Assembly (NCBI GenBank): GCA_963753345.1 | Contig: CAVWBU010000027.1 | Coordinates: forward strand, 160,001 to 224,000 | DNA length: 64,000 nt | Reading direction: 5' to 3' | From: an uncultured Fibrobacterota bacterium | Lineage (GTDB): Bacteria; Fibrobacterota; Chitinivibrionia; Chitinivibrionales; FEN-1185 | Shown here: positions 1 through 64,000 of the stretch, in pieces | How positions within the stretch are numbered: the stretch's first letter is position 1 | Layout of the letters: each line of letters starts with the position of its first letter | Notes under the pieces: model-generated | Database searches by the model: none | Told to the model about the DNA's origin: nothing | Seen by the model: only the letters and a program-made list of their open reading frames with translations | Position numbers and translations under genes: made by a program

Positions 1-89
1 CACTTTCGCGTTGGGGAGCCGCAATGTATAATAAAGCCGTTGTGCAGCACGAATTCTGATCGAACATTCATTCCACAAAGGAGGAGCTC

Positions 90-380
90 ATGGTCGACAT
101 GATCAAGAAAACGCTTCTTGCAGGCGTTGGACTCGCGTTCATGACAAAAGAGAAGGCGGAAGAAGTGGCGAAGAAATTCGTGCAGGACACGAAAATCGCC
201 GAAGGCGAGGGAAAGAAGTTCGTTGAGGAGTTGCTCAAGAAGTCAGAGGAGGCGAAGAAGAGCGTTGAGAAACTGGTGGAGACTGCGGTCCACACTGCGG
301 TGACGAAACTGGACATTCCCACCAGGAATGAAATACGGAAACTCGAGGACAGAATACGGGAGCTGGAAGGGAAAAAGTAA
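90..380 (+). CDS. Phasin-like / PHA granule-associated family small protein
   Basis: 96 aa. N-term 'IKKTLLAGVGLAFMTKEKAEE' and C-term 'DIPTRNEIRKLEDRI' are typical of this family. Strong SD (AAGGAGG) upstream. Confidence 0.7.
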   Translation: MVDMIKKTLLAGVGLAFMTKEKAEEVAKKFVQDTKIAEGEGKKFVEELLKKSEEAKKSVEKLVETAVHTAVTKLDIPTRNEIRKLEDRIRELEGKK

Positions 381-702
381 CAGGTCGACGGTCGAAAGCA
401 AGGCAGGTTATTGGGGACGGCAAATGGTGCTGTATCTAAAGAAGACCGTTACTGCAATATTTTGATTAGTAAGGTGAAAATACAGTTTTCCTCATCTGTA
501 TTCTCATTGATTGGGGCTAGAACCATCATATCTTGTTGTCCTCGTGGTTCGCATCCGGGCAGCCGGCAGGGCGCCTAATATTTGTTCGTCTGCCCACAAA
601 CAAGTATCTTACATTATTATACCCACTTGATATGGCTTGCATGCAAATCACGCATTTCGCTGCTATAGGCCGGGATTATCCAATTCGCACGGAGCCGCTT
701 GA

Positions 703-3700
703 ATGAAGACCATTGGAATTTGCTTCGGCGCGACCTCGGTCCAGTATGCGGTTGTAAAAGGCGACGCCGAATTCAAGGCCGTCGAACAATCCGGACGCGT
801 CGTGCATGAGGGCAATCCCGGCCGCGTGCTGCAGGAGTTACTTGCGAGGCTTGACCTTTTCGAAGTGGACAGGATAGCGGTCACGGGACGGAGTTTCCGT
901 TCCGCTGTGAATCTCACCGGCATTGCCGAACCGGAAGCGATTGAGGCTGCTCTTCACGAGGATTTCCGCGATAAGCCGTTGCCCAATCTTGTGGTGGCTC
1001 TCGGCGGGGAGACCCAGCTCGTGTACAAGCTGGGCGGACAGGGCGGAATTGTTTCGGTGCATTCCGGAAACAAGTGCGCATCGGGCACCGGCGAATTTTT
1101 TCTCCAGCAGGTGCGGCGGATGGGGCTGTCGCTGGAGAGCGCCATTGCACTTGCACAGAAGGGAACTCCGCACAGGATCGCGGGCCGCTGCAGCGTGTTC
1201 TGCAAAAGTGATTGCACGCACGCTCTTAACAAGGGCGAACCCATCGAGAACATCGCGGCCGGCCTGTGCTCCATGGTTTCAGACAAGATCGCCGATCTCA
1301 TCAAGGACCTTCCGTGCGACCGCGTGATGCTCGTGGGCGGCGGCTCGCTCAACACCGCGGTGGTCAGGATCCTGGCAAAGCGCTTCGCATCGCTGTATGT
1401 GCCGGAAACCGCACCGTTCTACGAGGCTTACGGCGCGGCGTTGTGGGCGTTTGCCAACGAGTGTCGGCCCGTGCCGGAAAATGCAGGGGACCTTTCGCGC
1501 GGCACGGTCATTCCGTTTTCCAGTCATCCACCGCTTTCCGCTGCAGCGCATTTCGTGGATTTCAAGCCGTCCGCGCCGGAGGCATTCGATCCTTCCGCCG
1601 AGTATGTGCTCGGTCTGGACGTGGGATCAACCACGACAAAGGCAGTGTTGATGAATCGGGCCACAACGCGCGTGGTCTCGTCCGTATACCTGCGCACGAA
1701 CGGCAATCCCGTGGAGGCTTCGAAAAAATGCTACGCTGCGATCCTGCACTCCATCGCCGGCAGTGAGGCGGTCATCACCGGGCTGGGGGTCACCGGATCG
1801 GGCAGGCAGATAGCGGGTCTGCATGCGCTTACCGCCAACGTGGTGAATGAAATTATCGCTCATGCAACCGCCGCCGCCCATTTCGACAAGGGCGTTGATA
1901 CGATTTTCGAGATTGGCGGCCAGGACGCAAAATACACGCTTCTCACCGGCGGCGTTCCTTCCGATTACGCGATGAACGAAGCGTGCAGCGCCGGCACCGG
2001 GTCGTTTCTCGAAGAATCGGCGTTCGAATCACTCAATGTAAAGATGGAAGACATAGGGCAGCTTGCGCTCGAGGGAAAATCTCCGCCGAATTTCACCGAC
2101 CAGTGCGCGGCGTTCATATCGAGCGACATCAAGATGGCCGGCCAGCAGGGGATTGACAGAAACGACATTCTGGCGGGGCTGGTGTATTCGATATGTCTCA
2201 ATTATCTCAACAGGGTGAAAGGCTCACGGCCGGTCGGCAAGAAAGTCTTCTTGCAGGGCGGCGTGTGCTACAACAGGGCGGTTCCCGTGGCAATGGCCTC
2301 CCTGCTCAAGATGCCGATCGTTGTGCCCCCGGACCCCGGCCTCATGGGGGCCCTGGGAGTCGCGCTTGAAGTGGACAGCCGCCTTCGTCTCGGGCTTGCC
2401 CAACCGCAATGTTTCAATCTTGCCGAACTTGCCGGCCGCGAGGCGGTCCGCGAGGGGAGTTTCGCGTGCGCAGGAGGCAAGGAGAAGTGCGACAGAAAAT
2501 GCGAGATTTCAAGAATACGCGTGGGCGGCATGGTGCACCCCTTCGGCGGATCGTGCAACAGGTATTACAATCTCCGGCTCAAGGCGGAGGTTGACACGCA
2601 GGGGCTCGACCTCGCGGCGGTCCGCGAAAAACTGCTGTTAGAAACCTTCGGAGTCGCACCGGCGAAGGAAACAGGGGACCGTCGCACCGTGGGACTGTGC
2701 CGCTCGTTTCTTACCCATTCGTTGTATCCGCTCTATTCGCATTTTTTTACCGACATGGGTTTCTCGGTTGTTCTTTCCGATGCCATCGACCCCGACGGCA
2801 TTTCGCGCATCGAGTCCGCGTTCTGCCTGCCCGCAGAGATAACGCACGGAAGTTTCTACAACCTCCTCCGGCAGAACCTCGATTACATTTTTGTCCCGCA
2901 TGTGACGCAAATGCCGGTGAGGAACGTTCCAACCTACAGCAGGCTGTGCGTATTTGTCCAGGGGGAATCCTATTATCTGAGAACGACCTTTCGCAGGGAA
3001 ATCGAGAATTCGCCCACCACAATGCTTTCGCCCGTTCTGCGCATGGACAAGGAGTATGAGCAGGCACGTGGGGCGCTGTGCGCCATGGCCGCCCGGATGG
3101 GCGTTGCCGGGCCGGTCGCGTCGGCCGCTTTCGAACACGCCTGCGCCATGCAGCATGCTTTCGAGGCAAAGCTGCGGCAGGTGGGGGCGGAGGCGCTCTC
3201 GCATCTTGATACGCATCCGGAAAGCTTCGGCATCGTGCTGTTCGGGAGGCCGTACAACGCATTCTCATCGGACGCGAACATGGGAATTCCCCATAAGACG
3301 GCATCGCGCGGGTACCTCATTATCCCGCACGACATGCTGCCGACCGACCACTACGAGGTGGACGGCCAGATGTTCTGGGCAATGGGCCAGAAGGTCATGA
3401 AGGCGGCGCGGTTCGTGAAGGGCCACGACCGTCTTTTCGGTTTCTACGTCACCAATTTCTCATGCGGCCCGGACTCGTTCCTGCTTACGTATTTCCGCAA
3501 CATGATGGGAGAAAAACCGTCGCTCACTCTTGAACTCGACCAGCACACCGCCGACGCCGGACTTGACACGCGCATAGAGGCCGCCCTTGACATCATAAAA
3601 AGCTGGCGCCGCGTGCGTCGGGCCTCGGTTCGCGGCGGCGGCGCGGGCTTCAAACCGACCCGCGTTGTATTCGAGGGCACAAAACCCGTGGTGCATGCGT

Positions 3701-5037
3701 CCGACGGCCGGGTGCGCTCGATGTATCACCCCGATGTCGAACTCGTTCTTCCTTCCATGGGCCGCTTCGCCACCGAAGGAGTCGCCGCGGTGCTCAGGGG
3801 CATCGGCATAAACGCCATCGGCCTGCCCATAGCCGACAAGGAAGTGCTGCTTGAAGGCAGGAAGAATACATCGTGCAAGGAGTGCCTTCCGTATATCGTC
3901 ACCACAGGCTCCTTTCTCAGGCACGTGCGGTCGCGTCCGCAGAACGGCGCCATAACGCTGTGTTTCATGGCTTCGGGAGGCGGGCCGTGCAGGCTCGGCC
4001 AGTATTGCACCGCCATGGACCAGCTGTTTCACAACCTGAAGATTCCCAACGTCGCCACGCTTCCGATGACAAATGAGAACGGTTATGCGGGCTTGGGGAA
4101 CAGGGCGCTGCTCTCGTCGTCCCAGGCGATTCTTATTGCAGACGTCTTTTGTGATATCAGGAGCTTTCTTTCGGTCGCGGCGGTCAATAAAGAAATGGCA
4201 CTTGATAAACTAGAGGAATGCTGGCACGACATTTTGGCGTATTTCGAGAAGAAAACAGGCGGCCGACTATCTTTCGTGCTTGCCTCGGTAAGCCGAAAGC
4301 TTGCAGGTATTCCGCTCGCAAGAAGCCTGCGCGAGGTTCCCGTTGTCTCCCTTCTGGGTGAGATATTCGTGCGTCACGATGAATTCTCCCGAAAGAACGT
4401 GGCGTGCTACTTCGAGGACCGCGGCATCATGGTGAGGATTGCGCCGGTCACCGAATATCTCGCGTACAGCAATTATATCATCAATCAGGGCCTGGGCGAG
4501 AAAACCATGACGCTCGCCGGTCAAATGAGGGTTCGGCTCATGACAGGGGTTCAGGAGTGGTGGGAGCGGAGGATAAAAACCATTCTTGCAAAGAGCGGGT
4601 GCTACAGGTTTGAAATGATAGGCGTGGAAAAGACCATGGCTTCGGCGTCGCATCTCATGGATGAGGACTTCCGGGGCGAGTGCATTCTGACCGTCGGCCT
4701 CAGCATGCGGGAAATACTCCACGATTCATGCGGCGTGATATCCATCGGGCCCTTCGGCTGCATGCCGTCGCGGGTTGCCGAGGCGGTTCTCAAAAAGGAG
4801 ATGAACGCGGAGGGCAAGCTGCGGATGAATATTCCTTTCCCGAATTCTTCGCTGCTCAAGGAAATCCCGGAGTTTCCCTTCCTCGCCATCGAGACCGACG
4901 GCAGCCCGTTTCCGCAGCTCGTGGAGGCGAATCTTGAAGCGTTTGTCGTGCAGGTGAAACGGGTGTACGAAAAGATGAAGGCGCAGGCCGGTGAAGTGAG
5001 GCCCGCTGCAAGACTTAGCGTTGCACGTGGACAATGA
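703..5037 (+). CDS. Fused 2-hydroxyacyl-CoA dehydratase activator (two BadF/BcrA ASKHA ATPase domains) plus DUF2229/dehydratase-like domains
   Basis: 1444 aa. Duplicated activator motifs (GICFGATS/GLDVGSTTTK, NKCASGTG/NEACSAGTG, RCSVF/QCAAF), then FCLPAE, NFSCGPDSF, CKECLP, GPCRLGQY and GPFGCMP. Confidence 0.85.
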   Translation: MKTIGICFGATSVQYAVVKGDAEFKAVEQSGRVVHEGNPGRVLQELLARLDLFEVDRIAVTGRSFRSAVNLTGIAEPEAIEAALHEDFRDKPLPNLVVALGGETQLVYKLGGQGGIVSVHSGNKCASGTGEFFLQQVRRMGLSLESAIALAQKGTPHRIAGRCSVFCKSDCTHALNKGEPIENIAAGLCSMVSDKIADLIKDLPCDRVMLVGGGSLNTAVVRILAKRFASLYVPETAPFYEAYGAALWAFANECRPVPENAGDLSRGTVIPFSSHPPLSAAAHFVDFKPSAPEAFDPSAEYVLGLDVGSTTTKAVLMNRATTRVVSSVYLRTNGNPVEASKKCYAAILHSIAGSEAVITGLGVTGSGRQIAGLHALTANVVNEIIAHATAAAHFDKGVDTIFEIGGQDAKYTLLTGGVPSDYAMNEACSAGTGSFLEESAFESLNVKMEDIGQLALEGKSPPNFTDQCAAFISSDIKMAGQQGIDRNDILAGLVYSICLNYLNRVKGSRPVGKKVFLQGGVCYNRAVPVAMASLLKMPIVVPPDPGLMGALGVALEVDSRLRLGLAQPQCFNLAELAGREAVREGSFACAGGKEKCDRKCEISRIRVGGMVHPFGGSCNRYYNLRLKAEVDTQGLDLAAVREKLLLETFGVAPAKETGDRRTVGLCRSFLTHSLYPLYSHFFTDMGFSVVLSDAIDPDGISRIESAFCLPAEITHGSFYNLLRQNLDYIFVPHVTQMPVRNVPTYSRLCVFVQGESYYLRTTFRREIENSPTTMLSPVLRMDKEYEQARGALCAMAARMGVAGPVASAAFEHACAMQHAFEAKLRQVGAEALSHLDTHPESFGIVLFGRPYNAFSSDANMGIPHKTASRGYLIIPHDMLPTDHYEVDGQMFWAMGQKVMKAARFVKGHDRLFGFYVTNFSCGPDSFLLTYFRNMMGEKPSLTLELDQHTADAGLDTRIEAALDIIKSWRRVRRASVRGGGAGFKPTRVVFEGTKPVVHASDGRVRSMYHPDVELVLPSMGRFATEGVAAVLRGIGINAIGLPIADKEVLLEGRKNTSCKECLPYIVTTGSFLRHVRSRPQNGAITLCFMASGGGPCRLGQYCTAMDQLFHNLKIPNVATLPMTNENGYAGLGNRALLSSSQAILIADVFCDIRSFLSVAAVNKEMALDKLEECWHDILAYFEKKTGGRLSFVLASVSRKLAGIPLARSLREVPVVSLLGEIFVRHDEFSRKNVACYFEDRGIMVRIAPVTEYLAYSNYIINQGLGEKTMTLAGQMRVRLMTGVQEWWERRIKTILAKSGCYRFEMIGVEKTMASASHLMDEDFRGECILTVGLSMREILHDSCGVISIGPFGCMPSRVAEAVLKKEMNAEGKLRMNIPFPNSSLLKEIPEFPFLAIETDGSPFPQLVEANLEAFVVQVKRVYEKMKAQAGEVRPAARLSVARGQ

Positions 5038-6257
5038 TGAAATCCGTTGCAACCGCCATTCTTGCGGTTGCCGCCGCGGCGTCGATGTGTTTTTCCGGCT
5101 ACGGCGACAAGGTGAACGGCCTTCCCAACTGGCAGGAACGCGCCGTCTTCGTCCTCACGAATGCCTGCCGCATGGCTCCTGCCCAGTACCGGGACGTGTA
5201 TGTCGGCGCCTCGTACGCTATTCTTCTTCCGTCAAGTTATCCCGCTGTGCCTCCGGTGTACTGGAACCTCGCGCTCAACACCTCGGCCCGTTTCCACGCG
5301 ATAGAGATGGCCGACACCTGCGGTCTTACCCATAATTCCTGCAACGGGGACGCTTTTTCCACGCGGGTGCAGCTTTTCTACAATAACAAGAGTTTCACCA
5401 TCGGGGAAGACATCGCCGCAGGGTATTCCAGTCCGCTTGCCACCATGTCGCAATGGCTTCTTGACAAGCAGTCGAACGGAGCCGTTCCCGCCGACCTTTC
5501 CCTATGCGGCACCGCCCGCTGCGACGGGCACCGATGGAACATCATGAACCCGGGTTACCGGGAAATGGGCACGGGATACGCGTACGGTCCCCAAACCTAT
5601 AACTATTTCTGGTGCCAGGATCTTGGCGGCGGCAAGCCGGATTTCAACAATCCCATCGTAGGCGGCGTACACGTTTTTGTCCAGACCGGGACAACGACGT
5701 TTCTGGCGAACTACTTCGACCCATCGGGAAAACCCTCGGCTCCCTCGCTCTACGTTGACAATCAGAAAGCCGCCTTGACGCTGCTTATGGGCGCCGATTC
5801 CGCAGGAACCTATTCGGCTGCGCTTGCAACGGCAAACGTCTGCCGTTCGTACTATTTCACCTTCCTTGATGTCAAGGGTGCGCTGTGGCGATACCCGGAG
5901 ACCGGGGATCTTGTCACGTTCGGCGAAGGTTCGTGCGGCCGGGACTTTGTCCCGCCGGAGAGCCTGAGCGTAAAGCGAACCGGATCGCATTCCATGGGAC
6001 AGAAGCCAAACAAATTGTTGATTGATGCGACGGATCGCCGGCTTGTTGTTTCCCTTAGCGGTGTTCCGGAGAAACTCAACGGGGCCGAATTGTTTGACAT
6101 CCGGGGAAATAGGTGCTCGGACCAAGGCCGCGCCATGGATAACGGCACCACGATTATTTTGCCTCTGGAGCGCGGATTATCCGATGGCGTCTATCTGATC
6201 CGCATATCACAGACGAACGGGAAAACCGCGACAAGCCGTCTCACCGTAACGCGCTGA
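5034..6257 (+). CDS. Secreted CAP/SCP-domain protein with T9SS-like C-terminal sorting domain
   Basis: Signal peptide. CAP motifs 'SARFHAIEM', 'GEDIAAG', 'GHRWNIM...EMGTGY'. C-term 'LFDIRGN...DGVYLIRI...RLTVTR'. ATGA overlap with the upstream gene. Confidence 0.75.
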   Translation: MMKSVATAILAVAAAASMCFSGYGDKVNGLPNWQERAVFVLTNACRMAPAQYRDVYVGASYAILLPSSYPAVPPVYWNLALNTSARFHAIEMADTCGLTHNSCNGDAFSTRVQLFYNNKSFTIGEDIAAGYSSPLATMSQWLLDKQSNGAVPADLSLCGTARCDGHRWNIMNPGYREMGTGYAYGPQTYNYFWCQDLGGGKPDFNNPIVGGVHVFVQTGTTTFLANYFDPSGKPSAPSLYVDNQKAALTLLMGADSAGTYSAALATANVCRSYYFTFLDVKGALWRYPETGDLVTFGEGSCGRDFVPPESLSVKRTGSHSMGQKPNKLLIDATDRRLVVSLSGVPEKLNGAELFDIRGNRCSDQGRAMDNGTTIILPLERGLSDGVYLIRISQTNGKTATSRLTVTR

Positions 6258-6414
6258 GCTCAGTCGTCCTGCGTGTCTTCCGCCTTCCCCTCATCTCTGC
6301 ACGGTATCACGAGTTCTGCTGCGACATTTCCCATAAACAGGGATGTATTTTAAGCTCTTGTAATGGCATGAGTGTTTGAAGCGTTGTAACACATGATATG
6401 CAGGAGTTCCGCGC

Positions 6415-7482
6415 ATGATTATCCACCTTTGCAAAGATGCTTCTCCCCAGGAAAAGCAGGAAGTCATCGACAGAATCCAGGCCGCGGGGCTCAAGCACGA
6501 ATATCTTCATTCCACGACGGGTATCACCCTCATCGGCGTGCTGGGCGACACGAGCGCCATTGAAGAAGGCTACTTCCTCGAGCTATCTTGCGTTGACAAG
6601 GTGATACGGATTTCACGCCCGTACAAACTTGTCTCCCGCGAATTTTCCAGCACGTCAAAAATCATTTCTGCGGGAGACGTTGCCATAGGCGGGGAGAAAC
6701 TGGTTATAATGGCCGGGCCCTGCGCGCTTGAAAACGAAAAGCAGATTGAAGCCATTGCGGGCTACGTTGCGGCACTTGGCATTCCGGTCATGCGCGGCGG
6801 CGCCTACAAGCCGCGGACCTCACCCTACGCGTTTCAGGGCATGGGGCTCGAAGGACTGAAGCTTCTGGCCGCGATGAGAAAGAAATACGGGGTCAAGATC
6901 GTCACCGAGGCCACCGGTCTTCACCGGCACATCACCCGGGACGGCGGCAGGGAAGACAGGACCGTCCTCGAAAACGTCATCGAATACGCGGACATCATCC
7001 AGGTGGGCGCCCGCAACATGAAGGCGTACGGGTTTCTTCAGGAACTGGCGCTCTTGACAAAGGACAATAAGAAACCCGTCCTGCTCAAGCGCGGAGAATC
7101 CTCGACGCTCAAAGACTTCCTGCTCGCCGCGGAATACCTTGTCGCAAACGGCAACCCGAACGTTATCCTGTGCCTGCGCGGGATACGCACCTTCGAGGAG
7201 GAGAAATTTCAGCGCTACACCGCGGACGTGGGCGCGATCCCGGTGCTCAAGAAAGAATCAAATCTTCCCGTAATTTTTGATCCGTCGCATGCTACCGGCT
7301 ACCGGGCAAATGTGTACCACCTGAGTCTTGCGGCGGTCGCCGCGGGCGCGGACGGTCTTATCATCGAAACCCATAACGATCCTGCGCATGCGCTGTGCGA
7401 TGGAGAACAATGCGTCACCAGGGACCAGCTGGAAAAAATAAGGGACGACGCAGCCAGAATACGCTCAGTGGTGGTCACATGA
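6415..7482 (+). CDS. aroF: DAHP synthase (type I-beta) with N-terminal regulatory domain
   Basis: Motifs [55 protein letters not shown]. Confidence 0.92.
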
Positions 7483-8528
7483 GCGCGCGTACAGACGGAT
7501 GCACGCGGCAGCGTACGCAAATTCAAGAACCTGGCGTAAGCATCGTGGCGGAATTCGCGCGGGAGCTCCACGAGTCGCTCCCGGAAATCAAGCACCGGAC
7601 GCCCATTTCGGCGCAGTATCCTTCGAAAAGCGAGCGGCTCGCGGACATACGCGTGGTCGTGTTCGACATTTACGGAACGCTTTTCAACTACTGGCGGCCC
7701 GAATTCGGCAGCGAACAGACGAAGAAAACGGCGCTGCTTTCGGCTTTTGAAAAAACGGCGACCCGGTTCGGCATGAAGAAATTTCTCCTTGAGATGAATC
7801 CGGACGAGCCGGCGGAAAAAACGCTGAGTGACCTGTACCACGGACTCATCACGCTCAAGCATGAGCTTGCCGCGGAAAAGAAGATCGAGTTTCCGGAAAT
7901 CAGGATCGAGAGAGTCTGGGAAGCGGTCGTGCTCATGCTCAGGCGAAGGGGCTACGAACCTGCGCGCTTCAACGTCGGCGGCGACAGTGACTTTGTCAAG
8001 TGCGTAGCGTATTGCTACAATTTTTTCTCATTTGCCCGCGGTCTCTATCCGGGGGTTTACGAAACGCTTGCGCGGCTGCAATCCGCAAACATCCGGCTGG
8101 GGATCGTGTCGAACGCGCAGTTCTACACGCTTATCGACCTGTCGCTGTTTCTGCGCGATCAGAGCGCCGGCGCGTGCGATGATTACCTCCGGCTCTTCGA
8201 CCCGAACCTGACGTTGTTCTCGTTCGAGTACGGCGTGGCCAAACCGCATCCGCTCCTGTTCAGAAAGCTCTTCGACGCGCTGTATGAATACCACGTTCTC
8301 CCTTCACAGGCGCTTTTTGTCGGGAACGATCTTGCCGCCGACATTCGCCCGGCGCAGGAAGCGGGAATGAAGACTGCATTCTTCGCCGGCGACGACAAGA
8401 GCGCGTTCATGCACACGCAAGAAGGCGCGGTTGTTCCTGACATCACCTTCTCGTCGTGGAACGAGCTTGCCGGCCGGATATCGTTTCATGCCGGTACGGT
8501 CAATGAGACGGAGAAAGGACCCGAATGA
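7479..8528 (+). CDS. HAD-superfamily hydrolase
   Basis: Motif I 'FDIYGTL', motif II 'VSNAQ', motif III 'KP', motif IV 'VGNDLAADI'. Start taken at the ATGA overlap with the aroF stop. Confidence 0.85.
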   Translation: MSARTDGCTRQRTQIQEPGVSIVAEFARELHESLPEIKHRTPISAQYPSKSERLADIRVVVFDIYGTLFNYWRPEFGSEQTKKTALLSAFEKTATRFGMKKFLLEMNPDEPAEKTLSDLYHGLITLKHELAAEKKIEFPEIRIERVWEAVVLMLRRRGYEPARFNVGGDSDFVKCVAYCYNFFSFARGLYPGVYETLARLQSANIRLGIVSNAQFYTLIDLSLFLRDQSAGACDDYLRLFDPNLTLFSFEYGVAKPHPLLFRKLFDALYEYHVLPSQALFVGNDLAADIRPAQEAGMKTAFFAGDDKSAFMHTQEGAVVPDITFSSWNELAGRISFHAGTVNETEKGPE

Positions 8529-11500
8529 TGATGCGAACGTTTCATGCGGTTGTTTTTGCGGCATGCGCGGCGACTTCGTCCTTGGCCGGACAGGCGCCCG
8601 TCAATTTTTTTGCAGATTCCATAGGCAGTATCGACGCGCTGCCGGCGGCGCTCCTGCGCGGCGCGCAGGAAGCTTACGACGTGAACATGAAGGGGCTCGA
8701 TGCGCTGGACAGGGGAGACCTCGACAGCGCGGCGGCGTTTTTTTCAAAGGCCATGTCGCTGGTTCCGAATTATTCCGACGCCCACAATAACATGGGCGTG
8801 GTGCATTTCCGCAAGGGGAACATCCGGGAAGCGCTTGCGATATGGGAGTCGGTCACCAAGAGCGACCCGGAGTACGCCACCGCATACTACAACATGGGCG
8901 TTGCCGATTATCACGACAAAAATTACCAGGCATGCGTGCCGCTTCTGAAAAAGGCGGTCGGACTCAACAGAAGATTCGTGGAGGCCCTTATCATGCTCGG
9001 CCGCGTCGACCTCGCGCTCGACAGAAAAAAGGACGCGGTGGCGAATTTCCGCGAAGCGGCGAAGGCCGGTCCTGACCGGCCTGACGCCTGGCAGTTTCTG
9101 GCCTACGGCCTTTTTCGTGACAACGACACGGCCGGCGCGGTTTCGGTCCTGTCGAAGCATCAGGACAATGCCCCGACGCTCAAAATGCTCGGCGAGATCG
9201 AATCGTTCCGCAAGAACTACAAGGCCGCATCGGCCTATTTCGCGGAGGCGGTTTCGCGGGGCGGAAACGCGGAGGAACTTGTCAACCTTGCGTCTGCACA
9301 GGTTGACGAACACAACTGCAAAGAGGCGATTGCCACACTCAAGCTGTATGCCTCGAAGGTCTCGGTGCAGTCTGCCGACGCATACCTGTATGGGGGAATT
9401 GCGTCAAAGGACTGCGGCGACATGACGGGCGCACGCGCATATTTTGAAAAGGGACTTGCAAAATATCCCGCAGACGCCATTCTCAGGTACAATCTGGGCC
9501 AGATTTACTTCCAGCTCAAGCTCTTCGATCAGGCGGAAGCAATGTGGAACACGGTGAGCGATTCCCTCAATGATCCGTCGCTGTATTACCTCCGCGCGCT
9601 CAACGCACGCCGAAAGGGGAACCTCGATCTCGCCGAAAATTATGTGAGAAGCGCACTGCGTCGTGATGAGCGGCCGGAATACCTCGACCTCCTCGGCGTG
9701 CTGCTTTACGCAAAAGGAAACAAGGAGGAGGCCACGGCCAGTTTCAAGAAAGCTCTCAGGCTCGATCCGGAACTCCGGTCCGCGCAGCTGAACCTTGCGC
9801 TTGTTTCGCAATCGAAGGACGAACTCGAAAAATCGGCCATCGATCTTGAAAAGGACCGCAGCGAATGCAGGAGCAAGTGTCAGGACATTGCGCTCCGGCT
9901 CTCAATTGTCTACTACAACATGGGACAGGCGGACAAAGCCGCGCGTCTCCTTGAAGCGCTTCCCGACGGGGAGAAGAATGAGCGGATATTCCGACACCTG
10001 GCGCTTTTTCACCGCGAGCTTCACGAATGGGACAAGGCCATCCGGACGCTCGAAAAGGCGAAAACGTTTTTTATTCTCGACCTGCAGACCGAATATGAGC
10101 TGGCCGAGGATTACCTCTTTTCGGGCGATAACCGCAAAGCAATTGACGCGCTCAACGACCTGCTGGGAAAATGGGACCAGAATCCATGGCGAATCTATTA
10201 CCAGCTCGGGTATGCGTACATGGAAATGAAGGAGTTTTCCAAAGCAAAAACAGCCCTTGCGCAAAGCCTTAAGAAGAAACCGGATAATCTTGCCGCCCAA
10301 GGGGTTATGGCATACATCCTTAACCAGGAAGGGGATGTTGTGCAAGCAAGGACAATCTGGGAAAAGACGCTCAAGGAAGATCCGTCGAATAGTGGATTGC
10401 TTATCAACATGGGACTCTCGCTTGAAAAGGACGGCAGGTACGAAGAGGCGCTTGGGTACTACGAAAAGGCTCAATTGCTCAATCGCGACGACAACGCGAT
10501 CCAGATCAACATCGGCAATGCTTACAGCGGAATGGAAAAGAACCGTGACGCCGCCAAGGCGTACACGGCGGCGCTTAATTCTCCAAAGCGCAACCTTGCG
10601 GCGTACGACCTTTTTCTCATTGCGCAGAAGACCACCGACGAAACGACTGCAGGCTCGATGCTTGCCATTCTCAAGTCCGAATTTCCGTCGTCGGCATACA
10701 CAGCGCGGGCACAGGCGGACATGAGCCTGTGGAAAAAGGACACGGCGGCCGCGCTTGCAAAACTGGAATCCCTCGGCGAAAAAGACCCGGGCGACTACGT
10801 TGCCCTCGCGCGGATTTATGCGAACAGGAAAATCTTCGACAAGGCGACCGCTTGCCTGACGAAGCTTCCTGCCGAACCGTACTGGGAAAAGGCCCGGACC
10901 GGCGTCATGGCGCAGATAGATTTCCTCTCGGGAAACTATGTCCGCGCTCTTGCCGAATTGAAAACCATCGGCGACACCGGCTTTGCGGCCATGTACAACA
11001 TGGCGGTCGCGGCCTTCAACGCGAAGGAGTACCCCGACGCCGTGGCCATCGGGGAAAAAATCGTTTCCAAGGCAAGGGGTGAAGACCGTGCGGATGTGTG
11101 CAGGCTGGCAGGCAACGCGGCCATGGGTGAGAAACAGTGGAAGAAGGCCCAAGAATGGTATCAGCAACTCGAAGACCTCAAGCGCAGCGACCCTCTCGTG
11201 CAGTACAACCTTGCCGTGATCTGCTACAACCTGGGCAGCATTGAGGAATCGTGGACATACTATCAGAAGGCGCGCGCGCTCGACTCGCGGCTTCAAAACC
11301 AGGACATCGAAAAACGGTACGCACTCCTTCATTCCGACAAAGGGGCGATTTTGCAGATCTTGGACTCGGTTGACTATTGGTACAATGCGGCGGTTTCGAT
11401 ACAGGACAGCGCGCACGACAGCGCCGCCGGGGCAAACGCCGAGGCGTACTATAAAAAGATCCTTGAGAAAAATCCGACCTACTACAGGGCGTGGAACAAC

Positions 11501-11743
11501 CTGGGAGCGATTTACTCCGGAAGGGGAGAACTCGACAGGGCGGTGGAATGTTATCTCAAGTCAATCGAACGACAGCATGATCTGCCTGAAGCGTACGCCA
11601 ATCTTGTGAACATCTACATCGAAATGAAGAACGTCAAGGAGGCGCAGCGCTGGATCATCAAGGGCCTGGGCCACAATCCGGACAGCGAGATTCTCAAGGA
11701 GCTGGATGTCAAGGTGAAGCAATTGGCAAAGAAGAAAATGTAA
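8525..11743 (+). CDS. Large exported tetratricopeptide-repeat protein
   Basis: 1072 aa. Signal-peptide-like N-terminus and many TPR units (AHNNMGVVH, AYYNMG, YNLGQIY, YQLGYAY, INMGLSL, AWNNLGAIY, AYANL). Confidence 0.85.
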   Translation: MMMRTFHAVVFAACAATSSLAGQAPVNFFADSIGSIDALPAALLRGAQEAYDVNMKGLDALDRGDLDSAAAFFSKAMSLVPNYSDAHNNMGVVHFRKGNIREALAIWESVTKSDPEYATAYYNMGVADYHDKNYQACVPLLKKAVGLNRRFVEALIMLGRVDLALDRKKDAVANFREAAKAGPDRPDAWQFLAYGLFRDNDTAGAVSVLSKHQDNAPTLKMLGEIESFRKNYKAASAYFAEAVSRGGNAEELVNLASAQVDEHNCKEAIATLKLYASKVSVQSADAYLYGGIASKDCGDMTGARAYFEKGLAKYPADAILRYNLGQIYFQLKLFDQAEAMWNTVSDSLNDPSLYYLRALNARRKGNLDLAENYVRSALRRDERPEYLDLLGVLLYAKGNKEEATASFKKALRLDPELRSAQLNLALVSQSKDELEKSAIDLEKDRSECRSKCQDIALRLSIVYYNMGQADKAARLLEALPDGEKNERIFRHLALFHRELHEWDKAIRTLEKAKTFFILDLQTEYELAEDYLFSGDNRKAIDALNDLLGKWDQNPWRIYYQLGYAYMEMKEFSKAKTALAQSLKKKPDNLAAQGVMAYILNQEGDVVQARTIWEKTLKEDPSNSGLLINMGLSLEKDGRYEEALGYYEKAQLLNRDDNAIQINIGNAYSGMEKNRDAAKAYTAALNSPKRNLAAYDLFLIAQKTTDETTAGSMLAILKSEFPSSAYTARAQADMSLWKKDTAAALAKLESLGEKDPGDYVALARIYANRKIFDKATACLTKLPAEPYWEKARTGVMAQIDFLSGNYVRALAELKTIGDTGFAAMYNMAVAAFNAKEYPDAVAIGEKIVSKARGEDRADVCRLAGNAAMGEKQWKKAQEWYQQLEDLKRSDPLVQYNLAVICYNLGSIEESWTYYQKARALDSRLQNQDIEKRYALLHSDKGAILQILDSVDYWYNAAVSIQDSAHDSAAGANAEAYYKKILEKNPTYYRAWNNLGAIYSGRGELDRAVECYLKSIERQHDLPEAYANLVNIYIEMKNVKEAQRWIIKGLGHNPDSEILKELDVKVKQLAKKKM

Positions 11744-11756
11744 GGGGAGGTCATAT

Positions 11757-11903
11757 ATGAAGTCAACCACCAACCGCTATCGTCCTCCCCGCATCCGCTA
11801 CGAGCTCGACGATTGGCGCAGAAAAAAGCCGCAGGCCGATGCCGCTCCGCAATTCGGCAAACAGGCGCTGGGATACGGGAGGCGCAAAAAGGGAAAATCA
11901 TGA
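11757..11903 (+). CDS. Putative 48-aa basic small protein (below the ORF-track cutoff)
   Basis: SD GGGGAGG 6 nt before the ATG. Reads MKSTTNRYRPPRIRYELDDWRRKKPQADAAPQFGKQALGYGRRKKGKS*. Confidence 0.4.
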   Translation: MKSTTNRYRPPRIRYELDDWRRKKPQADAAPQFGKQALGYGRRKKGKS

Positions 11904-11986
11904 ACAACGGGATGCCTTCATATATTTTTGTCTGAAAATCAATTCACCGCGGTTATCTCGTACCCGGTGAGCGCACGGAGGAACTG

Positions 11987-13312
11987 ATGGATTACATGGA
12001 GTCCGTTCTGATTGTCGGTGGCGGAGGCCGCGAGCATGCGATGGTCAAGGCATTGCTGCGTTCCGATAGGCCGCTGTGCCTCTACGCCTATCCGGGAAAT
12101 CCCGGCATGCAGAACGACGGCTGCACGCTCGTCGACGGCGGCGTTACGGACTGGAACGAACTCGCGGCCTGGGTTGACAAGAACGAAATAGACCTCACCA
12201 TCGTTGGCCCGGAAGCGCCGCTCGTGGAAGGCATCGCGGATATTTTCGGGAAGAGGGGACGCGCCATTTTCGGACCAAGCGCCAAGGCCGCGCAGCTGGA
12301 GGGCAGCAAGTCCTTTGCGAAGAAATTCATGAAGAAATACGGCATCCCGACCGCGGCATTTGCCGTGTTCAACGACAGAGAATCGGCCGTTTCATATGTA
12401 AAGAAACAGGGCGCGCCCATTGTCGTCAAGGCCAGCGGTCTTGCGGCGGGGAAAGGCGCAGTGGTGTGCGAGACAATTGCCGAAGCGGTGGATGCCGTCA
12501 CCGGCATGCTCGACGGCAAGGTCTTCGGCCAGGCCGGGGCGACGGTTGTGATAGAGGAAAAAATGACGGGCGAGGAAGCGTCGGTCTTCGTCCTTTCCGA
12601 CGGCGCGACGTTCAGGATACTTCCCGTTTCGCAGGACCACAAGCGCATCGGCGATAACGACGCGGGGCTCAATACCGGAGGCATGGGCGCCTACGCGCCA
12701 TGCCCGCTCGTTGACGCCAAACTGCTCGGCCGCATCGAGGAGGACATTATCGTTCCGACGCTCGACGGCATGAAAAAGGAGGGATTTCCGTACCGGGGTC
12801 TCCTGTACGCAGGCATCATGGCGACCCCGAGCGGACCCAGGGTCGTCGAATTCAACTGCCGGTTCGGGGACCCGGAGACCCAGGCCGTGCTGCCGCTTGT
12901 CGATTGCGACTGGTACGACGTGTTCAAGGCGTGCGCCACCGGAACTCTTTCGTCGGTGGAATGGCATGTGCGGTCCGGGTACTGCGTCGCGGTGGTGCTG
13001 GCATCAAAAGGATATCCGGGCAAGTACGAAAAAGGCAACATCATCACCGGCATCGAAAAAGCGGAAGGACACAAGAGCAATGTCGACGTGTACCACGCCG
13101 GCACCGCGGTCAACAAGGAGGGGCAGTTCGTCACTAACGGCGGCCGCGTGCTCACCGTGAGCGCGTGGGACGAGAATTTTTCCGATGCCATCGCAACCGC
13201 GTACGAGGCCGTCGGCGCAATTCATTTTGAGGGGATGACCTACAGGAAAGACATCGCGGCCAAGGGCATGGCGAGGCTGAAGAAACAGAAGGCGTCGCTC
13301 GGCGTGGCGTAA
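11987..13312 (+). CDS. purD: Phosphoribosylamine--glycine ligase
   Basis: Motifs GGGGREHA, VGPEAPL, LEGSK, KASGLAAGKG, QDHKR, NTGGMGAY, EFNCRFGDPE, TNGGRV. Confidence 0.97.
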   Translation: MDYMESVLIVGGGGREHAMVKALLRSDRPLCLYAYPGNPGMQNDGCTLVDGGVTDWNELAAWVDKNEIDLTIVGPEAPLVEGIADIFGKRGRAIFGPSAKAAQLEGSKSFAKKFMKKYGIPTAAFAVFNDRESAVSYVKKQGAPIVVKASGLAAGKGAVVCETIAEAVDAVTGMLDGKVFGQAGATVVIEEKMTGEEASVFVLSDGATFRILPVSQDHKRIGDNDAGLNTGGMGAYAPCPLVDAKLLGRIEEDIIVPTLDGMKKEGFPYRGLLYAGIMATPSGPRVVEFNCRFGDPETQAVLPLVDCDWYDVFKACATGTLSSVEWHVRSGYCVAVVLASKGYPGKYEKGNIITGIEKAEGHKSNVDVYHAGTAVNKEGQFVTNGGRVLTVSAWDENFSDAIATAYEAVGAIHFEGMTYRKDIAAKGMARLKKQKASLGVA

Positions 13313-13367
13313 GCTAATGCGGGCCGCAATGGCCGATCTGGGGAAAAGGCAACCAACAGGAGTGCAC

Positions 13368-13832
13368 ATGTCCGGAATGAAAGTCGCCCTCGTCATGGGT
13401 TCGAAGTCCGACAGGGAGCACGCAGAGAAGGCCGAAGCGATCCTCAAGGAATTCGGCGTGGACTTCGAAACGTTCACCCTTTCGGCCCACCGGAATCCCA
13501 ACAAGATAAAGAAATTCGCGAAAAGCGCCGAGGAAAGCGGGTTCGGCGTGATTGTCGCCATGGCCGGGCTGGCCGCGCATTTGCCGGGCGTCGTGGCAAG
13601 TCTCACGGTGCTTCCCGTCATCGGCGTGCCCATCGAGTCCGGACCGCTCCGCGGCGAGGATGCTCTTCTGTCAATCGTGCAGATGCCGCCGGGCGTCCCG
13701 GTCGCCACCGTCGGCATCGGCAACGCTAAAAACGCGGCTCTCCTTGCCGTGCAGATTCTTTCGGTGCACAACCTCAAGCTGCGCGAAAAGATGAAGGAGT
13801 ACCGCGGTCGGTTCGGGGACGACCTTGACTGA
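13368..13832 (+). CDS. purE: N5-CAIR mutase
   Basis: Motifs MGSKSD, SAHR, AGLAAHLPG, QMPPGVPVATV. SD AGGAG before ATG 13368. Confidence 0.95.
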   Translation: MSGMKVALVMGSKSDREHAEKAEAILKEFGVDFETFTLSAHRNPNKIKKFAKSAEESGFGVIVAMAGLAAHLPGVVASLTVLPVIGVPIESGPLRGEDALLSIVQMPPGVPVATVGIGNAKNAALLAVQILSVHNLKLREKMKEYRGRFGDDLD

Positions 13833-14451
13833 ACGGATCCCTCTGGCGCCTCTTCTAACGGGCGAGGCAGGCTGCTCGGTCGCCGACCTTGCGCGCAGGA
13901 TCGAAACCGGCGCGGTCTTCATCTATCCCACCGAAACAATTTACGGCATCGGCGGCCGCGCCGACAACGCGGCTGTCGAGCGGCGCATCCGTTCCGTTAA
14001 GGAACGCAGGACTCCGGCCCCGTTTATTCTGCTCGCGGCGGACAGGAGCCGCTTCGAAACGCTCGGCCTTCGTTTCACAGGCAACGCGGCGCTTCTTGCA
14101 AACAGGTTCTGGCCAGGCCCGGTGACTCTCGTGCTGCCCGCGCCGGGTTCGGTCGCCGGCGTGGGGGTGAGGGTTTCCAGTTATCCTTTCGTCACCGCGC
14201 TCGACGCGAAGCTCGGCATGCCGATTTTCTCCACAAGCGCGAACCTGAGTGATTCGCCTTACGTCAACGATCCGGATGCGATTTTCTCGGCATTCCGTAC
14301 GCGAGTGGATTTCATGGTCGACGCGGGGGTCCTGCCGGAATCACGGCCCTCGACGGTCGTGCGCGTCAATGCCGATGATTCGCTCGAAATTCTGCGGGAG
14401 GGAATTGTGGCCCCGGAACGTATTTTTCAAACGATACGCAACCCCGGTTGA
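13825..14451 (+). CDS. tsaC: L-threonylcarbamoyladenylate synthase (YrdC/Sua5)
   Basis: Motifs YPTETIYG, FWPGPVT, STSANLS, PSTVV. Confidence 0.9.
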   Translation: MTERIPLAPLLTGEAGCSVADLARRIETGAVFIYPTETIYGIGGRADNAAVERRIRSVKERRTPAPFILLAADRSRFETLGLRFTGNAALLANRFWPGPVTLVLPAPGSVAGVGVRVSSYPFVTALDAKLGMPIFSTSANLSDSPYVNDPDAIFSAFRTRVDFMVDAGVLPESRPSTVVRVNADDSLEILREGIVAPERIFQTIRNPG

Positions 14452-14464
14452 CCGCCAACACACC

Positions 14465-16069
14465 ATGCAGCCTGCAGACCACGCATCAACGAAGTCCGGC
14501 GCCCGACCGCGCCTTCTACTCATCAATCCGTTCGCGGAAATAAAGCAGTTTATATCCAACATCGGTTTCGCAAGGCTTATCGGCAAGAGGGCGGGCACCA
14601 CGCCGCTTGCTCTTCCCTTGCTGGCCGCGCTCGCGCCCGCGCACTGGGACGTGCGGATCATCGACGAAGAACTGGAGGCGATTCCGCCCGACATTGCCGC
14701 CGACCTCGTGGGGATCACCGCGCTGACCACCACCATCGACCGCGCATACCGCATTGCGGACTCTTTCCGCACGCGCGGGATAAAAGTTGTGATGGGCGGT
14801 CCCACCGTCACGTGCAATCCGGATGAGGCGCTCACGCATGCCGACTGCGTGGTCGTGGGCGAGGCGGAGCGTGTGTGGAAGGACCTGCTTGACGGAGCGG
14901 AACACGGAACACTGGAACGGGTGTACCGTTCGCCCGCCCCTCCGGCCTACGAACGCTCGCCGGTCCCGCGGTGGGATCTGATCGACACCGAAAAAATTGC
15001 CGCGCTGTCGGTGCAGGTGTCGCGCGGCTGCCCGTTCTGCTGCGATTTCTGCCTTGTTTCGCAGCTGTTCGGCCGGACCATGCGGTACCGGGATATCGAC
15101 GACATCATGGCCGAAATACAGTCGCTCCCCAAGAAGACGCTGTTCTTTGTCGACGACAATCTCACGGCAAACAAGGAGTTCGCACGGGCGCTTATGAAGC
15201 GCCTCGCTCCGCTCGGCGTGCTGTGGATCGCGCAGGTGAGCATCGAAATTGCGGACTTCCCGGATCTTCTCGCCGACATGGCCGCCGCCGGATGCATGCA
15301 CGTTCTGGTCGGGCTCGAATCGGTGAACGAGGCCAGTCTCGGCGAGGCGCATAAGAGGCAGAACAACATCGAACGATACGCCGAGGCGATACGCACGATA
15401 CACCGCGCAGGCATTCAGGTGAATGTCTCCATGATCGTGGGGTTCGACAACGACACGCTCGCCGAATTCGCCAGGATCCGCGAATTCCTACATGCCGCCG
15501 ATGTGTGGTATGTCAATCTTAATATTCTTGACGCAATTCGGGGAACTGCGCTTTTCCGGCGGATCGTGTCCGAAGGACGGTGGTGCAACCGGGAGAACAG
15601 GCTTACGGGCGGCATGTTCCCGACATTCCGGTACAAGAACATGTCGCAGACCGAGCTGTTCGGCGCCTACTTCGAAACCCTGCGCGCGGTGTATTCGTGG
15701 GACGACCTTCTGCCGCGGATTGCGCGGTTGTTTGCGACCGGATGGTTCACACGACCCGAGCGCAACCGGGACATCCGCGTGCGCGACAAACTACGCATGA
15801 CGCTCGGGATCATCCGCAGGTTTCTCGTCGATGCGGAGCCGGCGAAGCGCAGGATATTTCTGGAACTGTTCCGTCTTATTCGCACCCGGAAAGTGGCACC
15901 GGAGAAGGTGGTATTCTTTCTCCTCACCGTTGAAGGAATCCACAGGCTATATGCGGACATCGAGCCGATGCTGCCGCAATGGCGCGCAACAATCGCGGCA
16001 CGGGACGCGGCGACGGCATCGTCGGACGCGCGCGGCCAGGTGCAAAAAAACATTTCGGAGGCTTTGTAA
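14465..16069 (+). CDS. B12-binding radical SAM protein
   Basis: N-terminal cobalamin-binding region (PLALPLLAA, MGGP, GEAE) and 'SRGCPFCCDFC' CxxxCxxC. Start placed at ATG 14465. Confidence 0.88.
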   Translation: MQPADHASTKSGARPRLLLINPFAEIKQFISNIGFARLIGKRAGTTPLALPLLAALAPAHWDVRIIDEELEAIPPDIAADLVGITALTTTIDRAYRIADSFRTRGIKVVMGGPTVTCNPDEALTHADCVVVGEAERVWKDLLDGAEHGTLERVYRSPAPPAYERSPVPRWDLIDTEKIAALSVQVSRGCPFCCDFCLVSQLFGRTMRYRDIDDIMAEIQSLPKKTLFFVDDNLTANKEFARALMKRLAPLGVLWIAQVSIEIADFPDLLADMAAAGCMHVLVGLESVNEASLGEAHKRQNNIERYAEAIRTIHRAGIQVNVSMIVGFDNDTLAEFARIREFLHAADVWYVNLNILDAIRGTALFRRIVSEGRWCNRENRLTGGMFPTFRYKNMSQTELFGAYFETLRAVYSWDDLLPRIARLFATGWFTRPERNRDIRVRDKLRMTLGIIRRFLVDAEPAKRRIFLELFRLIRTRKVAPEKVVFFLLTVEGIHRLYADIEPMLPQWRATIAARDAATASSDARGQVQKNISEAL

Positions 16070-16119
16070 ACAAAAAACCCTACAACCTTGGTTACCATGA
16101 ACCTTAACAGGAGGCGAGC

Positions 16120-16659
16120 GTGAAAATGGGCTTTTTCTTTTCGGGAATTTTCTGGGGCGGCATTTTGATCCTTCTCGGCATTTCGGTTATCGTCCGGATC
16201 GTGTTCAACATCCACATTCCCTTGGTGCGCATTGCGTTTGCGCTTGTCCTCATTTACCTTGGCATACGGGTGCTGGTCGGAGATTCGTGGTGCCGATGGA
16301 GCGGTAGCGGCGGAACCGCCGTCTTCAGTGAAGTAAAGACCGAGATCTCGGGCGATTCCGGCGACCACACCATTATTTTCGGGAAAGGCGTCGTGAGCCT
16401 GACCGACATGTCGCTTGCGGAAAAGGGAAAAAGAGTCAGGATAAACACGATCTTCGGCGCAGGGGAAATTCACGTGAGCCCTTCCGTGCCGGCCATCATC
16501 AGGGTGACTGCGGCGTTCAGCGGTGCCCGGATGCCCGACGGAAACATCATTTCCTTTGGAGAGTATAGTTACAAGACAAAATCATATTCCGATCCTGCCA
16601 AGGCGATAAAAGTTGACGCAACGGTGGTGTTCGGGGGCCTGGAGATAATCGAGCAATAG
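16120..16659 (+). CDS. Membrane protein with LiaF-like C-terminal domain
   Basis: Two N-terminal TM helices ('FWGGILILLG', 'LIYLGI') and repeated 'xFG/FS' beta motifs ending 'VVFGGLEI'. SD AGGAGG. Confidence 0.65.
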   Translation: MKMGFFFSGIFWGGILILLGISVIVRIVFNIHIPLVRIAFALVLIYLGIRVLVGDSWCRWSGSGGTAVFSEVKTEISGDSGDHTIIFGKGVVSLTDMSLAEKGKRVRINTIFGAGEIHVSPSVPAIIRVTAAFSGARMPDGNIISFGEYSYKTKSYSDPAKAIKVDATVVFGGLEIIEQ

Positions 16660-16808
16660 GGGCCGCCGGTAGCAAACAGAAAGAAAAGAGGCTTTTGTGG
16701 GCACTGGCCATTACCAGAAAACGGCCCTCAAAGGCCATTTTTTTTGCTTGTGCGGCCTTGTATCATCCCTGATTTTAATGGGTTAGTCCCTGTTTTGGAG
16801 GCGGTCGC

Positions 16809-16825
16809 TCTTACCGGGGGTAAGA
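16809..16825. promoter_or_regulatory. Palindrome TCTTACC-GGG-GGTAAGA upstream of the TIGR02147 gene (operator or minus-strand terminator)
   Basis: Perfect 7-bp arms with a 3-nt spacer, followed by an A-run. Confidence 0.3.
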
Positions 16826-16966
16826 AAAAAACACTGGTAAACGATCTGCAACAGGGTAATATTAGTGCAGAGAGGAATCGCGCCGGATAGACGAAATGCT
16901 ATGAGAGGCCGTCGATGTCGCAATTGTCGTGTGCGGAACCTCATTTCAGCCAGTCAGGATCTCATC

Positions 16967-17812
16967 ATGCCAAACCTCTATGAATTTGTCAACTACCGGC
17001 TGTACCTGCAGGATTTTCTCGCAGAGCACAAGAAAGACGCAGAGCCGGACTATTCCCACAAGATGATCCTTGCCAAAATGGGAATTTCCTCCACCGGTTT
17101 CCTCTCCAACGTCATTGCCGGCAGAAAGAACCTCACGCCGATCCAGATCATAAAACTCGCCAAAATCCTGCGGATGAACAAGGCCGAATCGGCGTATTTC
17201 GAAGCCATGGTGTACTTTACACAGGCGAAACTCATCGACGAAAAGAACGAATATTTCAACCGGCTGGTCACCCTGCAAAAAGTGAACCTCAAGGTTCTTG
17301 ATAAAAAGAAGATGTCCGTTTTCTCCAAATGGTACTATGTCGTGGTGCGGGAACTGCTGTATTTTTACCGCTACAACGGCAGCAATCCTTCGGGTCTGGG
17401 CCACAAAGTGGAGCCGACGATCCGCCACTCCGAGGCGGAACAGGCGGTCCGCTACCTGGAGGAGCTCGGATTGATTGAAAAGGGCGAGAACGGGTACTAT
17501 AAGCAGGTTGAAAACGCGGTAACGTCCGGCGATGAAGTCAGGTCGCTGCACCTTACCAACTTTCAACTCGCCACCATGGAGCTTGCAAAAAGGGCAATTC
17601 AGAAAATCCCGGCCGCCGAGCGCGACGTCTCCGTGCTTACCATGACGTTGTCGCAGGACACCTTTCAGATGGTGAAGTCGGAGCTCCAGCACATCAGAAA
17701 ACGCATCGCGAAAATCGCGGTTGACGAAGACAAGCCGGACAGAGTGTATCAGCTCAACATCCAGTTTTTCCCGGTCACCAAGAAACCGGAAGTGTCATCC
17801 TCCGATGAATAA
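16967..17812 (+). CDS. TIGR02147-family protein (HTH-like N-terminus, DUF4423-like C-terminus)
   Basis: About 281 aa. Family hallmarks 'YEFVNYRLYLQD', 'STGFLSNVIAGRKNLT', 'YFEAMVYFTQAK', 'KWYYVVVRE', 'ERDVSVLT', 'VYQLNIQFFP'. Confidence 0.88.
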   Translation: MPNLYEFVNYRLYLQDFLAEHKKDAEPDYSHKMILAKMGISSTGFLSNVIAGRKNLTPIQIIKLAKILRMNKAESAYFEAMVYFTQAKLIDEKNEYFNRLVTLQKVNLKVLDKKKMSVFSKWYYVVVRELLYFYRYNGSNPSGLGHKVEPTIRHSEAEQAVRYLEELGLIEKGENGYYKQVENAVTSGDEVRSLHLTNFQLATMELAKRAIQKIPAAERDVSVLTMTLSQDTFQMVKSELQHIRKRIAKIAVDEDKPDRVYQLNIQFFPVTKKPEVSSSDE

Positions 17813-19481
17813 GCACCTGCATACCGTTGTGCTGCCGCTTGTCCGCCTGCTGTTCTGCGGGGGAGCGTGCCTGTATTTGGAGTGCACGACCAACCTGGCG
17901 GGAAGCGTCACCGAAGGCGGCAACGTGGAGGTTGCCGGAATCGTGGTCGACGGGGCAGGCAACGCCATTGCCGGGGCCCAAGTTTCGATCCGGCCGAGTG
18001 ATTTTCTGAAAGACACTTCCGGGAAAACGCCGTCGCGAAATGTTTCGGCAAATGCGGTTTCGGACAGCAAGGGGAAGTTCCTCCTCGATTCGATTGACCC
18101 GGGAGAATACTGCATTGCGGCTGCGAGCGGCGATTCGCTGGCCGTCCTGGTGCGGGTGAGCCTCCTCAAGCCGGGCGATACGTCGCTTGCGCCGGCCCGG
18201 CTCATACCTGCTGCAACCATAGAGGGCACGGTAGTCGATCAGAACGGTGTCGCCAATGCAACCTATGTGAGGGCATACGGACTTGACAGGATCGCCAGGG
18301 TCGACAGTGCCACCGGCCGGTTCGCCCTCAGCGTGATTCCGGCAGGAACGTATCAGCTTCGGATCGACGTGTCTTCGCCGTTGTACACTCCCGTCGCCGT
18401 TCCGAATGTCGCATGCGCCAGCGGCGGGAATACGAACCTCGACACAATCGCAATAGCGCCGTTCTACGGAGAGAATTACGCCCTGTGGCCGTATTCCTCA
18501 ACTGTCAAGCTGAATACGACGTCTTCCGGAGCGCAGGTGACGAGCACCATTGCCGGGTTCCCGGTGCTCATCCGCCTGAGGGCACCGGCGTTTGCGTTCG
18601 GGCAATGCCTGCCGGACGGCCGTGATCTGCGTTTTGCCAACAGTAAAGGGGTACATCTTCCTTTCGAGATAGAGCGGTTCGATCCCAACGCCCAGATCGC
18701 GGACGTGTGGGTGCTGGTCGACACGGTCAAGGGGAACGATTCCACCGTTATTTCCTTATACTGGGGCAACGCCAATGCCGTGATGCAGTCGTCTTCGGGA
18801 ACGGTCTTCGACACGGGACTCGGCTACACAGCCGTGTGGCACCTGAACGACAAGGCGCTTAACGACAGGCGTGACGCCACCTTCAACGGCAACAACGCTG
18901 TTCCCGCTCCCGGAACGTATGAGGGCGACGAATGGACCTACGGGCTTATCGGCGGATGTGACAGCCTCGACGACAACGATGACCATCTGGTCGCACCGAG
19001 CATCAACGCCGGGGCGGCCCTGACCGTCAGCATGTGGATCAACATGTATGAATTGACTGCTTCCCACATGCAGTATTTCATCGGAAAAGCCGGTGCAGTC
19101 GCCGGCAGGCCGCCGCTGTATTCCCTTATGTTAAATGAAAGCAATCAACTGGCAATGAATGTGACCGTCAAAGGCAGGCCCGATTCCCTGAGCGGCGGTT
19201 CGCTTTCCATCAATTCGTGGTATTTTGTCGCCGGGACCTACGACGGAACGACGCTCAAGGTGTATGTGAACGGGGCGTTGGCAGGCAGCAAGGCGGTTTC
19301 CGGCCGGATTGACACGAGCAGCACTAATCTCTACATCGGTTACTACGACAGGGATTCCCAAAAGCTGCACGGCAAGATCGATGAAGTCCGTATGTTGAGG
19401 ATATCGGAGAGTGCGGATTGGATCAAACTGTGTTACGAAAACCAGATGCCAAACAGCACGTTTGGTATGTTTGGCAACTGA
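17805..19481 (+). CDS. Predicted lipoprotein: two carboxypeptidase-regulatory-like repeats, DUF2341, LamG
   Basis: Hydrophobic leader ending in Cys then 'TTNLAGSVTEGGN'. Repeats 'GIVVDGAG/GTVVDQNG'. DUF2341 'FPVLIRL..DGRDLRF..LPFEIE..VWV..LYWGN'. LamG 'WYFVAGTYDG..VYVNG..GKIDEVR'. Overlaps the TIGR02147 stop by 8 bp. Confidence 0.8.
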   Translation: MNKHLHTVVLPLVRLLFCGGACLYLECTTNLAGSVTEGGNVEVAGIVVDGAGNAIAGAQVSIRPSDFLKDTSGKTPSRNVSANAVSDSKGKFLLDSIDPGEYCIAAASGDSLAVLVRVSLLKPGDTSLAPARLIPAATIEGTVVDQNGVANATYVRAYGLDRIARVDSATGRFALSVIPAGTYQLRIDVSSPLYTPVAVPNVACASGGNTNLDTIAIAPFYGENYALWPYSSTVKLNTTSSGAQVTSTIAGFPVLIRLRAPAFAFGQCLPDGRDLRFANSKGVHLPFEIERFDPNAQIADVWVLVDTVKGNDSTVISLYWGNANAVMQSSSGTVFDTGLGYTAVWHLNDKALNDRRDATFNGNNAVPAPGTYEGDEWTYGLIGGCDSLDDNDDHLVAPSINAGAALTVSMWINMYELTASHMQYFIGKAGAVAGRPPLYSLMLNESNQLAMNVTVKGRPDSLSGGSLSINSWYFVAGTYDGTTLKVYVNGALAGSKAVSGRIDTSSTNLYIGYYDRDSQKLHGKIDEVRMLRISESADWIKLCYENQMPNSTFGMFGN

Positions 19482-19496
19482 CTGTTTGCTCTTTTG

Positions 19497-20150
19497 TTAA
19501 TCCCGCCGTCTCCGCAAGACAAGGATTTCAACGCGCGTTTTTCCCTCATTCACGAATTCCTCCCAAGCAAGCGCGCCCGCAAAACCGGCTGTGCCGGCCG
19601 ATTTCTTGAATAAATCCCACCATTGTCTGCACGGGTCGGCAATCAATGCAAAACCTCCGGGCGCAAGCGCGTCACCAAGAAACCGCAGGACCGGCTCCAC
19701 CCACCGGGCCTCGTATATTATATCCGACGCAATGATGCAATCGAACACGCGCTCAAAACAGGGATGGCGCCAGTCGGTGCATACGACAATGGAGCGCGGG
19801 GCGTGCAAGAGAATGTTGTGCCGGGAAAAACGGCAGGCGTCAAACGAAATATCCATTGCAACGCACCGGACATTGTTGCGACCCAGCAGCGCCGAAACTG
19901 TTCCAAGCCCGCTGCCAAGTTCACCTACGAGTCCGTCTTCGGGCAACGTCTGGCGCCACCTTGCCGCAAGAAAGTTGAACAGGCCGAACGACGCGGGCCA
20001 CTGCTCGGCCCAGTAGGGAAGCATCTTGTCTTTTTCGTATTCTTCGTCGGTCATTGAATCGAGGATGCCTTCGGGGTTGGCAGGCCGCACGAACTGCATT
20101 GCTCCGGCATTGGTGGCCATGGAGAACGCGACATGAGGAACGGGAAGCAT
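19497..20150 (-). CDS. SAM-dependent methyltransferase (Methyltransf_16-like, putative protein methylase)
   Basis: Motifs 'LPYWAEQWPAS', 'ELGSGLG', 'IIASDIIYE', 'IADPCR'. Confidence 0.8.
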   Translation of the reverse strand: MLPVPHVAFSMATNAGAMQFVRPANPEGILDSMTDEEYEKDKMLPYWAEQWPASFGLFNFLAARWRQTLPEDGLVGELGSGLGTVSALLGRNNVRCVAMDISFDACRFSRHNILLHAPRSIVVCTDWRHPCFERVFDCIIASDIIYEARWVEPVLRFLGDALAPGGFALIADPCRQWWDLFKKSAGTAGFAGALAWEEFVNEGKTRVEILVLRRRRD

Positions 20151-20247
20151 GCTGTAAATTTACATTCATGAGACATCACAAAGGCAGCCAGGAATGATGG
20201 GCGCTCCGCGGCAATGCCGCGGCAGGCTGACTGCGACTTGATTTAGG

Positions 20248-20277
20248 TTGACCGAGGATTCTACGAGGCGGTATAAT
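20248..20277 (+). promoter_or_regulatory. Sigma70-type promoter TTGACC-N18-TATAAT
   Basis: Near-consensus hexamers upstream of ORF 20309. Confidence 0.55.
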
Positions 20278-20308
20278 CAAGAAGTCAGAGATCACTTGAA
20301 GAAAGGAA

Positions 20309-20563
20309 GTGGGTGTGCAGGGTAGAAGCTGCAGACTGTACGACGAAAACCTTGTGCACGCGATCATGGTGTCAACGGGGCTTGCCATTGTCGACTACAT
20401 CAAGCAGTCCAAGAGCGTCAACGCCACGGACATCTACGATTTTGTCGAGCAGAACGCTGAGCACATCATCCGGAACACCCTTGACGATATGAACCGGGCA
20501 TGTCCCGACGGCCCCGAACCGCCGTTCGACGCCCCCGACGACGACATTCCGCCCTCTTTTTGA
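20309..20563 (+). CDS. Hypothetical small protein with acidic, Pro-rich tail
   Basis: 84 aa, SD AAGGA, own promoter. No recognisable family. Confidence 0.6.
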   Translation: MGVQGRSCRLYDENLVHAIMVSTGLAIVDYIKQSKSVNATDIYDFVEQNAEHIIRNTLDDMNRACPDGPEPPFDAPDDDIPPSF

Positions 20564-20628
20564 CAGGCGCGACAAACATCACATTGCGACGCACGGCAAG
20601 CATCATTTAAATTACCATACGACATTCG

Positions 20629-20712
20629 GCCGAGGTGGCGAAACTGGTAGACGCAGTGGACTCAAAATCCACCGGGGGCAACCCCATGAGAGTTCGACTC
20701 TCTCCTTCGGCA
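20629..20712 (+). tRNA. tRNA-Leu (CAA)
   Basis: Acceptor GCCGAGG/CTTCGGC+A, anticodon arm GTGGA-CTCAAAA-TCCAC, long variable arm, T-loop TTCGACT. CCA not encoded. Confidence 0.97.
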
Positions 20713-20751
20713 ATTATAAATCTCCATACCACTTCAATAGATTTTTACTTA

Positions 20752-20783
20752 TCAACTCCTCAACTTTTCAACTTCTCAACTTC
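20752..20783 (+). repeat. 4 x 8-bp tandem repeat TCAACTYY
   Basis: tcaactcc tcaacttt tcaacttc tcaacttc. Confidence 0.75.
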
Positions 20784-20864
20784 TGCCCACAATATGTTAT
20801 TTTCCACTAGTGCTGTCGCGGCGGCTTTTTTGCATCGAATGGGCGCGCAAGGGAAGGAATATTT

Positions 20865-21788
20865 GTGGGCATTGTCATCGGCAGCTCCGCGGTGGACTGG
20901 AATTCCTTTGTCGGAAGGGAACTCGGCAACGTCACGCTTATCCGGGAACTCGGCCGCGGGGTAATGGGCGTCGTTTTCGTAGGGTACCAGAAGTCGCTCA
21001 GGCGTCAGGTCGCGGTCAAGGTGCTTGCAAAGGCGGCGGATTCCCCGGAACTTTCCAGTGCGCTGTTCCGCGACGAAGGCGAGATGGTCGCGGTGCTCGC
21101 GCACCCGAACATCATTCCGATATTCGAAATGGGAGAGGCCGACAATTGTTTTTTTCAGGTGATGCAGCTGGTCGACGGAACAGACCTTCGCTCCATCATA
21201 CGAAGTTTTGCGCGGCACCCGCTTCCGCGCAAACGGCTCATGTCGCTTTCCGAAGCAATCGGGTACATGGTGCAGATACTTGACGCGCTCCAGTATGCGC
21301 ATGAGGAGGGCGTCATTCACCAGGACATTAAGCCTGCAAATATCCTTGTGGAAAAGCGCAGCAAGCGGCCGCTCGTTGCCGATTTCGGCATTGCGAGGGC
21401 GCTCGCGGGCGAATACAAATCGGAAGGGCTTGTGGTGGGAACGCCGCTGTACATGGCGCCCGAGCAGGTGACCGGCACGGCCACCGACGGAAGGTCGGAT
21501 CTGTATTCGGCAGGAGTCATCCTGTTCGAGATGGCTGCCGGCAGCCTTCCGGTGCGGAACACGGAACGTGCGGAGCAGATACTCCTGCGCAAAAAGACCG
21601 CTCCCGACACGTTCTTTACCGCAAAACCGAGCGAGGTATCTTCGCGGATCGACGCGCGGCTCGAAGGGATAATCCTCAAGGCGACATTGCCGTCAGCCGA
21701 ATGGCGGTACCCTTCGTGTAAGGCGTTTGCCGACGACCTCAGGAAATACGCGGAGGAAAACTTTCTGTCATCCATATCCGACGAGTAA
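20865..21788 (+). CDS. Hanks-type Ser/Thr protein kinase (catalytic domain only)
   Basis: Motifs GRGVMG, VAVK, HQDIKPAN, DFG, GTPLYMAPEQ, SDLYSAG. No TM or sensor region. Confidence 0.93.
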   Translation: MGIVIGSSAVDWNSFVGRELGNVTLIRELGRGVMGVVFVGYQKSLRRQVAVKVLAKAADSPELSSALFRDEGEMVAVLAHPNIIPIFEMGEADNCFFQVMQLVDGTDLRSIIRSFARHPLPRKRLMSLSEAIGYMVQILDALQYAHEEGVIHQDIKPANILVEKRSKRPLVADFGIARALAGEYKSEGLVVGTPLYMAPEQVTGTATDGRSDLYSAGVILFEMAAGSLPVRNTERAEQILLRKKTAPDTFFTAKPSEVSSRIDARLEGIILKATLPSAEWRYPSCKAFADDLRKYAEENFLSSISDE

Positions 21789-21800
21789 GGGAGACGGGGC

Positions 21801-23954
21801 ATGAAGAACGAACCGCATGCCGGCGGAAAGATCGACCAGAAACACGCCCAAACGCTTGCGCGGCTTTTCAACATCGCCTATAATGGCGCGATACTCTACG
21901 GCGGCACCCACCAGACCACCGTCGACGCCGCCGTTCCCTTTCACAGCTTCCTCATGAGGATTGTTTCCGGTGAAACCATGGTTTCCGTTCTTGCGGAGCG
22001 GGAGTCGGTCTTCGTGGAGAATTTTTGCATCGACAAGATCATCAACGTGAGGCGGCTCGTGGTGCATTTCAGGAAGCTCGGCCTTCAGTCGATCACGTTT
22101 TCAAAGGAGGTTTCGGTTGACGGCATACGAGCGCTTCTCGTTGTCCTCAGCGACGCCGAAGCGTATCCCAACGCAACCGCGATGCAGAACCGCCTTGCGT
22201 TGCTCAATGTCAAGGGAATCCGGCTCAATTATGTCGTGTATCGCAAGATGACCACGGACGAAAAGGTGGTCGATAAGAACGCCATCCATACCCTCGCGAC
22301 GCAGCCGCTCGGGCCGACACCCATGGACACCACCATTGTGAAACAAGTGCTCGACGGGCTTTCGGAGGTTGTGTCGGCCCGGCGGATCGTTGACGGGTTG
22401 CCTGCGGTTTCTTCGGCACCGGAGGGCGCCCAAGCGGCCGACCTTTCCACGCTGCTCGAACAGATGCGCGCGATTAATTCGCGCATCAACGATCCTGCCG
22501 CCGCGTCCGGCGACGGGCTGTCCATACAGGAAATGATGGAGTCCATTGTCAAGCTCAGAAGGGACGTGAACGACAAACTCGGCCTGATCCGCAAAACCCA
22601 TGCGCTCAATGAAACGGAGAATTCGGTCGTCAGCGAACTTGACACAATGAGCCATGAGGTGATGCTGCGGCTGCTCTGCGAGGAATACAAGCGCGGCGGC
22701 ATCTCCACCAAGCGTCTCGCGCAGATCACGCGGCGCATGATGCCGGACATCAAGGAGCTCAAGCGCATGCTGCCGCGGCTCAAGGACGCGCTTTTGAAAG
22801 AGGGCATGCCCCAGGCGGACTATCTCCAGTACGTTACCGACATCCTCAAGGACATCGAATCGGACGGGCTGGCCGGCGTATTTGAGGCGGCTGTCAAGGA
22901 CATCGGCGTGTCCATGGAAGAGCTTGTCGAGTCCATCCGCGCCGACCCGGCCGACGCGGCACGGCTCATCGTGCTTGCCTCCGAGATCCGGAAATCCTCG
23001 CGCTCGGACGATTCTCAGCTCTCGTCGCTTCTTACCGACTACATTGAAAGGGCGAGCCAGTCTCTGTCGCTCGAATCAAAGGACGTCGCGACCAAGGAAG
23101 GAATACATCTTCTCAAGTCTGCCATCGGCAGGATTGAAACCGATCTTGTCGAGAAGCTCCGGGGCCAGGGCATTCCCGCGGACGTTCTCGACAAGGCGTC
23201 GGGTCTTCTGCAGACGCGCCTCGATGCAACGGTGAGCGGCGCGAAACAGGAATGGGCATCGCGGTTTGTCTCGTCGCTCAAGGAACTCGGCGAAAACGAG
23301 CTCCTTCAGGTTCTCCGCGAGCTCTTTTCGCAGGAAGGCGGCGCAGATCTGGTGCGCGAGCCGCTTCGGAAGCTTCTCGCGTCGAAAGGCTATTCCGAGG
23401 AGAGCATCGTCCGGCTCATGGAAAAAGCGGCGTCAAAATCCGCGGCCGCTTCCCAGGAGCTTCCGAAGGGAATCCTGAATGTCAATGCTACTCTTTACTT
23501 TCTGGAACGCGAGATAAAACGGCACCAGCGGTACAACACGCCGTTTACGTGTCTCATCCTGACGAACGTGCGGGTCAAATCCAACGGGAACCCTTCGCAT
23601 ATTCCGACTGAAGGGGAGACCAAAGCGATCATGCCGCAGGTGCTCTCGTTCCTGAGGCATGTTTTGCGCGACCTGGACATTGTGGGTTCGCTCGGGCTTG
23701 TTTCGGGAGACGTGCCTTTCGTGGTGCTGCCGCAGACCGGGGATGCAGGGGCCGAAAAGGTCATCGAACGCCTGCAGCGCGATCTGAGCGCCCGGGCATT
23801 CGAAGCGGACGGCGCGCAGGTCAAAGGGTCATTCGCGCTGTCGTATTCTTCTTTTGACAAGACAACGATGACGGGATACCGTTCTTTTCTCGAGTTTGCG
23901 CTGGGGCGTCACCGGAAGGTGGAAAGCGGTATTACCTCGGCGCAGTCTTCCTGA
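21801..23954 (+). CDS. Helical cytoplasmic protein with C-terminal degenerate GGDEF-like domain
   Basis: C-term 'GILN...LEREIKRHQRYNTPFT...LRDLDIVGSLG..FVVLPQT...A..VIERL' follows the GGDEF layout without the GGDEF motif. SD AAGGGAG. Confidence 0.65.
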   Translation: MKNEPHAGGKIDQKHAQTLARLFNIAYNGAILYGGTHQTTVDAAVPFHSFLMRIVSGETMVSVLAERESVFVENFCIDKIINVRRLVVHFRKLGLQSITFSKEVSVDGIRALLVVLSDAEAYPNATAMQNRLALLNVKGIRLNYVVYRKMTTDEKVVDKNAIHTLATQPLGPTPMDTTIVKQVLDGLSEVVSARRIVDGLPAVSSAPEGAQAADLSTLLEQMRAINSRINDPAAASGDGLSIQEMMESIVKLRRDVNDKLGLIRKTHALNETENSVVSELDTMSHEVMLRLLCEEYKRGGISTKRLAQITRRMMPDIKELKRMLPRLKDALLKEGMPQADYLQYVTDILKDIESDGLAGVFEAAVKDIGVSMEELVESIRADPADAARLIVLASEIRKSSRSDDSQLSSLLTDYIERASQSLSLESKDVATKEGIHLLKSAIGRIETDLVEKLRGQGIPADVLDKASGLLQTRLDATVSGAKQEWASRFVSSLKELGENELLQVLRELFSQEGGADLVREPLRKLLASKGYSEESIVRLMEKAASKSAAASQELPKGILNVNATLYFLEREIKRHQRYNTPFTCLILTNVRVKSNGNPSHIPTEGETKAIMPQVLSFLRHVLRDLDIVGSLGLVSGDVPFVVLPQTGDAGAEKVIERLQRDLSARAFEADGAQVKGSFALSYSSFDKTTMTGYRSFLEFALGRHRKVESGITSAQSS

Positions 23955-23985
23955 CAAGCATCTGTAATCTTGCAAAAAAAAAGAA

Positions 23986-24076
23986 CGGAGGGGAGAGGAT
24001 TTGAACCTCCGGTAGCGGTATTATCCACTACGACGGTTTAGCAAACCGTTGCCTTCAGCCACTCGGCCACCCCTCC
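23986..24076 (-). tRNA. tRNA-Ser (GCT), intact copy at the island boundary
   Basis: Reverse complement reads GGAGGGG...ACGGT-TTGCTAA-ACCGT...long variable arm...GGTTCAAATCC..CCCCTCC-G. CCA not encoded. Confidence 0.97.
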
Positions 24077-24078
24077 AA
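24038..24078 (+). repeat. att direct repeat, copy 1 (tRNA-Ser 5' half plus anticodon loop)
   Basis: TTAGCAAACCGTTGCCTTCAGCCACTCGGCCACCCCTCCAA, identical to 31643..31683. Confidence 0.95.
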
Positions 24079-24159
24079 CAATCTTATAACTTATTGGAGT
24101 TAATTAAGTTGCGAATTTTTCTTAAACTTACTTATTGGGCTTACTAAAATGCTTTTACT

Positions 24160-24193
24160 AAAAATATCGTCAGTAAATACTGACGATATTTTT
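24160..24193. repeat. Perfect 16-bp inverted repeat
   Basis: AAAAATATCGTCAGTA-AA-TACTGACGATATTTTT. Confidence 0.85.
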
Positions 24194-24524
24194 CATTCGT
24201 AAAAAATATATAAAAGGGGATGGCAATGGGAAGAAAAAGTGAGCCATCTTGTTTAGATTCTGCAAACGGCAATATTTTTTTTGCAATGACATGATGTTAG
24301 TGACCTCTGCACGTCAGTGAAAAATGGATAGCTTCGTCTTAAGTATTGAAAATAGACCGCTCAAGTAATAGAATATTACATATACCACCAGATTCTCTCC
24401 TGTTGAGTTCCACAACAGTGCGGTGCTTGCATAGCATTCCGATAAGGAAAAGTCACAGGACGTATGTTTGCACGGGCTGTGGCCTTCAAAGCAGCGGCAA
24501 AAAACAGGAAATGAATTAACAAAT

Positions 24525-26681
24525 ATGACTGATTTCCACGGCAAACAAAAACAAGAAAAACCTATAGTGAACAGCGTGAGAGACGGCCTGCAACGTCAAA
24601 TGTCTTTCCGGTGGACAACACACCCCGTTTTATTCGCAGTGCTTTTATTCCTTGCTGGCGGCAGCTTGAGCTTCTGGATTGCCGTTCTGCAGCGCAATGC
24701 TGATATCAACTATAAACGCGATCAGGTCACCCTGGAGATTGATCATATCCGTAATGACCTCAGCCGCGAACTCTATGCGACCATCAACCTGACGCAGGGA
24801 CTTGTCGCCCTGGTGCGCATGCAAGGTGGCATACGGCAGGACCAATTTGAAGCAATGGCGCGCGAACTTAAGGATCGTAGCACGCTTATACGGAATGTAG
24901 CTCTTGCACCGGGAAATGTAATTCGATTTATGTATCCTCTTGCGGGAAATGAAAAAGCCATAGGCCTGGATTATCTGAAGACGTCGGACCAGGCAGGTAC
25001 GGTCCTGCGGGCCATTGAAGAAAATCGCATAGTTGTTGCCGGGCCAGTACGCCTTATTCAAGGTGGGGTCGGTATCATAGGCCGTACGCCGATTTTCCTG
25101 AGGGACTCGATTAATAGCGGAAAGTCGCAGCGCTATTGGGGAATTGCGGCGACCGTCATTAGTTTCGATTCGCTTGTCCATATGGCTGGAATCGAGACGG
25201 CCAGCGCAAATCTGTATATCGCGCTTCGTGGAGCAGATGGTACCGGGGCCCGCGGCAATGTTTTCTGGGGCGACAGTGGTGTCTTTGCTTCCGGTCCCGT
25301 GTTGATGGAAATCGCTTTACCTTCGGGAAGTTGGCAACTGGCCGCGGTACCGCGCGGTGGATGGCCTGCATTCAAACCTCTCGCTTCGGCATCGTTTCTC
25401 GCGGGATTTCTTATATCATTATTTTTCTCGATGCTGCTCTTTGAAACATTGCGTATCAGTCAATTCCGCGCATTCGAGATTGCCGAGCGGAAAAAGATCG
25501 AAGAAACCCTGCGCGAGCGCGAACGGCAGATTTCCATGATCTACGATACGGTCGGGGACAGCATATTCAATCTCAAAATAGAAAAGGATGGGAGTTACTG
25601 TTTTTCATCTGTCAATCAGTGTTTCCTTTCGACCACCGGGCTGCAAGCCGTTCAAATAGTCGGAAAACGGGTGCAGGATATTATTCCCGAGCCATCGCTG
25701 TCGCTGGTGTTGGAAAAATATTCGGAGGCAATCCGGGAGAGGAAGATCGTGCGATGGGAGGAGGTCTCGCAATATCCCACGGGACGGTTGATCGGGGAAG
25801 TGAGTATCGCCCCGATATTTGACGGGTCCAATACCTGCGTCGGCCTGGTTGGATCGGTTCACGATATCACAAAGCGAAAAAACGATGAAGACGAAATTCG
25901 AAAACTTAATTCCGAGCTTGAACAGCGCGTAGCCGAACGCACCGCAGAGCTGGTTGTGGCCAGGGACCGCGCAGAATCGGCCGACCGTGTGAAGTCCGCT
26001 TTTTTGGCCACCATGTCCCACGAACTGCGTACGCCGCTCAACTCCATCATCGGCTTTACCGGTCTCATCCTGCAAGGCCTGGCCGGGCCCTTGAACGCGG
26101 AACAAACCAAACAGCTCTTGATGGTGCAGAACAGCGGACAACACTTGCTTTCCCTCATTAATGATGTGCTGGACATTTCCAAGATCGAAGCAAGCCGAAT
26201 AGATATCGCCGACAAACCGTTTGATCTGTCCGGCTCCATCCAAAAAGTCATCAAAACCGTGAAACCCCTGGCCGACAAGAAAAACTTGCCTCTGGCAGCG
26301 CAGGTGGCGGTTGACGTAGGCGAAATTTCCGGCGATTGCAGGCGGGTTGAGCAAATCCTGTTGAATCTACTGAGCAATGCCATCAAATTCACCGAGAAAG
26401 GTGAAGTGCGTGTAGAGTGTTCTCTGGACAGGGGATTTGCTAAGATCCGTGTTGCCGACACCGGTCCCGGCATTAGGCCTGAGGATCTTGATAAATTGTT
26501 TCAACCTTTCCGCCAGCTTGACACCGGCCTGATGCGTCAGCACGAGGGAACAGGGCTGGGCTTGGCCATCTGCAAGCGGCTGGTCGAGCTGATGGGCGGC
26601 GCAATTACTGTTGAGAGCGAGTGGGGCAAAGGAAGCGCGTTCGAATTCACGCTACCCGTTCATCAGGAAAAGGGATCATGA
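24525..26681 (+). CDS. CHASE-PAS sensor histidine kinase
   Basis: TM-CHASE ('YPLAGNEKAIGLD', 'AGPVRLIQGG')-TM-PAS-HisKA 'MSHELRTPL'-HATPase 'NLLSNAIKF, DTGPG, GTGLGL'. Start uncertain (24525, 24567 or 24600). Confidence 0.9.
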   Translation: MTDFHGKQKQEKPIVNSVRDGLQRQMSFRWTTHPVLFAVLLFLAGGSLSFWIAVLQRNADINYKRDQVTLEIDHIRNDLSRELYATINLTQGLVALVRMQGGIRQDQFEAMARELKDRSTLIRNVALAPGNVIRFMYPLAGNEKAIGLDYLKTSDQAGTVLRAIEENRIVVAGPVRLIQGGVGIIGRTPIFLRDSINSGKSQRYWGIAATVISFDSLVHMAGIETASANLYIALRGADGTGARGNVFWGDSGVFASGPVLMEIALPSGSWQLAAVPRGGWPAFKPLASASFLAGFLISLFFSMLLFETLRISQFRAFEIAERKKIEETLRERERQISMIYDTVGDSIFNLKIEKDGSYCFSSVNQCFLSTTGLQAVQIVGKRVQDIIPEPSLSLVLEKYSEAIRERKIVRWEEVSQYPTGRLIGEVSIAPIFDGSNTCVGLVGSVHDITKRKNDEDEIRKLNSELEQRVAERTAELVVARDRAESADRVKSAFLATMSHELRTPLNSIIGFTGLILQGLAGPLNAEQTKQLLMVQNSGQHLLSLINDVLDISKIEASRIDIADKPFDLSGSIQKVIKTVKPLADKKNLPLAAQVAVDVGEISGDCRRVEQILLNLLSNAIKFTEKGEVRVECSLDRGFAKIRVADTGPGIRPEDLDKLFQPFRQLDTGLMRQHEGTGLGLAICKRLVELMGGAITVESEWGKGSAFEFTLPVHQEKGS

Positions 26682-27064
26682 AAAACAACATTCTTGTCAT
26701 CGAAGACAACGAGCAAAACCTCTACCTCGTGACATTTCTGTTGGAACAAAGTGGCATTAAGATTTTCGCGGCCCGAAGCGGACCCGAAGGAATCATACTG
26801 GCAGGCCGGATTCAGCCCGATTTAATTCTTCTCGATATCCAATTGCCATTGATGGACGGCTATGCGGTGGCGCGGGAATTGAGGCGCAATTCGGCCCTGC
26901 GGGACGTGCCTATCATAGCGGTGACTTCCTACGCGATGGTGGGCGATCGGGAGCGCGCTTTGGAAGCAGGGTGTGTGGGCTATATCGAAAAGCCGATTAA
27001 TCCGGCAACATTCTTGTCTGAAATTGAGCGCTATCTGCCTGCGCCTGGGAAAATGAACGGCTGA
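26678..27064 (+). CDS. Single-domain response regulator (DivK-like)
   Basis: Motifs 'VIEDN', 'LLDIQLP', 'AVTSYAM', 'EKP'. ATGA overlap with the kinase stop. Confidence 0.92.
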   Translation: MKNNILVIEDNEQNLYLVTFLLEQSGIKIFAARSGPEGIILAGRIQPDLILLDIQLPLMDGYAVARELRRNSALRDVPIIAVTSYAMVGDRERALEAGCVGYIEKPINPATFLSEIERYLPAPGKMNG

Positions 27065-27074
27065 TGGGAGGCCC

Positions 27075-30000
27075 ATGAAAAAACTTCTCATTGTTGACGA
27101 CAATGAACAAAACCTGTACATGCTGCAGGTGCTTTTGTCGGCAAAGGTTTTCAAGTGGTACAAGCATCGAACGGCGCCGAAGCTCTGGATAAGGCGCGGT
27201 TGGCGCCCGAACTGATTATCTCAGACTGTTGATGCGGTGATGGACGGTTACGCTTCTGCACTATTGGAAGAACGACGAGCTCTCAGAAATACTTTTGTAG
27301 TGTACACGCCACTATACGGACGCGAAAGATGAGCACTTGCTCGGAGTTTGGGAGAGGAAGATTTATTTAAAAGGAATTGAAGCATTATGGTGCATAAAAA
27401 TGTGCTGGTGAAAGCGAAGCAAGGCAAACTGTCCCCGGTGCGTGAGCCGCGAGCGATAAAAAGGCATTGATGAATGAATACAGTGAAGTCCTGATCCGTA
27501 AATTGGAGGAAAAAGCTCTGCAGCTGCAACAAGCCAACGCACGCTTGAGAAGGACATCGCAGAGCGTAAAAAAACGGAGATTGCCTTGCGCCTCGATGGC
27601 GAGATAATGGCCAATATGGCCGAAGGCGTCCAGTTGACGAGAGAAAATGATGCGGTAATAGTTTATGTAAATACACAGTTTGAAAAGATGTTTGGTTACA
27701 GCCCGGGGGAATTGCTCGGGAAGCGTGTCTCTGTGCTTAATGCGTCTTCCGAAAAATCTTCCAGAGGCACGGCGGATGATATTATCCGAACTCTTGAGAA
27801 CAAGGGTACGTGGGATGGAGAAATCTTTAACGTAAGGAAAAACGGCGCGACATTCTGGTGTCATGCGAGCATTTCCACATTCGTCCATCCGGATCATGGG
27901 AAGGTTTGGATTTCGGTTCAGCAGGACATAACCGAGCGCAAACGGGCGGAGGAAGCGTTGCGCGAGAGCGAGGAGAAATACCGGAGCCTTGTGGACGGCG
28001 CCAGCGAAGCAATTCTTGTAGTGCAGGACGGTATGCTCAAATTCGTCAACCGCAGTGCCGTGGAGCTTGCGGGGTATACGGAACAGGACCTTATTGGGAA
28101 ATCTTTTACGGAATTATTTACCCGGATGATCGAAAGATGGTGGCGGATAGTTATGTGAAACGGATGAAAGGCGATTCTGCAACGTCGAGATATGAATTCA
28201 GGCTGTTTGCTGACGACATAAAATGGGTGGAAATAAACGCGGTCATCATAAATTGGAAAGGCAAGACTGCCACGTTGAATTTTCTCACCGACATCACCGA
28301 GCGCAAGCAGGCCGAAGATGTCCAACGCCGGAATTCGCATGATATGGAGTTCCTTTCACGCTCGGCAATGACGCTTGTTGAGTTGACGTTTGAAAAAGAC
28401 GTTTATCAGTATATAGGAGAACTGCTCAAGGAAATACTTCCGGAAAATACGGTGGCGGCCGTGAGTGAATTTGACGAATCCACGCGTGCATTTCACGGGA
28501 GGAACATCATTGGAATTGACAAGACGATTGGAGTGATAAGAAAAATCCTCGGCAAGGACCCCATGGAGCTTTCCGGCGACTTCGGGCCTACGGCGAAAAA
28601 AGCCTTGTTGAGCGGAAAACTGCAGAAGATAGACATGGGCTTGCAAGACTTTGCACAGATCATCCCTGATAGCATCGCTCGCGCCATAGAGAAGCTTCTC
28701 GGTATAAAGGCGTTCTTTGTTATCGGTTTTGTCAAGGAGGGTAAAGTGTTGGGCGGCCTCTCCATTTTCCTTCGCAAGGAGAGCGTGCTTGCCAATCCCG
28801 GCGCTATAGAGGCCTTTGCGGCACAGGCCGCAATAGCGATTGCGAAAAGGAAAGCCGAACAGTCGCTGCGCGAGAGCGAGGAGCGGTACCACACGTTGTT
28901 CGATGACGCCAAGGACGGGATCGCGCTAGCCGATGCCGAAACCGGAAGGATTGTCGAGTGCAACCAGGCGTTGTGCAGAATGGTCGGGATGGACAAAGAG
29001 GAACTTGTCGGGCAGATGCAGTCGTTCATTCATCCTCCGCAGACTCTGGTCAATGGAGAATCGGCGGGCTATATGAAGTATAAGAGAGGCGATCCGGAGA
29101 TGATCCTTGAAGAACAGCTTATATCGAAAAGCGGCGAATTGACACCGGTGGAAATCAAGGCCGCCCGTGTCCAGATGAACGGCCAAGACTACATGCTGGG
29201 GATCTTCCGCGACATCTCGGAGCGTAAACAACATGAAAAGGAAAAGGAACACCTCCAGGCCCAGCTTCTCCAGGCCCAGAAAATGGAGGCCGTAGGCACA
29301 TTGGCCGGCGGCGTGGCCCACGACTTCAACAATCTCCTCACCGCCATTTCGGGCTTCACGACGCTGGCCATGGGGAAAATAGACGAATCCGATCCCAGTG
29401 CAAAGGGACCTGAAACAGGTGAGCATCGCGGCGACAAAGGCCGCCGGTCGTCACACGCCAGCTCCTTCTTTTCAGCAGGAAACAGCACATGGAGCCTATG
29501 CCGATGGACCTCAATGCCACAATCAGCCGCCTGCTTAAAATGCTCGACAGGCTTATCGGGGAAGACATTGTCGATTGAGACAGACCTGGAAAAGGGCATG
29601 TGGAGCATTCTGGGCGACGAGGGAAATATCGAGCAGGTGCTCATGAACCTTGTCGGTAAATGCAAGGGACGCCATGCCCGAAGGCGGAAAATTATTCATC
29701 AAGACCGAGAATGTGACCATCGATGATGAATATTGTCGTCACGTACAAGACGGCCCGCCCCGGACGCTTTGTCTGCCTGTCGGTATCGGACACCGGCACA
29801 GGCATGGACGAACTGACGCTGGAGCACATTTTTGAACCGTTTTTCACCACAAAGCCGCAAGGCAAGGGAACAGGGCTCGGTTTGTCCGTGGTGTTCGGCA
29901 TCGTCGAGCAGCACAAGGGCTGGATAAATGTTTATAGCGAACTCGGACATGGCACTACGTTTAAGGTTTATTTCCCGTCTTCATCCGCCAGGTCCCGAAC

Positions 30001-30423
30001 AAAAAAGCAAAGAAGATGGTCCCCGCTTGCTTCCTTGGAGGGAAAAGGCGAGCGCATCATGATCGTTGAGGACCAGGCCGAGGTGCGTGCGACTCGCGAA
30101 GGAAATGCTTGCAACAAACGGATATTCGGTGTTCACGGTTTCAACCGCAAAAGAGGCGATGGAACTGTTTGAAAAGGAAAACGGCAGAATTCGACCTGGT
30201 ATTCAGCGATGTCGTTCTCCCAGATAGGTCCGGGATCCTGCTGGTGCAGGAGTTGCTGAAACGCTGGAAATTCGAGGTTATCATCACGAGCGGCTATACG
30301 GACGAAAAAGCTCATTGGGACTTTATAAAGGAGCACAACTATCGCTTTTTACACAAGCCATATGCCGTGCGCGATCTTTTGCAGGCGGTAAGGGAAGTGC
30401 TGGACGAAAAACGAGAAAGTTGA
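27075..30423 (+). pseudogene. Frameshifted REC-PAS-PAS-(GAF-like)-PAS-HisKA-HATPase-REC hybrid kinase (true pseudogene or assembly indels)
   Basis: Starts 'MKKLLIVDDNEQN'. Fragments in several frames carry PAS ('QDITERK', 'TDITERK', 'RDISERK'), 'AHDFNNLL', 'DTGTG..FFTTK..GTGLGL' and a terminal REC 'SDVVLP..TSGY..HKP'. Confidence 0.85.
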
Positions 30424-30436
30424 CAGGTGAATAACT

Positions 30437-31399
30437 ATGGAAAGATTAAAAGTCCTTATCGCCGATGACGACGGATCAATCAGGACCCTGGTAAAAGAGT
30501 ATCTGGAACAGAAAGGTTTCAGGGTCATTGTTGCGGTAAACGGAAATGAAGCCGTGATCCTGGAAGAAAGGTTACGGCCCGACCTGGTAATTCTGGACGT
30601 GGAAATGCCGGTGATGAGCGGGCTTGAAGCATGCAAAGCCATTCGGGCAAAACGGAGCGGTATTCATTACGTGCCGATTATTTTCCTAAGCGGCATTCTG
30701 GTGGAAGGCGCGGTTATCATGGGCCTGCAAATAGGCGCGGATGACTACGTACGGAAACCGTTTGAGGCCCTCGAACTTGTGAGCCGCATCAACAACCTCA
30801 TCAAAATGAAGAAATTCATTGAGCAGGTGGAATCAATCGAAAACGTGATTTTCTCCCTTGTCAAATCCATCGAAGCGCGGGATTCCTACACCGCCGGACA
30901 TTGCAGGCGCGTGGCCGAAATTTCGTCGAAGCTTGGCAAAGAGCTGGGGCTGTCCGGCGAGGAAATAAAAATCATCCATAAGAGTTCCATGCTGCACGAC
31001 GTCGGGAAAATCGGGGTGCCGGACCAGATACTCAATAAACAGGGCAAACTGCTTGATGAGGAGTTCACCCGAATCAAGGAGCATCCCGCGAGCGGCGGGG
31101 AAATCTGCGGGTGTCTGCGGCTCGCCGAACAATCTCTTGACATCATACGGCACCACCACGAAAAACTTGACGGAAGCGGATACCCTGACGGGTTGAAAGC
31201 GGAACAGATCAGCAGGTATGTGAGGATCGTCACCGTGGCGGACATCTACGACGCTCTGACGACCGACAGGCCCTACCGTGTGTCAAAAAGTGTTCCCGAT
31301 GCGATTGGCACATTGAAAAAAGAGGCTTCCGAAGGAAAACTGGACACGGGCATCGTGAACTGCATGGAGAAAATTTCCTACGGACAACAGGCCGCATGA
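30437..31399 (+). CDS. REC-HD-GYP cyclic di-GMP phosphodiesterase (RpfG-like)
   Basis: REC 'LDVEMP'. HD-GYP motifs 'YTAGH', 'LHDVGK', 'HHEKLDGSGYP', 'DIYDALTTDRPY'. Confidence 0.93.
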   Translation: MERLKVLIADDDGSIRTLVKEYLEQKGFRVIVAVNGNEAVILEERLRPDLVILDVEMPVMSGLEACKAIRAKRSGIHYVPIIFLSGILVEGAVIMGLQIGADDYVRKPFEALELVSRINNLIKMKKFIEQVESIENVIFSLVKSIEARDSYTAGHCRRVAEISSKLGKELGLSGEEIKIIHKSSMLHDVGKIGVPDQILNKQGKLLDEEFTRIKEHPASGGEICGCLRLAEQSLDIIRHHHEKLDGSGYPDGLKAEQISRYVRIVTVADIYDALTTDRPYRVSKSVPDAIGTLKKEASEGKLDTGIVNCMEKISYGQQAA

Positions 31400-31572
31400 C
31401 CACAGGCCATGTTCTGCCCAGAAGCCGCCGACTCCTGTCGCAGAGCAATATTGTATTTTAAATAAGTACGTGAGGAAGGGGAGGGCTGAGGTCTATTTTG
31501 ATTGGGTTGAAGAATAGCTTCTTTGTTGTCAATAACTCACCATAAATTCGCAGCCGACACCGAAGAGATGAT

Positions 31573-31594
31573 TTTTGTCTTTATTTTGTCTTTA
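31573..31594 (+). repeat. Tandem 11-bp direct repeat near the right att (candidate arm-type site)
   Basis: TTTTGTCTTTA TTTTGTCTTTA, 48 bp inside the right repeat. Confidence 0.55.
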
Positions 31595-31642
31595 TCGGCT
31601 AAGAAGTGCCGAATTTCGCAGGAAAAACGCGAACCAGAGGAC

Positions 31643-31683
31643 TTAGCAAACCGTTGCCTTCAGCCACTCGGCCACCCCTCCAA
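31643..31683 (+). repeat. att direct repeat, copy 2 = displaced 5'-half fragment of tRNA-Ser (minus strand)
   Basis: Identical to 24038..24078. Identity stops exactly at the 3' edge of the anticodon loop. Confidence 0.95.
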
Positions 31684-31723
31684 ACGAGGATTGTCAAGCG
31701 CGGAATCAAAAAAATGATGTCTA

Positions 31724-31752
31724 AATATACTACGTAAGGATTTGCATTACAA
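31724..31752 (-). promoter_or_regulatory. Probable native tRNA-Ser promoter TTGTAA-N17-TATATT, now upstream of the tRNA fragment
   Basis: Minus strand reads ttgtaa tgcaaatccttacgtag tatatt tagac, about 42 nt before the fragment 5' G (31681). Resembles the tRNA-Pro promoter. Confidence 0.6.
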
Positions 31753-31849
31753 GCCCGGCATCACGGCTTGAGGAAATCGAGTCCCAGCGCCGAATCGCCC
31801 GTGCGCTTCAAGAACGGAACCCCGTCCCGACGGCCTGGAAATATTGCAC

Positions 31850-31878
31850 TTGCATTGGCTTCCCCTTTGCAGTAGAAT
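31850..31878 (+). promoter_or_regulatory. Promoter TTGCAT-N17-TAGAAT for the phosphorylase-like gene
   Basis: Hexamers and spacing as stated, 37 nt before ATG 31916. Confidence 0.45.
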
Positions 31879-31915
31879 TAGTTTATACTGTGCAATGTTA
31901 ACATGTTAGGGTGAC

Positions 31916-34327
31916 ATGGATTCCATTAAACGCTCCTATCATAGATACCTTAGGTATTTCCTTTCCAAGGACGATGCCACTGCCACGCCCTACGATAAAT
32001 ATATGGCGCTTGCGTACGCGGTTCGCAGCGAGATGGTCGACCGCTGGATAGAAACGCAGAGCGGATACCATCGGAGCAATGCGCGGCGGGTGTATTTTTT
32101 GTCAATGGAGTATATTTTCGGCAGGAGTTTGCAACAGAACATTTTGAGTCTTGACATTGAGGAAAGCGTCGCTGCGCTCGCCGCCGAACTCGGGTTCGAC
32201 ATCGAGGGAATTTACGCCCAGGAGAACTCCTTCGATCTCGGAAACGGCGGCAAGGCCCGCCTTGCCGCATGTTTGCAGGATGCCATGGCGACGATGGGAC
32301 TTCCCGCAATGGCCTACGGCCTCAGGTACGATTACGGTCAGTTTCATCAGGACATCGAAAACGGGGTGCAGGTGGAGCGGCCCTACGACTGGCTGCACAA
32401 AGGCCACCCCTGGGAAATCATTCGCCCGGAATACACCTGCGAAGTCAACTTCTACGGCACGGCCGCGCCAGCGACCAACGCCCGCGACCCGCTCGAAGGC
32501 GTCTGGAAAGACCCCGAGCGCGTGGTCGCGGTCCCGTATGATTTTCCCGTCGCCGGATTTCGAAACCGCACGGTCAACACGCTGCGTCTATGGGTGGCAC
32601 GCGGGTCCGAAGAATTCTTGCCCGATTACACCAACCACGGCGACTATTTGCGCGCGTGCGAAGACAAGTCACGGTCGGGCACCGTCACAAAAATCCTGTT
32701 TCCTGAGGAGGACGTTCTGCGCGCGACGGAACTGCGGCTCAAGCAGCAGTTTTTTCTCGTCAGCGCCTCGCTGCAGGATATCCTGAGGCGGTACAAGACC
32801 AGGAACAGCGACCTTGCGGACCTTCCCGAGCATGTGATTATCCAGTTGAGCGGCAGCAATTGCGGACTCGCCGTGCCCGAGCTGCTTCGGCTGCTGGTGG
32901 ATGTTGAACACATTCCGTGGAAGAAGGCGTGGGACGTGACCTCGGGCATTTTTGCGTATACAAGCAACGCCGTGTGCCGCGAGCACCTGGAGGCCTGGCC
33001 GGTGTATCTTATGTCCCAGATTTTTCCACGGCACCTGCAGATCATTTACGAAATCAACCAGATGCACCTTGACAGCGTGCGCAGTGCGCACGCCGCCGAC
33101 AACGACCTGATTCGTGACCTTTCACTGATCGCCGAAGGCGAGGTGCGGCGCGTGAAGCTCGGGCATCTTGCCATGCTCGGTTCCCGCACCGTCAATGGAG
33201 TTTCGGCGTCGCAGTCCGAAACGCTCAAGAAATCAGTTTTTCCGGAATTCATGGTCGTGTCGCCGGATAAGTTCCAATCCAAGACCAACGGCGTTTCGCA
33301 TCGGCGATGGCTCCTGTGCGCCAACCGGCCTCTGGGAAGCCTGATTGCTTCGGTCATCGGTGAAGAATGGGCGAGGAAGCCCCAGGAACTGTCCCGGCTC
33401 GAGCCGTTCGCCGCCGACGAGGCGTTCCTCGCAAAGATGGGAAATGTCCGCAGCGCCGCGAAACGCTCCCTTGCCGCGTATGTCAAGATGGCGGTCGGCG
33501 TCACCGTGGACCCAGACGCAATGTTCGACGTCCAGTGCAAAAAGATACACCAATACAAGCGCCAGGTGCTTCACGTGCTGCATGTGCTGGCGCGTTACCT
33601 CCGCATCAAACGCGGCGAAGGTCTTCCGTCGGTCAGCCGCGTGCATATTTTTTCCGGCAAGGCGGCGCCGTCCGATCAGCTTGCAAAACAGATAATACGG
33701 CTTATCAATGTCGTCGGCGAAATAGTCAATAACGACCCGCAGGTGAGGGACCTGATCAAAGTCGTCTTCCTGCCTGATTACGGGGTCACGCTGGCCGAAA
33801 AGATAGTGCCTGCTGCCGACCTGTCGGAACAGATTTCGACTCCGGGCCAGGAGGCGAGCGGCACCGGAAACTCGAAATTCGCCATCAACGGCGGCCTGCT
33901 CATGGCCAGCAAGAGCGGGTCGAACATAGAGATCATCGAGCATGTCGGCGCCGAAAACATGTTCGTATTCGGAAGATCCGCGGGCGAGTTGCCCGCTGTT
34001 AACAGCTATCAGGCGTACGACGTCCTTTCTGCCAATCCGATGCTTTCCGCGGTTTTCAAGTTCCTCCAGGAATGTCTTGACCGTCCCGGCTCCAATGCAG
34101 TCTCCATCCGGCCGCTTCTGTCAACACTCATGGATTCGGACCGCTATTTCGTCCTGCTCGACTTCGACGACTACGTGCGCAAACAGGACGAAGCCGACGC
34201 CCTTTTCCGGAATTCCAGGGAATGGGCGAAAAGAAGTCTTGTGAATATCGCGCGCTCCGGCTATTTTTCTATCGACAGGACTGTCGGCCAGTATGCGGCC
34301 GAAATCTGGAACGTAACCCCGCAGTAA
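31916..34327 (+). CDS. glgP: Glycogen/alpha-glucan phosphorylase homologue (GT35) with degenerate active-site motifs
   Basis: Full length, 803 aa. YFLSME, LGNGG, ELRLKQ, KTNG..RRWL, YKRQ, GKAAP and EASGTGNSK (PLP Lys) are present, but several conserved motifs are altered (see findings). Confidence 0.85.
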   Translation: MDSIKRSYHRYLRYFLSKDDATATPYDKYMALAYAVRSEMVDRWIETQSGYHRSNARRVYFLSMEYIFGRSLQQNILSLDIEESVAALAAELGFDIEGIYAQENSFDLGNGGKARLAACLQDAMATMGLPAMAYGLRYDYGQFHQDIENGVQVERPYDWLHKGHPWEIIRPEYTCEVNFYGTAAPATNARDPLEGVWKDPERVVAVPYDFPVAGFRNRTVNTLRLWVARGSEEFLPDYTNHGDYLRACEDKSRSGTVTKILFPEEDVLRATELRLKQQFFLVSASLQDILRRYKTRNSDLADLPEHVIIQLSGSNCGLAVPELLRLLVDVEHIPWKKAWDVTSGIFAYTSNAVCREHLEAWPVYLMSQIFPRHLQIIYEINQMHLDSVRSAHAADNDLIRDLSLIAEGEVRRVKLGHLAMLGSRTVNGVSASQSETLKKSVFPEFMVVSPDKFQSKTNGVSHRRWLLCANRPLGSLIASVIGEEWARKPQELSRLEPFAADEAFLAKMGNVRSAAKRSLAAYVKMAVGVTVDPDAMFDVQCKKIHQYKRQVLHVLHVLARYLRIKRGEGLPSVSRVHIFSGKAAPSDQLAKQIIRLINVVGEIVNNDPQVRDLIKVVFLPDYGVTLAEKIVPAADLSEQISTPGQEASGTGNSKFAINGGLLMASKSGSNIEIIEHVGAENMFVFGRSAGELPAVNSYQAYDVLSANPMLSAVFKFLQECLDRPGSNAVSIRPLLSTLMDSDRYFVLLDFDDYVRKQDEADALFRNSREWAKRSLVNIARSGYFSIDRTVGQYAAEIWNVTPQ

Positions 34328-34436
34328 AAGATTTTTGTTCTCCCGCTTCACCCAGACCCCACACCGGGGACGCGCCGGGGCATTGCAACAGGAAAACGCC
34401 AATGCATTTGGCGGATGCGTGTCGGAGACGCACACC

Positions 34437-36182
34437 ATGAAAAAAGAAGAAAAGCTCACCGGAATCACCGTTGTTGGCGGGAAAGGGCTTGGTGCGGCAT
34501 ACTTCGTTGGGCGTGGTGTGGAACGGCCCTCGGCAGTCACCATCTCGCGGCAGGATGTTGGCGACCAGATCATGCGCTTCAACGAGATCCGCGAAAAAGC
34601 AAAGAAGGATTACGCGCAGATCGCAAAGCGCAGCGATTCGGCAGTCACGCCGACCATTCTCCAGATTTACGAACACGTTCTCGAAGACCCTTCGTTTGTG
34701 GGCCAGGTGGTGCAAACGATTTCCACAAAGCTCTACGACCTTGAGTCGTCGATCCGTCTCGTTCTCAATGATCTTGTCAAACGCTTCAATGCCGCGGGCA
34801 CGCCGTATCTCAAGGAGCGCAGCAGTGACATCGTTGAAGTGTGCGAAAAACTCATTTCGTACCTCTACGAGGACGATGGAAGGGCGAAAGGCTTTGTTGA
34901 ACCGGTGGTCCTCGTGGTGCTCAGGACGTTCACGCCTTCCGACATTCTCTCCTACGACAGGTCGATGATCCGGGCGGTGATAAGCTCGAGCGGCGGCAAA
35001 ACGTCGCACGCGGCGATTATCGCGCGCGCGTATTCGATCCCGGTGGTGTCGGGAATAAGGAACATTCAGGAAAGCGTATTCCCGGGAGACCAGCTCTTTG
35101 TCGACGCCGACAGGGGCATCGTAATTGCGCGTCCGGGCGCCGCTGTGGTGAGCAAAGTGCCGCGCCAGCGCGCCTGGCAGGAGGAACTCGACAAACTCCG
35201 GACCAAGTGGCAGCGTCCTGTTTACACGCGCGATGGAATCCACGTGGAAGTGCTCGCAAACGTTTCCCTGCCCGAAGACGTGGAAGAAGCGAACCGTTTC
35301 GGCGCGGATGGAATCGGTCTGGTGCGTACCGAATACCTGCTGTCGAATCGCAAGAGCTTTCCGGATGAGGAAACGCAGCGCGCCTACTACGAAAAGATAT
35401 TCGGAGGCGCCGGCAACAAGCACTGCGTCATGCGCATTATGGACATCGGCGGCGACAAGGTTCCGGAATTTTTCGAGATGCCCCCGGAGTTCAACCCATT
35501 CATGGGGTGGCGCGCAATCCGGATCCTGCTCGAAATGAAAGACCTTTTCGAAACGCAGCTTTCCGCAATCATGAAAGCCGGAAAAAAACGCGATTATTCC
35601 ATCATGATTCCCATGGTGACAACCCTTCAGGAATGGTTGGAGGCAAAGAAAACGATTGCAAAAGTTGCTGCGAACCTTGGCGTTAAGATGCCGCAATGCG
35701 GCGTGCTTTTCGAAGTCCCGCTTGCAATTCTTGAAATGAACACTTTCATGAAAGAAATTGATTTTGCGTCAATTGGAACCAATGACCTTATCCAGTACCT
35801 GAGCGCTGCGGACAGAAACAATTCAAAAGTAAACAACCTCTACAATCCGATTGAACCCGCGTTCCTTCGGATAATCAAGAACGCCATCAAAGTTTCGAAG
35901 GACAATGGCAAACCGCTCTCCATTTGCGGCGAAATGGCGGGCAACGCGTTTCATTCCGTCCTGCTTCTCGGCCTCGGGCTCACGAGATTCAGCGTTATTC
36001 CCAGGGTCATTCCCGTGTTAAAGGAAATTTTCTCGCGGGTGAGTTTTGCAGAGGTCGCGGAAAGCGTTTCTCACATAGATTCCCTCGAATCTACGGAAGA
36101 AGTCTCCAAATGGCTCAAGGGTCTGCACAAAAGACTGCTGGGGGAGCTGCTGGAGAAACTTCCTCTCACTGCGGAAGTGTAA
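34437..36182 (+). CDS. ptsI: PEP-protein phosphotransferase (PTS Enzyme I)
   Basis: Phospho-His motif GGKTSHAAIIAR, plus GIGLVRTE, DIGGDK, NPFMGWRAIR, SIGTNDL, ICGEM. No N-terminal GAF domain. Confidence 0.93.
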   Translation: MKKEEKLTGITVVGGKGLGAAYFVGRGVERPSAVTISRQDVGDQIMRFNEIREKAKKDYAQIAKRSDSAVTPTILQIYEHVLEDPSFVGQVVQTISTKLYDLESSIRLVLNDLVKRFNAAGTPYLKERSSDIVEVCEKLISYLYEDDGRAKGFVEPVVLVVLRTFTPSDILSYDRSMIRAVISSSGGKTSHAAIIARAYSIPVVSGIRNIQESVFPGDQLFVDADRGIVIARPGAAVVSKVPRQRAWQEELDKLRTKWQRPVYTRDGIHVEVLANVSLPEDVEEANRFGADGIGLVRTEYLLSNRKSFPDEETQRAYYEKIFGGAGNKHCVMRIMDIGGDKVPEFFEMPPEFNPFMGWRAIRILLEMKDLFETQLSAIMKAGKKRDYSIMIPMVTTLQEWLEAKKTIAKVAANLGVKMPQCGVLFEVPLAILEMNTFMKEIDFASIGTNDLIQYLSAADRNNSKVNNLYNPIEPAFLRIIKNAIKVSKDNGKPLSICGEMAGNAFHSVLLLGLGLTRFSVIPRVIPVLKEIFSRVSFAEVAESVSHIDSLESTEEVSKWLKGLHKRLLGELLEKLPLTAEV

Positions 36183-36201
36183 CCGGGAACCATGCGGCTG
36201 G

Positions 36202-37050
36202 TTATTTCCCCGGCAAAAGAAGTATCCTGCTGAAATACAGAACGTGAAATTCGATGTTCCTCCGGATATATTCCGGCGTATGCGAGCCTGGCCTTTCGTA
36301 GTAGTCGTGAGGAATGCCGATTGCAAGTAACTTCTCGTGGGTCTTGCGGTTTCCCGTAAGGGCGAAATCGGCTGTGCCGCAGTCAAGAATCAAAGCCTTG
36401 TTCCGACCGGCGAGTTTTTCGCAGAGCGTCAAGAATGAATTTTCCTTCCACCGCGATGCATTGTTCCGGTAATGGCCCAGAACGGCGGATATGTCCCATT
36501 GCGTCGGAAATTCGGAGAGATCCATTATTCCGCTGATGCTCCCCGCGCCGCAGAAAAGGTCGCAATGCTTTGCAAGGATCGTGGCGGCGCCGTGACCTCC
36601 CATGCTCGATCCGATGATGGCGCGCCCCCGGTCGCTGGACCACGTTCGGAAGTTCTTGTCGACAAAGGCCACAACGTCGCTCACGATGTATGACTCGAAC
36701 TTTGAATCCTGCCGCACAGGGCTGTCGACATACCAGGAATTGAAATTCCCGTCCGGACAGACAACGATGATGCGGTACTTGTCTGCGTATTCGTCAATCG
36801 GCGCGACAGTGGACCAGGTCATATAGTCGCCGCTGTAGCCGTGCAGCAGATACATCGTCGAGAACCGATTGTCGCCGGTTGTGTATTCTTCGGGGGTTAC
36901 GACAAGAGCGTTAAAGTTTTTGTTCATGCGCGGCGAAGGAATTTGCACCACGCTCCGGTGAGCGGCGGAAATCGAAACACACAGCAGGAAAATCAGGAAA
37001 AAAAAGCAGTACCTGAAAAAACAGCTTGATCGTGATGGAAAGGGGATCAT
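36202..37050 (-). CDS. Exported alpha/beta-hydrolase esterase (putative esterase / CE1-like)
   Basis: Signal peptide, YLLHG, nucleophile GSSMGG, DCGTAD, PGSH. Confidence 0.85.
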   Translation of the reverse strand: MIPFPSRSSCFFRYCFFFLIFLLCVSISAAHRSVVQIPSPRMNKNFNALVVTPEEYTTGDNRFSTMYLLHGYSGDYMTWSTVAPIDEYADKYRIIVVCPDGNFNSWYVDSPVRQDSKFESYIVSDVVAFVDKNFRTWSSDRGRAIIGSSMGGHGAATILAKHCDLFCGAGSISGIMDLSEFPTQWDISAVLGHYRNNASRWKENSFLTLCEKLAGRNKALILDCGTADFALTGNRKTHEKLLAIGIPHDYYERPGSHTPEYIRRNIEFHVLYFSRILLLPGK

Positions 37051-37097
37051 TCGGTTCTCGTCCGACAAGCTGGAAAGATTAAAACCTTGTCCACAGG

Positions 37098-37649
37098 TCA
37101 GTTTGCAGACATCGCGATAAGATTGAGAAACTCGTCCCGTGTGGCATGCTGGGTGCGAAAGCTGCCGAGCATCGCCGAGGTGATCATTTTTGAATTCTGT
37201 TTTGTGACCCCCCGCATCATCATGCAAAGGTGCTGGGCTTCTATGACGACGCCCACGCCTTCCGCGGCTATCGGCTTCATAAGGCACGACGCAATTTGCT
37301 GGGTGAGGCGCTCCTGAATCTGGAGGCGTCTTGCAAAGCAATCAACAAGCCTTGCGAGCTTGCTCACGCCATATACCTTGTTTTTCGAGATGTAGCCGAT
37401 ATGGCATCTGCCGAAAAAGGGCAGCATGTGATGCTCGCACATGCTGTAAACCTCTATGTCCTTCACGATGATCATGTGGTCGCAGCGCTCATGGAAGATG
37501 GCCTTCTTCAGGATATCGCACGGGTCTTCTTTGTATCCCTGCGTCAGATACTCAAGCGATCGCTTCACGCGGAGCGGTGTGCTGCGGAGCCCTTCCCGGT
37601 TGGGATTCTCGCCGATTTCCCTGAGGATTGTGCGAATCGCGTCTTCCAT
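37098..37649 (-). CDS. folE: GTP cyclohydrolase I
   Basis: Motifs [41 protein letters not shown]. Confidence 0.96.
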
Positions 37650-37765
37650 GATTGTGTCCTTTGCGCTCCTGGAGAACAAAAAGAGGCAATGATTTTGCAA
37701 TAGAATATATATTTTGAGTGATTGCAAATGGCACAACCGTTCCATGAGGGGGAGCGACATACGCC

Positions 37766-38818
37766 ATGACCTCCGGCGACTCCAGAAAATCCTACATCAA
37801 AGCGCTGGTCCTCCTTATCGCAATCGTTGCCGTGTTGTTTATCGGCACGGTTGTTCTCAAAATAATCTCATCTCCCACCAGATCCGTTCACGCGATTTTC
37901 GGCGCAGAGGCATTGACCGGTATCCAGTACCAGGACAATCAGAAGGATTCGGTCCGGCAGAAGATTGCCGGGTTCTGGTTCTGCGACAATGCTGTGGACT
38001 CAGGGACGCTGTTTATCCGCTCGTCCGACAGAATGGAATTGAAACCCAACGGCATTTACTGGAGGGTGAAATCGATATGCATCATGCTGCCGTCCGGTGA
38101 TTCGGCGCAGTACGTTGTCGCCTCCACGGGCTATGCAAGCCCGTATTCGCACACCGGGTCGTCGCCGGACAGTCTCACGTGCCAGGTGCATTACATCGGA
38201 ACCACGGTGGTTTCGGCCGGCGATACCTGCTACATGGAAATTTCCCGGCCCGACCCGTCGGCATCAATGCTCCCTCAGTTGCAGGCGCTGCCGAAGGCCG
38301 GAGAGGGAACGGTTGACACCGTGTGGAATCTTATTGCCGGCGACGGCCGCCTCTCCTTCGGCGACCGCTGGTATTCACGGTACGATACCGCGGGTCAGGC
38401 GCTCTTCCGGTTCTTTCCAAAGGGGAGCGTCGAATCGGTCAACAGGTTTTCACTTAACAAATGCGGCAATGCTCTTTCGCTGGAGCTTTTTGTAAAACGC
38501 ATGCTCAACAAGGATTTTGCAGGACTTACCGTTCCGCAGCGTACCGGCGAGGACGTTCTGGCCGCGGTCAGGAAATACTACGAACGGCTCTTTGCTCAAA
38601 ATCTGGCCAGTCGGGTAACCGTATACGGGAAAGGCAAGGCGGGAATTTCCTTTTGGGTGAACGGCGAAGGCAGGGTTGCGGAGCCCGTCAAGGTTTCGAG
38701 CCGGCCCTGGAACATTAAACTTGACGCTGAGCTCAAACGGGAAGTCCAAACGTGGGTTTTCCCCAGGTGCTCCGCTCAGAAAGAACCGGTGAACGTGAAG
38801 TTTGAAATGTCGTATTAG
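37766..38818 (+). CDS. Membrane-anchored protein with TonB-C/AgmX-PglI-like C-terminal domain
   Basis: Single N-terminal TM. C-term '[15 protein letters not shown]...[15 protein letters not shown]...VNVKF'. Confidence 0.5.
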
Positions 38819-38865
38819 CGCAATGCGGCCGCCGGAGCCGCAGACAATCCGTCGGAGACCAACCC

Positions 38866-39669
38866 ATGGACAAACTGGAAACCCTTAAAGGCATCATAGG
38901 CCGGTACACATCGGCCGTGGTTGCCTTTTCCGGCGGCGTCGACAGCACGTTTCTCGCGTGGGCGTGCGCGTCGGTCCTGGGCGACAGGGTCCTGCTGGTC
39001 ACTGCCCAGTCGTCCACCTATCCCGCTTCCGAGGTCGACGGCGCCATACAGTCGGCAAAGATCCTCAAATGCAAACACCGCGTGATCGTGTCCGAAGAGA
39101 TGGACATTCCCGGTTTCGCCGACAATGCGCCGAACCGCTGCTATTTCTGCAAGAGCGAACTGTTCTCCAAGATACGGGACATTGCCCGCGAGGGGAAATA
39201 CGAAGCGGTGTTCGACGGCAGCAACCTCGACGACACAAAAGACTACCGGCCGGGGAGGCAGGCGCTCGCCGAGCTCGGGATCCTGTCGCCCCTGATAGAA
39301 GCCGGGTTGACAAAAGATGATATACGGGCATATTCCCGGCAGGCGGGCCTGCCCACGGCGTCCAAGCCCTCGTTCGCATGCCTCGCCTCCCGGTTCCCCT
39401 ACGGCGAGCGCATCACCAGGGACAAACTTGACAGAGTGGGAAAGGCCGAGCAGACGCTGCGGCTGTTGGGGTTCACGCAGTTCAGGGTGAGAAGCCATGG
39501 GGACCTTGCCAGGATCGAATTCGTGGAATCGGAGATGGACAAGGGCTGGGCCGGCCGAAAAGTGATTGAAGACGCTCTCAGGCAGGCAGGGTACACCTAT
39601 GTCGCCATCGACGCCAGAGGATACCGGACCGGCGCCATGAATGAGTCGCTTCCGAGCGTCCGGAAATAA
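38866..39669 (+). CDS. larE: ATP-dependent sulfur transferase LarE
   Basis: PP-loop AFSGGVDS, RCYFCK, DGSNLDD..DYRPG, KPSFACLASR, RVRSHG, GYRTGAMN. Confidence 0.93.
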   Translation: MDKLETLKGIIGRYTSAVVAFSGGVDSTFLAWACASVLGDRVLLVTAQSSTYPASEVDGAIQSAKILKCKHRVIVSEEMDIPGFADNAPNRCYFCKSELFSKIRDIAREGKYEAVFDGSNLDDTKDYRPGRQALAELGILSPLIEAGLTKDDIRAYSRQAGLPTASKPSFACLASRFPYGERITRDKLDRVGKAEQTLRLLGFTQFRVRSHGDLARIEFVESEMDKGWAGRKVIEDALRQAGYTYVAIDARGYRTGAMNESLPSVRK

Positions 39670-39692
39670 CGTTGCCGCGAGAGGACACCGAC

Positions 39693-40055
39693 ATGGGAAA
39701 AATTACCGTTTACCTCGATGAAGAGCATCAGATAATCCGGCAGAATTTCGACGGCAACATCGACGAGGACATGGTGCAGCGGTTCCTCGAGGAAAACCAC
39801 GCCGCTGCTGCGCGGCTCAAGGACCCGAAGAAAATACGTATTCTGGGGGTCGCGGACAGCCTGGGGAAAGGCTCGCCGGAAGCGCGCCGTCAATTGCTCA
39901 GTAATTTGAGCGATGCCGATGTTTACCGAGTGGCCCTTGTTGGAAAAAACCCCTTCATGAATGTGGCGGTTTCGTTTTTTCTGGCTATCAAACCGTCCAA
40001 GAAAATCCGGGTGTTTGGCAACGAGGACGATGCAATGCGATGGCTTTTGGAGTAG
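39693..40055 (+). CDS. STAS/SEC14 (SpoIIAA-like) small protein
   Basis: Motifs 'SPEARRQL', 'RVALVG', C-term 'RVFGNEDDAMRWL'. Confidence 0.7.
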   Translation: MGKITVYLDEEHQIIRQNFDGNIDEDMVQRFLEENHAAAARLKDPKKIRILGVADSLGKGSPEARRQLLSNLSDADVYRVALVGKNPFMNVAVSFFLAIKPSKKIRVFGNEDDAMRWLLE

Positions 40056-40099
40056 GGCATGGAACGGCCCGACCAACGACCCCAAGGGCAGGAAGCTAC

Positions 40100-43000
40100 A
40101 TGACTGATTCTCCACCCGTCAGCCTGAATCCCGAAAGCGCAGAGTATTTCGAGCACATGCTCGATGTGTTCGCACACATCTCCAACGGCGATTTTTCCAA
40201 GCGTATAGACGTTTCCGCGCTTCCTTACGACCATGTTCTCACCAAGGTGCTGTGCGGCCTCGACATGATGATGGACGACCTCGAGGAGGCGAGGAACAGC
40301 TTAGCCGACATCAGGAAAAACCTCGAGCAACAGGTTGACGAACGCACCTCGGAGCTTGCGAACGCCAACAAGAACCTCACCGCCGAAATCGAACAGCGGA
40401 AAAATGTGGAGGCCGATCTTCGAACCAGCGAGGAGCGTTACCGGCTTCTCGCCGAGTCGGCGCCGGATTTCATTTACATTCTCGACAAAGAAATGCGGCT
40501 TGTGTATGTCAACAGTGCATCATTACGCTTTCTGAAAATTCCCAGGGAAGAGATTCTGGGAAGGCCGGCACGGGAGTTTCTCCCATACTCCGAGGTTGCG
40601 GCTCGAAACATGAGCCTGGCTGATGTGATCGAATCGGGCAGTCCGCTTGCATTCCGCAAGGAGGTGCGTATCCGTGAGGTGCCTCTGTGGCTCGACACGG
40701 TCCTTGTGCCGCTGCAGGACGCCGGCGGCGCGATTACGTCTCTGATGGGCGTTTCGCGCGACATCACCGAGGAGATGAAGGCAAACCAGGCCGTTGCCGA
40801 GAACGAAAAGTTTCTGTCCGATGTTTTCGCCAGCATTCAGGAGGGCATAAGCGTTCTTGACAAAAACCTCACCATCGTGCGCGTGAACCCGAAGATGGAA
40901 GAATGGTATGCTCATGCCCTCCCTATGGCGGGGAAGAAATGTTATGAGGTGTACCACGGACGTTCTGAACCGTGCAGGGTGTGCCCCAGCATCGTTGCCA
41001 TACAAACGCGCAAGGCCGCCCACGAACTGGTTCCATTGCAGGACAAGGACGACAGGGTGAAAGGGTGGCAGGACCTTTATTCGTTTCCGATAATCGACCG
41101 GAAGACCGGCGAGGTCAAGGGCGTCATCGAACACGTGCGCGATATTACGGAGCGCAAGTCGGCCGAAGAGAAGCTGCGGCAGAGCGAGGAGAGGTTCAGA
41201 ACCCTCGCCGAAACCGCCGGCACGGGAATATTTATCGTCAAGAACTCGAAGTTCTCCTATGTCAACTCCTACATCGAGAAAGGCACCGGGTACTCGCGCG
41301 AAGAACTGCTCGCCATGAGCTTCTGGGAAATAGTGCATCCCGATTTCAGGGACCTGGTGCGCGAGCGCTACAGGACGCGGATGCGGGGCGAGCAGGTGGA
41401 TGCGGAATATGAATTTAAATATGTCAGGAAAGACGGCAGCGAGGGATGGGTGGTGCACAACGTGGGGCTTATTGAACTCGAAGGGGGACCGGCGATCATC
41501 GGGACGCTGCAGGAGATAACGGAACGCAAGAGGATTGCCGATGTTCTCGAAGCCGAGAAGGAATTGCTTGCGGTGACCATGGAAAGCATCGGGGACGGCG
41601 TCATTTCGGTCGACACGGAAGGCACGGTCCTTTCGATCAACAAAAATGCCGCGGCACTTGCGTGCGATCATGCGGAGGACGCTGTGGGCAGGCACGTGGA
41701 CGAAATCGTGTGCTTCATCGACGATGCCGCTAGGGAGCCGCGGCAGGGCATCATTCGCGAAATGATTAAGAAGCACGGCGTTCGGCGCTTCGAGCGCACG
41801 GTGATGATCCGCACCGGGCACAACGCCATAAGGCTCGTCGAGCTTTCGGTATCGCCCATCGAAACTGAAAACGGCATCAAGCTCGGCATGGTGCTCGTGT
41901 TCCGCGACGTCACCGAGAAACAGAAACTGGAGGCGGACCTTCAGACGGCGCGAAAGCTGGAATCTCTCGGCGTGCTCGCCGGGGGCATAGCGCACGACTT
42001 CAACAACATCCTCACCGGAATCATCACCAACCTGTTTATGGCAAAGGCGAAAGTGAAAGCGGACGCCGAAACCTTCGAGCTGCTTGCCGAGGCCGAAAAG
42101 GCTTCCTTCAAGGCAAGTAAACTGGTAAAGCAGCTCATCACGTTTTCGAAGGGAGGCACGCCGGTAACGGAGGCGTTCTCGTTGAAAGGCGTGATCGAAG
42201 AATCCGCAGGGTTCTGTCTTTCCGGTTCCAACGTCAAATACACGCTCAAAATTCCGTCGGACCTGTGGCTTGTGGAAGGCGACAAGGGCCAGATAGAGCA
42301 GGTTCTCAACAACCTCATCATCAATGCCGACCAGGCAATGCCCGGCGGCGGCACGCTAACCATTGCGGCCGAAAACACCGCGCTGTCGCAGGACAGGAAG
42401 GGAGACAAGGGTCTGCTCGCGATCCTTCCGGAGGGCAGGTACGTAAAGGTGTCGGTCGCCGATGAAGGACCGGGAATCCCCAGCGAAAACCTGAAAAAGA
42501 TTTTCGATCCCTATTTCAGCACAAAACCCAACGGCACCGGCCTTGGGCTCACCATTGCCTACTCTATTGTCAAGAACCATAAGGGGACGGTTACGGTTGA
42601 TTCACAACAGGGAAAAGGCGCCGTGTTTTCGTTCCTTCTTCCCGCGGCACGGGATGAGGAAAAAACGGCGGCTCAACCCTCGCGCGGCGCATCCTCCGCA
42701 ACCAGGGCGCTTCGCGTACTGGTGATGGACGATGATGCTGCGGTGAGAACCGTGGTGACCCAGCTTCTCAAGACTTCGGGATACGCGGTTTCCTGCGCGT
42801 CAACCGGAGAAGAAACAATCGCCCTGTACGAACGCGCCATGGCGTCGCAGACCCCCTACGACATCGTGGTGATGGACCTCACCATACCGGGCGGCATGGG
42901 CGGAAAGGAAACCGTTGAAAAACTCCTTGTGATCGATCCCAGGGCGAAGGTGATCGTGTCCAGCGGCTATTCCAACGATCCTATTATGGCCAATTACCGG

Positions 43001-43122
43001 GACTATGGATTCTGCGGCGTAGTGGCCAAACCATTCAACATCGACGACTTCTTAAGCGTAATTCGAAAAAGCATAGGCGGCAAGTCCGGCAAACGCGCGC
43101 CGGGCGGGAAAAGGGCAACGTT

Positions 43123-43126
<4 letters not shown>
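40100..43126 (+). CDS. Cytoplasmic multi-PAS hybrid histidine kinase (4 PAS-HisKA-HATPase-REC)
   Basis: Four 'DITE/EITE/DVTE' PAS ends, 'AHDFNNIL', 'NLIINA', 'GTGLGL', REC 'MDLTIPGG..SSGY..KPF'. No TM helix. Confidence 0.92.
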
Positions 43127-45054
<1,928 letters not shown>

Positions 45055-45090
45055 CATTCGGGGCCGCGCAGCAGAAATTCTTTTCCTCGC

Positions 45091-45120
45091 TTGCACGCGC
45101 CCGTCGGGATCAAATATTTT
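45091..45120 (+). promoter_or_regulatory. tRNA-Pro promoter TTGCAC-N18-TATTTT
   Basis: Ends 13 nt upstream of the tRNA 5' end and is followed by TAGAC. Confidence 0.55.
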
Positions 45121-45133
45121 TAGACATTAAAAC

Positions 45134-45208
45134 CGGAGTGTGGCCCAGCCTGGTTAGGGCACTTGGTTCGGGACCAAGTTGTCGGAGGTTCAAATCCTCT
45201 CACTCCGA
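45134..45208 (+). tRNA. tRNA-Pro (CGG)
   Basis: Acceptor CGGAGTG/CACTCCG+A, anticodon arm CTTGG-TTCGGGA-CCAAG, T-arm GGAGG-TTCAAAT-CCTCT. Confidence 0.97.
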
Positions 45209-45312
45209 TTTTTCCCTTCCCGGTTCTTCTTCCCCTATGTCACCAGGGTTCGCGCGGCGCCGGGCGATAGTCCGGCGCTGCCGGCGCAATAGCAAAGAAG
45301 CCATTCTCGCGT

Positions 45313-46629
45313 ATGGAAAAACTCCGTTTTTTCGGAGACATCGCCGACAGAACCTTCGACAACGGGCTCAAGGCAATCTGCCTCAAAAAACCCGGCGCGC
45401 CCGTGGTGTCGGTCCAGGTGTGGTACAAGACGGGCAGCGCCAACGAGCGTGACGGCATCAGGGGAATCTCGCATTTCTTCGAGCACATGATGTTCCGGGG
45501 CTCCAAGAACGTCGGCCCGGAGGAGCATGCGCGCCGCATCAACGACGTGGGCGGGCATTACAACGCCTTCACCGCGGAAGATGTCACCGCGTATCTCAAC
45601 GCCGTGCCCCGCGAACACCTCGACATGGTGCTCTCCCTTGAATCCGACCGCATGAACGACCTTGTCATCAACGACAAGGTGCTGGAGACCGAGCGCAAGG
45701 TGATTGCCGAGGAATTCCAGACCTACATGAACAATCCGCTCACCAAGGCGTTCCTCGAATTCCGGAAGGAATTCTTTAAAGGCCGTGCGTACGAGTATTC
45801 GGCGCTGGGACGGATGGAAGACATCCGGACGGTTTCGGTAGGCGACTGCATGGACTATTACCGGCGATGGTATGCGCCCGACAACGCCCTGATCGTCGTG
45901 GTGGGAGATATTGACAGCTGCGAATCTGTTTTCGACAGGATCAACCGCTGCTTCGGGAGCCGTCCGGCGTGCGGCGCGGATTTTTCGGCGCCTGCCGCCG
46001 AACCGCCGGCCCGCCGTCCGCTCTGGATGAAACGAGACGTGGACTTCGACGTGCCCATATGCATTGTGGGTTACCCGGCGCCTCCCGCGTCCGACCCGGA
46101 CGCCCTGCCGCTCGAAATCCTCCAGCTCGTTGTCTCGCAGGGGGAATCGTCGCGGATGCACCGGGAAATCGTGCGGCGCAGGTCGCTCGCGGTGATGGCG
46201 GGAGGAATGAACCAGAGCCTCAAGCGTGCGGGCATGTCCCTTTTCTTCGCCGTTTTCACCCCGAACGTTTCGCAGCGGCGCGTGGAGGATGCCATAATTT
46301 CACAGGTTGAGGCCGTGAGAACCGGCGGAATTTCCCCTTTGGAAATGGAAAAGGTGAAGAACACGGTATTGACAAACAGGGTTTACGAGCTGTATTCGGC
46401 CGACCACATCTGCCAGAAACTTGCCTATGCCGAAGCCATAGAAGGCGACTACCGGCACTGGGTGCGGCGGCTTTCCGAGCTTGAGTCGCTCGATGTCAAT
46501 GCCTTGAAAGACGCCGCAGTTCGCAATTGGGACGAAAGTACCCGCCATACCCTTTATCTCAAGCCGAAGAAGGTGAATCCGCTGCTGTTTGCAGTCGGAC
46601 TTGCAAGAAAATTGGCGCCCCGGCGGTAA
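45313..46629 (+). CDS. M16 zinc peptidase, catalytic subunit
   Basis: HXXEH motif 'HFFEHMMF', NAFT, 'ERKVIAEE'. Confidence 0.93.
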   Translation: MEKLRFFGDIADRTFDNGLKAICLKKPGAPVVSVQVWYKTGSANERDGIRGISHFFEHMMFRGSKNVGPEEHARRINDVGGHYNAFTAEDVTAYLNAVPREHLDMVLSLESDRMNDLVINDKVLETERKVIAEEFQTYMNNPLTKAFLEFRKEFFKGRAYEYSALGRMEDIRTVSVGDCMDYYRRWYAPDNALIVVVGDIDSCESVFDRINRCFGSRPACGADFSAPAAEPPARRPLWMKRDVDFDVPICIVGYPAPPASDPDALPLEILQLVVSQGESSRMHREIVRRRSLAVMAGGMNQSLKRAGMSLFFAVFTPNVSQRRVEDAIISQVEAVRTGGISPLEMEKVKNTVLTNRVYELYSADHICQKLAYAEAIEGDYRHWVRRLSELESLDVNALKDAAVRNWDESTRHTLYLKPKKVNPLLFAVGLARKLAPRR

Positions 46630-46660
46630 CGGATCACCCTGCACGCGGGCGACGGACACT

Positions 46661-47986
46661 ATGGAAACGACATCATACAAATTTCCTCCAATCGTCCAGG
46701 AGACCTTGGATAACGGCCTTGAGCTGCTCCTTGTGGAAGACCACGCGCAGGAGGGCGTCACGCTTGCGCTCCAGATGCCCTTTGGCGAATTCTCCGATCC
46801 GGTGTTGCGCGAAGGAACAACCGAAGCAGCCATCGGCATGATGCTCAAAGGGCCGGCGTCGCTTAGCCCTGAGGAATTCTCCCAGGAACTGGAGCAGGCA
46901 GGCGCCAGCCTGTTTACCGATGCGGGTGACGAGCACTGCGTTTTCGGGTGCAAAATGCTTGCACGCGCAGCAGACCGGATTATCCCGCTCTTCCGGGACA
47001 TGATATGCGGCCCGGGGTTTCGGCCCAAAGAACTGACCCGCATCAAGCGGGAGATGACCACCGGCCTCAAGGCCGAGCTTGCCGACCCCGCGTCAATTGC
47101 GAACAGGCATTTCGGCGCCGTGCTGTGCGGCACCGGACATCCGGTGGGCAGGGTGCAGACCGTGCGGTCGGTCGGCAAGATCGGCATCCGGCATGTCAAG
47201 GATTGGTACGATTCGTACGTTTCGTCGCAGAGCGGACTGCTGGTTGTCGCGGGGGATTTCTCCGCGACCGCGATGCTCTCGACGTTGCGGGGGCTTTTCG
47301 GACCCTGGAAAAAAGGCCGCAGCAATGAGCCGGTCGCGGCAGGGCCGATCGCCGCGCTTGCCGAAAACAGGATCCGTCTTGTTGACAAGAAAGACCTCAC
47401 CCAGGTGTCGCTCATTCTGGGACATCCGTCGGCAAGCGAGCTCGATCCGCTGCGCAACGAGGTCGCGCTTGCCAATTACGTGCTCGGCGGGGGAAATTTC
47501 TCATCGAGACTCATGGCGCACATCCGCTCGCGTGAGGGCAAGACGTACGGCATTTCGTCGCAGCTGTCGTGCAGCAGGCGCTACGGCATTTTTTCAATCG
47601 CCACGTCCACGCAGAACAGCCAGGCAAAGGAAATGCTTGCGTCGATCGTCGAGGTGTACCGTACGTTCGGGGACAAGGGCATCACGCAGGAGGAACTCGA
47701 CAAGGCTAAGCAGTTCGCCATGGGCAACATGGCGTTCCAGCTCGAGGGGATAGTGAATGTCGCGGAGAAAATCCTGTGGCTCAAACAATTCGGAAGAGAT
47801 TTGTCATACATCGAACGGTTCAACGACCGTATCGCCTCGATCACCCTGGAGTCGGTGAATCGCGCCATAGGCGAGCACCTTTCTTCAAAGGCATTTGCCG
47901 TGGTCGCAGTCGGCAGGAAGGATGAAATCGGCCCGGTGCTCGCGGAGTTCGGCACGGTCGAAACCGTGGATTTCCGGTCCCTGTGA
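46661..47986 (+). CDS. M16 peptidase non-catalytic partner subunit
   Basis: No HXXEH motif. Has 'LGGGNFSSRL..IRSREGKTYG'. Confidence 0.9.
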   Translation: METTSYKFPPIVQETLDNGLELLLVEDHAQEGVTLALQMPFGEFSDPVLREGTTEAAIGMMLKGPASLSPEEFSQELEQAGASLFTDAGDEHCVFGCKMLARAADRIIPLFRDMICGPGFRPKELTRIKREMTTGLKAELADPASIANRHFGAVLCGTGHPVGRVQTVRSVGKIGIRHVKDWYDSYVSSQSGLLVVAGDFSATAMLSTLRGLFGPWKKGRSNEPVAAGPIAALAENRIRLVDKKDLTQVSLILGHPSASELDPLRNEVALANYVLGGGNFSSRLMAHIRSREGKTYGISSQLSCSRRYGIFSIATSTQNSQAKEMLASIVEVYRTFGDKGITQEELDKAKQFAMGNMAFQLEGIVNVAEKILWLKQFGRDLSYIERFNDRIASITLESVNRAIGEHLSSKAFAVVAVGRKDEIGPVLAEFGTVETVDFRSL

Positions 47987-48053
47987 ATGTGCCCCTGCCT
48001 GGCCGGGCAGGTTGTTTCCGGACGATGCGGTGTTCCGCCGATGCCGGTATGCG

Positions 48054-48083
48054 TTGCCACAATTTCGGCACCCGATCTATTTT
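48054..48083 (+). promoter_or_regulatory. Promoter TTGCCA-N18-TATTTT, 6 nt before the folK ATG
   Basis: Same layout as the tRNA-Pro promoter. No SD upstream of folK. Confidence 0.5.
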
Positions 48084-48089
48084 AGACAA

Positions 48090-48611
48090 ATGGTTACCGT
48101 GTTCCTCAGCCTTGGCTCAAATCTCGGTAACAGGCGCCGGAACATGTGGCAGATGAGAAACCGCGTTTCCCGTTTTCTTGACAAGCCGGTAAAAGTTTCT
48201 CGGTTGATGGAAACGGAACCCGTGGGCATTCACACACGGCAGCCGTGGTATCTCAATTGCGTGATGTCCGGAAGATTCGCCGGCACGGCCGAGGAGCTGC
48301 TGGCAGAATGCCGGGTAATAGAGAACGACCTCGGCCGCACAAGAGAAACGCACTTCGCGCCCCGGACCGCCGACATCGATGTTCTCATGTTTGACGGCGT
48401 TAGGATTCGCAGGAGCAATCTGGTTGTGCCGCATCCCCGCATGCTCCGGAGGCGGTTCTGCCTGGAAGGGCTGCGCGACATTGCTCCGCGCACGACGATC
48501 CCTGGCGCAGGCCGCACATGCTCGCAGATGCTCGAAAGGATGACGGCAAAGGTGAAGGCGCAGAAAATCGGTTTTATTGCGTGGCGGGAATCTAGGTCAG
48601 GAAAAGGATAA
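48090..48611 (+). CDS. folK: 2-amino-4-hydroxy-6-hydroxymethyldihydropteridine pyrophosphokinase
   Basis: Motifs SLGSNLG, ETEP, YLN, PRTADIDVL, VPHPRM..RRF. Confidence 0.93.
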   Translation: MVTVFLSLGSNLGNRRRNMWQMRNRVSRFLDKPVKVSRLMETEPVGIHTRQPWYLNCVMSGRFAGTAEELLAECRVIENDLGRTRETHFAPRTADIDVLMFDGVRIRRSNLVVPHPRMLRRRFCLEGLRDIAPRTTIPGAGRTCSQMLERMTAKVKAQKIGFIAWRESRSGKG

Positions 48612-48615
48612 TGTC

Positions 48616-49326
48616 ATGGCAGTCAAAGCGGCACCGCGTCTTCCCCGGAACGTGCGGCACCTTGCCGTTGAAGGCGTGCTCGGCGTGGGCAAGACCGCGC
48701 TGTGCAACCTTCTGAGCCAGCGGCTCGGCGCCCGTCTTGTTCTTGAAGAGGGCGAGGAGAACCCTTTTTTGCCGAAATTCTACAAGAGCAGAAAATCCTT
48801 TGCTTTCCAGACGCAACTGTGGTTTCTCCTGTCGCGCTACCGGCAGCTCTCGGAGGCGTTTACGCAGCTCGACCTGTTCCAGGAGATCACGATCCTGGAT
48901 TACATGTTTGCAAAAGACAGGATATTCGCGAGCATCAATCTTGACGACAACGAGCTCGCGCTGTACAACCGGATCGCTTCGATTCTCGAGCACAGCGTGC
49001 CGGGCCCGGACTATGTGGTGTACCTGCAGGCTTCCACCGACGTGCTTGTCAAGCGCATCGAAAAACGCGGAAGGACGTTTGAGTCATCGGTAGAAAAGGG
49101 CTACATCGACCTTCTCAACCAGGCATACAACCATTATTTCTTTCACTACACCGATTCCCCGCTGCTCATCATCAACACCAACAAGATCGACTTCGTCGAA
49201 TATGAGGGCGACCTCGACGAAGTGGTCAAGGAAATATGCAAGGCGGCACCGGGCAGCAACTATTATCAGCCGCCCGATTCAAAGACGCGCACCTTTTTCG
49301 ACAACAGGAAAAGGGAAGAGAAATAG
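48616..49326 (+). CDS. Deoxynucleoside kinase (dAK/dGK-like)
   Basis: Motifs EGVLGVGKT, ENPFL..FY, FQTQLWFL..RY, KDRIFA, RIEKRGR. Confidence 0.9.
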   Translation: MAVKAAPRLPRNVRHLAVEGVLGVGKTALCNLLSQRLGARLVLEEGEENPFLPKFYKSRKSFAFQTQLWFLLSRYRQLSEAFTQLDLFQEITILDYMFAKDRIFASINLDDNELALYNRIASILEHSVPGPDYVVYLQASTDVLVKRIEKRGRTFESSVEKGYIDLLNQAYNHYFFHYTDSPLLIINTNKIDFVEYEGDLDEVVKEICKAAPGSNYYQPPDSKTRTFFDNRKREEK

Positions 49327-49405
49327 GAGCGCCGGATTCCGGTCTTGATACAGCACGTGTTTTCCGTACGTTCCCCTTGTCAAACAATCCGGATGCATGC
49401 TTCCC

Positions 49406-50263
49406 ATGAAAATCGTTGCCAGTCCTTCGGAAATGAAAAACCTCTCGACCACGTACCGGAAGGCAGGGAAGACCGTGGGCCTGGTGCCGACCATGGGCGC
49501 GCTGCACGACGGGCATGCGTCGCTCATTGCGGAAGCCCGCCGTCGGTGCGACGTAGTGGTGACGAGCATTTTCGTCAACCCCATTCAATTCGGTCCCGCC
49601 GAAGATTTTTCGAAATACCCGCGGCCGTTTGGTGCCGATTGCAGGAAGGCGGAAGAGAGCGGATCCGACGCGGTGTTTGCTCCCGCCGCCGGCGCAATAT
49701 ACCCGGACGATTTTTCCACCTTTGTCAATGTCGAAAGGATTACCGATACCCTGTGCGGGGCGAGCAGGCCGGGACATTTCAAAGGTGTTGCGACCGTGGT
49801 GCTCAAGTTCTTCAACATCGTTTCCCCGCACGTTGCGGTGTTCGGCCAGAAGGACGCGCAGCAGTGTCTTGTGATCAGGCGCATGGTGCGCGACCTCGAC
49901 TGCCCGGTGCGGCTTGTGTTCGCGCCCACCGTGCGGGAACAGGACGGCCTGGCCATGAGTTCGCGGAATTCGTATCTCTCACCGGAGGAACGCAGCGCAG
50001 CGCCGCTCATTCACAAAGGGCTTTCGGCGGCGGCGCTGCTGTACGGGTCTGGCGAACGCACCGCGAAAACGCTGAACGAGGCTATCGCACGAGCCGTTCG
50101 CGGTTCCGCGCTGCTTTCCGTTGAGTACATCGAAATCGTGGACATGGAAACCCTGGCGCCAATGCCGCAGCTTTCGGCGCCCGCACTTGCCGCTGTTGCG
50201 GCAAGGACCGCCGAAACAGGCACAAGGCTTATCGACAACGTCGTCTTAGGAGGAACATTTTGA
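49406..50263 (+). CDS. panC: Pantoate--beta-alanine ligase
   Basis: Motifs PTMGALHDGH, SIFVNPIQF, RPGHF.GV, FGQKDAQQ, GLAMSSRN, RLIDN. Confidence 0.96.
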   Translation: MKIVASPSEMKNLSTTYRKAGKTVGLVPTMGALHDGHASLIAEARRRCDVVVTSIFVNPIQFGPAEDFSKYPRPFGADCRKAEESGSDAVFAPAAGAIYPDDFSTFVNVERITDTLCGASRPGHFKGVATVVLKFFNIVSPHVAVFGQKDAQQCLVIRRMVRDLDCPVRLVFAPTVREQDGLAMSSRNSYLSPEERSAAPLIHKGLSAAALLYGSGERTAKTLNEAIARAVRGSALLSVEYIEIVDMETLAPMPQLSAPALAAVAARTAETGTRLIDNVVLGGTF

Positions 50264-51555
50264 AAAACGCTTCCGCGCCGTCGGCTCCGGTCATCTTCAA
50301 TCTGTTCCCCCGCTATTACTCTTCCATCGACGAGTGGAACGCGGAAATTCCCCATGCTTCGGACATGGGGTTCAACTGGATTTACGTAAACCCTTTCCAC
50401 GCGACAGGCTTTTCGGGCAGCCTCTACGCGATAAAGAACTACTACCAGCTCAATCCGCTGTTTGTCAAGAAAGGCCGCGACACCTCGGACTGGCGGCCGC
50501 TCAAGAAATTCGTGGCCGCGTGCAACGATGCTTCGGTCGCCGTCATGATGGACCTGGTGGTCAATCACACGGCCTTCGATTCGGTGCTTGTCAAGACAAA
50601 CCCCGGGTGGTACAAGCGCGACGAGCAGGGCAGGCTTATCAGTCCGCACGCTATTGATCCGGCCGATGCCTCCAAGGTGACGGTGTGGGGCGATCTTGCG
50701 GAGATCGACAATCTCGAAAGTAAAGACCGGAAAGGCCTGTGGGAATACTGGAACAAGCTTGTGTTGCATTTTCAGGAGATGGGGATCCGTGGTTTCCGCT
50801 GCGATGCGGCGTATCAGGTGCCGGCCGCTCTATGGAAATACCTCATTGGGTCCGCTAAAAAGCGTTACCCGCGCACCATTTTCCTCGCCGAAACGCTCGG
50901 ATGCACCATGGAGCAGATCGCGGCGCTCAAGGGAACCGGATTCGACTATCTGTTCAATTCGTCGAAGTACTGGGACTTTGACAAACCGTGGTGCCTCGAA
51001 CAGCACGAAGGGAACAGGAAAGTCGCGCCGTCGATAAGCTTTCCGGAATCCCACGACACCGAAAGGCTCGCCGGCGCTGAACCGGGCACTGTCGCCGTCC
51101 AGAAAATGCGTTATGCTTTTGCCTCGATTTTTTCCGAAGGGCTTCTTATGCTGGAAGGGTACGAATTCGGCGCGAAGCGCAAGACCGATGTGGTGAAAGG
51201 CACTCCCAAGGACTTCGAACCCCCGCTGTGGGACCTGACCGCCTGGATAAAGGAAATGAACGGACGGAAACGGATGACGCCGGTGTTGTGCGAGGAAGGC
51301 AGTTGGACCGCTCTCACCGATTACGAAAGGGACTTCATATTTCTCCTGAAGCGGTCAAACAAGACGGCTGATCCAGTCCTCGTATGTGTCAACAAGCTGA
51401 TGGACAGCGAGCTTGCCGTGGAACCGCAGAATCTTCCGGAGGAATACGCATTGTGCACAACCATGATCCGACCGCTTTCAAGTCCGCTCAAGGAATGTGT
51501 CCTGCCGCGCAAACTCAGCCTCGGTCCGGCGGAGATCGTATTCTTCAAGCTCTAG
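50260..51555 (+). CDS. GH13 alpha-amylase-family glycoside hydrolase
   Basis: DLVVNH, catalytic GFRCDAA / FLAET / ESHD all present. TTG start overlaps the panC stop. Confidence 0.88.
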   Translation: MKNASAPSAPVIFNLFPRYYSSIDEWNAEIPHASDMGFNWIYVNPFHATGFSGSLYAIKNYYQLNPLFVKKGRDTSDWRPLKKFVAACNDASVAVMMDLVVNHTAFDSVLVKTNPGWYKRDEQGRLISPHAIDPADASKVTVWGDLAEIDNLESKDRKGLWEYWNKLVLHFQEMGIRGFRCDAAYQVPAALWKYLIGSAKKRYPRTIFLAETLGCTMEQIAALKGTGFDYLFNSSKYWDFDKPWCLEQHEGNRKVAPSISFPESHDTERLAGAEPGTVAVQKMRYAFASIFSEGLLMLEGYEFGAKRKTDVVKGTPKDFEPPLWDLTAWIKEMNGRKRMTPVLCEEGSWTALTDYERDFIFLLKRSNKTADPVLVCVNKLMDSELAVEPQNLPEEYALCTTMIRPLSSPLKECVLPRKLSLGPAEIVFFKL

Positions 51556-51567
51556 CGCGACATAGGA

Positions 51568-52101
51568 TCACTTGACAATCACGCTTCCCAGAGGAACCTT
51601 GACCAGAAGAACCAGGGTGTCACCCTGGTTGCGCGTGCACATTGTTGACGAATACGTGATTGCGCCGGCGATGTTTTGTCCGAACGTGCCGGCGCGTCCG
51701 AGCGACCTTGTCCTAAGGTAAAGCGCCCATCTCTTTGCGTCGTACTGCGCGGCCATGGTGCGGCCCGCTTCCTGGGCCGCCTGCGGATGCGACCGGTTGA
51801 ACGTTCCTTTGCCTGCCGTGAGGAAACAGCTAGACGCCGAATCGAAAGCGGCCTTGGCGAGCGCCTGCGTCGCATTGCCGTTGCCGGGATCGGCGCGAAC
51901 CCGGTCTTCCAGAGCCTCAACAATCCCCAGAATCGAATCGCACGCCGCGGAATTATTCAAAGCGATGGACTTCTCGACACGCTGCGTTTCGGACGATGGA
52001 AGCGGCTTTTTATCTGAAGCGGGCGATGCGTGTTCCCTGCACGAGGAAACAACGAGAACCACAAAGAAGAAAACGCCGATTGCGGCGACGTAACGTTTCA
52101 T
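51568..52101 (-). CDS. Hypothetical lipoprotein
   Basis: MKR, hydrophobic core, lipobox 'VSSC'. Confidence 0.7.
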   Translation of the reverse strand: MKRYVAAIGVFFFVVLVVSSCREHASPASDKKPLPSSETQRVEKSIALNNSAACDSILGIVEALEDRVRADPGNGNATQALAKAAFDSASSCFLTAGKGTFNRSHPQAAQEAGRTMAAQYDAKRWALYLRTRSLGRAGTFGQNIAGAITYSSTMCTRNQGDTLVLLVKVPLGSVIVK

Positions 52102-52109
52102 GGTATTTT
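52080..52109 (+). promoter_or_regulatory. Promoter TTGCGG-N18-TATTTT (extended TG) for gmhB-yfhO
   Basis: Matches the recurring pattern. Overlaps the start of the divergent lipoprotein gene. Confidence 0.4.
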
Positions 52110-52188
52110 ATTCCGTGTTCGGCTGCAAGCCGCTCACGACAAAATAGTTTCCTTTGGTCACGACAGCAAACAACGAATGTCGCCCGTC

Positions 52189-52710
52189 ATGCCTGAGAAA
52201 AAGAAAGCCCTCTTCCTGGACCGCGACGGGATCATCAACGAAGACAGCGACTACCCGCACAAGCCCGAGCACATTGTTTTCAATCCTTTCATATTCGAAT
52301 TCTGCCGAGCGGCGCTTGCAAGGGGATACATAATCGTCGTCGTCACCAACCAGGCCGGCGTTGCCAAGGGAAAATTTACCGAAGCCGATGTGCAGGCGCT
52401 TCACCAATGGATGGGGGAGCGTTTTGCGGAACACGGGATTCGCGTGGCCGGTTTCTATTATTGCCCCTTTCACAAGGACGCTACCGTGGCCGCCTACCGC
52501 AAGGAGTCCGATTGCAGGAAGCCCGGGCCGGGAATGCTTCTTGACGCGGCCCGCGATCTCAACATCGATTTGTCGGCTTCGGTAATGATCGGCGACAAGC
52601 AGTCGGACCGAATCCGTTGGCCCGCGCTGAAATCGTACGTTGTGAAGAGCAGGTATTCCGGGGCGAATTTCGATTTTGAATCTCTCGAACAGGCGACCTC
52701 GGTCCTTTAA
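52189..52710 (+). CDS. gmhB: D-glycero-D-manno-heptose 1,7-bisphosphate phosphatase-like HAD (class IIIA)
   Basis: Motifs FLDRDG, VTNQAG, YYCPFH, CRKPGPGM, IGDK. Confidence 0.85.
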   Translation: MPEKKKALFLDRDGIINEDSDYPHKPEHIVFNPFIFEFCRAALARGYIIVVVTNQAGVAKGKFTEADVQALHQWMGERFAEHGIRVAGFYYCPFHKDATVAAYRKESDCRKPGPGMLLDAARDLNIDLSASVMIGDKQSDRIRWPALKSYVVKSRYSGANFDFESLEQATSVL

Positions 52711-55164
52711 GTGCAAGGAGAAGATGTGGAAAAGAAGAACGCCGTAGCAACGGAACAACGGAAGCCCAATGCATGGTCGTCTCTTTTCTCAAACGACCTG
52801 GTTTGCGTAGGGGCGCTCGCCGTTCTCGTGGTCATTGTTTTTACCCCGTTCCTGTTTTCGGACAGAATGCTGTTTGGCTCCGACACCATGGCGGGCCTTG
52901 ACAGCCGCGTCTTTCTCAAGACTTCCATAGAAAAATATCACCAGTTTCCCCTATGGTTCAACAGCAGGCTTGGCGGAATGCCGTCGATTGACGCGCTGTT
53001 CGGCGACGCGATGTATCCGCCCACGCTCATCATCAACACGATGCTGCCGATTGCCAGGGCGCTTGGCATGAGGTTGGTGCTGCACGTGTTTCTTGCCGGA
53101 CTTTTCTTCTTCCTGCTTCTGCGCCGCGGGTTCAATGTGCCCCCTTGGGTGGCCGCCATCGGCGGGGCCCTGTACATGCTGAATCCCGAATTCGTGTCGC
53201 ATGTGTATCCGGGACACGACGGAAAAATGTTCGTTATCGCGCTGCTGCCGTTCGTGGTGTGGCGCATGAAATCGCTCATCGAGTCGCCGAACTTTCTCAA
53301 CTCCACCCTGGTGGGCCTTGGCGTCGCGCTGTGCCTTCTCACGTCGCACATTCAAATGTCGTATTTCATGCTCTGGGGCCTTTTCCTGTATTGGCTGATG
53401 TTTGTCGTTCTCACCTGGATTCGGCGAAAGATTGCGGCGCCTCTCGTCAAAGTGACGGTGTTCTTCTGGCTGGCCGTGGCGATCGGAATCGGGCTCTCGC
53501 TTGTCCAGTTGCTTCCGCCGTTCATGTTTTTGCGGGAGGCGTTTTCGGTGCGCGGCGTCGACCGTGGATTCGAGTACGCTGCTTCGTGGTCATTGCATTG
53601 GCCGGAGGTCTTTTCGCTGTGGGTTCCGGAGTTTGCGGGCTTCGATGTCGGCAACCTGCAGACCTACTGGAGCGAAAATCCCTTTAAACTGAACACCGAG
53701 TATGCTGGCGCAATTGCGCTTCTGTTTTCCATTCTGGCAATAGTTCAGAAACCCAGGCCCTGGAGGATCTTCTGGGGTTCCGTGGCGGTCCTTTCGGTGC
53801 TGTATTCGCTTGGCGCCCACACACCCGTGTTCTACGCGGCATACTACCTTATCCCGGGTGTCAAGCGGTTCCGCGCGGGAAGCATGCTCATGTTCTGGTT
53901 CTCGTTTGCCACGGTTCTCCTGGCGAGCCTATTCCTCAAAGATGTGATGGCGGGGTATTTCTCCGGTCTGTCCCAGGCCCTCAAGAAAAAATGGACAAAG
54001 GGCATTCTTGTCGCCCTCGGTTCGATTACGGTCCTCACGGTTCTTTTTTCGGTCCAGGGGTTTGTCAGCGGCGTCATGAATGTTTTCACCGTTTCGCTTG
54101 CCGATACGCAGAAGTTCGCGATTTTCGAAAAGAATTTTGGAACGAATTTCGTGCCGTTTCTCTGGGTGTGGTGGTTCTTTGGCGGGGCATCGCTGGCCCT
54201 TCTGCTGGGCGTCGTCAAGGACAAAGTCGGGAAGACAGCCTTTCTGATCGCGGTGGCCGCCATGGCGCTTATCGACGTCGCCAGAGTTGATGCGCGTTTT
54301 ATAACGACCATCAATCCAAAGCCGTATTTCTATGCCGAGCAGACGGTCGTCGATCTGCAGAACGAAATGAAGCAGGAACCGTTCCGGTGTTTTCTCCTCC
54401 CCGGGGCGCTTCCCAAGGGCGGGGAGGGGATCATGGGACTGGAAGGCGTGGGTGGGTTCCACGACAACGAACTCCGGTGGTACCGTGAATTCCGCGGCGA
54501 CCAGGAGGACCGCAACTACTATACGAACCTGCTCGGCGTCCAGCAGGACGGAAGGCCGTTCCTTAAACCGGACAATTTAAAGAACGGGAACGCCTTTCTC
54601 AATATCGCCAATGCACGCTATTATCTTATCCGTCAAAATGAAACCCTGTACAAAATCCCGAATGAGGGGGCGCTCCAAAGGATTTCTTTCGTGCCCGGTT
54701 ATGTCGTCATGGACAGTTCGCGTATTCTGGACGCTCTCAAAAGCGGAGGTTACGATTACCGCACCACCGTCGCCCTGCTGCAGGAGCCGGCGCAGAAACC
54801 CGCACCCGTTCAGGATTCGCTTTCGTCAAAGCCTGCGTCCGTCACTTGGAGATCGTACACGCCGAATTATCGGAAGGCCGAAGTGACCGTCGGCGGCGAT
54901 GGCTTTCTGCGCATTTCGGAGGTATACTACCCTGGCTGGAAAATTTTGGTCGACGGAAAACCGGTGAGAATATACCGGGCCGATCTTGCATGGATGGCAA
55001 TAAACATCGCCAGGGGCACTCATACGGTTGAGATGATTCCCCAATCGTTGTACTTGGGAAAGGCGCAAATGGTGACGTTCCCGCTCGCCGCGGTCATGCT
55101 CCTGTACTGGGCATGGGTTTACGCCGCGTTCTTGCGTGGTTCGCGGCGGAAGAAACCGGCATAG
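52711..55164 (+). CDS. YfhO-family polytopic membrane protein (GT-C-like)
   Basis: 'PLWFNSRLGGMP', many TM helices, 'EYAG', C-term 'SEVYYPGWKILVDGK...GTHTVEM'. Confidence 0.85.
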   Translation: MQGEDVEKKNAVATEQRKPNAWSSLFSNDLVCVGALAVLVVIVFTPFLFSDRMLFGSDTMAGLDSRVFLKTSIEKYHQFPLWFNSRLGGMPSIDALFGDAMYPPTLIINTMLPIARALGMRLVLHVFLAGLFFFLLLRRGFNVPPWVAAIGGALYMLNPEFVSHVYPGHDGKMFVIALLPFVVWRMKSLIESPNFLNSTLVGLGVALCLLTSHIQMSYFMLWGLFLYWLMFVVLTWIRRKIAAPLVKVTVFFWLAVAIGIGLSLVQLLPPFMFLREAFSVRGVDRGFEYAASWSLHWPEVFSLWVPEFAGFDVGNLQTYWSENPFKLNTEYAGAIALLFSILAIVQKPRPWRIFWGSVAVLSVLYSLGAHTPVFYAAYYLIPGVKRFRAGSMLMFWFSFATVLLASLFLKDVMAGYFSGLSQALKKKWTKGILVALGSITVLTVLFSVQGFVSGVMNVFTVSLADTQKFAIFEKNFGTNFVPFLWVWWFFGGASLALLLGVVKDKVGKTAFLIAVAAMALIDVARVDARFITTINPKPYFYAEQTVVDLQNEMKQEPFRCFLLPGALPKGGEGIMGLEGVGGFHDNELRWYREFRGDQEDRNYYTNLLGVQQDGRPFLKPDNLKNGNAFLNIANARYYLIRQNETLYKIPNEGALQRISFVPGYVVMDSSRILDALKSGGYDYRTTVALLQEPAQKPAPVQDSLSSKPASVTWRSYTPNYRKAEVTVGGDGFLRISEVYYPGWKILVDGKPVRIYRADLAWMAINIARGTHTVEMIPQSLYLGKAQMVTFPLAAVMLLYWAWVYAAFLRGSRRKKPA

Positions 55165-55180
55165 GGCAAGGCAGACTTGT

Positions 55181-55894
55181 ATGACGGACATCAGCCGGAT
55201 TGAAATCGACCGACGCTACTACGATACCGTCTACTATGGACAGCACGCCGAAAGGCTTGTCAGAAAAGACCGGTTCACCAGGGTGAAGGTGGACCGCGTG
55301 CGCCGTCTCCTTGATCCCCGCAGCGGCGAGCTCATCGTCGATCTCGGGTGCGGCGTCGGAACCATGATGACCCTGCTCGCATCCTCCGGCGCGGCAATGA
55401 TCGGCATGGACTTTTCCCAGGAGTCCCTGCGGGTCGCCCGCGGATGGTTCGCCCGCGAAGTTCCGCACGGCATGTTCCGCGCTTTCTGCAGCGACGGCCG
55501 CGCCATCGCCCTGCGCAACTGCTCGGTGGACGGCGTGATGGCAGTTGACTTTACGGAACATCTGGACGATACCATCCTGTTTGCAATGGCGAACGAAGTA
55601 TATCGCATTCTGAAACCGGGCGGAAGATTCGTTGTGTACACGCCGAGCCCCACGCATCTTTTTGAACGGCTCAAGAAGCGCAATATTTTTCTCAAGGAGG
55701 ACAAGTCGCACATCGGGCTGCGCTCCATGGAACAATACCTGAGCGTCTTGTCGCAGATCGGATTTCAAGTGAAAGAGCGCTATTTCAGGCCCACCGACAT
55801 TCCCTTGTTCAATCGCGTGGAGTCCGGGCTGATGATGCTTCCCTTCATCGGCGGCCTTGCAAAGCGAAGGATCTGCATTAGGGCGGTAAAATAA
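55181..55894 (+). CDS. Class I SAM-dependent methyltransferase
   Basis: Motifs DLGCGVG, DFS, FTEHL, RILKPGG. Confidence 0.88.
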   Translation: MTDISRIEIDRRYYDTVYYGQHAERLVRKDRFTRVKVDRVRRLLDPRSGELIVDLGCGVGTMMTLLASSGAAMIGMDFSQESLRVARGWFAREVPHGMFRAFCSDGRAIALRNCSVDGVMAVDFTEHLDDTILFAMANEVYRILKPGGRFVVYTPSPTHLFERLKKRNIFLKEDKSHIGLRSMEQYLSVLSQIGFQVKERYFRPTDIPLFNRVESGLMMLPFIGGLAKRRICIRAVK

Positions 55895-55956
55895 GAGTTT
55901 TGCCGGCACGATATAAGTGGACCATATTCGCATTTGACCAGAATGAGAAGAGTCGA

Positions 55957-57393
55957 ATGACACACAGTTTACCCGACGTTGTACTCGTCATTAATCCGTC
56001 GCTCTGGTACAAGCCGATGTACCCGTCGGGCATTCTCTATTTGGCTGGATACCTGCGCCAACAAGGCGTCTCCTGCGAAATCATCGATTCGGCGCTTTCT
56101 TCGCATGTGGTACCCGCCATGCGCCGTCCGGCTCTTGTTGCCGAGGCCATCGCGGCTCGCAAACCAAGGGTAGTTTGCTTTTCGGCAAGCCATACCGAAC
56201 TTGCCGAGGTCGTATTGATCCACAGATTGCTCAAAGCAAAGCTTGGGGCAAGACAGGGAATTTCGATTGTCGGAGGTCCGCAGCCGACCTACCGCCCGGA
56301 AGACTTTCTGAACAATGATTTTGACTTTGTTTGCATTGGGGAAGGTGAAAAGACACTTTGTGAATTCGTTGGCGAAGCGGTTCGCACTCATCAGAATTGG
56401 CAGACGGTCAGAGGACTTGTCTGGAAGAACGCGGCGCGCATTGTACGTAACGATCCGCGTGAATTAATGACGGAATCCGAACTTGATGACCTGCCGCTTC
56501 CGGCTTACGATATGATAGACAAAAGGTACTTCAGGACGAACGCCGGTTTGATACGAGGGCTTCCCCTGCGGGGCGCCATGCTTCTAACGACGCGGGGATG
56601 CCCTTTCAACTGTTCGTTCTGCGGGTGCAACCTGATTTTTGGCCGCACATTGCGCAAGAAGTCTTTGAAAAGCATCGAGAGAGAAATTGCATATCTGAAG
56701 GTTCAGCATCAAATCGAAGGCGTCTGGATAATCGACGATACATTCACTGTCGACCGCGCGCATTTGCGGGGGGTGAGCGAACTCCTCAAGAAGTACGACG
56801 TGGTTTGGGGATGCCAATCGCGGGTGAACACGATCGATGAAGAAATGATCAGAGTAATGAAAGAAGCGGGGTGCAGACAGATTGATTTTGGCGTTGAATC
56901 CGGCAGTCAACGGATTCTCGACGAAATCATTCAGAAGAAGATAACAGTCGATCAAGTTGTCAAGGCCTTTGATCTCGCCCGACGATATCACATCCGTACG
57001 CTCGCAAATTTCATGATTGGTTTGCCAACGGAAACTCTGCGTGAATTTGAACAGACGAAGCGTTTGGCCGAGAGAATAAGGGCCGACGTCTATATTTTTT
57101 CGATAGCCACACCGCTGCCGGGGACCAAGCTTTACGATATGGTTGGGGTTCCCATCTCGCCCGACGATTACACTATGCTTACTTGGAGCGGAAGCCCCCT
57201 TACGAAGAAACTCAATAAATCGGAGATACAAGATCCAACCGCGGCGCGGAATTCTCTCATGAGGCGTTTCTATGTACGGTCGCTGCTCAAGTCGTTTCTC
57301 TCGCTGGACAATATATGGTTCTTCTTGACGCATCCATTCAAACTTGAAAAGATCGCGTGTCTGTTCCGTTACCTCGGACGAGTGGTACGCTGA
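55957..57393 (+). CDS. B12-binding radical SAM protein (class B methylase-like)
   Basis: Motifs PSGILYLA, GGPQPT, GEGE, TRGCPFNCSFC, DDTF, GVESG, IGLPTET, PLPGT. Confidence 0.9.
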   Translation: MTHSLPDVVLVINPSLWYKPMYPSGILYLAGYLRQQGVSCEIIDSALSSHVVPAMRRPALVAEAIAARKPRVVCFSASHTELAEVVLIHRLLKAKLGARQGISIVGGPQPTYRPEDFLNNDFDFVCIGEGEKTLCEFVGEAVRTHQNWQTVRGLVWKNAARIVRNDPRELMTESELDDLPLPAYDMIDKRYFRTNAGLIRGLPLRGAMLLTTRGCPFNCSFCGCNLIFGRTLRKKSLKSIEREIAYLKVQHQIEGVWIIDDTFTVDRAHLRGVSELLKKYDVVWGCQSRVNTIDEEMIRVMKEAGCRQIDFGVESGSQRILDEIIQKKITVDQVVKAFDLARRYHIRTLANFMIGLPTETLREFEQTKRLAERIRADVYIFSIATPLPGTKLYDMVGVPISPDDYTMLTWSGSPLTKKLNKSEIQDPTAARNSLMRRFYVRSLLKSFLSLDNIWFFLTHPFKLEKIACLFRYLGRVVR

Positions 57394-57398
57394 GTTCG

Positions 57399-58382
57399 CT
57401 AGGCATGCGGTGCACCTCGTGCATCTTGACATCTCGCCATAACAAAACGAATTTGATCGCCTTGGTCCTGCCGGTTGAGACGCCGCGCCTCCCTCCGATA
57501 TTTTACTATGTCACGGATTGAAAATGACGACCTGAGTGGATTGACGGCAAAAGATGTTTTGCTGCAGGTAAGTATTCCGCGTTGATACTGCTCGCTCCCC
57601 CAGAATTGCGAGGAATTTGAATCGCAGACGGCAGAGACAATGGAGAAGCCTGCCCGCTCGGCAAGCATGCCCATGCTTTTCCGTGTGAACAGAAAGTGGT
57701 GACGTGGTGCATCAAGCTGAAGCCAGTTGACGCCATAGGTCCTCCACGCATAAGAGTCGGCGATAGGCACACGAATAAGCACGCGGCCTCCGGGCGAGAG
57801 TAACGAATGGAGCTTCTGCATGACTTCCTGAGGGTTTGGCATGTGTTCGAGAGAATGATGCAGCATGATGCAGTCAAACGTACCTTGAACATCGGCTATT
57901 GCCGCTTTTTGCAACAAGATTCCATCGCGGTATACATCCTTTTCAATATAGGGATCTACCCCACGCAGGTTCTGAAAGCCGACCGATTTCATCATTGCAA
58001 GCAGATTGCCATTCCCGCACCCTATGTCCAAGATGGCCTTATCCATTCCAATTGCAGCTTCGTTCATCCACAAGCGAAGTTGATGCTTCCCGAACATGAG
58101 ACTGAGAAACCACCCCACCGGATCTTTGCCAAAGACGGAGTAGGAAAGCCATCGACATTTCAAATAGAAAACAATACGTCTCTCGGTTCTCATGGAGTAA
58201 TAGCCGGAAGGATAGTACAAGCTTGTGTCCGCAAGGGGAGTAATGAGTTGCACGCAGCCGCACGCGCCGCACTCAAGATACGTAAATTCGCCCGGCCTGC
58301 CAAACATCATTTCTCTGGCTATGTGAAAGGTATTGCCAGAGGTGTTGTTGCAGATCAGACAGCTTTGCAAGATCTTGTTCAT
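57399..58382 (-). CDS. Class I SAM methyltransferase with N-terminal Zn ribbon (Methyltransf_23-like)
   Basis: CLIC...CGACG, DIGCGNG, HSLEH, 'W.QLDAPRH'. Confidence 0.88.
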   Translation of the reverse strand: MNKILQSCLICNNTSGNTFHIAREMMFGRPGEFTYLECGACGCVQLITPLADTSLYYPSGYYSMRTERRIVFYLKCRWLSYSVFGKDPVGWFLSLMFGKHQLRLWMNEAAIGMDKAILDIGCGNGNLLAMMKSVGFQNLRGVDPYIEKDVYRDGILLQKAAIADVQGTFDCIMLHHSLEHMPNPQEVMQKLHSLLSPGGRVLIRVPIADSYAWRTYGVNWLQLDAPRHHFLFTRKSMGMLAERAGFSIVSAVCDSNSSQFWGSEQYQRGILTCSKTSFAVNPLRSSFSIRDIVKYRREARRLNRQDQGDQIRFVMARCQDARGAPHA

Positions 58383-58449
58383 GTCTCTGGTATCCGCCGG
58401 ACTTCACTTTTAGCCAGCAGGGTGGGTGTCTGTTACCTGCTCTTTTCCA

Positions 58450-59424
58450 TTACCCTTTATTGAAATGATCCTTGAAATAGCCATGCAGGACCGGTAAAAA
58501 TCCTATCGTGCGGGGAAGATAGGCGAAGAAAAACTGGAACAAAACAAAGATGCCAAACTGTTCTTTAGTGAGCCCCAGGTAGGTTGACATCGCGGCGTTG
58601 AGCATTTCTCGGACTCCCATTCCATTCGGTGTGAACGGGAATGAAACGGCAATCAACTCGATAAGCGGCACAAAGGCCGCGCATTGCCACAAAAAATAGT
58701 GACCGGTTATTCCTTTGAGCGTCATCAAACTGGAAAAGACGAGAGAAACCTGGGTTAGGAGAGTGACAGCAAAGGCCAAGAGTACGTCTTTTTTCTTGTT
58801 GCGGTATAGGTAGACTCCTTCCCGTACTTGGCTGATGATCCGCGAAACCGAGACAGGTGCAATCTTTTCAATGATGAATCGGAACGGTCTGGTCAGTCGT
58901 TTTGAAAATGAGACAAGAAAGACAAGAAATGCTCCGAGATAGAATACGACTATTCCTGCTACCCAGCCGCTAGGCAGAGATGATTTATCCATTGCAACAA
59001 AGCCGTACGCGGAAAGCACTCCCAGGGCAGGTAAGCCCAGAATTCGGGTCATCCATATTGCGGCCCAACTGGCGGAAGAATCGTTTCTGTTTGCAAGCAT
59101 GAATGTCTTTATGACATCCTGTGCTGCGCTGGTGGGGAGCGCGGTTCCGTACAATACCGCAATGAAATGATAGGAAAGGGCGCGGAAGAAAGTTACTTCG
59201 GGAATGAATGCTTTCACTAATATCCACCATCGAATTCCCTGAAGAGTCATGCTTGCTATCACGATAGTCATGAGAACCGGGCCGGTCCACCATGCAACCT
59301 TGGGAAATGCGACGACCATTTTGTGAAAATCAAGGCGTGAATATATCCAGAAGAATGGAACGACCGCGAGCAAAATTCCACCGCGTCGGATCCATTTGTT
59401 GTGGAGGGAAAACAGTTGCGCCAT
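58450..59424 (-). CDS. Lysylphosphatidylglycerol-synthase TM / flippase-like protein (UPF0104)
   Basis: Multi-TM with 'IRWWIL', 'LPTSAAQDVIK', 'PFTPNGMGVRE'. Confidence 0.82.
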   Translation of the reverse strand: MAQLFSLHNKWIRRGGILLAVVPFFWIYSRLDFHKMVVAFPKVAWWTGPVLMTIVIASMTLQGIRWWILVKAFIPEVTFFRALSYHFIAVLYGTALPTSAAQDVIKTFMLANRNDSSASWAAIWMTRILGLPALGVLSAYGFVAMDKSSLPSGWVAGIVVFYLGAFLVFLVSFSKRLTRPFRFIIEKIAPVSVSRIISQVREGVYLYRNKKKDVLLAFAVTLLTQVSLVFSSLMTLKGITGHYFLWQCAAFVPLIELIAVSFPFTPNGMGVREMLNAAMSTYLGLTKEQFGIFVLFQFFFAYLPRTIGFLPVLHGYFKDHFNKG

Positions 59425-59640
59425 TGGATTACAAATACCTTGGTGTTGCTATGGCATTGCGCATGCCTGAAATCGAAACGGGGAGAATGTCAGTAAATAT
59501 ACCATATAGATTGGGGATGCAGAGGCGAATCTCAACCTCGTTTCTTGTGAACGGTCCTGAGTAAAACTGCCGGAATCAGTTTGCGAAGGCTGCAATCGAA
59601 AAGGCATTTTCTTTCAGAAAACACTTTTTTTAATGGCATC

Positions 59641-59669
59641 TTGACAAGAAAGGCCGGTTATGCTATATT
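59641..59669 (+). promoter_or_regulatory. Strong sigma70 promoter TTGACA-N17-TATATT (extended TG)
   Basis: Consensus -35, TGc extension, 17-nt spacer. Confidence 0.65.
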
Positions 59670-59751
59670 GCAAAACGCAATGGCTGATTTGACAAAAGAA
59701 GGCGAATACGATACCATGCAAGGTCTCGTCGTCGGCAAGAAAGGAAGAAAT

Positions 59752-61548
59752 ATGAGAAAACAGTGGTTTATTGTCGCTGCGGCGATTTTGCTTTTCTTTC
59801 GATTTCAAGTTCAAGCAAATATGGTGGCGTATTGGGATTTCAATGAGGGAAGCGGGACCGTATTGCATGACAAAAGCGGAAACGGCAACAGCGCCACAAT
59901 ATACGGCCCTACGTGGGCGGCTGGCGTGAGCGGATCGTCACTTCATTTTAATGGAACAACCGACTACGTCGAACTAGTCGACGGGTCTCCCACACATCTT
60001 CAGCAATTTACAATCACCTGTTGGGTAAGTCCCATAGACCCCTATGCTTCCCAGGAAAGGGCTTTTTTTAGTAATGTTCAGGCTGCTTCTGGTTTGGCCG
60101 ACGGATTCGTCTTTGGGTTTAACCCCACCGGCCTTAACTTTTGCGCAGCAAACAGTGCGGGAAACGGCTGGTTTACGCTCGCGGTACCCGTGAATATTGC
60201 GGCCGGTTCCTATCACTTCGCGGCATGTACCTACGACGGGGCAACGATGCGCGAATATTTTGACGGAGCCTTGGCCGGACAAATGAGTCGCAGCGGCCTT
60301 ATACCCTATTCCAGCGTGAAACCTAACATAGGAGCGGCACTCAACAATGTGGGACATCTAGGGCATTATTATGGCAACATTGACGAAATGCGTATTTATA
60401 ACCAAGCGCTATCCGCATCGGATCTGGTTGCCCTTTACAACGACAAGGGAACTTCCGCAATTACAAGCGATTTTCTCATTCCGGTCCAGTCTCCCACCTA
60501 TGAACGTCGCCCAGTGCTTCGCTGGCATCCGGTGGCGAATGCCAGCGGCTATAATATCCAAGTTGATTCGACAAGGGCTTTTCTTACTCCTCTCATAAAT
60601 ATTCCAACGGCGGACACCTTTTTCATACCGAATGCGGATCTCCCTGTCGATACAATTTTCTGGCGCGTCATTGCAGGTATCAATGACACGTCGACGTGTT
60701 TTTCGTCCATCGGGTCGTTTCTCATCCAGGATCAGAGGGTTCCGCTCCTTGTCCCCTATGAACCCAAGGTAACTTTAGAACGAAAACCTGTCTTTAAGTG
60801 GCATCCGGTGTCCGGAGCGGTTTCTTACACCTTGGAAGTCGGCAGCGATGCGCTGTTCACTAATGTTTTGCTTGTTGTTCCTGTTGCCGACACGCAATTC
60901 TCGCCGTCTGTCGGTATAAATGTTGGTCCCATCGTTTGGCGGGTAAAATCAGTCCTTAGCGAAGCGTGGTCGACCACGGACATGTTTCAGATCGTATCGG
61001 ATTCGATACCCATGCTGCTTCGTTACGACGGCGCTGTTGTCGCAACCGCGAAACCGCTGTTTGCATGGCACCCCGTGCTTGATGCTTCGGCATATACGCT
61101 GGAAATCGCCAATAATTCGTCCTTTACGAACGGTTATGTGATACCACTTACCGACACATCATTTTCACCAGCGGCCGTTTTGGCCAATGGAAAGTGGTTC
61201 TGGCGCGTCAGTTGCAGCAGAAATCCGGCATTGTTCAGCGTCTCCGACAGCCTCGTGGTCGCCTCCGTATTTGTGCGATTGTCAAATAATAACGACGCGT
61301 CGTTCGCCATGCCGTTCACCGTCCAGTCATGCAAAGGCACCATTCGAGTAACGGCCGACGCCCTGACAAATGGGAGTGCCACAATTACCCTGTTCACGCT
61401 TGTCGGAAAAACAGTGCTTAGCCGCCATGTCGCCTCTCGCTGCAAAACGACCGCGATTGATGTGTCCAAGATCCCTGCGAACCTTTATCTCATTGAGATC
61501 AAGACAGGTGAAAAGCTGTTCATTCAGAAGGTGATGGTCAGAAGATAG
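59752..61548 (+). CDS. Secreted LamG + 3x FN3-like repeat protein with T9SS-like C-terminal domain
   Basis: Signal peptide ending VQA. LamG 'YWDFNEGSG..DKSGNG..GNIDEMRIYNQAL'. Repeats RPVLRWHPV/KPVFKWHPV/KPLFAWHPV. Tail 'LYLIEIKT...QKVMVRR'. Confidence 0.8.
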   Translation: MRKQWFIVAAAILLFFRFQVQANMVAYWDFNEGSGTVLHDKSGNGNSATIYGPTWAAGVSGSSLHFNGTTDYVELVDGSPTHLQQFTITCWVSPIDPYASQERAFFSNVQAASGLADGFVFGFNPTGLNFCAANSAGNGWFTLAVPVNIAAGSYHFAACTYDGATMREYFDGALAGQMSRSGLIPYSSVKPNIGAALNNVGHLGHYYGNIDEMRIYNQALSASDLVALYNDKGTSAITSDFLIPVQSPTYERRPVLRWHPVANASGYNIQVDSTRAFLTPLINIPTADTFFIPNADLPVDTIFWRVIAGINDTSTCFSSIGSFLIQDQRVPLLVPYEPKVTLERKPVFKWHPVSGAVSYTLEVGSDALFTNVLLVVPVADTQFSPSVGINVGPIVWRVKSVLSEAWSTTDMFQIVSDSIPMLLRYDGAVVATAKPLFAWHPVLDASAYTLEIANNSSFTNGYVIPLTDTSFSPAAVLANGKWFWRVSCSRNPALFSVSDSLVVASVFVRLSNNNDASFAMPFTVQSCKGTIRVTADALTNGSATITLFTLVGKTVLSRHVASRCKTTAIDVSKIPANLYLIEIKTGEKLFIQKVMVRR

Positions 61549-61645
61549 CATCCTTGGCCGCGTGTCTTGACGGAATCGGCAGGCGTGGCACCGGGCAGAA
61601 AATGTGCCGAGGTCCGCACAAACTGACCATAATAATATCCTCCTC

Positions 61646-61674
61646 TTGTGCTTCCGTTTAGAATCTTCTATTTT
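61646..61674 (+). promoter_or_regulatory. Promoter TTGTGC-N17-TATTTT for pfk
   Basis: Recurring pattern upstream of SD AAGGAG and GTG 61733. Confidence 0.45.
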
Positions 61675-61732
61675 TGACTCTCCGTTTCGTGGTTGTTATT
61701 CCGACATATAACTAACAGAAGGAGTATTAACC

Positions 61733-62947
61733 GTGGCAAAACTTGTGGGAAAAGCAGTCATCGCGCAGGGCGGCGGGCCCACCGCAGTCATCAACCAGAG
61801 CCTTGTTGGCGCCGTTTTGCAGGCAAGAAAATACACGTGCATTGAAAACATTTACGGCGCGCTTCACGGCGTGAGCGGTATCGTAAAGGAGGATTTTCTC
61901 GATCTTACGCAGGCGACAACCCACAATCTGGAAAAGGTTGCCCTTTCCCCCTCGTCGGCCATGCTTTCCACCCGCGACAAACCCAACGAGGAATACTGCC
62001 AGAAAATATTCAAGGTTCTCAAGGCTCATGACGTGCGGTATTTCTACTATGTCGGCGGCAACGACTCCGCCGACACCTGCAAGATTGTGAATGAAAACGC
62101 AAAAAAGGCCGGGTACGAATTGCGGGTGGTACACATCCCCAAGACCATCGACAACGACCTGCGGGTCACCGACCACTGCCCGGGGTTCGGCTCGGCGGGC
62201 AGGTTCGTGAGCCTTGCCTTTGCCGGGCTCAATCTCGATAACCGCAGCCTTCCCGGCGTTTACATCGCGATTATCATGGGCCGGAACGCGGGATTTCTCA
62301 CCGCGGCCTCGGTGTTCGCCAAGAAATATCCCGACGACGGCCCGCACTGCATTTACATGCCGGAGAAACCGTTCAGCCAGGACAAATTCCTCGCCGATGT
62401 CGACAAGTACTACAAGCAGTACGGCAGGTGCGTCATCGCGGCGTCGGAAGGCATCACCGACAAGGACGGAACGCCCATCATTGCCGCGCTGACGAAAACC
62501 AGCGAGAAGGATGCGCACGGCAACGTGCAGCTCTCCGGGACCGGCGCGCTCGGCGACGCCCTGGCAGGCCTTGTCAAAGACAAGCTCAAGATCAAGCGCG
62601 TGCGCTGCGACACGTTCGGCTACCTGCAGCGGAGTTTTCTGAGCGTGGTTTCGGGAGTTGACGCACAGGAAGCGCGTGAGGTCGGGGAGAAGGCCGTTCA
62701 GTTCTCGGTATGGGCCGACGTCGACGGTAGCGTGGCCATCCGCAGGACGGGCGACTACTCGGTTGAATATTTTCTCACGCCGCTTGAGACCGTTGCCCGC
62801 GACACGAAAAAGATGGCCGATGAGTATATCGATGTTGAGAATTCAACGGTCACCGAGGCTTTCAAGGATTACGCGCGTCCCCTTATCGGAACCATGCCGG
62901 AGTACGAACGCATCTCCGCGCCCTTGGTGAGCAAGCTTCTCGCATAA
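61733..62947 (+). CDS. pfp: 6-phosphofructokinase, PPi-dependent type
   Basis: Motifs QGGGPT, GGNDS (Asp), PKTIDND (Lys), MGRNAG, DTFGYLQR. Confidence 0.85.
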   Translation: MAKLVGKAVIAQGGGPTAVINQSLVGAVLQARKYTCIENIYGALHGVSGIVKEDFLDLTQATTHNLEKVALSPSSAMLSTRDKPNEEYCQKIFKVLKAHDVRYFYYVGGNDSADTCKIVNENAKKAGYELRVVHIPKTIDNDLRVTDHCPGFGSAGRFVSLAFAGLNLDNRSLPGVYIAIIMGRNAGFLTAASVFAKKYPDDGPHCIYMPEKPFSQDKFLADVDKYYKQYGRCVIAASEGITDKDGTPIIAALTKTSEKDAHGNVQLSGTGALGDALAGLVKDKLKIKRVRCDTFGYLQRSFLSVVSGVDAQEAREVGEKAVQFSVWADVDGSVAIRRTGDYSVEYFLTPLETVARDTKKMADEYIDVENSTVTEAFKDYARPLIGTMPEYERISAPLVSKLLA

Positions 62948-63072
62948 GGGGAGCGGACCACGGTGCATGCCGGCGTCTCAGGAAGATCGCCGGCTTATTG
63001 GGTGATACAGAGATCAGGAGTTCCCGAAAGCCTCCGGGCGTATTTTGTTCCAAAGGATCACCAGGCCCCACC

Positions 63073-63912
63073 TTGAATATTTTTGCCACGCTCCACAAAA
63101 GCATTTTTTCCGGCAGTTTCTATGAGACGATTTCCGCCATGCCGGTTCGCAGCGTGGCGAAGTTCTTCTTTCTGATCTGTCTGTTGACAATGCTTATTTG
63201 CGGTTTTTCTCACCTGTTTTACGCCATGAATGCAACGTCCGGCCTTGCCGCCGAAACCGCGGGGGCGTTCAGCGGCATCGAGCTCAACAACGGGGCGCTC
63301 GACCCGCACCGTCCGGTTCCCTATATTCCCGACAATACCCATGTGTCAAGAGCCTTTGAATTTGTCTTCTGGCTCCCTCATTCTTCCGCCGTGGTGCCGG
63401 ATTCATTTGTTGTAGTCGACACCAATGCCAATTCCATGGCGAGGATCGGCAACAACACCCTGTTCCTGCTTTCCGCCCGCCGCCTGGTCGTCAATCCGGG
63501 ATCGTCGTTTTCCTACGGAAGATCGTATGGCGAACTCTTCGGCACAGGGCGCCTTGTCGTTGACAGGAATTCGATTCAGAAACTGCTCGTGACACAGCTG
63601 CCGCTTCTCGCGCTGTTCTACTGCGCATGGACGGCAATGGCGGACTCTGCCGTGTATTTCATGAGCGTTGTTTGTATTGCTTTCGTCGCGCTTGCGGCAT
63701 ATATTTTTAGTGTCAATCGGCCGCGAAGCCCGGGCGAATTCTTCAAAATGGCGTTTTTCGCCGCATCGCCGTTGTACATCGGCACCAATATCGTGGCCGT
63801 CTCCGGCACCGGCTTTGCGTGGACATGGCACGTTTTTATTCTGATTTCAACGGTTGTCATGTTACGGGGCGTTATGCATGCGTCAAGGGCCGCAAACCAT
63901 CCGGACCTCTAG
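63073..63912 (+). CDS. Membrane protein, DUF1189-like
   Basis: N-terminal TM, soluble middle, 3-4 C-terminal TMs ('FKMAFFAASP'). Start uncertain (TTG 63073). Confidence 0.5.
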   Translation: MNIFATLHKSIFSGSFYETISAMPVRSVAKFFFLICLLTMLICGFSHLFYAMNATSGLAAETAGAFSGIELNNGALDPHRPVPYIPDNTHVSRAFEFVFWLPHSSAVVPDSFVVVDTNANSMARIGNNTLFLLSARRLVVNPGSSFSYGRSYGELFGTGRLVVDRNSIQKLLVTQLPLLALFYCAWTAMADSAVYFMSVVCIAFVALAAYIFSVNRPRSPGEFFKMAFFAASPLYIGTNIVAVSGTGFAWTWHVFILISTVVMLRGVMHASRAANHPDL

Positions 63913-63929
63913 AACAACAGGGCGGTATC

Positions 63930-64000
63930 GTGCTCCTCGGAATTCAGCAGAAGAAGGGAGATCCCGGCAAACTCGACGGCCGTCTTACGGTGTACGCTAT
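63930..64000 (+). CDS. 5' fragment of a CDS running off the window
   Basis: GTG 17 nt after the previous stop. Open to the window end (MLLGIQQKKGDPGKLDGRLTVYA). Confidence 0.4.
   Translation, partial: MLLGIQQKKGDPGKLDGRLTVYA

Follow-up and report, generated by a model that had tools for sequence, protein, structure and literature searches.

An island lacking recombinase genes duplicates the 5' half of tRNA-Ser(GCT) in an uncultured Chitinivibrionales bacterium

In the window analysed here (the whole 64,000-nucleotide stretch of DNA, from the genome designated G000), the only tRNA-Ser(GCT) gene of the genome is bordered on its 5' side by a 7,564-bp insert (24079-31642) that carries two-component genes and is bounded by a duplication of the 5' half of the tRNA. 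Related genomes have the same site empty, displaced tRNA fragments in other assemblies share its breakpoint, its arms recur beside other tRNA genes, and neither this island nor those compared with it contain recombinase genes. It is proposed, with moderate confidence, that this island is a cargo-only member of a family of elements that replace the 5' part of a tRNA gene at the anticodon loop, and that are moved by a recombinase encoded elsewhere.

The island is delimited by the only long perfect repeat between 23000 and 33000, a direct pair of 41 nt with 100% identity and a start-to-start distance of 7605; the runner-up is a family of 48 nt at 71%. The tRNA gene containing the left copy is recognised over the full Rfam model (57.7 bits) and by ARAGORN (23985-24077, anticodon GCT), and it could be folded into a cloverleaf. 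Neither program calls a tRNA at the right copy, and the Rfam scan of the island returned nothing besides the tRNA. When the bases are numbered from the Rfam 5' end, position 39, at 24038 of the window, is the final base of the 7-nt anticodon loop. As only the first upstream base is constant across other fragments and empty sites, the outer of the two upstream bases matches by coincidence and the meaningful identity is 39-40 nt. Thus, the perfect 41-bp repeat described in the sequence-only reading was recovered, and so was an island upstream of an intact tRNA with its 5' half duplicated, the gene being on the minus strand and the fragment at higher coordinates. Its placing of the repeat from 2 nt upstream to the last base of the loop holds for the coordinates, although one of those two bases is fortuitous.

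Table 1. Features of the island and its flanks (positions in the window).
Feature	Position	Strand	Basis
Left chromosomal flank, conserved 717-aa gene just past the tRNA 3' end	21801..23954	+	ORF list
tRNA-Ser(GCT), intact; putatively regenerated from native 3' part and element-borne 5' half	23986..24076	-	Rfam RF00005, cloverleaf fold
Left repeat copy (attL core), tRNA positions -2 to 39	24038..24078		Repeat search
Left arm ("type A"), new tRNA upstream region	24079..24242		Homologous arms in relatives
Palindrome, perfect 16+16 bp, two inverted copies of 9-mer TGACGATAT	24160..24193		Repeat search
Promoter-like site aimed at the tRNA (TTCCCA, 16 nt, TATATT)	24205..24232	-	Consensus match only
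Cargo: CHASE-PAS-HisKA-HATPase sensor kinase	24468..26681	+	Pfam
Cargo: single-domain response regulator, longest ORF; true start probably further in	26621..27064	+	Pfam
Cargo: multi-PAS hybrid kinase, four overlapping frames	27586..30423	+	ORF list, Pfam
Cargo: response regulator fused to HD-GYP-type domain	30437..31399	+	Pfam Response_reg plus HD_5
Right arm, two direct 9-mers TGTCTTTAT	31400..31642		Motif search
Right repeat copy (attR core), displaced native tRNA 5' half	31643..31683		Repeat search
Promoter-like site that originally served the tRNA, left upstream of the displaced 5' half	31724..31752	-	Alignment with empty sites
Right chromosomal flank, glgP (carbohydrate phosphorylase)	31916..34327	+	Pfam PF00343, E 1.5e-255

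The cargo itself is ordinary, consisting of a two-component signalling set and a c-di-GMP-type regulator, and its GC content (about 0.39-0.56) contrasts with that of the flanks (0.58-0.61). The hybrid kinase is spread over the frames 27586-28158, 27858-29726, 29723-30172 and 30109-30423, with its HATPase and receiver domains interrupted, according to Pfam, where the frame changes; 1-nt indels relative to run contigs are present at 28115, 30015, 30028 and 30093, and either the gene is broken or the consensus contains errors. No family could be assigned to the arm ORFs at 24314-24544 (minus strand) and L043:1799-2197. The product of the 717-aa flank gene has no Pfam family either, and the gene is syntenic with the tRNA in G001, G002, G004, G005, L031, L036 and L046, at 67-91% DNA identity.

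As the sequence-only reading had anticipated, empty sites exist in related genomes: the tRNA adjoins glgP in G003, L040 and L046 and in no fewer than ten genomes from other genera, and the matches to the two genes lie 0.2-0.8 kb apart in G003 and in G007, G014, G029, G018, G024, G008, G016, G009, G028 and G027. Judged from this gene order, the ancestral state is a tRNA next to glgP with no island. Moreover, the promoter-like block at 31724-31752 can be aligned with upstream sequence at the empty sites in G003 and L046. Island DNA is also absent beside the tRNA of G001, the closest relative, whose flanks are 91-93% identical. In this last genome, the tRNA site is occupied by a gene for a secreted protein, with no tRNA fragment.

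One contig of run X3 contains the empty junction predicted at 24037|31643 and agrees with it over 824 nt (0 mismatches); the contig set of this run also includes island contigs. The match is exact, but the 41-bp repeat exceeds the assembler word, which we take to be k=31, so the joint may have been made by a graph path through the repeat. Island DNA was found at the contig level in four runs of two studies. These runs were surveyed by contigs and not by reads, so that island parts without contig cover carry no meaning and the absence of a circular junction among the run contigs is uninformative.

In four other assemblies, the tRNA-Ser(GCT) site is occupied by cargo of another kind. The displaced fragments of this gene in G000, G005/L033, G004 and L043 all end (4/4) at the same last base of the loop, which gives the identity block a reproducible end, and the sequence beyond that end differs among them. 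Taking into account that four independent fragments share this base, a site-specific recombination with the loop as its overlap is indicated. On the other side, homologues of the left arm (~165 bp) are found in G002, G004, G005, L030, L031 and L039, adjoining either the tRNA or a fragment, with identities of 132/166 in L031 and 144/165 in G005, where the flanking genes are only 67-72% identical, so that arm and core are decoupled. Behind these common arms the cargo varies, with functions in signalling, glycoside hydrolysis, arsenic resistance and defence. The last 42 nt of the right arm are identical at about 26/42 positions to the right arm of L043. G005 contains a tandem array formed by a 1.45-kb unit, a fragment and a 13-kb unit, in that order; L030 and L043 sit on one 51-kb contig, and their island is known from its two ends, which lie 4.2 kb apart. 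When the tRNA 5' half was searched for more widely as an exact 39-mer, the 71 loci in species genomes, belonging to many phyla, were all intact tRNAs with no fragment among them, one of the 26 loci in metagenome contigs was a fragment (L043), and viral contigs gave 0 matches.

Both arms contain short repeated motifs. In the left arm, the inverted copies of TGACGATAT (24164-24172 and 24181-24189) are the one place in the 4.5-Mb genome where this 9-mer is clustered, and in the L030 copy of the palindrome the symmetry is kept through changes on both of its arms. The direct pair of TGTCTTTAT in the right arm (31576-31584 and 31587-31595, or -67 and -56 from the crossover) is unique in the G000 genome, and this motif differs from the left-arm 9-mer at 3 of 9 positions. 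Of the five right arms examined, four (G000, G005, L043 and G006, not G004) contain 9-mer pairs with a spacing of 11 bp, located between -55 and -68 from the crossover; those of G005/L033, L043 and G006 are pairs of TGACGATAT, placed at the same distance as the G000 pair, and no such pairs exist elsewhere in the 4.5-Mb genome.

None of the seven islands checked, including those of relatives, has a tyrosine or serine recombinase gene, as judged by matches to PF00589 or PF00239. A six-frame search with PF00589 gave 40 matches in five genomes, none of them within the island (G000:C27 184079-191642), and the PF00239 search gave no match in G000. By tblastn with the eight integrases of G000, no remnant was found in the island (best E 0.043); the same search against all fetched loci gave nothing and is insensitive, since it also missed the known integrase of L056. 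Neither of the two 9-mer motifs forms clusters beside the eight integrase genes of G000, and the two single copies of TGTCTTTAT close to the C31 integrase, at 8886 and 10277, are no more than chance would give. The search for a parent element was directed to the duplicated 5' half in the 81 genomes of the order, to the phased 9-mer pair in the eight of the family, and to the 26 metagenome loci, the 71 species-genome loci and the viral contigs; none of these sets yielded an element that combines such arms with an integrase, and no recombinase could be linked to the elements in any genome or contig examined. As all the genomes are metagenome bins, active integrase-bearing elements may have remained unassembled. 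The claim that no intact integrase is left thus stands and can be extended to remnants, and because both are absent, a relic or an element mobilised in trans, the two possibilities given with that claim, are the right ones to be considered.

A second 5'-fragment island of G000 is found at tRNA-Lys(CTT). Its arm matches that of the tRNA-Ser(GCT) island over 13 nt, equally far from the crossover (a score reached by 0 of 300 shuffles), and a block upstream of the regenerated tRNA-Lys resembles the promoter-like site at 24205-24232 (a score reached by 5 of 300 shuffles). Fragments of tRNA-Lys end 2 and 5 nt beyond the anticodon loop. In G006, from another genus, a 5' fragment of tRNA-Ser(TGA) ends at the loop and is accompanied by similar arms. 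P0003, encoded by the ORF next to the arm in G006, gave no Pfam match and is similar, with scores of 0.94-0.95, to AbiEi antitoxin clusters of the atlas; it counts as cargo and not as a recombinase.

It is therefore possible to outline how the island might have been formed. The insert would be a cargo-only integrative element that was once circular, with an attachment site composed of the right arm and its two phased 9-mers, the 7-nt loop overlap, and tRNA positions 1-32, which would then run into the element's own upstream arm. A recombinase not encoded by the element, most likely a tyrosine integrase, would carry out the strand exchange within the anticodon loop of the tRNA-Ser(GCT) gene on the chromosome, joining the 5' half and upstream arm of the element to the native 3' part. 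Since this fusion would yield a complete gene, the only tRNA-Ser(GCT) would stay working, presumably under a promoter in the arm, and the native 5' half and its promoter would be left 7.6 kb away beside glgP. Within this Chitinivibrionales family, elements of this kind would have inserted repeatedly, on the 5' side, at tRNA-Ser(GCT), at tRNA-Ser(TGA) and probably also at tRNA-Lys(CTT); they would depend on a recombinase supplied in trans, and they may still be mobile.

The main rival explanation is that an autonomous, integrase-bearing 5'-replacing element has lost its mobility genes and is now fixed and immobile, the like arms of other species being due to common descent and to homologous exchange of the whole locus via its conserved flanks. 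We consider this possible, though rather unlikely. It would account for the joint absence of an integrase and of its remnants, and fits a cargo gene read in four frames, the decay visible at the site (3 mismatches over the 39 nt of the fragment in G004, and in G002 a left arm with no detectable right fragment) and the hybrid kinase segment that is 83% identical inside the islands of G000 and G002 at this same site; decay that keeps both att sites is, in addition, a documented origin of cis-mobilizable elements (CIMEs; PMC5704250). However, integrase loss would be required in 7/7 islands, and the fragments of G000 and L043 are undecayed (39/39) whereas the neighbouring non-coding DNA is only ~62-80% identical. 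Against a locus inherited or exchanged as a whole, the G005 arm is far more similar than its core genes, and both the tandem units and the varied cargo that follows these arms indicate recurrent events.

An insertion or duplication without site specificity, homologous or illegitimate, at a hot spot where the boundary in the loop is coincidental, is very improbable: the content of the locus does differ in each genome, G001 with its secreted-protein gene being an example, and no recombinase was found, but the end base shared by four independent fragments, the recurrence of the arrangement at tRNA-Lys(CTT) and, in a different genus, at tRNA-Ser(TGA), and the phased repeats at a fixed distance from the breakpoint all argue against it. 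Even less credit can be given to an assembly artefact in which contigs of different strains were joined via the tRNA-derived repeat. G000 is a metagenome bin with 4.8% contamination, and among the run contigs listed neither island junction is confirmed, because they end inside the repeat; nevertheless, the architecture is repeated in independent assemblies (G005 and L033, G004, L030 with L043), arms are homologous across them, and island DNA is found in separate runs and studies. Two other mechanisms were rejected. In an integron-type crossover a constant G-TT would be expected, and the base preceding the repeat varies (T, C, T, C, T); a repeat of 41 bp is too long for the target duplication of a transposon.

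The insertion polarity is already known and is not new here. In Table 1 of the Islander work (PMC4383910), 5'-fragment islands are 159 of 3919, and 5'-distal recombination is described elsewhere as considerably less frequent (PMC6563490). The earlier statement that 5'-replacing sites are a rare class agrees with this documented minority; its attribution of the island to an atypical integrase is acceptable insofar as the polarity is uncommon, "atypical" being relative because the class has been catalogued. As in the Islander class, the intact tDNA and its cognate fragment (positions 1-39 plus 2 nt, 7605 bp away) are in direct orientation, the crossover is at the anticodon loop, the 7.6-kb insert is within 2-200 kb, and the 5' fragment lies upstream of the tDNA, as the rule given there demands (PMC4383910). 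The fragment is also clear of conserved protein domains: it falls in the non-coding stretch that separates the HD-GYP regulator gene from glgP. Unlike that class, this island has no integrase gene inside or overlapping it, and since Islander, as described, accepts only integrase-containing candidates (PMC4383910, Hudson, Lau and Williams 2015), it would be filtered out.

With the streptococcal CIMEs described in PMC5704250 the island shares the retention of both att sites, the absence of integration and transfer genes and, through the array of G005, tandem units at one target, and the recombinase of another element is also the route proposed for them. CIMEs are, in that account, decay products of ICEs and IMEs at the 3' ends of genes in Firmicutes, whereas the polarity here is 5', no parent element was found, and the arms are common to many cargo-only units across species. 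The islands seeded by tycheposons in Prochlorococcus (bioRxiv 10.1101/2020.12.28.424599) are likewise adjacent to tRNA genes and built by successive integrations, with partial tRNAs marking older events and cargo units beside degenerate remnants; the likeness is by description only, and tycheposons carry integrases of their own, which this island does not.

One tRNA gene is thus a hot spot with at least five cargo sets behind the same arms, all on the 5' side and all without a recombinase, and the arm design recurs at two further tRNA genes. Such units are invisible to Islander, the main catalogue of tRNA-gene islands, through its integrase requirement. If they are moved in trans, they would represent an uncounted route of gene exchange in uncultured Fibrobacterota from peat and sediment, and the replacement of the promoter of an essential single-copy tRNA would put its expression under the control of the element, should the arm act as a promoter. 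It is also conceivable, although we regard it as doubtful, that integrase-less cassettes formed by a tRNA 5' half, its own promoter and a pair of arms are a self-standing mobile class and not debris, with a recombinase carried by the host at another locus, or by a helper element, capturing and releasing them at the anticodon loop. They would then correspond, on a tRNA basis, to integron cassettes or to elements using recombinases borrowed from the host, and would be active across peat Chitinivibrionales species.

Finally, the phased 9-mer pair occurs at five loci (four distinct) in viral contigs, with no tRNA near them. In L054 and L055 the motif is part of longer arrays, which hint at iterons and are no indication of kinship: as the array of L055 is located upstream of a Prim-Pol/DUF3987 gene, the 9-mer repeats of the island could be replication iterons instead of recombinase arm sites.

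The only tRNA-Ser(GCT) gene among the 53 tRNA genes of the source genome (G000) encodes a 91-nt RNA, predicted to fold into a cloverleaf whose variable arm is long. The sequence-only reading had placed at this gene a perfect 41-bp direct repeat that duplicates the 5' half of the tRNA, and this was borne out both by a repeat finder and by direct reading of the sequence. With the Rfam 5' end taken as position 1, the repeat comprises tRNA positions -2 to 39, running, as had been claimed, from 2 nt upstream of the gene to the final base of the 7-nt anticodon loop. Neither ARAGORN nor Rfam calls a tRNA at the second copy, which is thus a 5' fragment; 7,564 bp separate tRNA position 39 from this second copy of positions 1-39, with a GC content of ~0.39-0.56, versus 0.58-0.61 in both flanks.

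The state of the site in relatives was addressed with a 12.5-kb query spanning the region, searched in 31 genomes. In G003, which belongs to the same genus, the tRNA match lies 0.2-0.8 kb from that of glgP, the right-hand flanking gene, with the same strand arrangement, and the same holds for ten genomes from other genera (G007, G014, G029, G018, G024, G008, G016, G009, G028 and G027); in G017, G023 and G013 the tRNA adjoins glgP but is inverted. The site is also empty in locus L040, with 273 bp from tRNA to glgP, and the DNA upstream of the tRNA in G003 and in locus L046 aligns at 79-81% to window positions 31684-31754, that is, to the DNA beside the G000 fragment. Taking into account that the tRNA stands beside glgP in relatives, the order 717-aa gene, tRNA, glgP is the ancestral one, and these empty sites support the proposed 5'-replacing insertion upstream of an intact gene. 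The closest relative, G001, with flanks 91-93% identical, has different DNA beside its tRNA; no island copy above 85% identity was found in its bin (73% complete), and no tRNA fragment in its tRNA-glgP space. This space is filled by the gene for a secreted repeat protein, with a signal-peptide-like start and a sorting-domain-like end as judged by eye, and the region upstream of the tRNA is of the native type.

Features of the island, of related sites and of other tRNA genes. Plain coordinates are those of the window; L and C numbers denote single loci and contigs; crossover is the anticodon-loop end of the repeat.
Feature	Position	Details
tRNA-Ser(GCT)	23985-24077 (ARAGORN); 23986-24076 (Rfam)	minus strand; Rfam full model, 57.7 bits
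Repeat, copy in gene	24038-24078	2 x 41 nt, 100% identity, spacing 7605 bp
Repeat, second copy	31643-31683	
Palindrome in left (type A) arm	24160-24193	perfect, 16+16 bp
Promoter-like site in type A arm	24232-24205	directed at tRNA
Multi-PAS hybrid kinase	27586-30423	read in four frames
Promoter-like site beyond fragment	31752-31724	42 nt upstream of stranded fragment
9-mer pair, G000 right arm	-67/-56 from crossover	variant TGTCTTTAT
9-mer pair, G005 right arm	-68/-57 from crossover	TGACGATAT
9-mer pair, L043 right arm	-66/-55 from crossover	TGACGATAT
9-mer pair, G006:C392 right arm	-67/-56 from crossover	TGACGATAT; second copy with one mismatch
Same site, G005 (~identical L033)		intact tRNA; 1.45-kb unit (one secreted-protein gene); 1-mismatch fragment; then ~13 kb with glycoside-hydrolase genes and others
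Same site, G004		12.2 kb (SRAP, GH30, PKD/propeller, PEGA, Fib_succ_major, Kelch); then fragment, 3/39 mismatches
Same site, L030 + L043		one 51-kb metagenome contig; intact gene and perfect fragment 7,662 bp apart
Same site, G002		16.4 kb; fragment not detectable
Same site, L031		insert starts with sigma-54-type regulator genes
tRNA-Lys(CTT) island, G000:C40	L047:6337-12050	outside window
tRNA-Lys(CTT)	L047:11975-12050	
tRNA-Lys 40-nt 5' fragment	L047:6445-6484	5.5 kb upstream of gene
tRNA-Lys 21-nt 5' fragment	L047:6337-6357	108 bp further up than 40-nt fragment
tRNA-Ser(TGA) fragment and right arm, G006:C392	L129 ~3140-3252	AbiEi-like gene next
Intact tRNA-Ser(TGA), G006:C282	L132:1520-1604	other contig, same bin; upstream region closely similar
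22-nt copy of tRNA-Ser(CGA) 5' end	G000:C21:46205-46226	~150 bp upstream of gene
Secreted repeat protein gene, G001	L019:1623-2099; L002:1-288	
TGACGATAT arrays, viral contigs	L055:4505-4545; L054:9013-9043	11-bp spacing
Mosaic of 3'-type ends, L048	G000:C32:180000-199900	
tRNA-Arg(ACG) 3' fragment	L048 ~9987-10036	full gene on other contig
tRNA-Lys(CTT) 3' fragment	L048 ~16640-16687	full gene on other contig
431-aa tyrosine recombinase, G000:C18	L049:2735-4030	

Eight sequencing runs from two studies, on metagenomes of peat, freshwater sediment and soil, contained 10-40% of the sampled words, and four of them (X1-X4) were compared with the window, all as contigs. Among the contigs listed, an 824-nt one from X3 covers 23461-24037 and 31643-31889 with 0 mismatches, matching exactly the empty junction 24037|31643 that had been predicted, and in X1, X2 and X4 the flank contigs listed end within the repeat. 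X3 also holds island contigs, up to ~3% different from the window. The run contigs derive from a short-word graph (k=31), and a path through the 41-bp repeat in such a graph could yield the X3 joint without such DNA. The joints listed included no circular one, which contigs would in any case scarcely reveal.

The island genes, all on the plus strand, encode a CHASE-PAS histidine kinase, a response regulator, a multi-PAS hybrid kinase and a receiver-HD-GYP regulator, and no RNA family besides the tRNA was found there with Rfam. In the hybrid kinase gene, contigs from other runs show 1-nt indels at 28115, 30015, 30028 and 30093, and its frame breaks may reflect either mutations particular to a strain or errors in the consensus sequence of the bin. 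That the island lacks an intact integrase, as noticed from the sequence alone, was confirmed: in six-frame searches the 40 PF00589 matches in five genomes all fell outside the island and PF00239 had 0 matches in the whole of G000, and a tblastn search of the island with all eight G000 integrases revealed no remnant (best E 0.043). Tyrosine or serine recombinase matches were likewise found in none of the seven 5' islands (those at tRNA-Ser in G000, G002 and G004, two in G005, and those at tRNA-Lys in G000 and G002), each being fully covered by the six-frame searches.

At ≤3 mismatches the 41-mer occurs in 18 of the 81 genomes of the order, in two copies only in G000 and G005. In the fragments of the different assemblies (4/4), tRNA identity ends at one common base and the sequence beyond differs. 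The island of L030/L043 was viewed at its ends, on either side of the middle 4.2 kb, and these ends carry an ABC ATPase and ArsR/ArsC-like genes. A type A arm of ~165 bp comes after the regenerated 5' half in G000, G002, G004, L030, L031 and L039, and after the fragment in G005. Its identity to that of G000 is 144/165 in G005, 132/166 in L031, 125/168 in G002, and 57-65% in G004, L030 and L039. G005 has the most similar arm and, among carriers, the least similar core genes (67% and 72%), so that likeness between arms does not track descent. The palindrome of this arm is made of two inverted TGACGATAT copies and is the sole cluster of this 9-mer in G000, where 32 single matches occur versus 23 expected; in L030 its symmetry is retained, with changes on both arms.

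The right arms carry two direct copies of the 9-mer, spaced 11 bp and at a fixed distance to the crossover, the exception being G004, whose right arm has no such pair. Allowing ≤1 mismatch in each copy, the phased TGACGATAT pair was found nowhere else in the 4.5-Mb genome, nor in 1.16 Mb of compared loci, viral loci picked by that pattern aside. Over their final 42 nt, the right arms of G000 and L043 agree at ~26 positions. Since direct repeats cannot form a hairpin, the pairs would most simply be protein-binding sites, most naturally read as putative arm-type sites of an integrase. As an alternative, they could be replication iterons, in favour of which is viral contig L055, where a TGACGATAT array resembling origin iterons is located upstream of a Prim-Pol/DUF3987 gene; a second viral contig, L054, has an array of equal spacing.

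When all 53 G000 tRNAs were scanned for partial copies, a second 5'-fragment island was found at tRNA-Lys(CTT), 5.5 kb long, containing an AEP-TOTE primase-helicase, AbiEi/AbiEii and a 181-aa unknown gene, and devoid of integrase in the six-frame searches. The Lys and Ser islands have in common a 13-nt exact match, including the variant 9-mer, at equal crossover distance (score reached in 0/300 shuffles), and a promoter-like block in the arms upstream of the regenerated tRNA (5/300 shuffles). The short copy of the tRNA-Ser(CGA) 5' end, oriented like its gene, is similar to the 21-nt tRNA-Lys fragment. In G002, tRNA-Lys harbours a 17-kb 5' island with restriction-modification, PIN-like and IS21 genes, and a separate 3' island in which an integrase is present. 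In G006, from a different genus of the same family, a right arm with phased 9-mers abuts a tRNA-Ser(TGA) 5' fragment ending at the anticodon loop, the anticodon stem of this tRNA being identical to that of tRNA-Ser(GCT). The intact gene is on a separate contig of the bin, so two alleles may have been binned together.

The island belongs to a known, uncommon kind: by the tallies of one survey, 3760 of 3919 islands have a 3' fragment and 159 a 5' fragment (PMC4383910), and its procedure, as described, discarded candidates without integrase. Units that retain attL and attR, having lost integration and transfer genes, are described as cis-mobilizable elements (PMC5704250), and a preprint on tycheposons describes islands with stacked elements and partial tRNAs (bioRxiv 10.1101/2020.12.28.424599). 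The sequence-only reading had allowed for a relic or for mobilisation in trans. The island is an element of a conserved-arm family, cargo-only, 5'-replacing and directed at the anticodon loop, and on balance we lean towards its mobilisation in trans. That it is instead a decayed relic seems less likely, as the fragments show no decay, the arms resemble each other independently of the core genes, several units are stacked and integrases are uniformly absent.

Two promoter-like sites were recognised by consensus match, one in a block conserved among empty sites, on the far side of the stranded fragment, and the other within the type A arm. Taking into account that G000 has a single tRNA-Ser(GCT) gene, we infer that the type A arm must drive it.

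Fragments of the 3' type are also present in G000, from tRNA-Thr, Arg, Phe and Lys, with integrase genes adjoining tRNA-Phe and tRNA-Arg. Locus L048 is a mosaic of 3'-type island ends in which a 392-aa integrase adjoins tRNA-Phe. Elsewhere in the genome, two Phage_int_SAM_4 stretches precede the catalytic domain of a 431-aa tyrosine recombinase. Counterparts similar in length and score exist in G003, G004 (two) and G005, and three of these counterparts lie <4 kb from a contig start.
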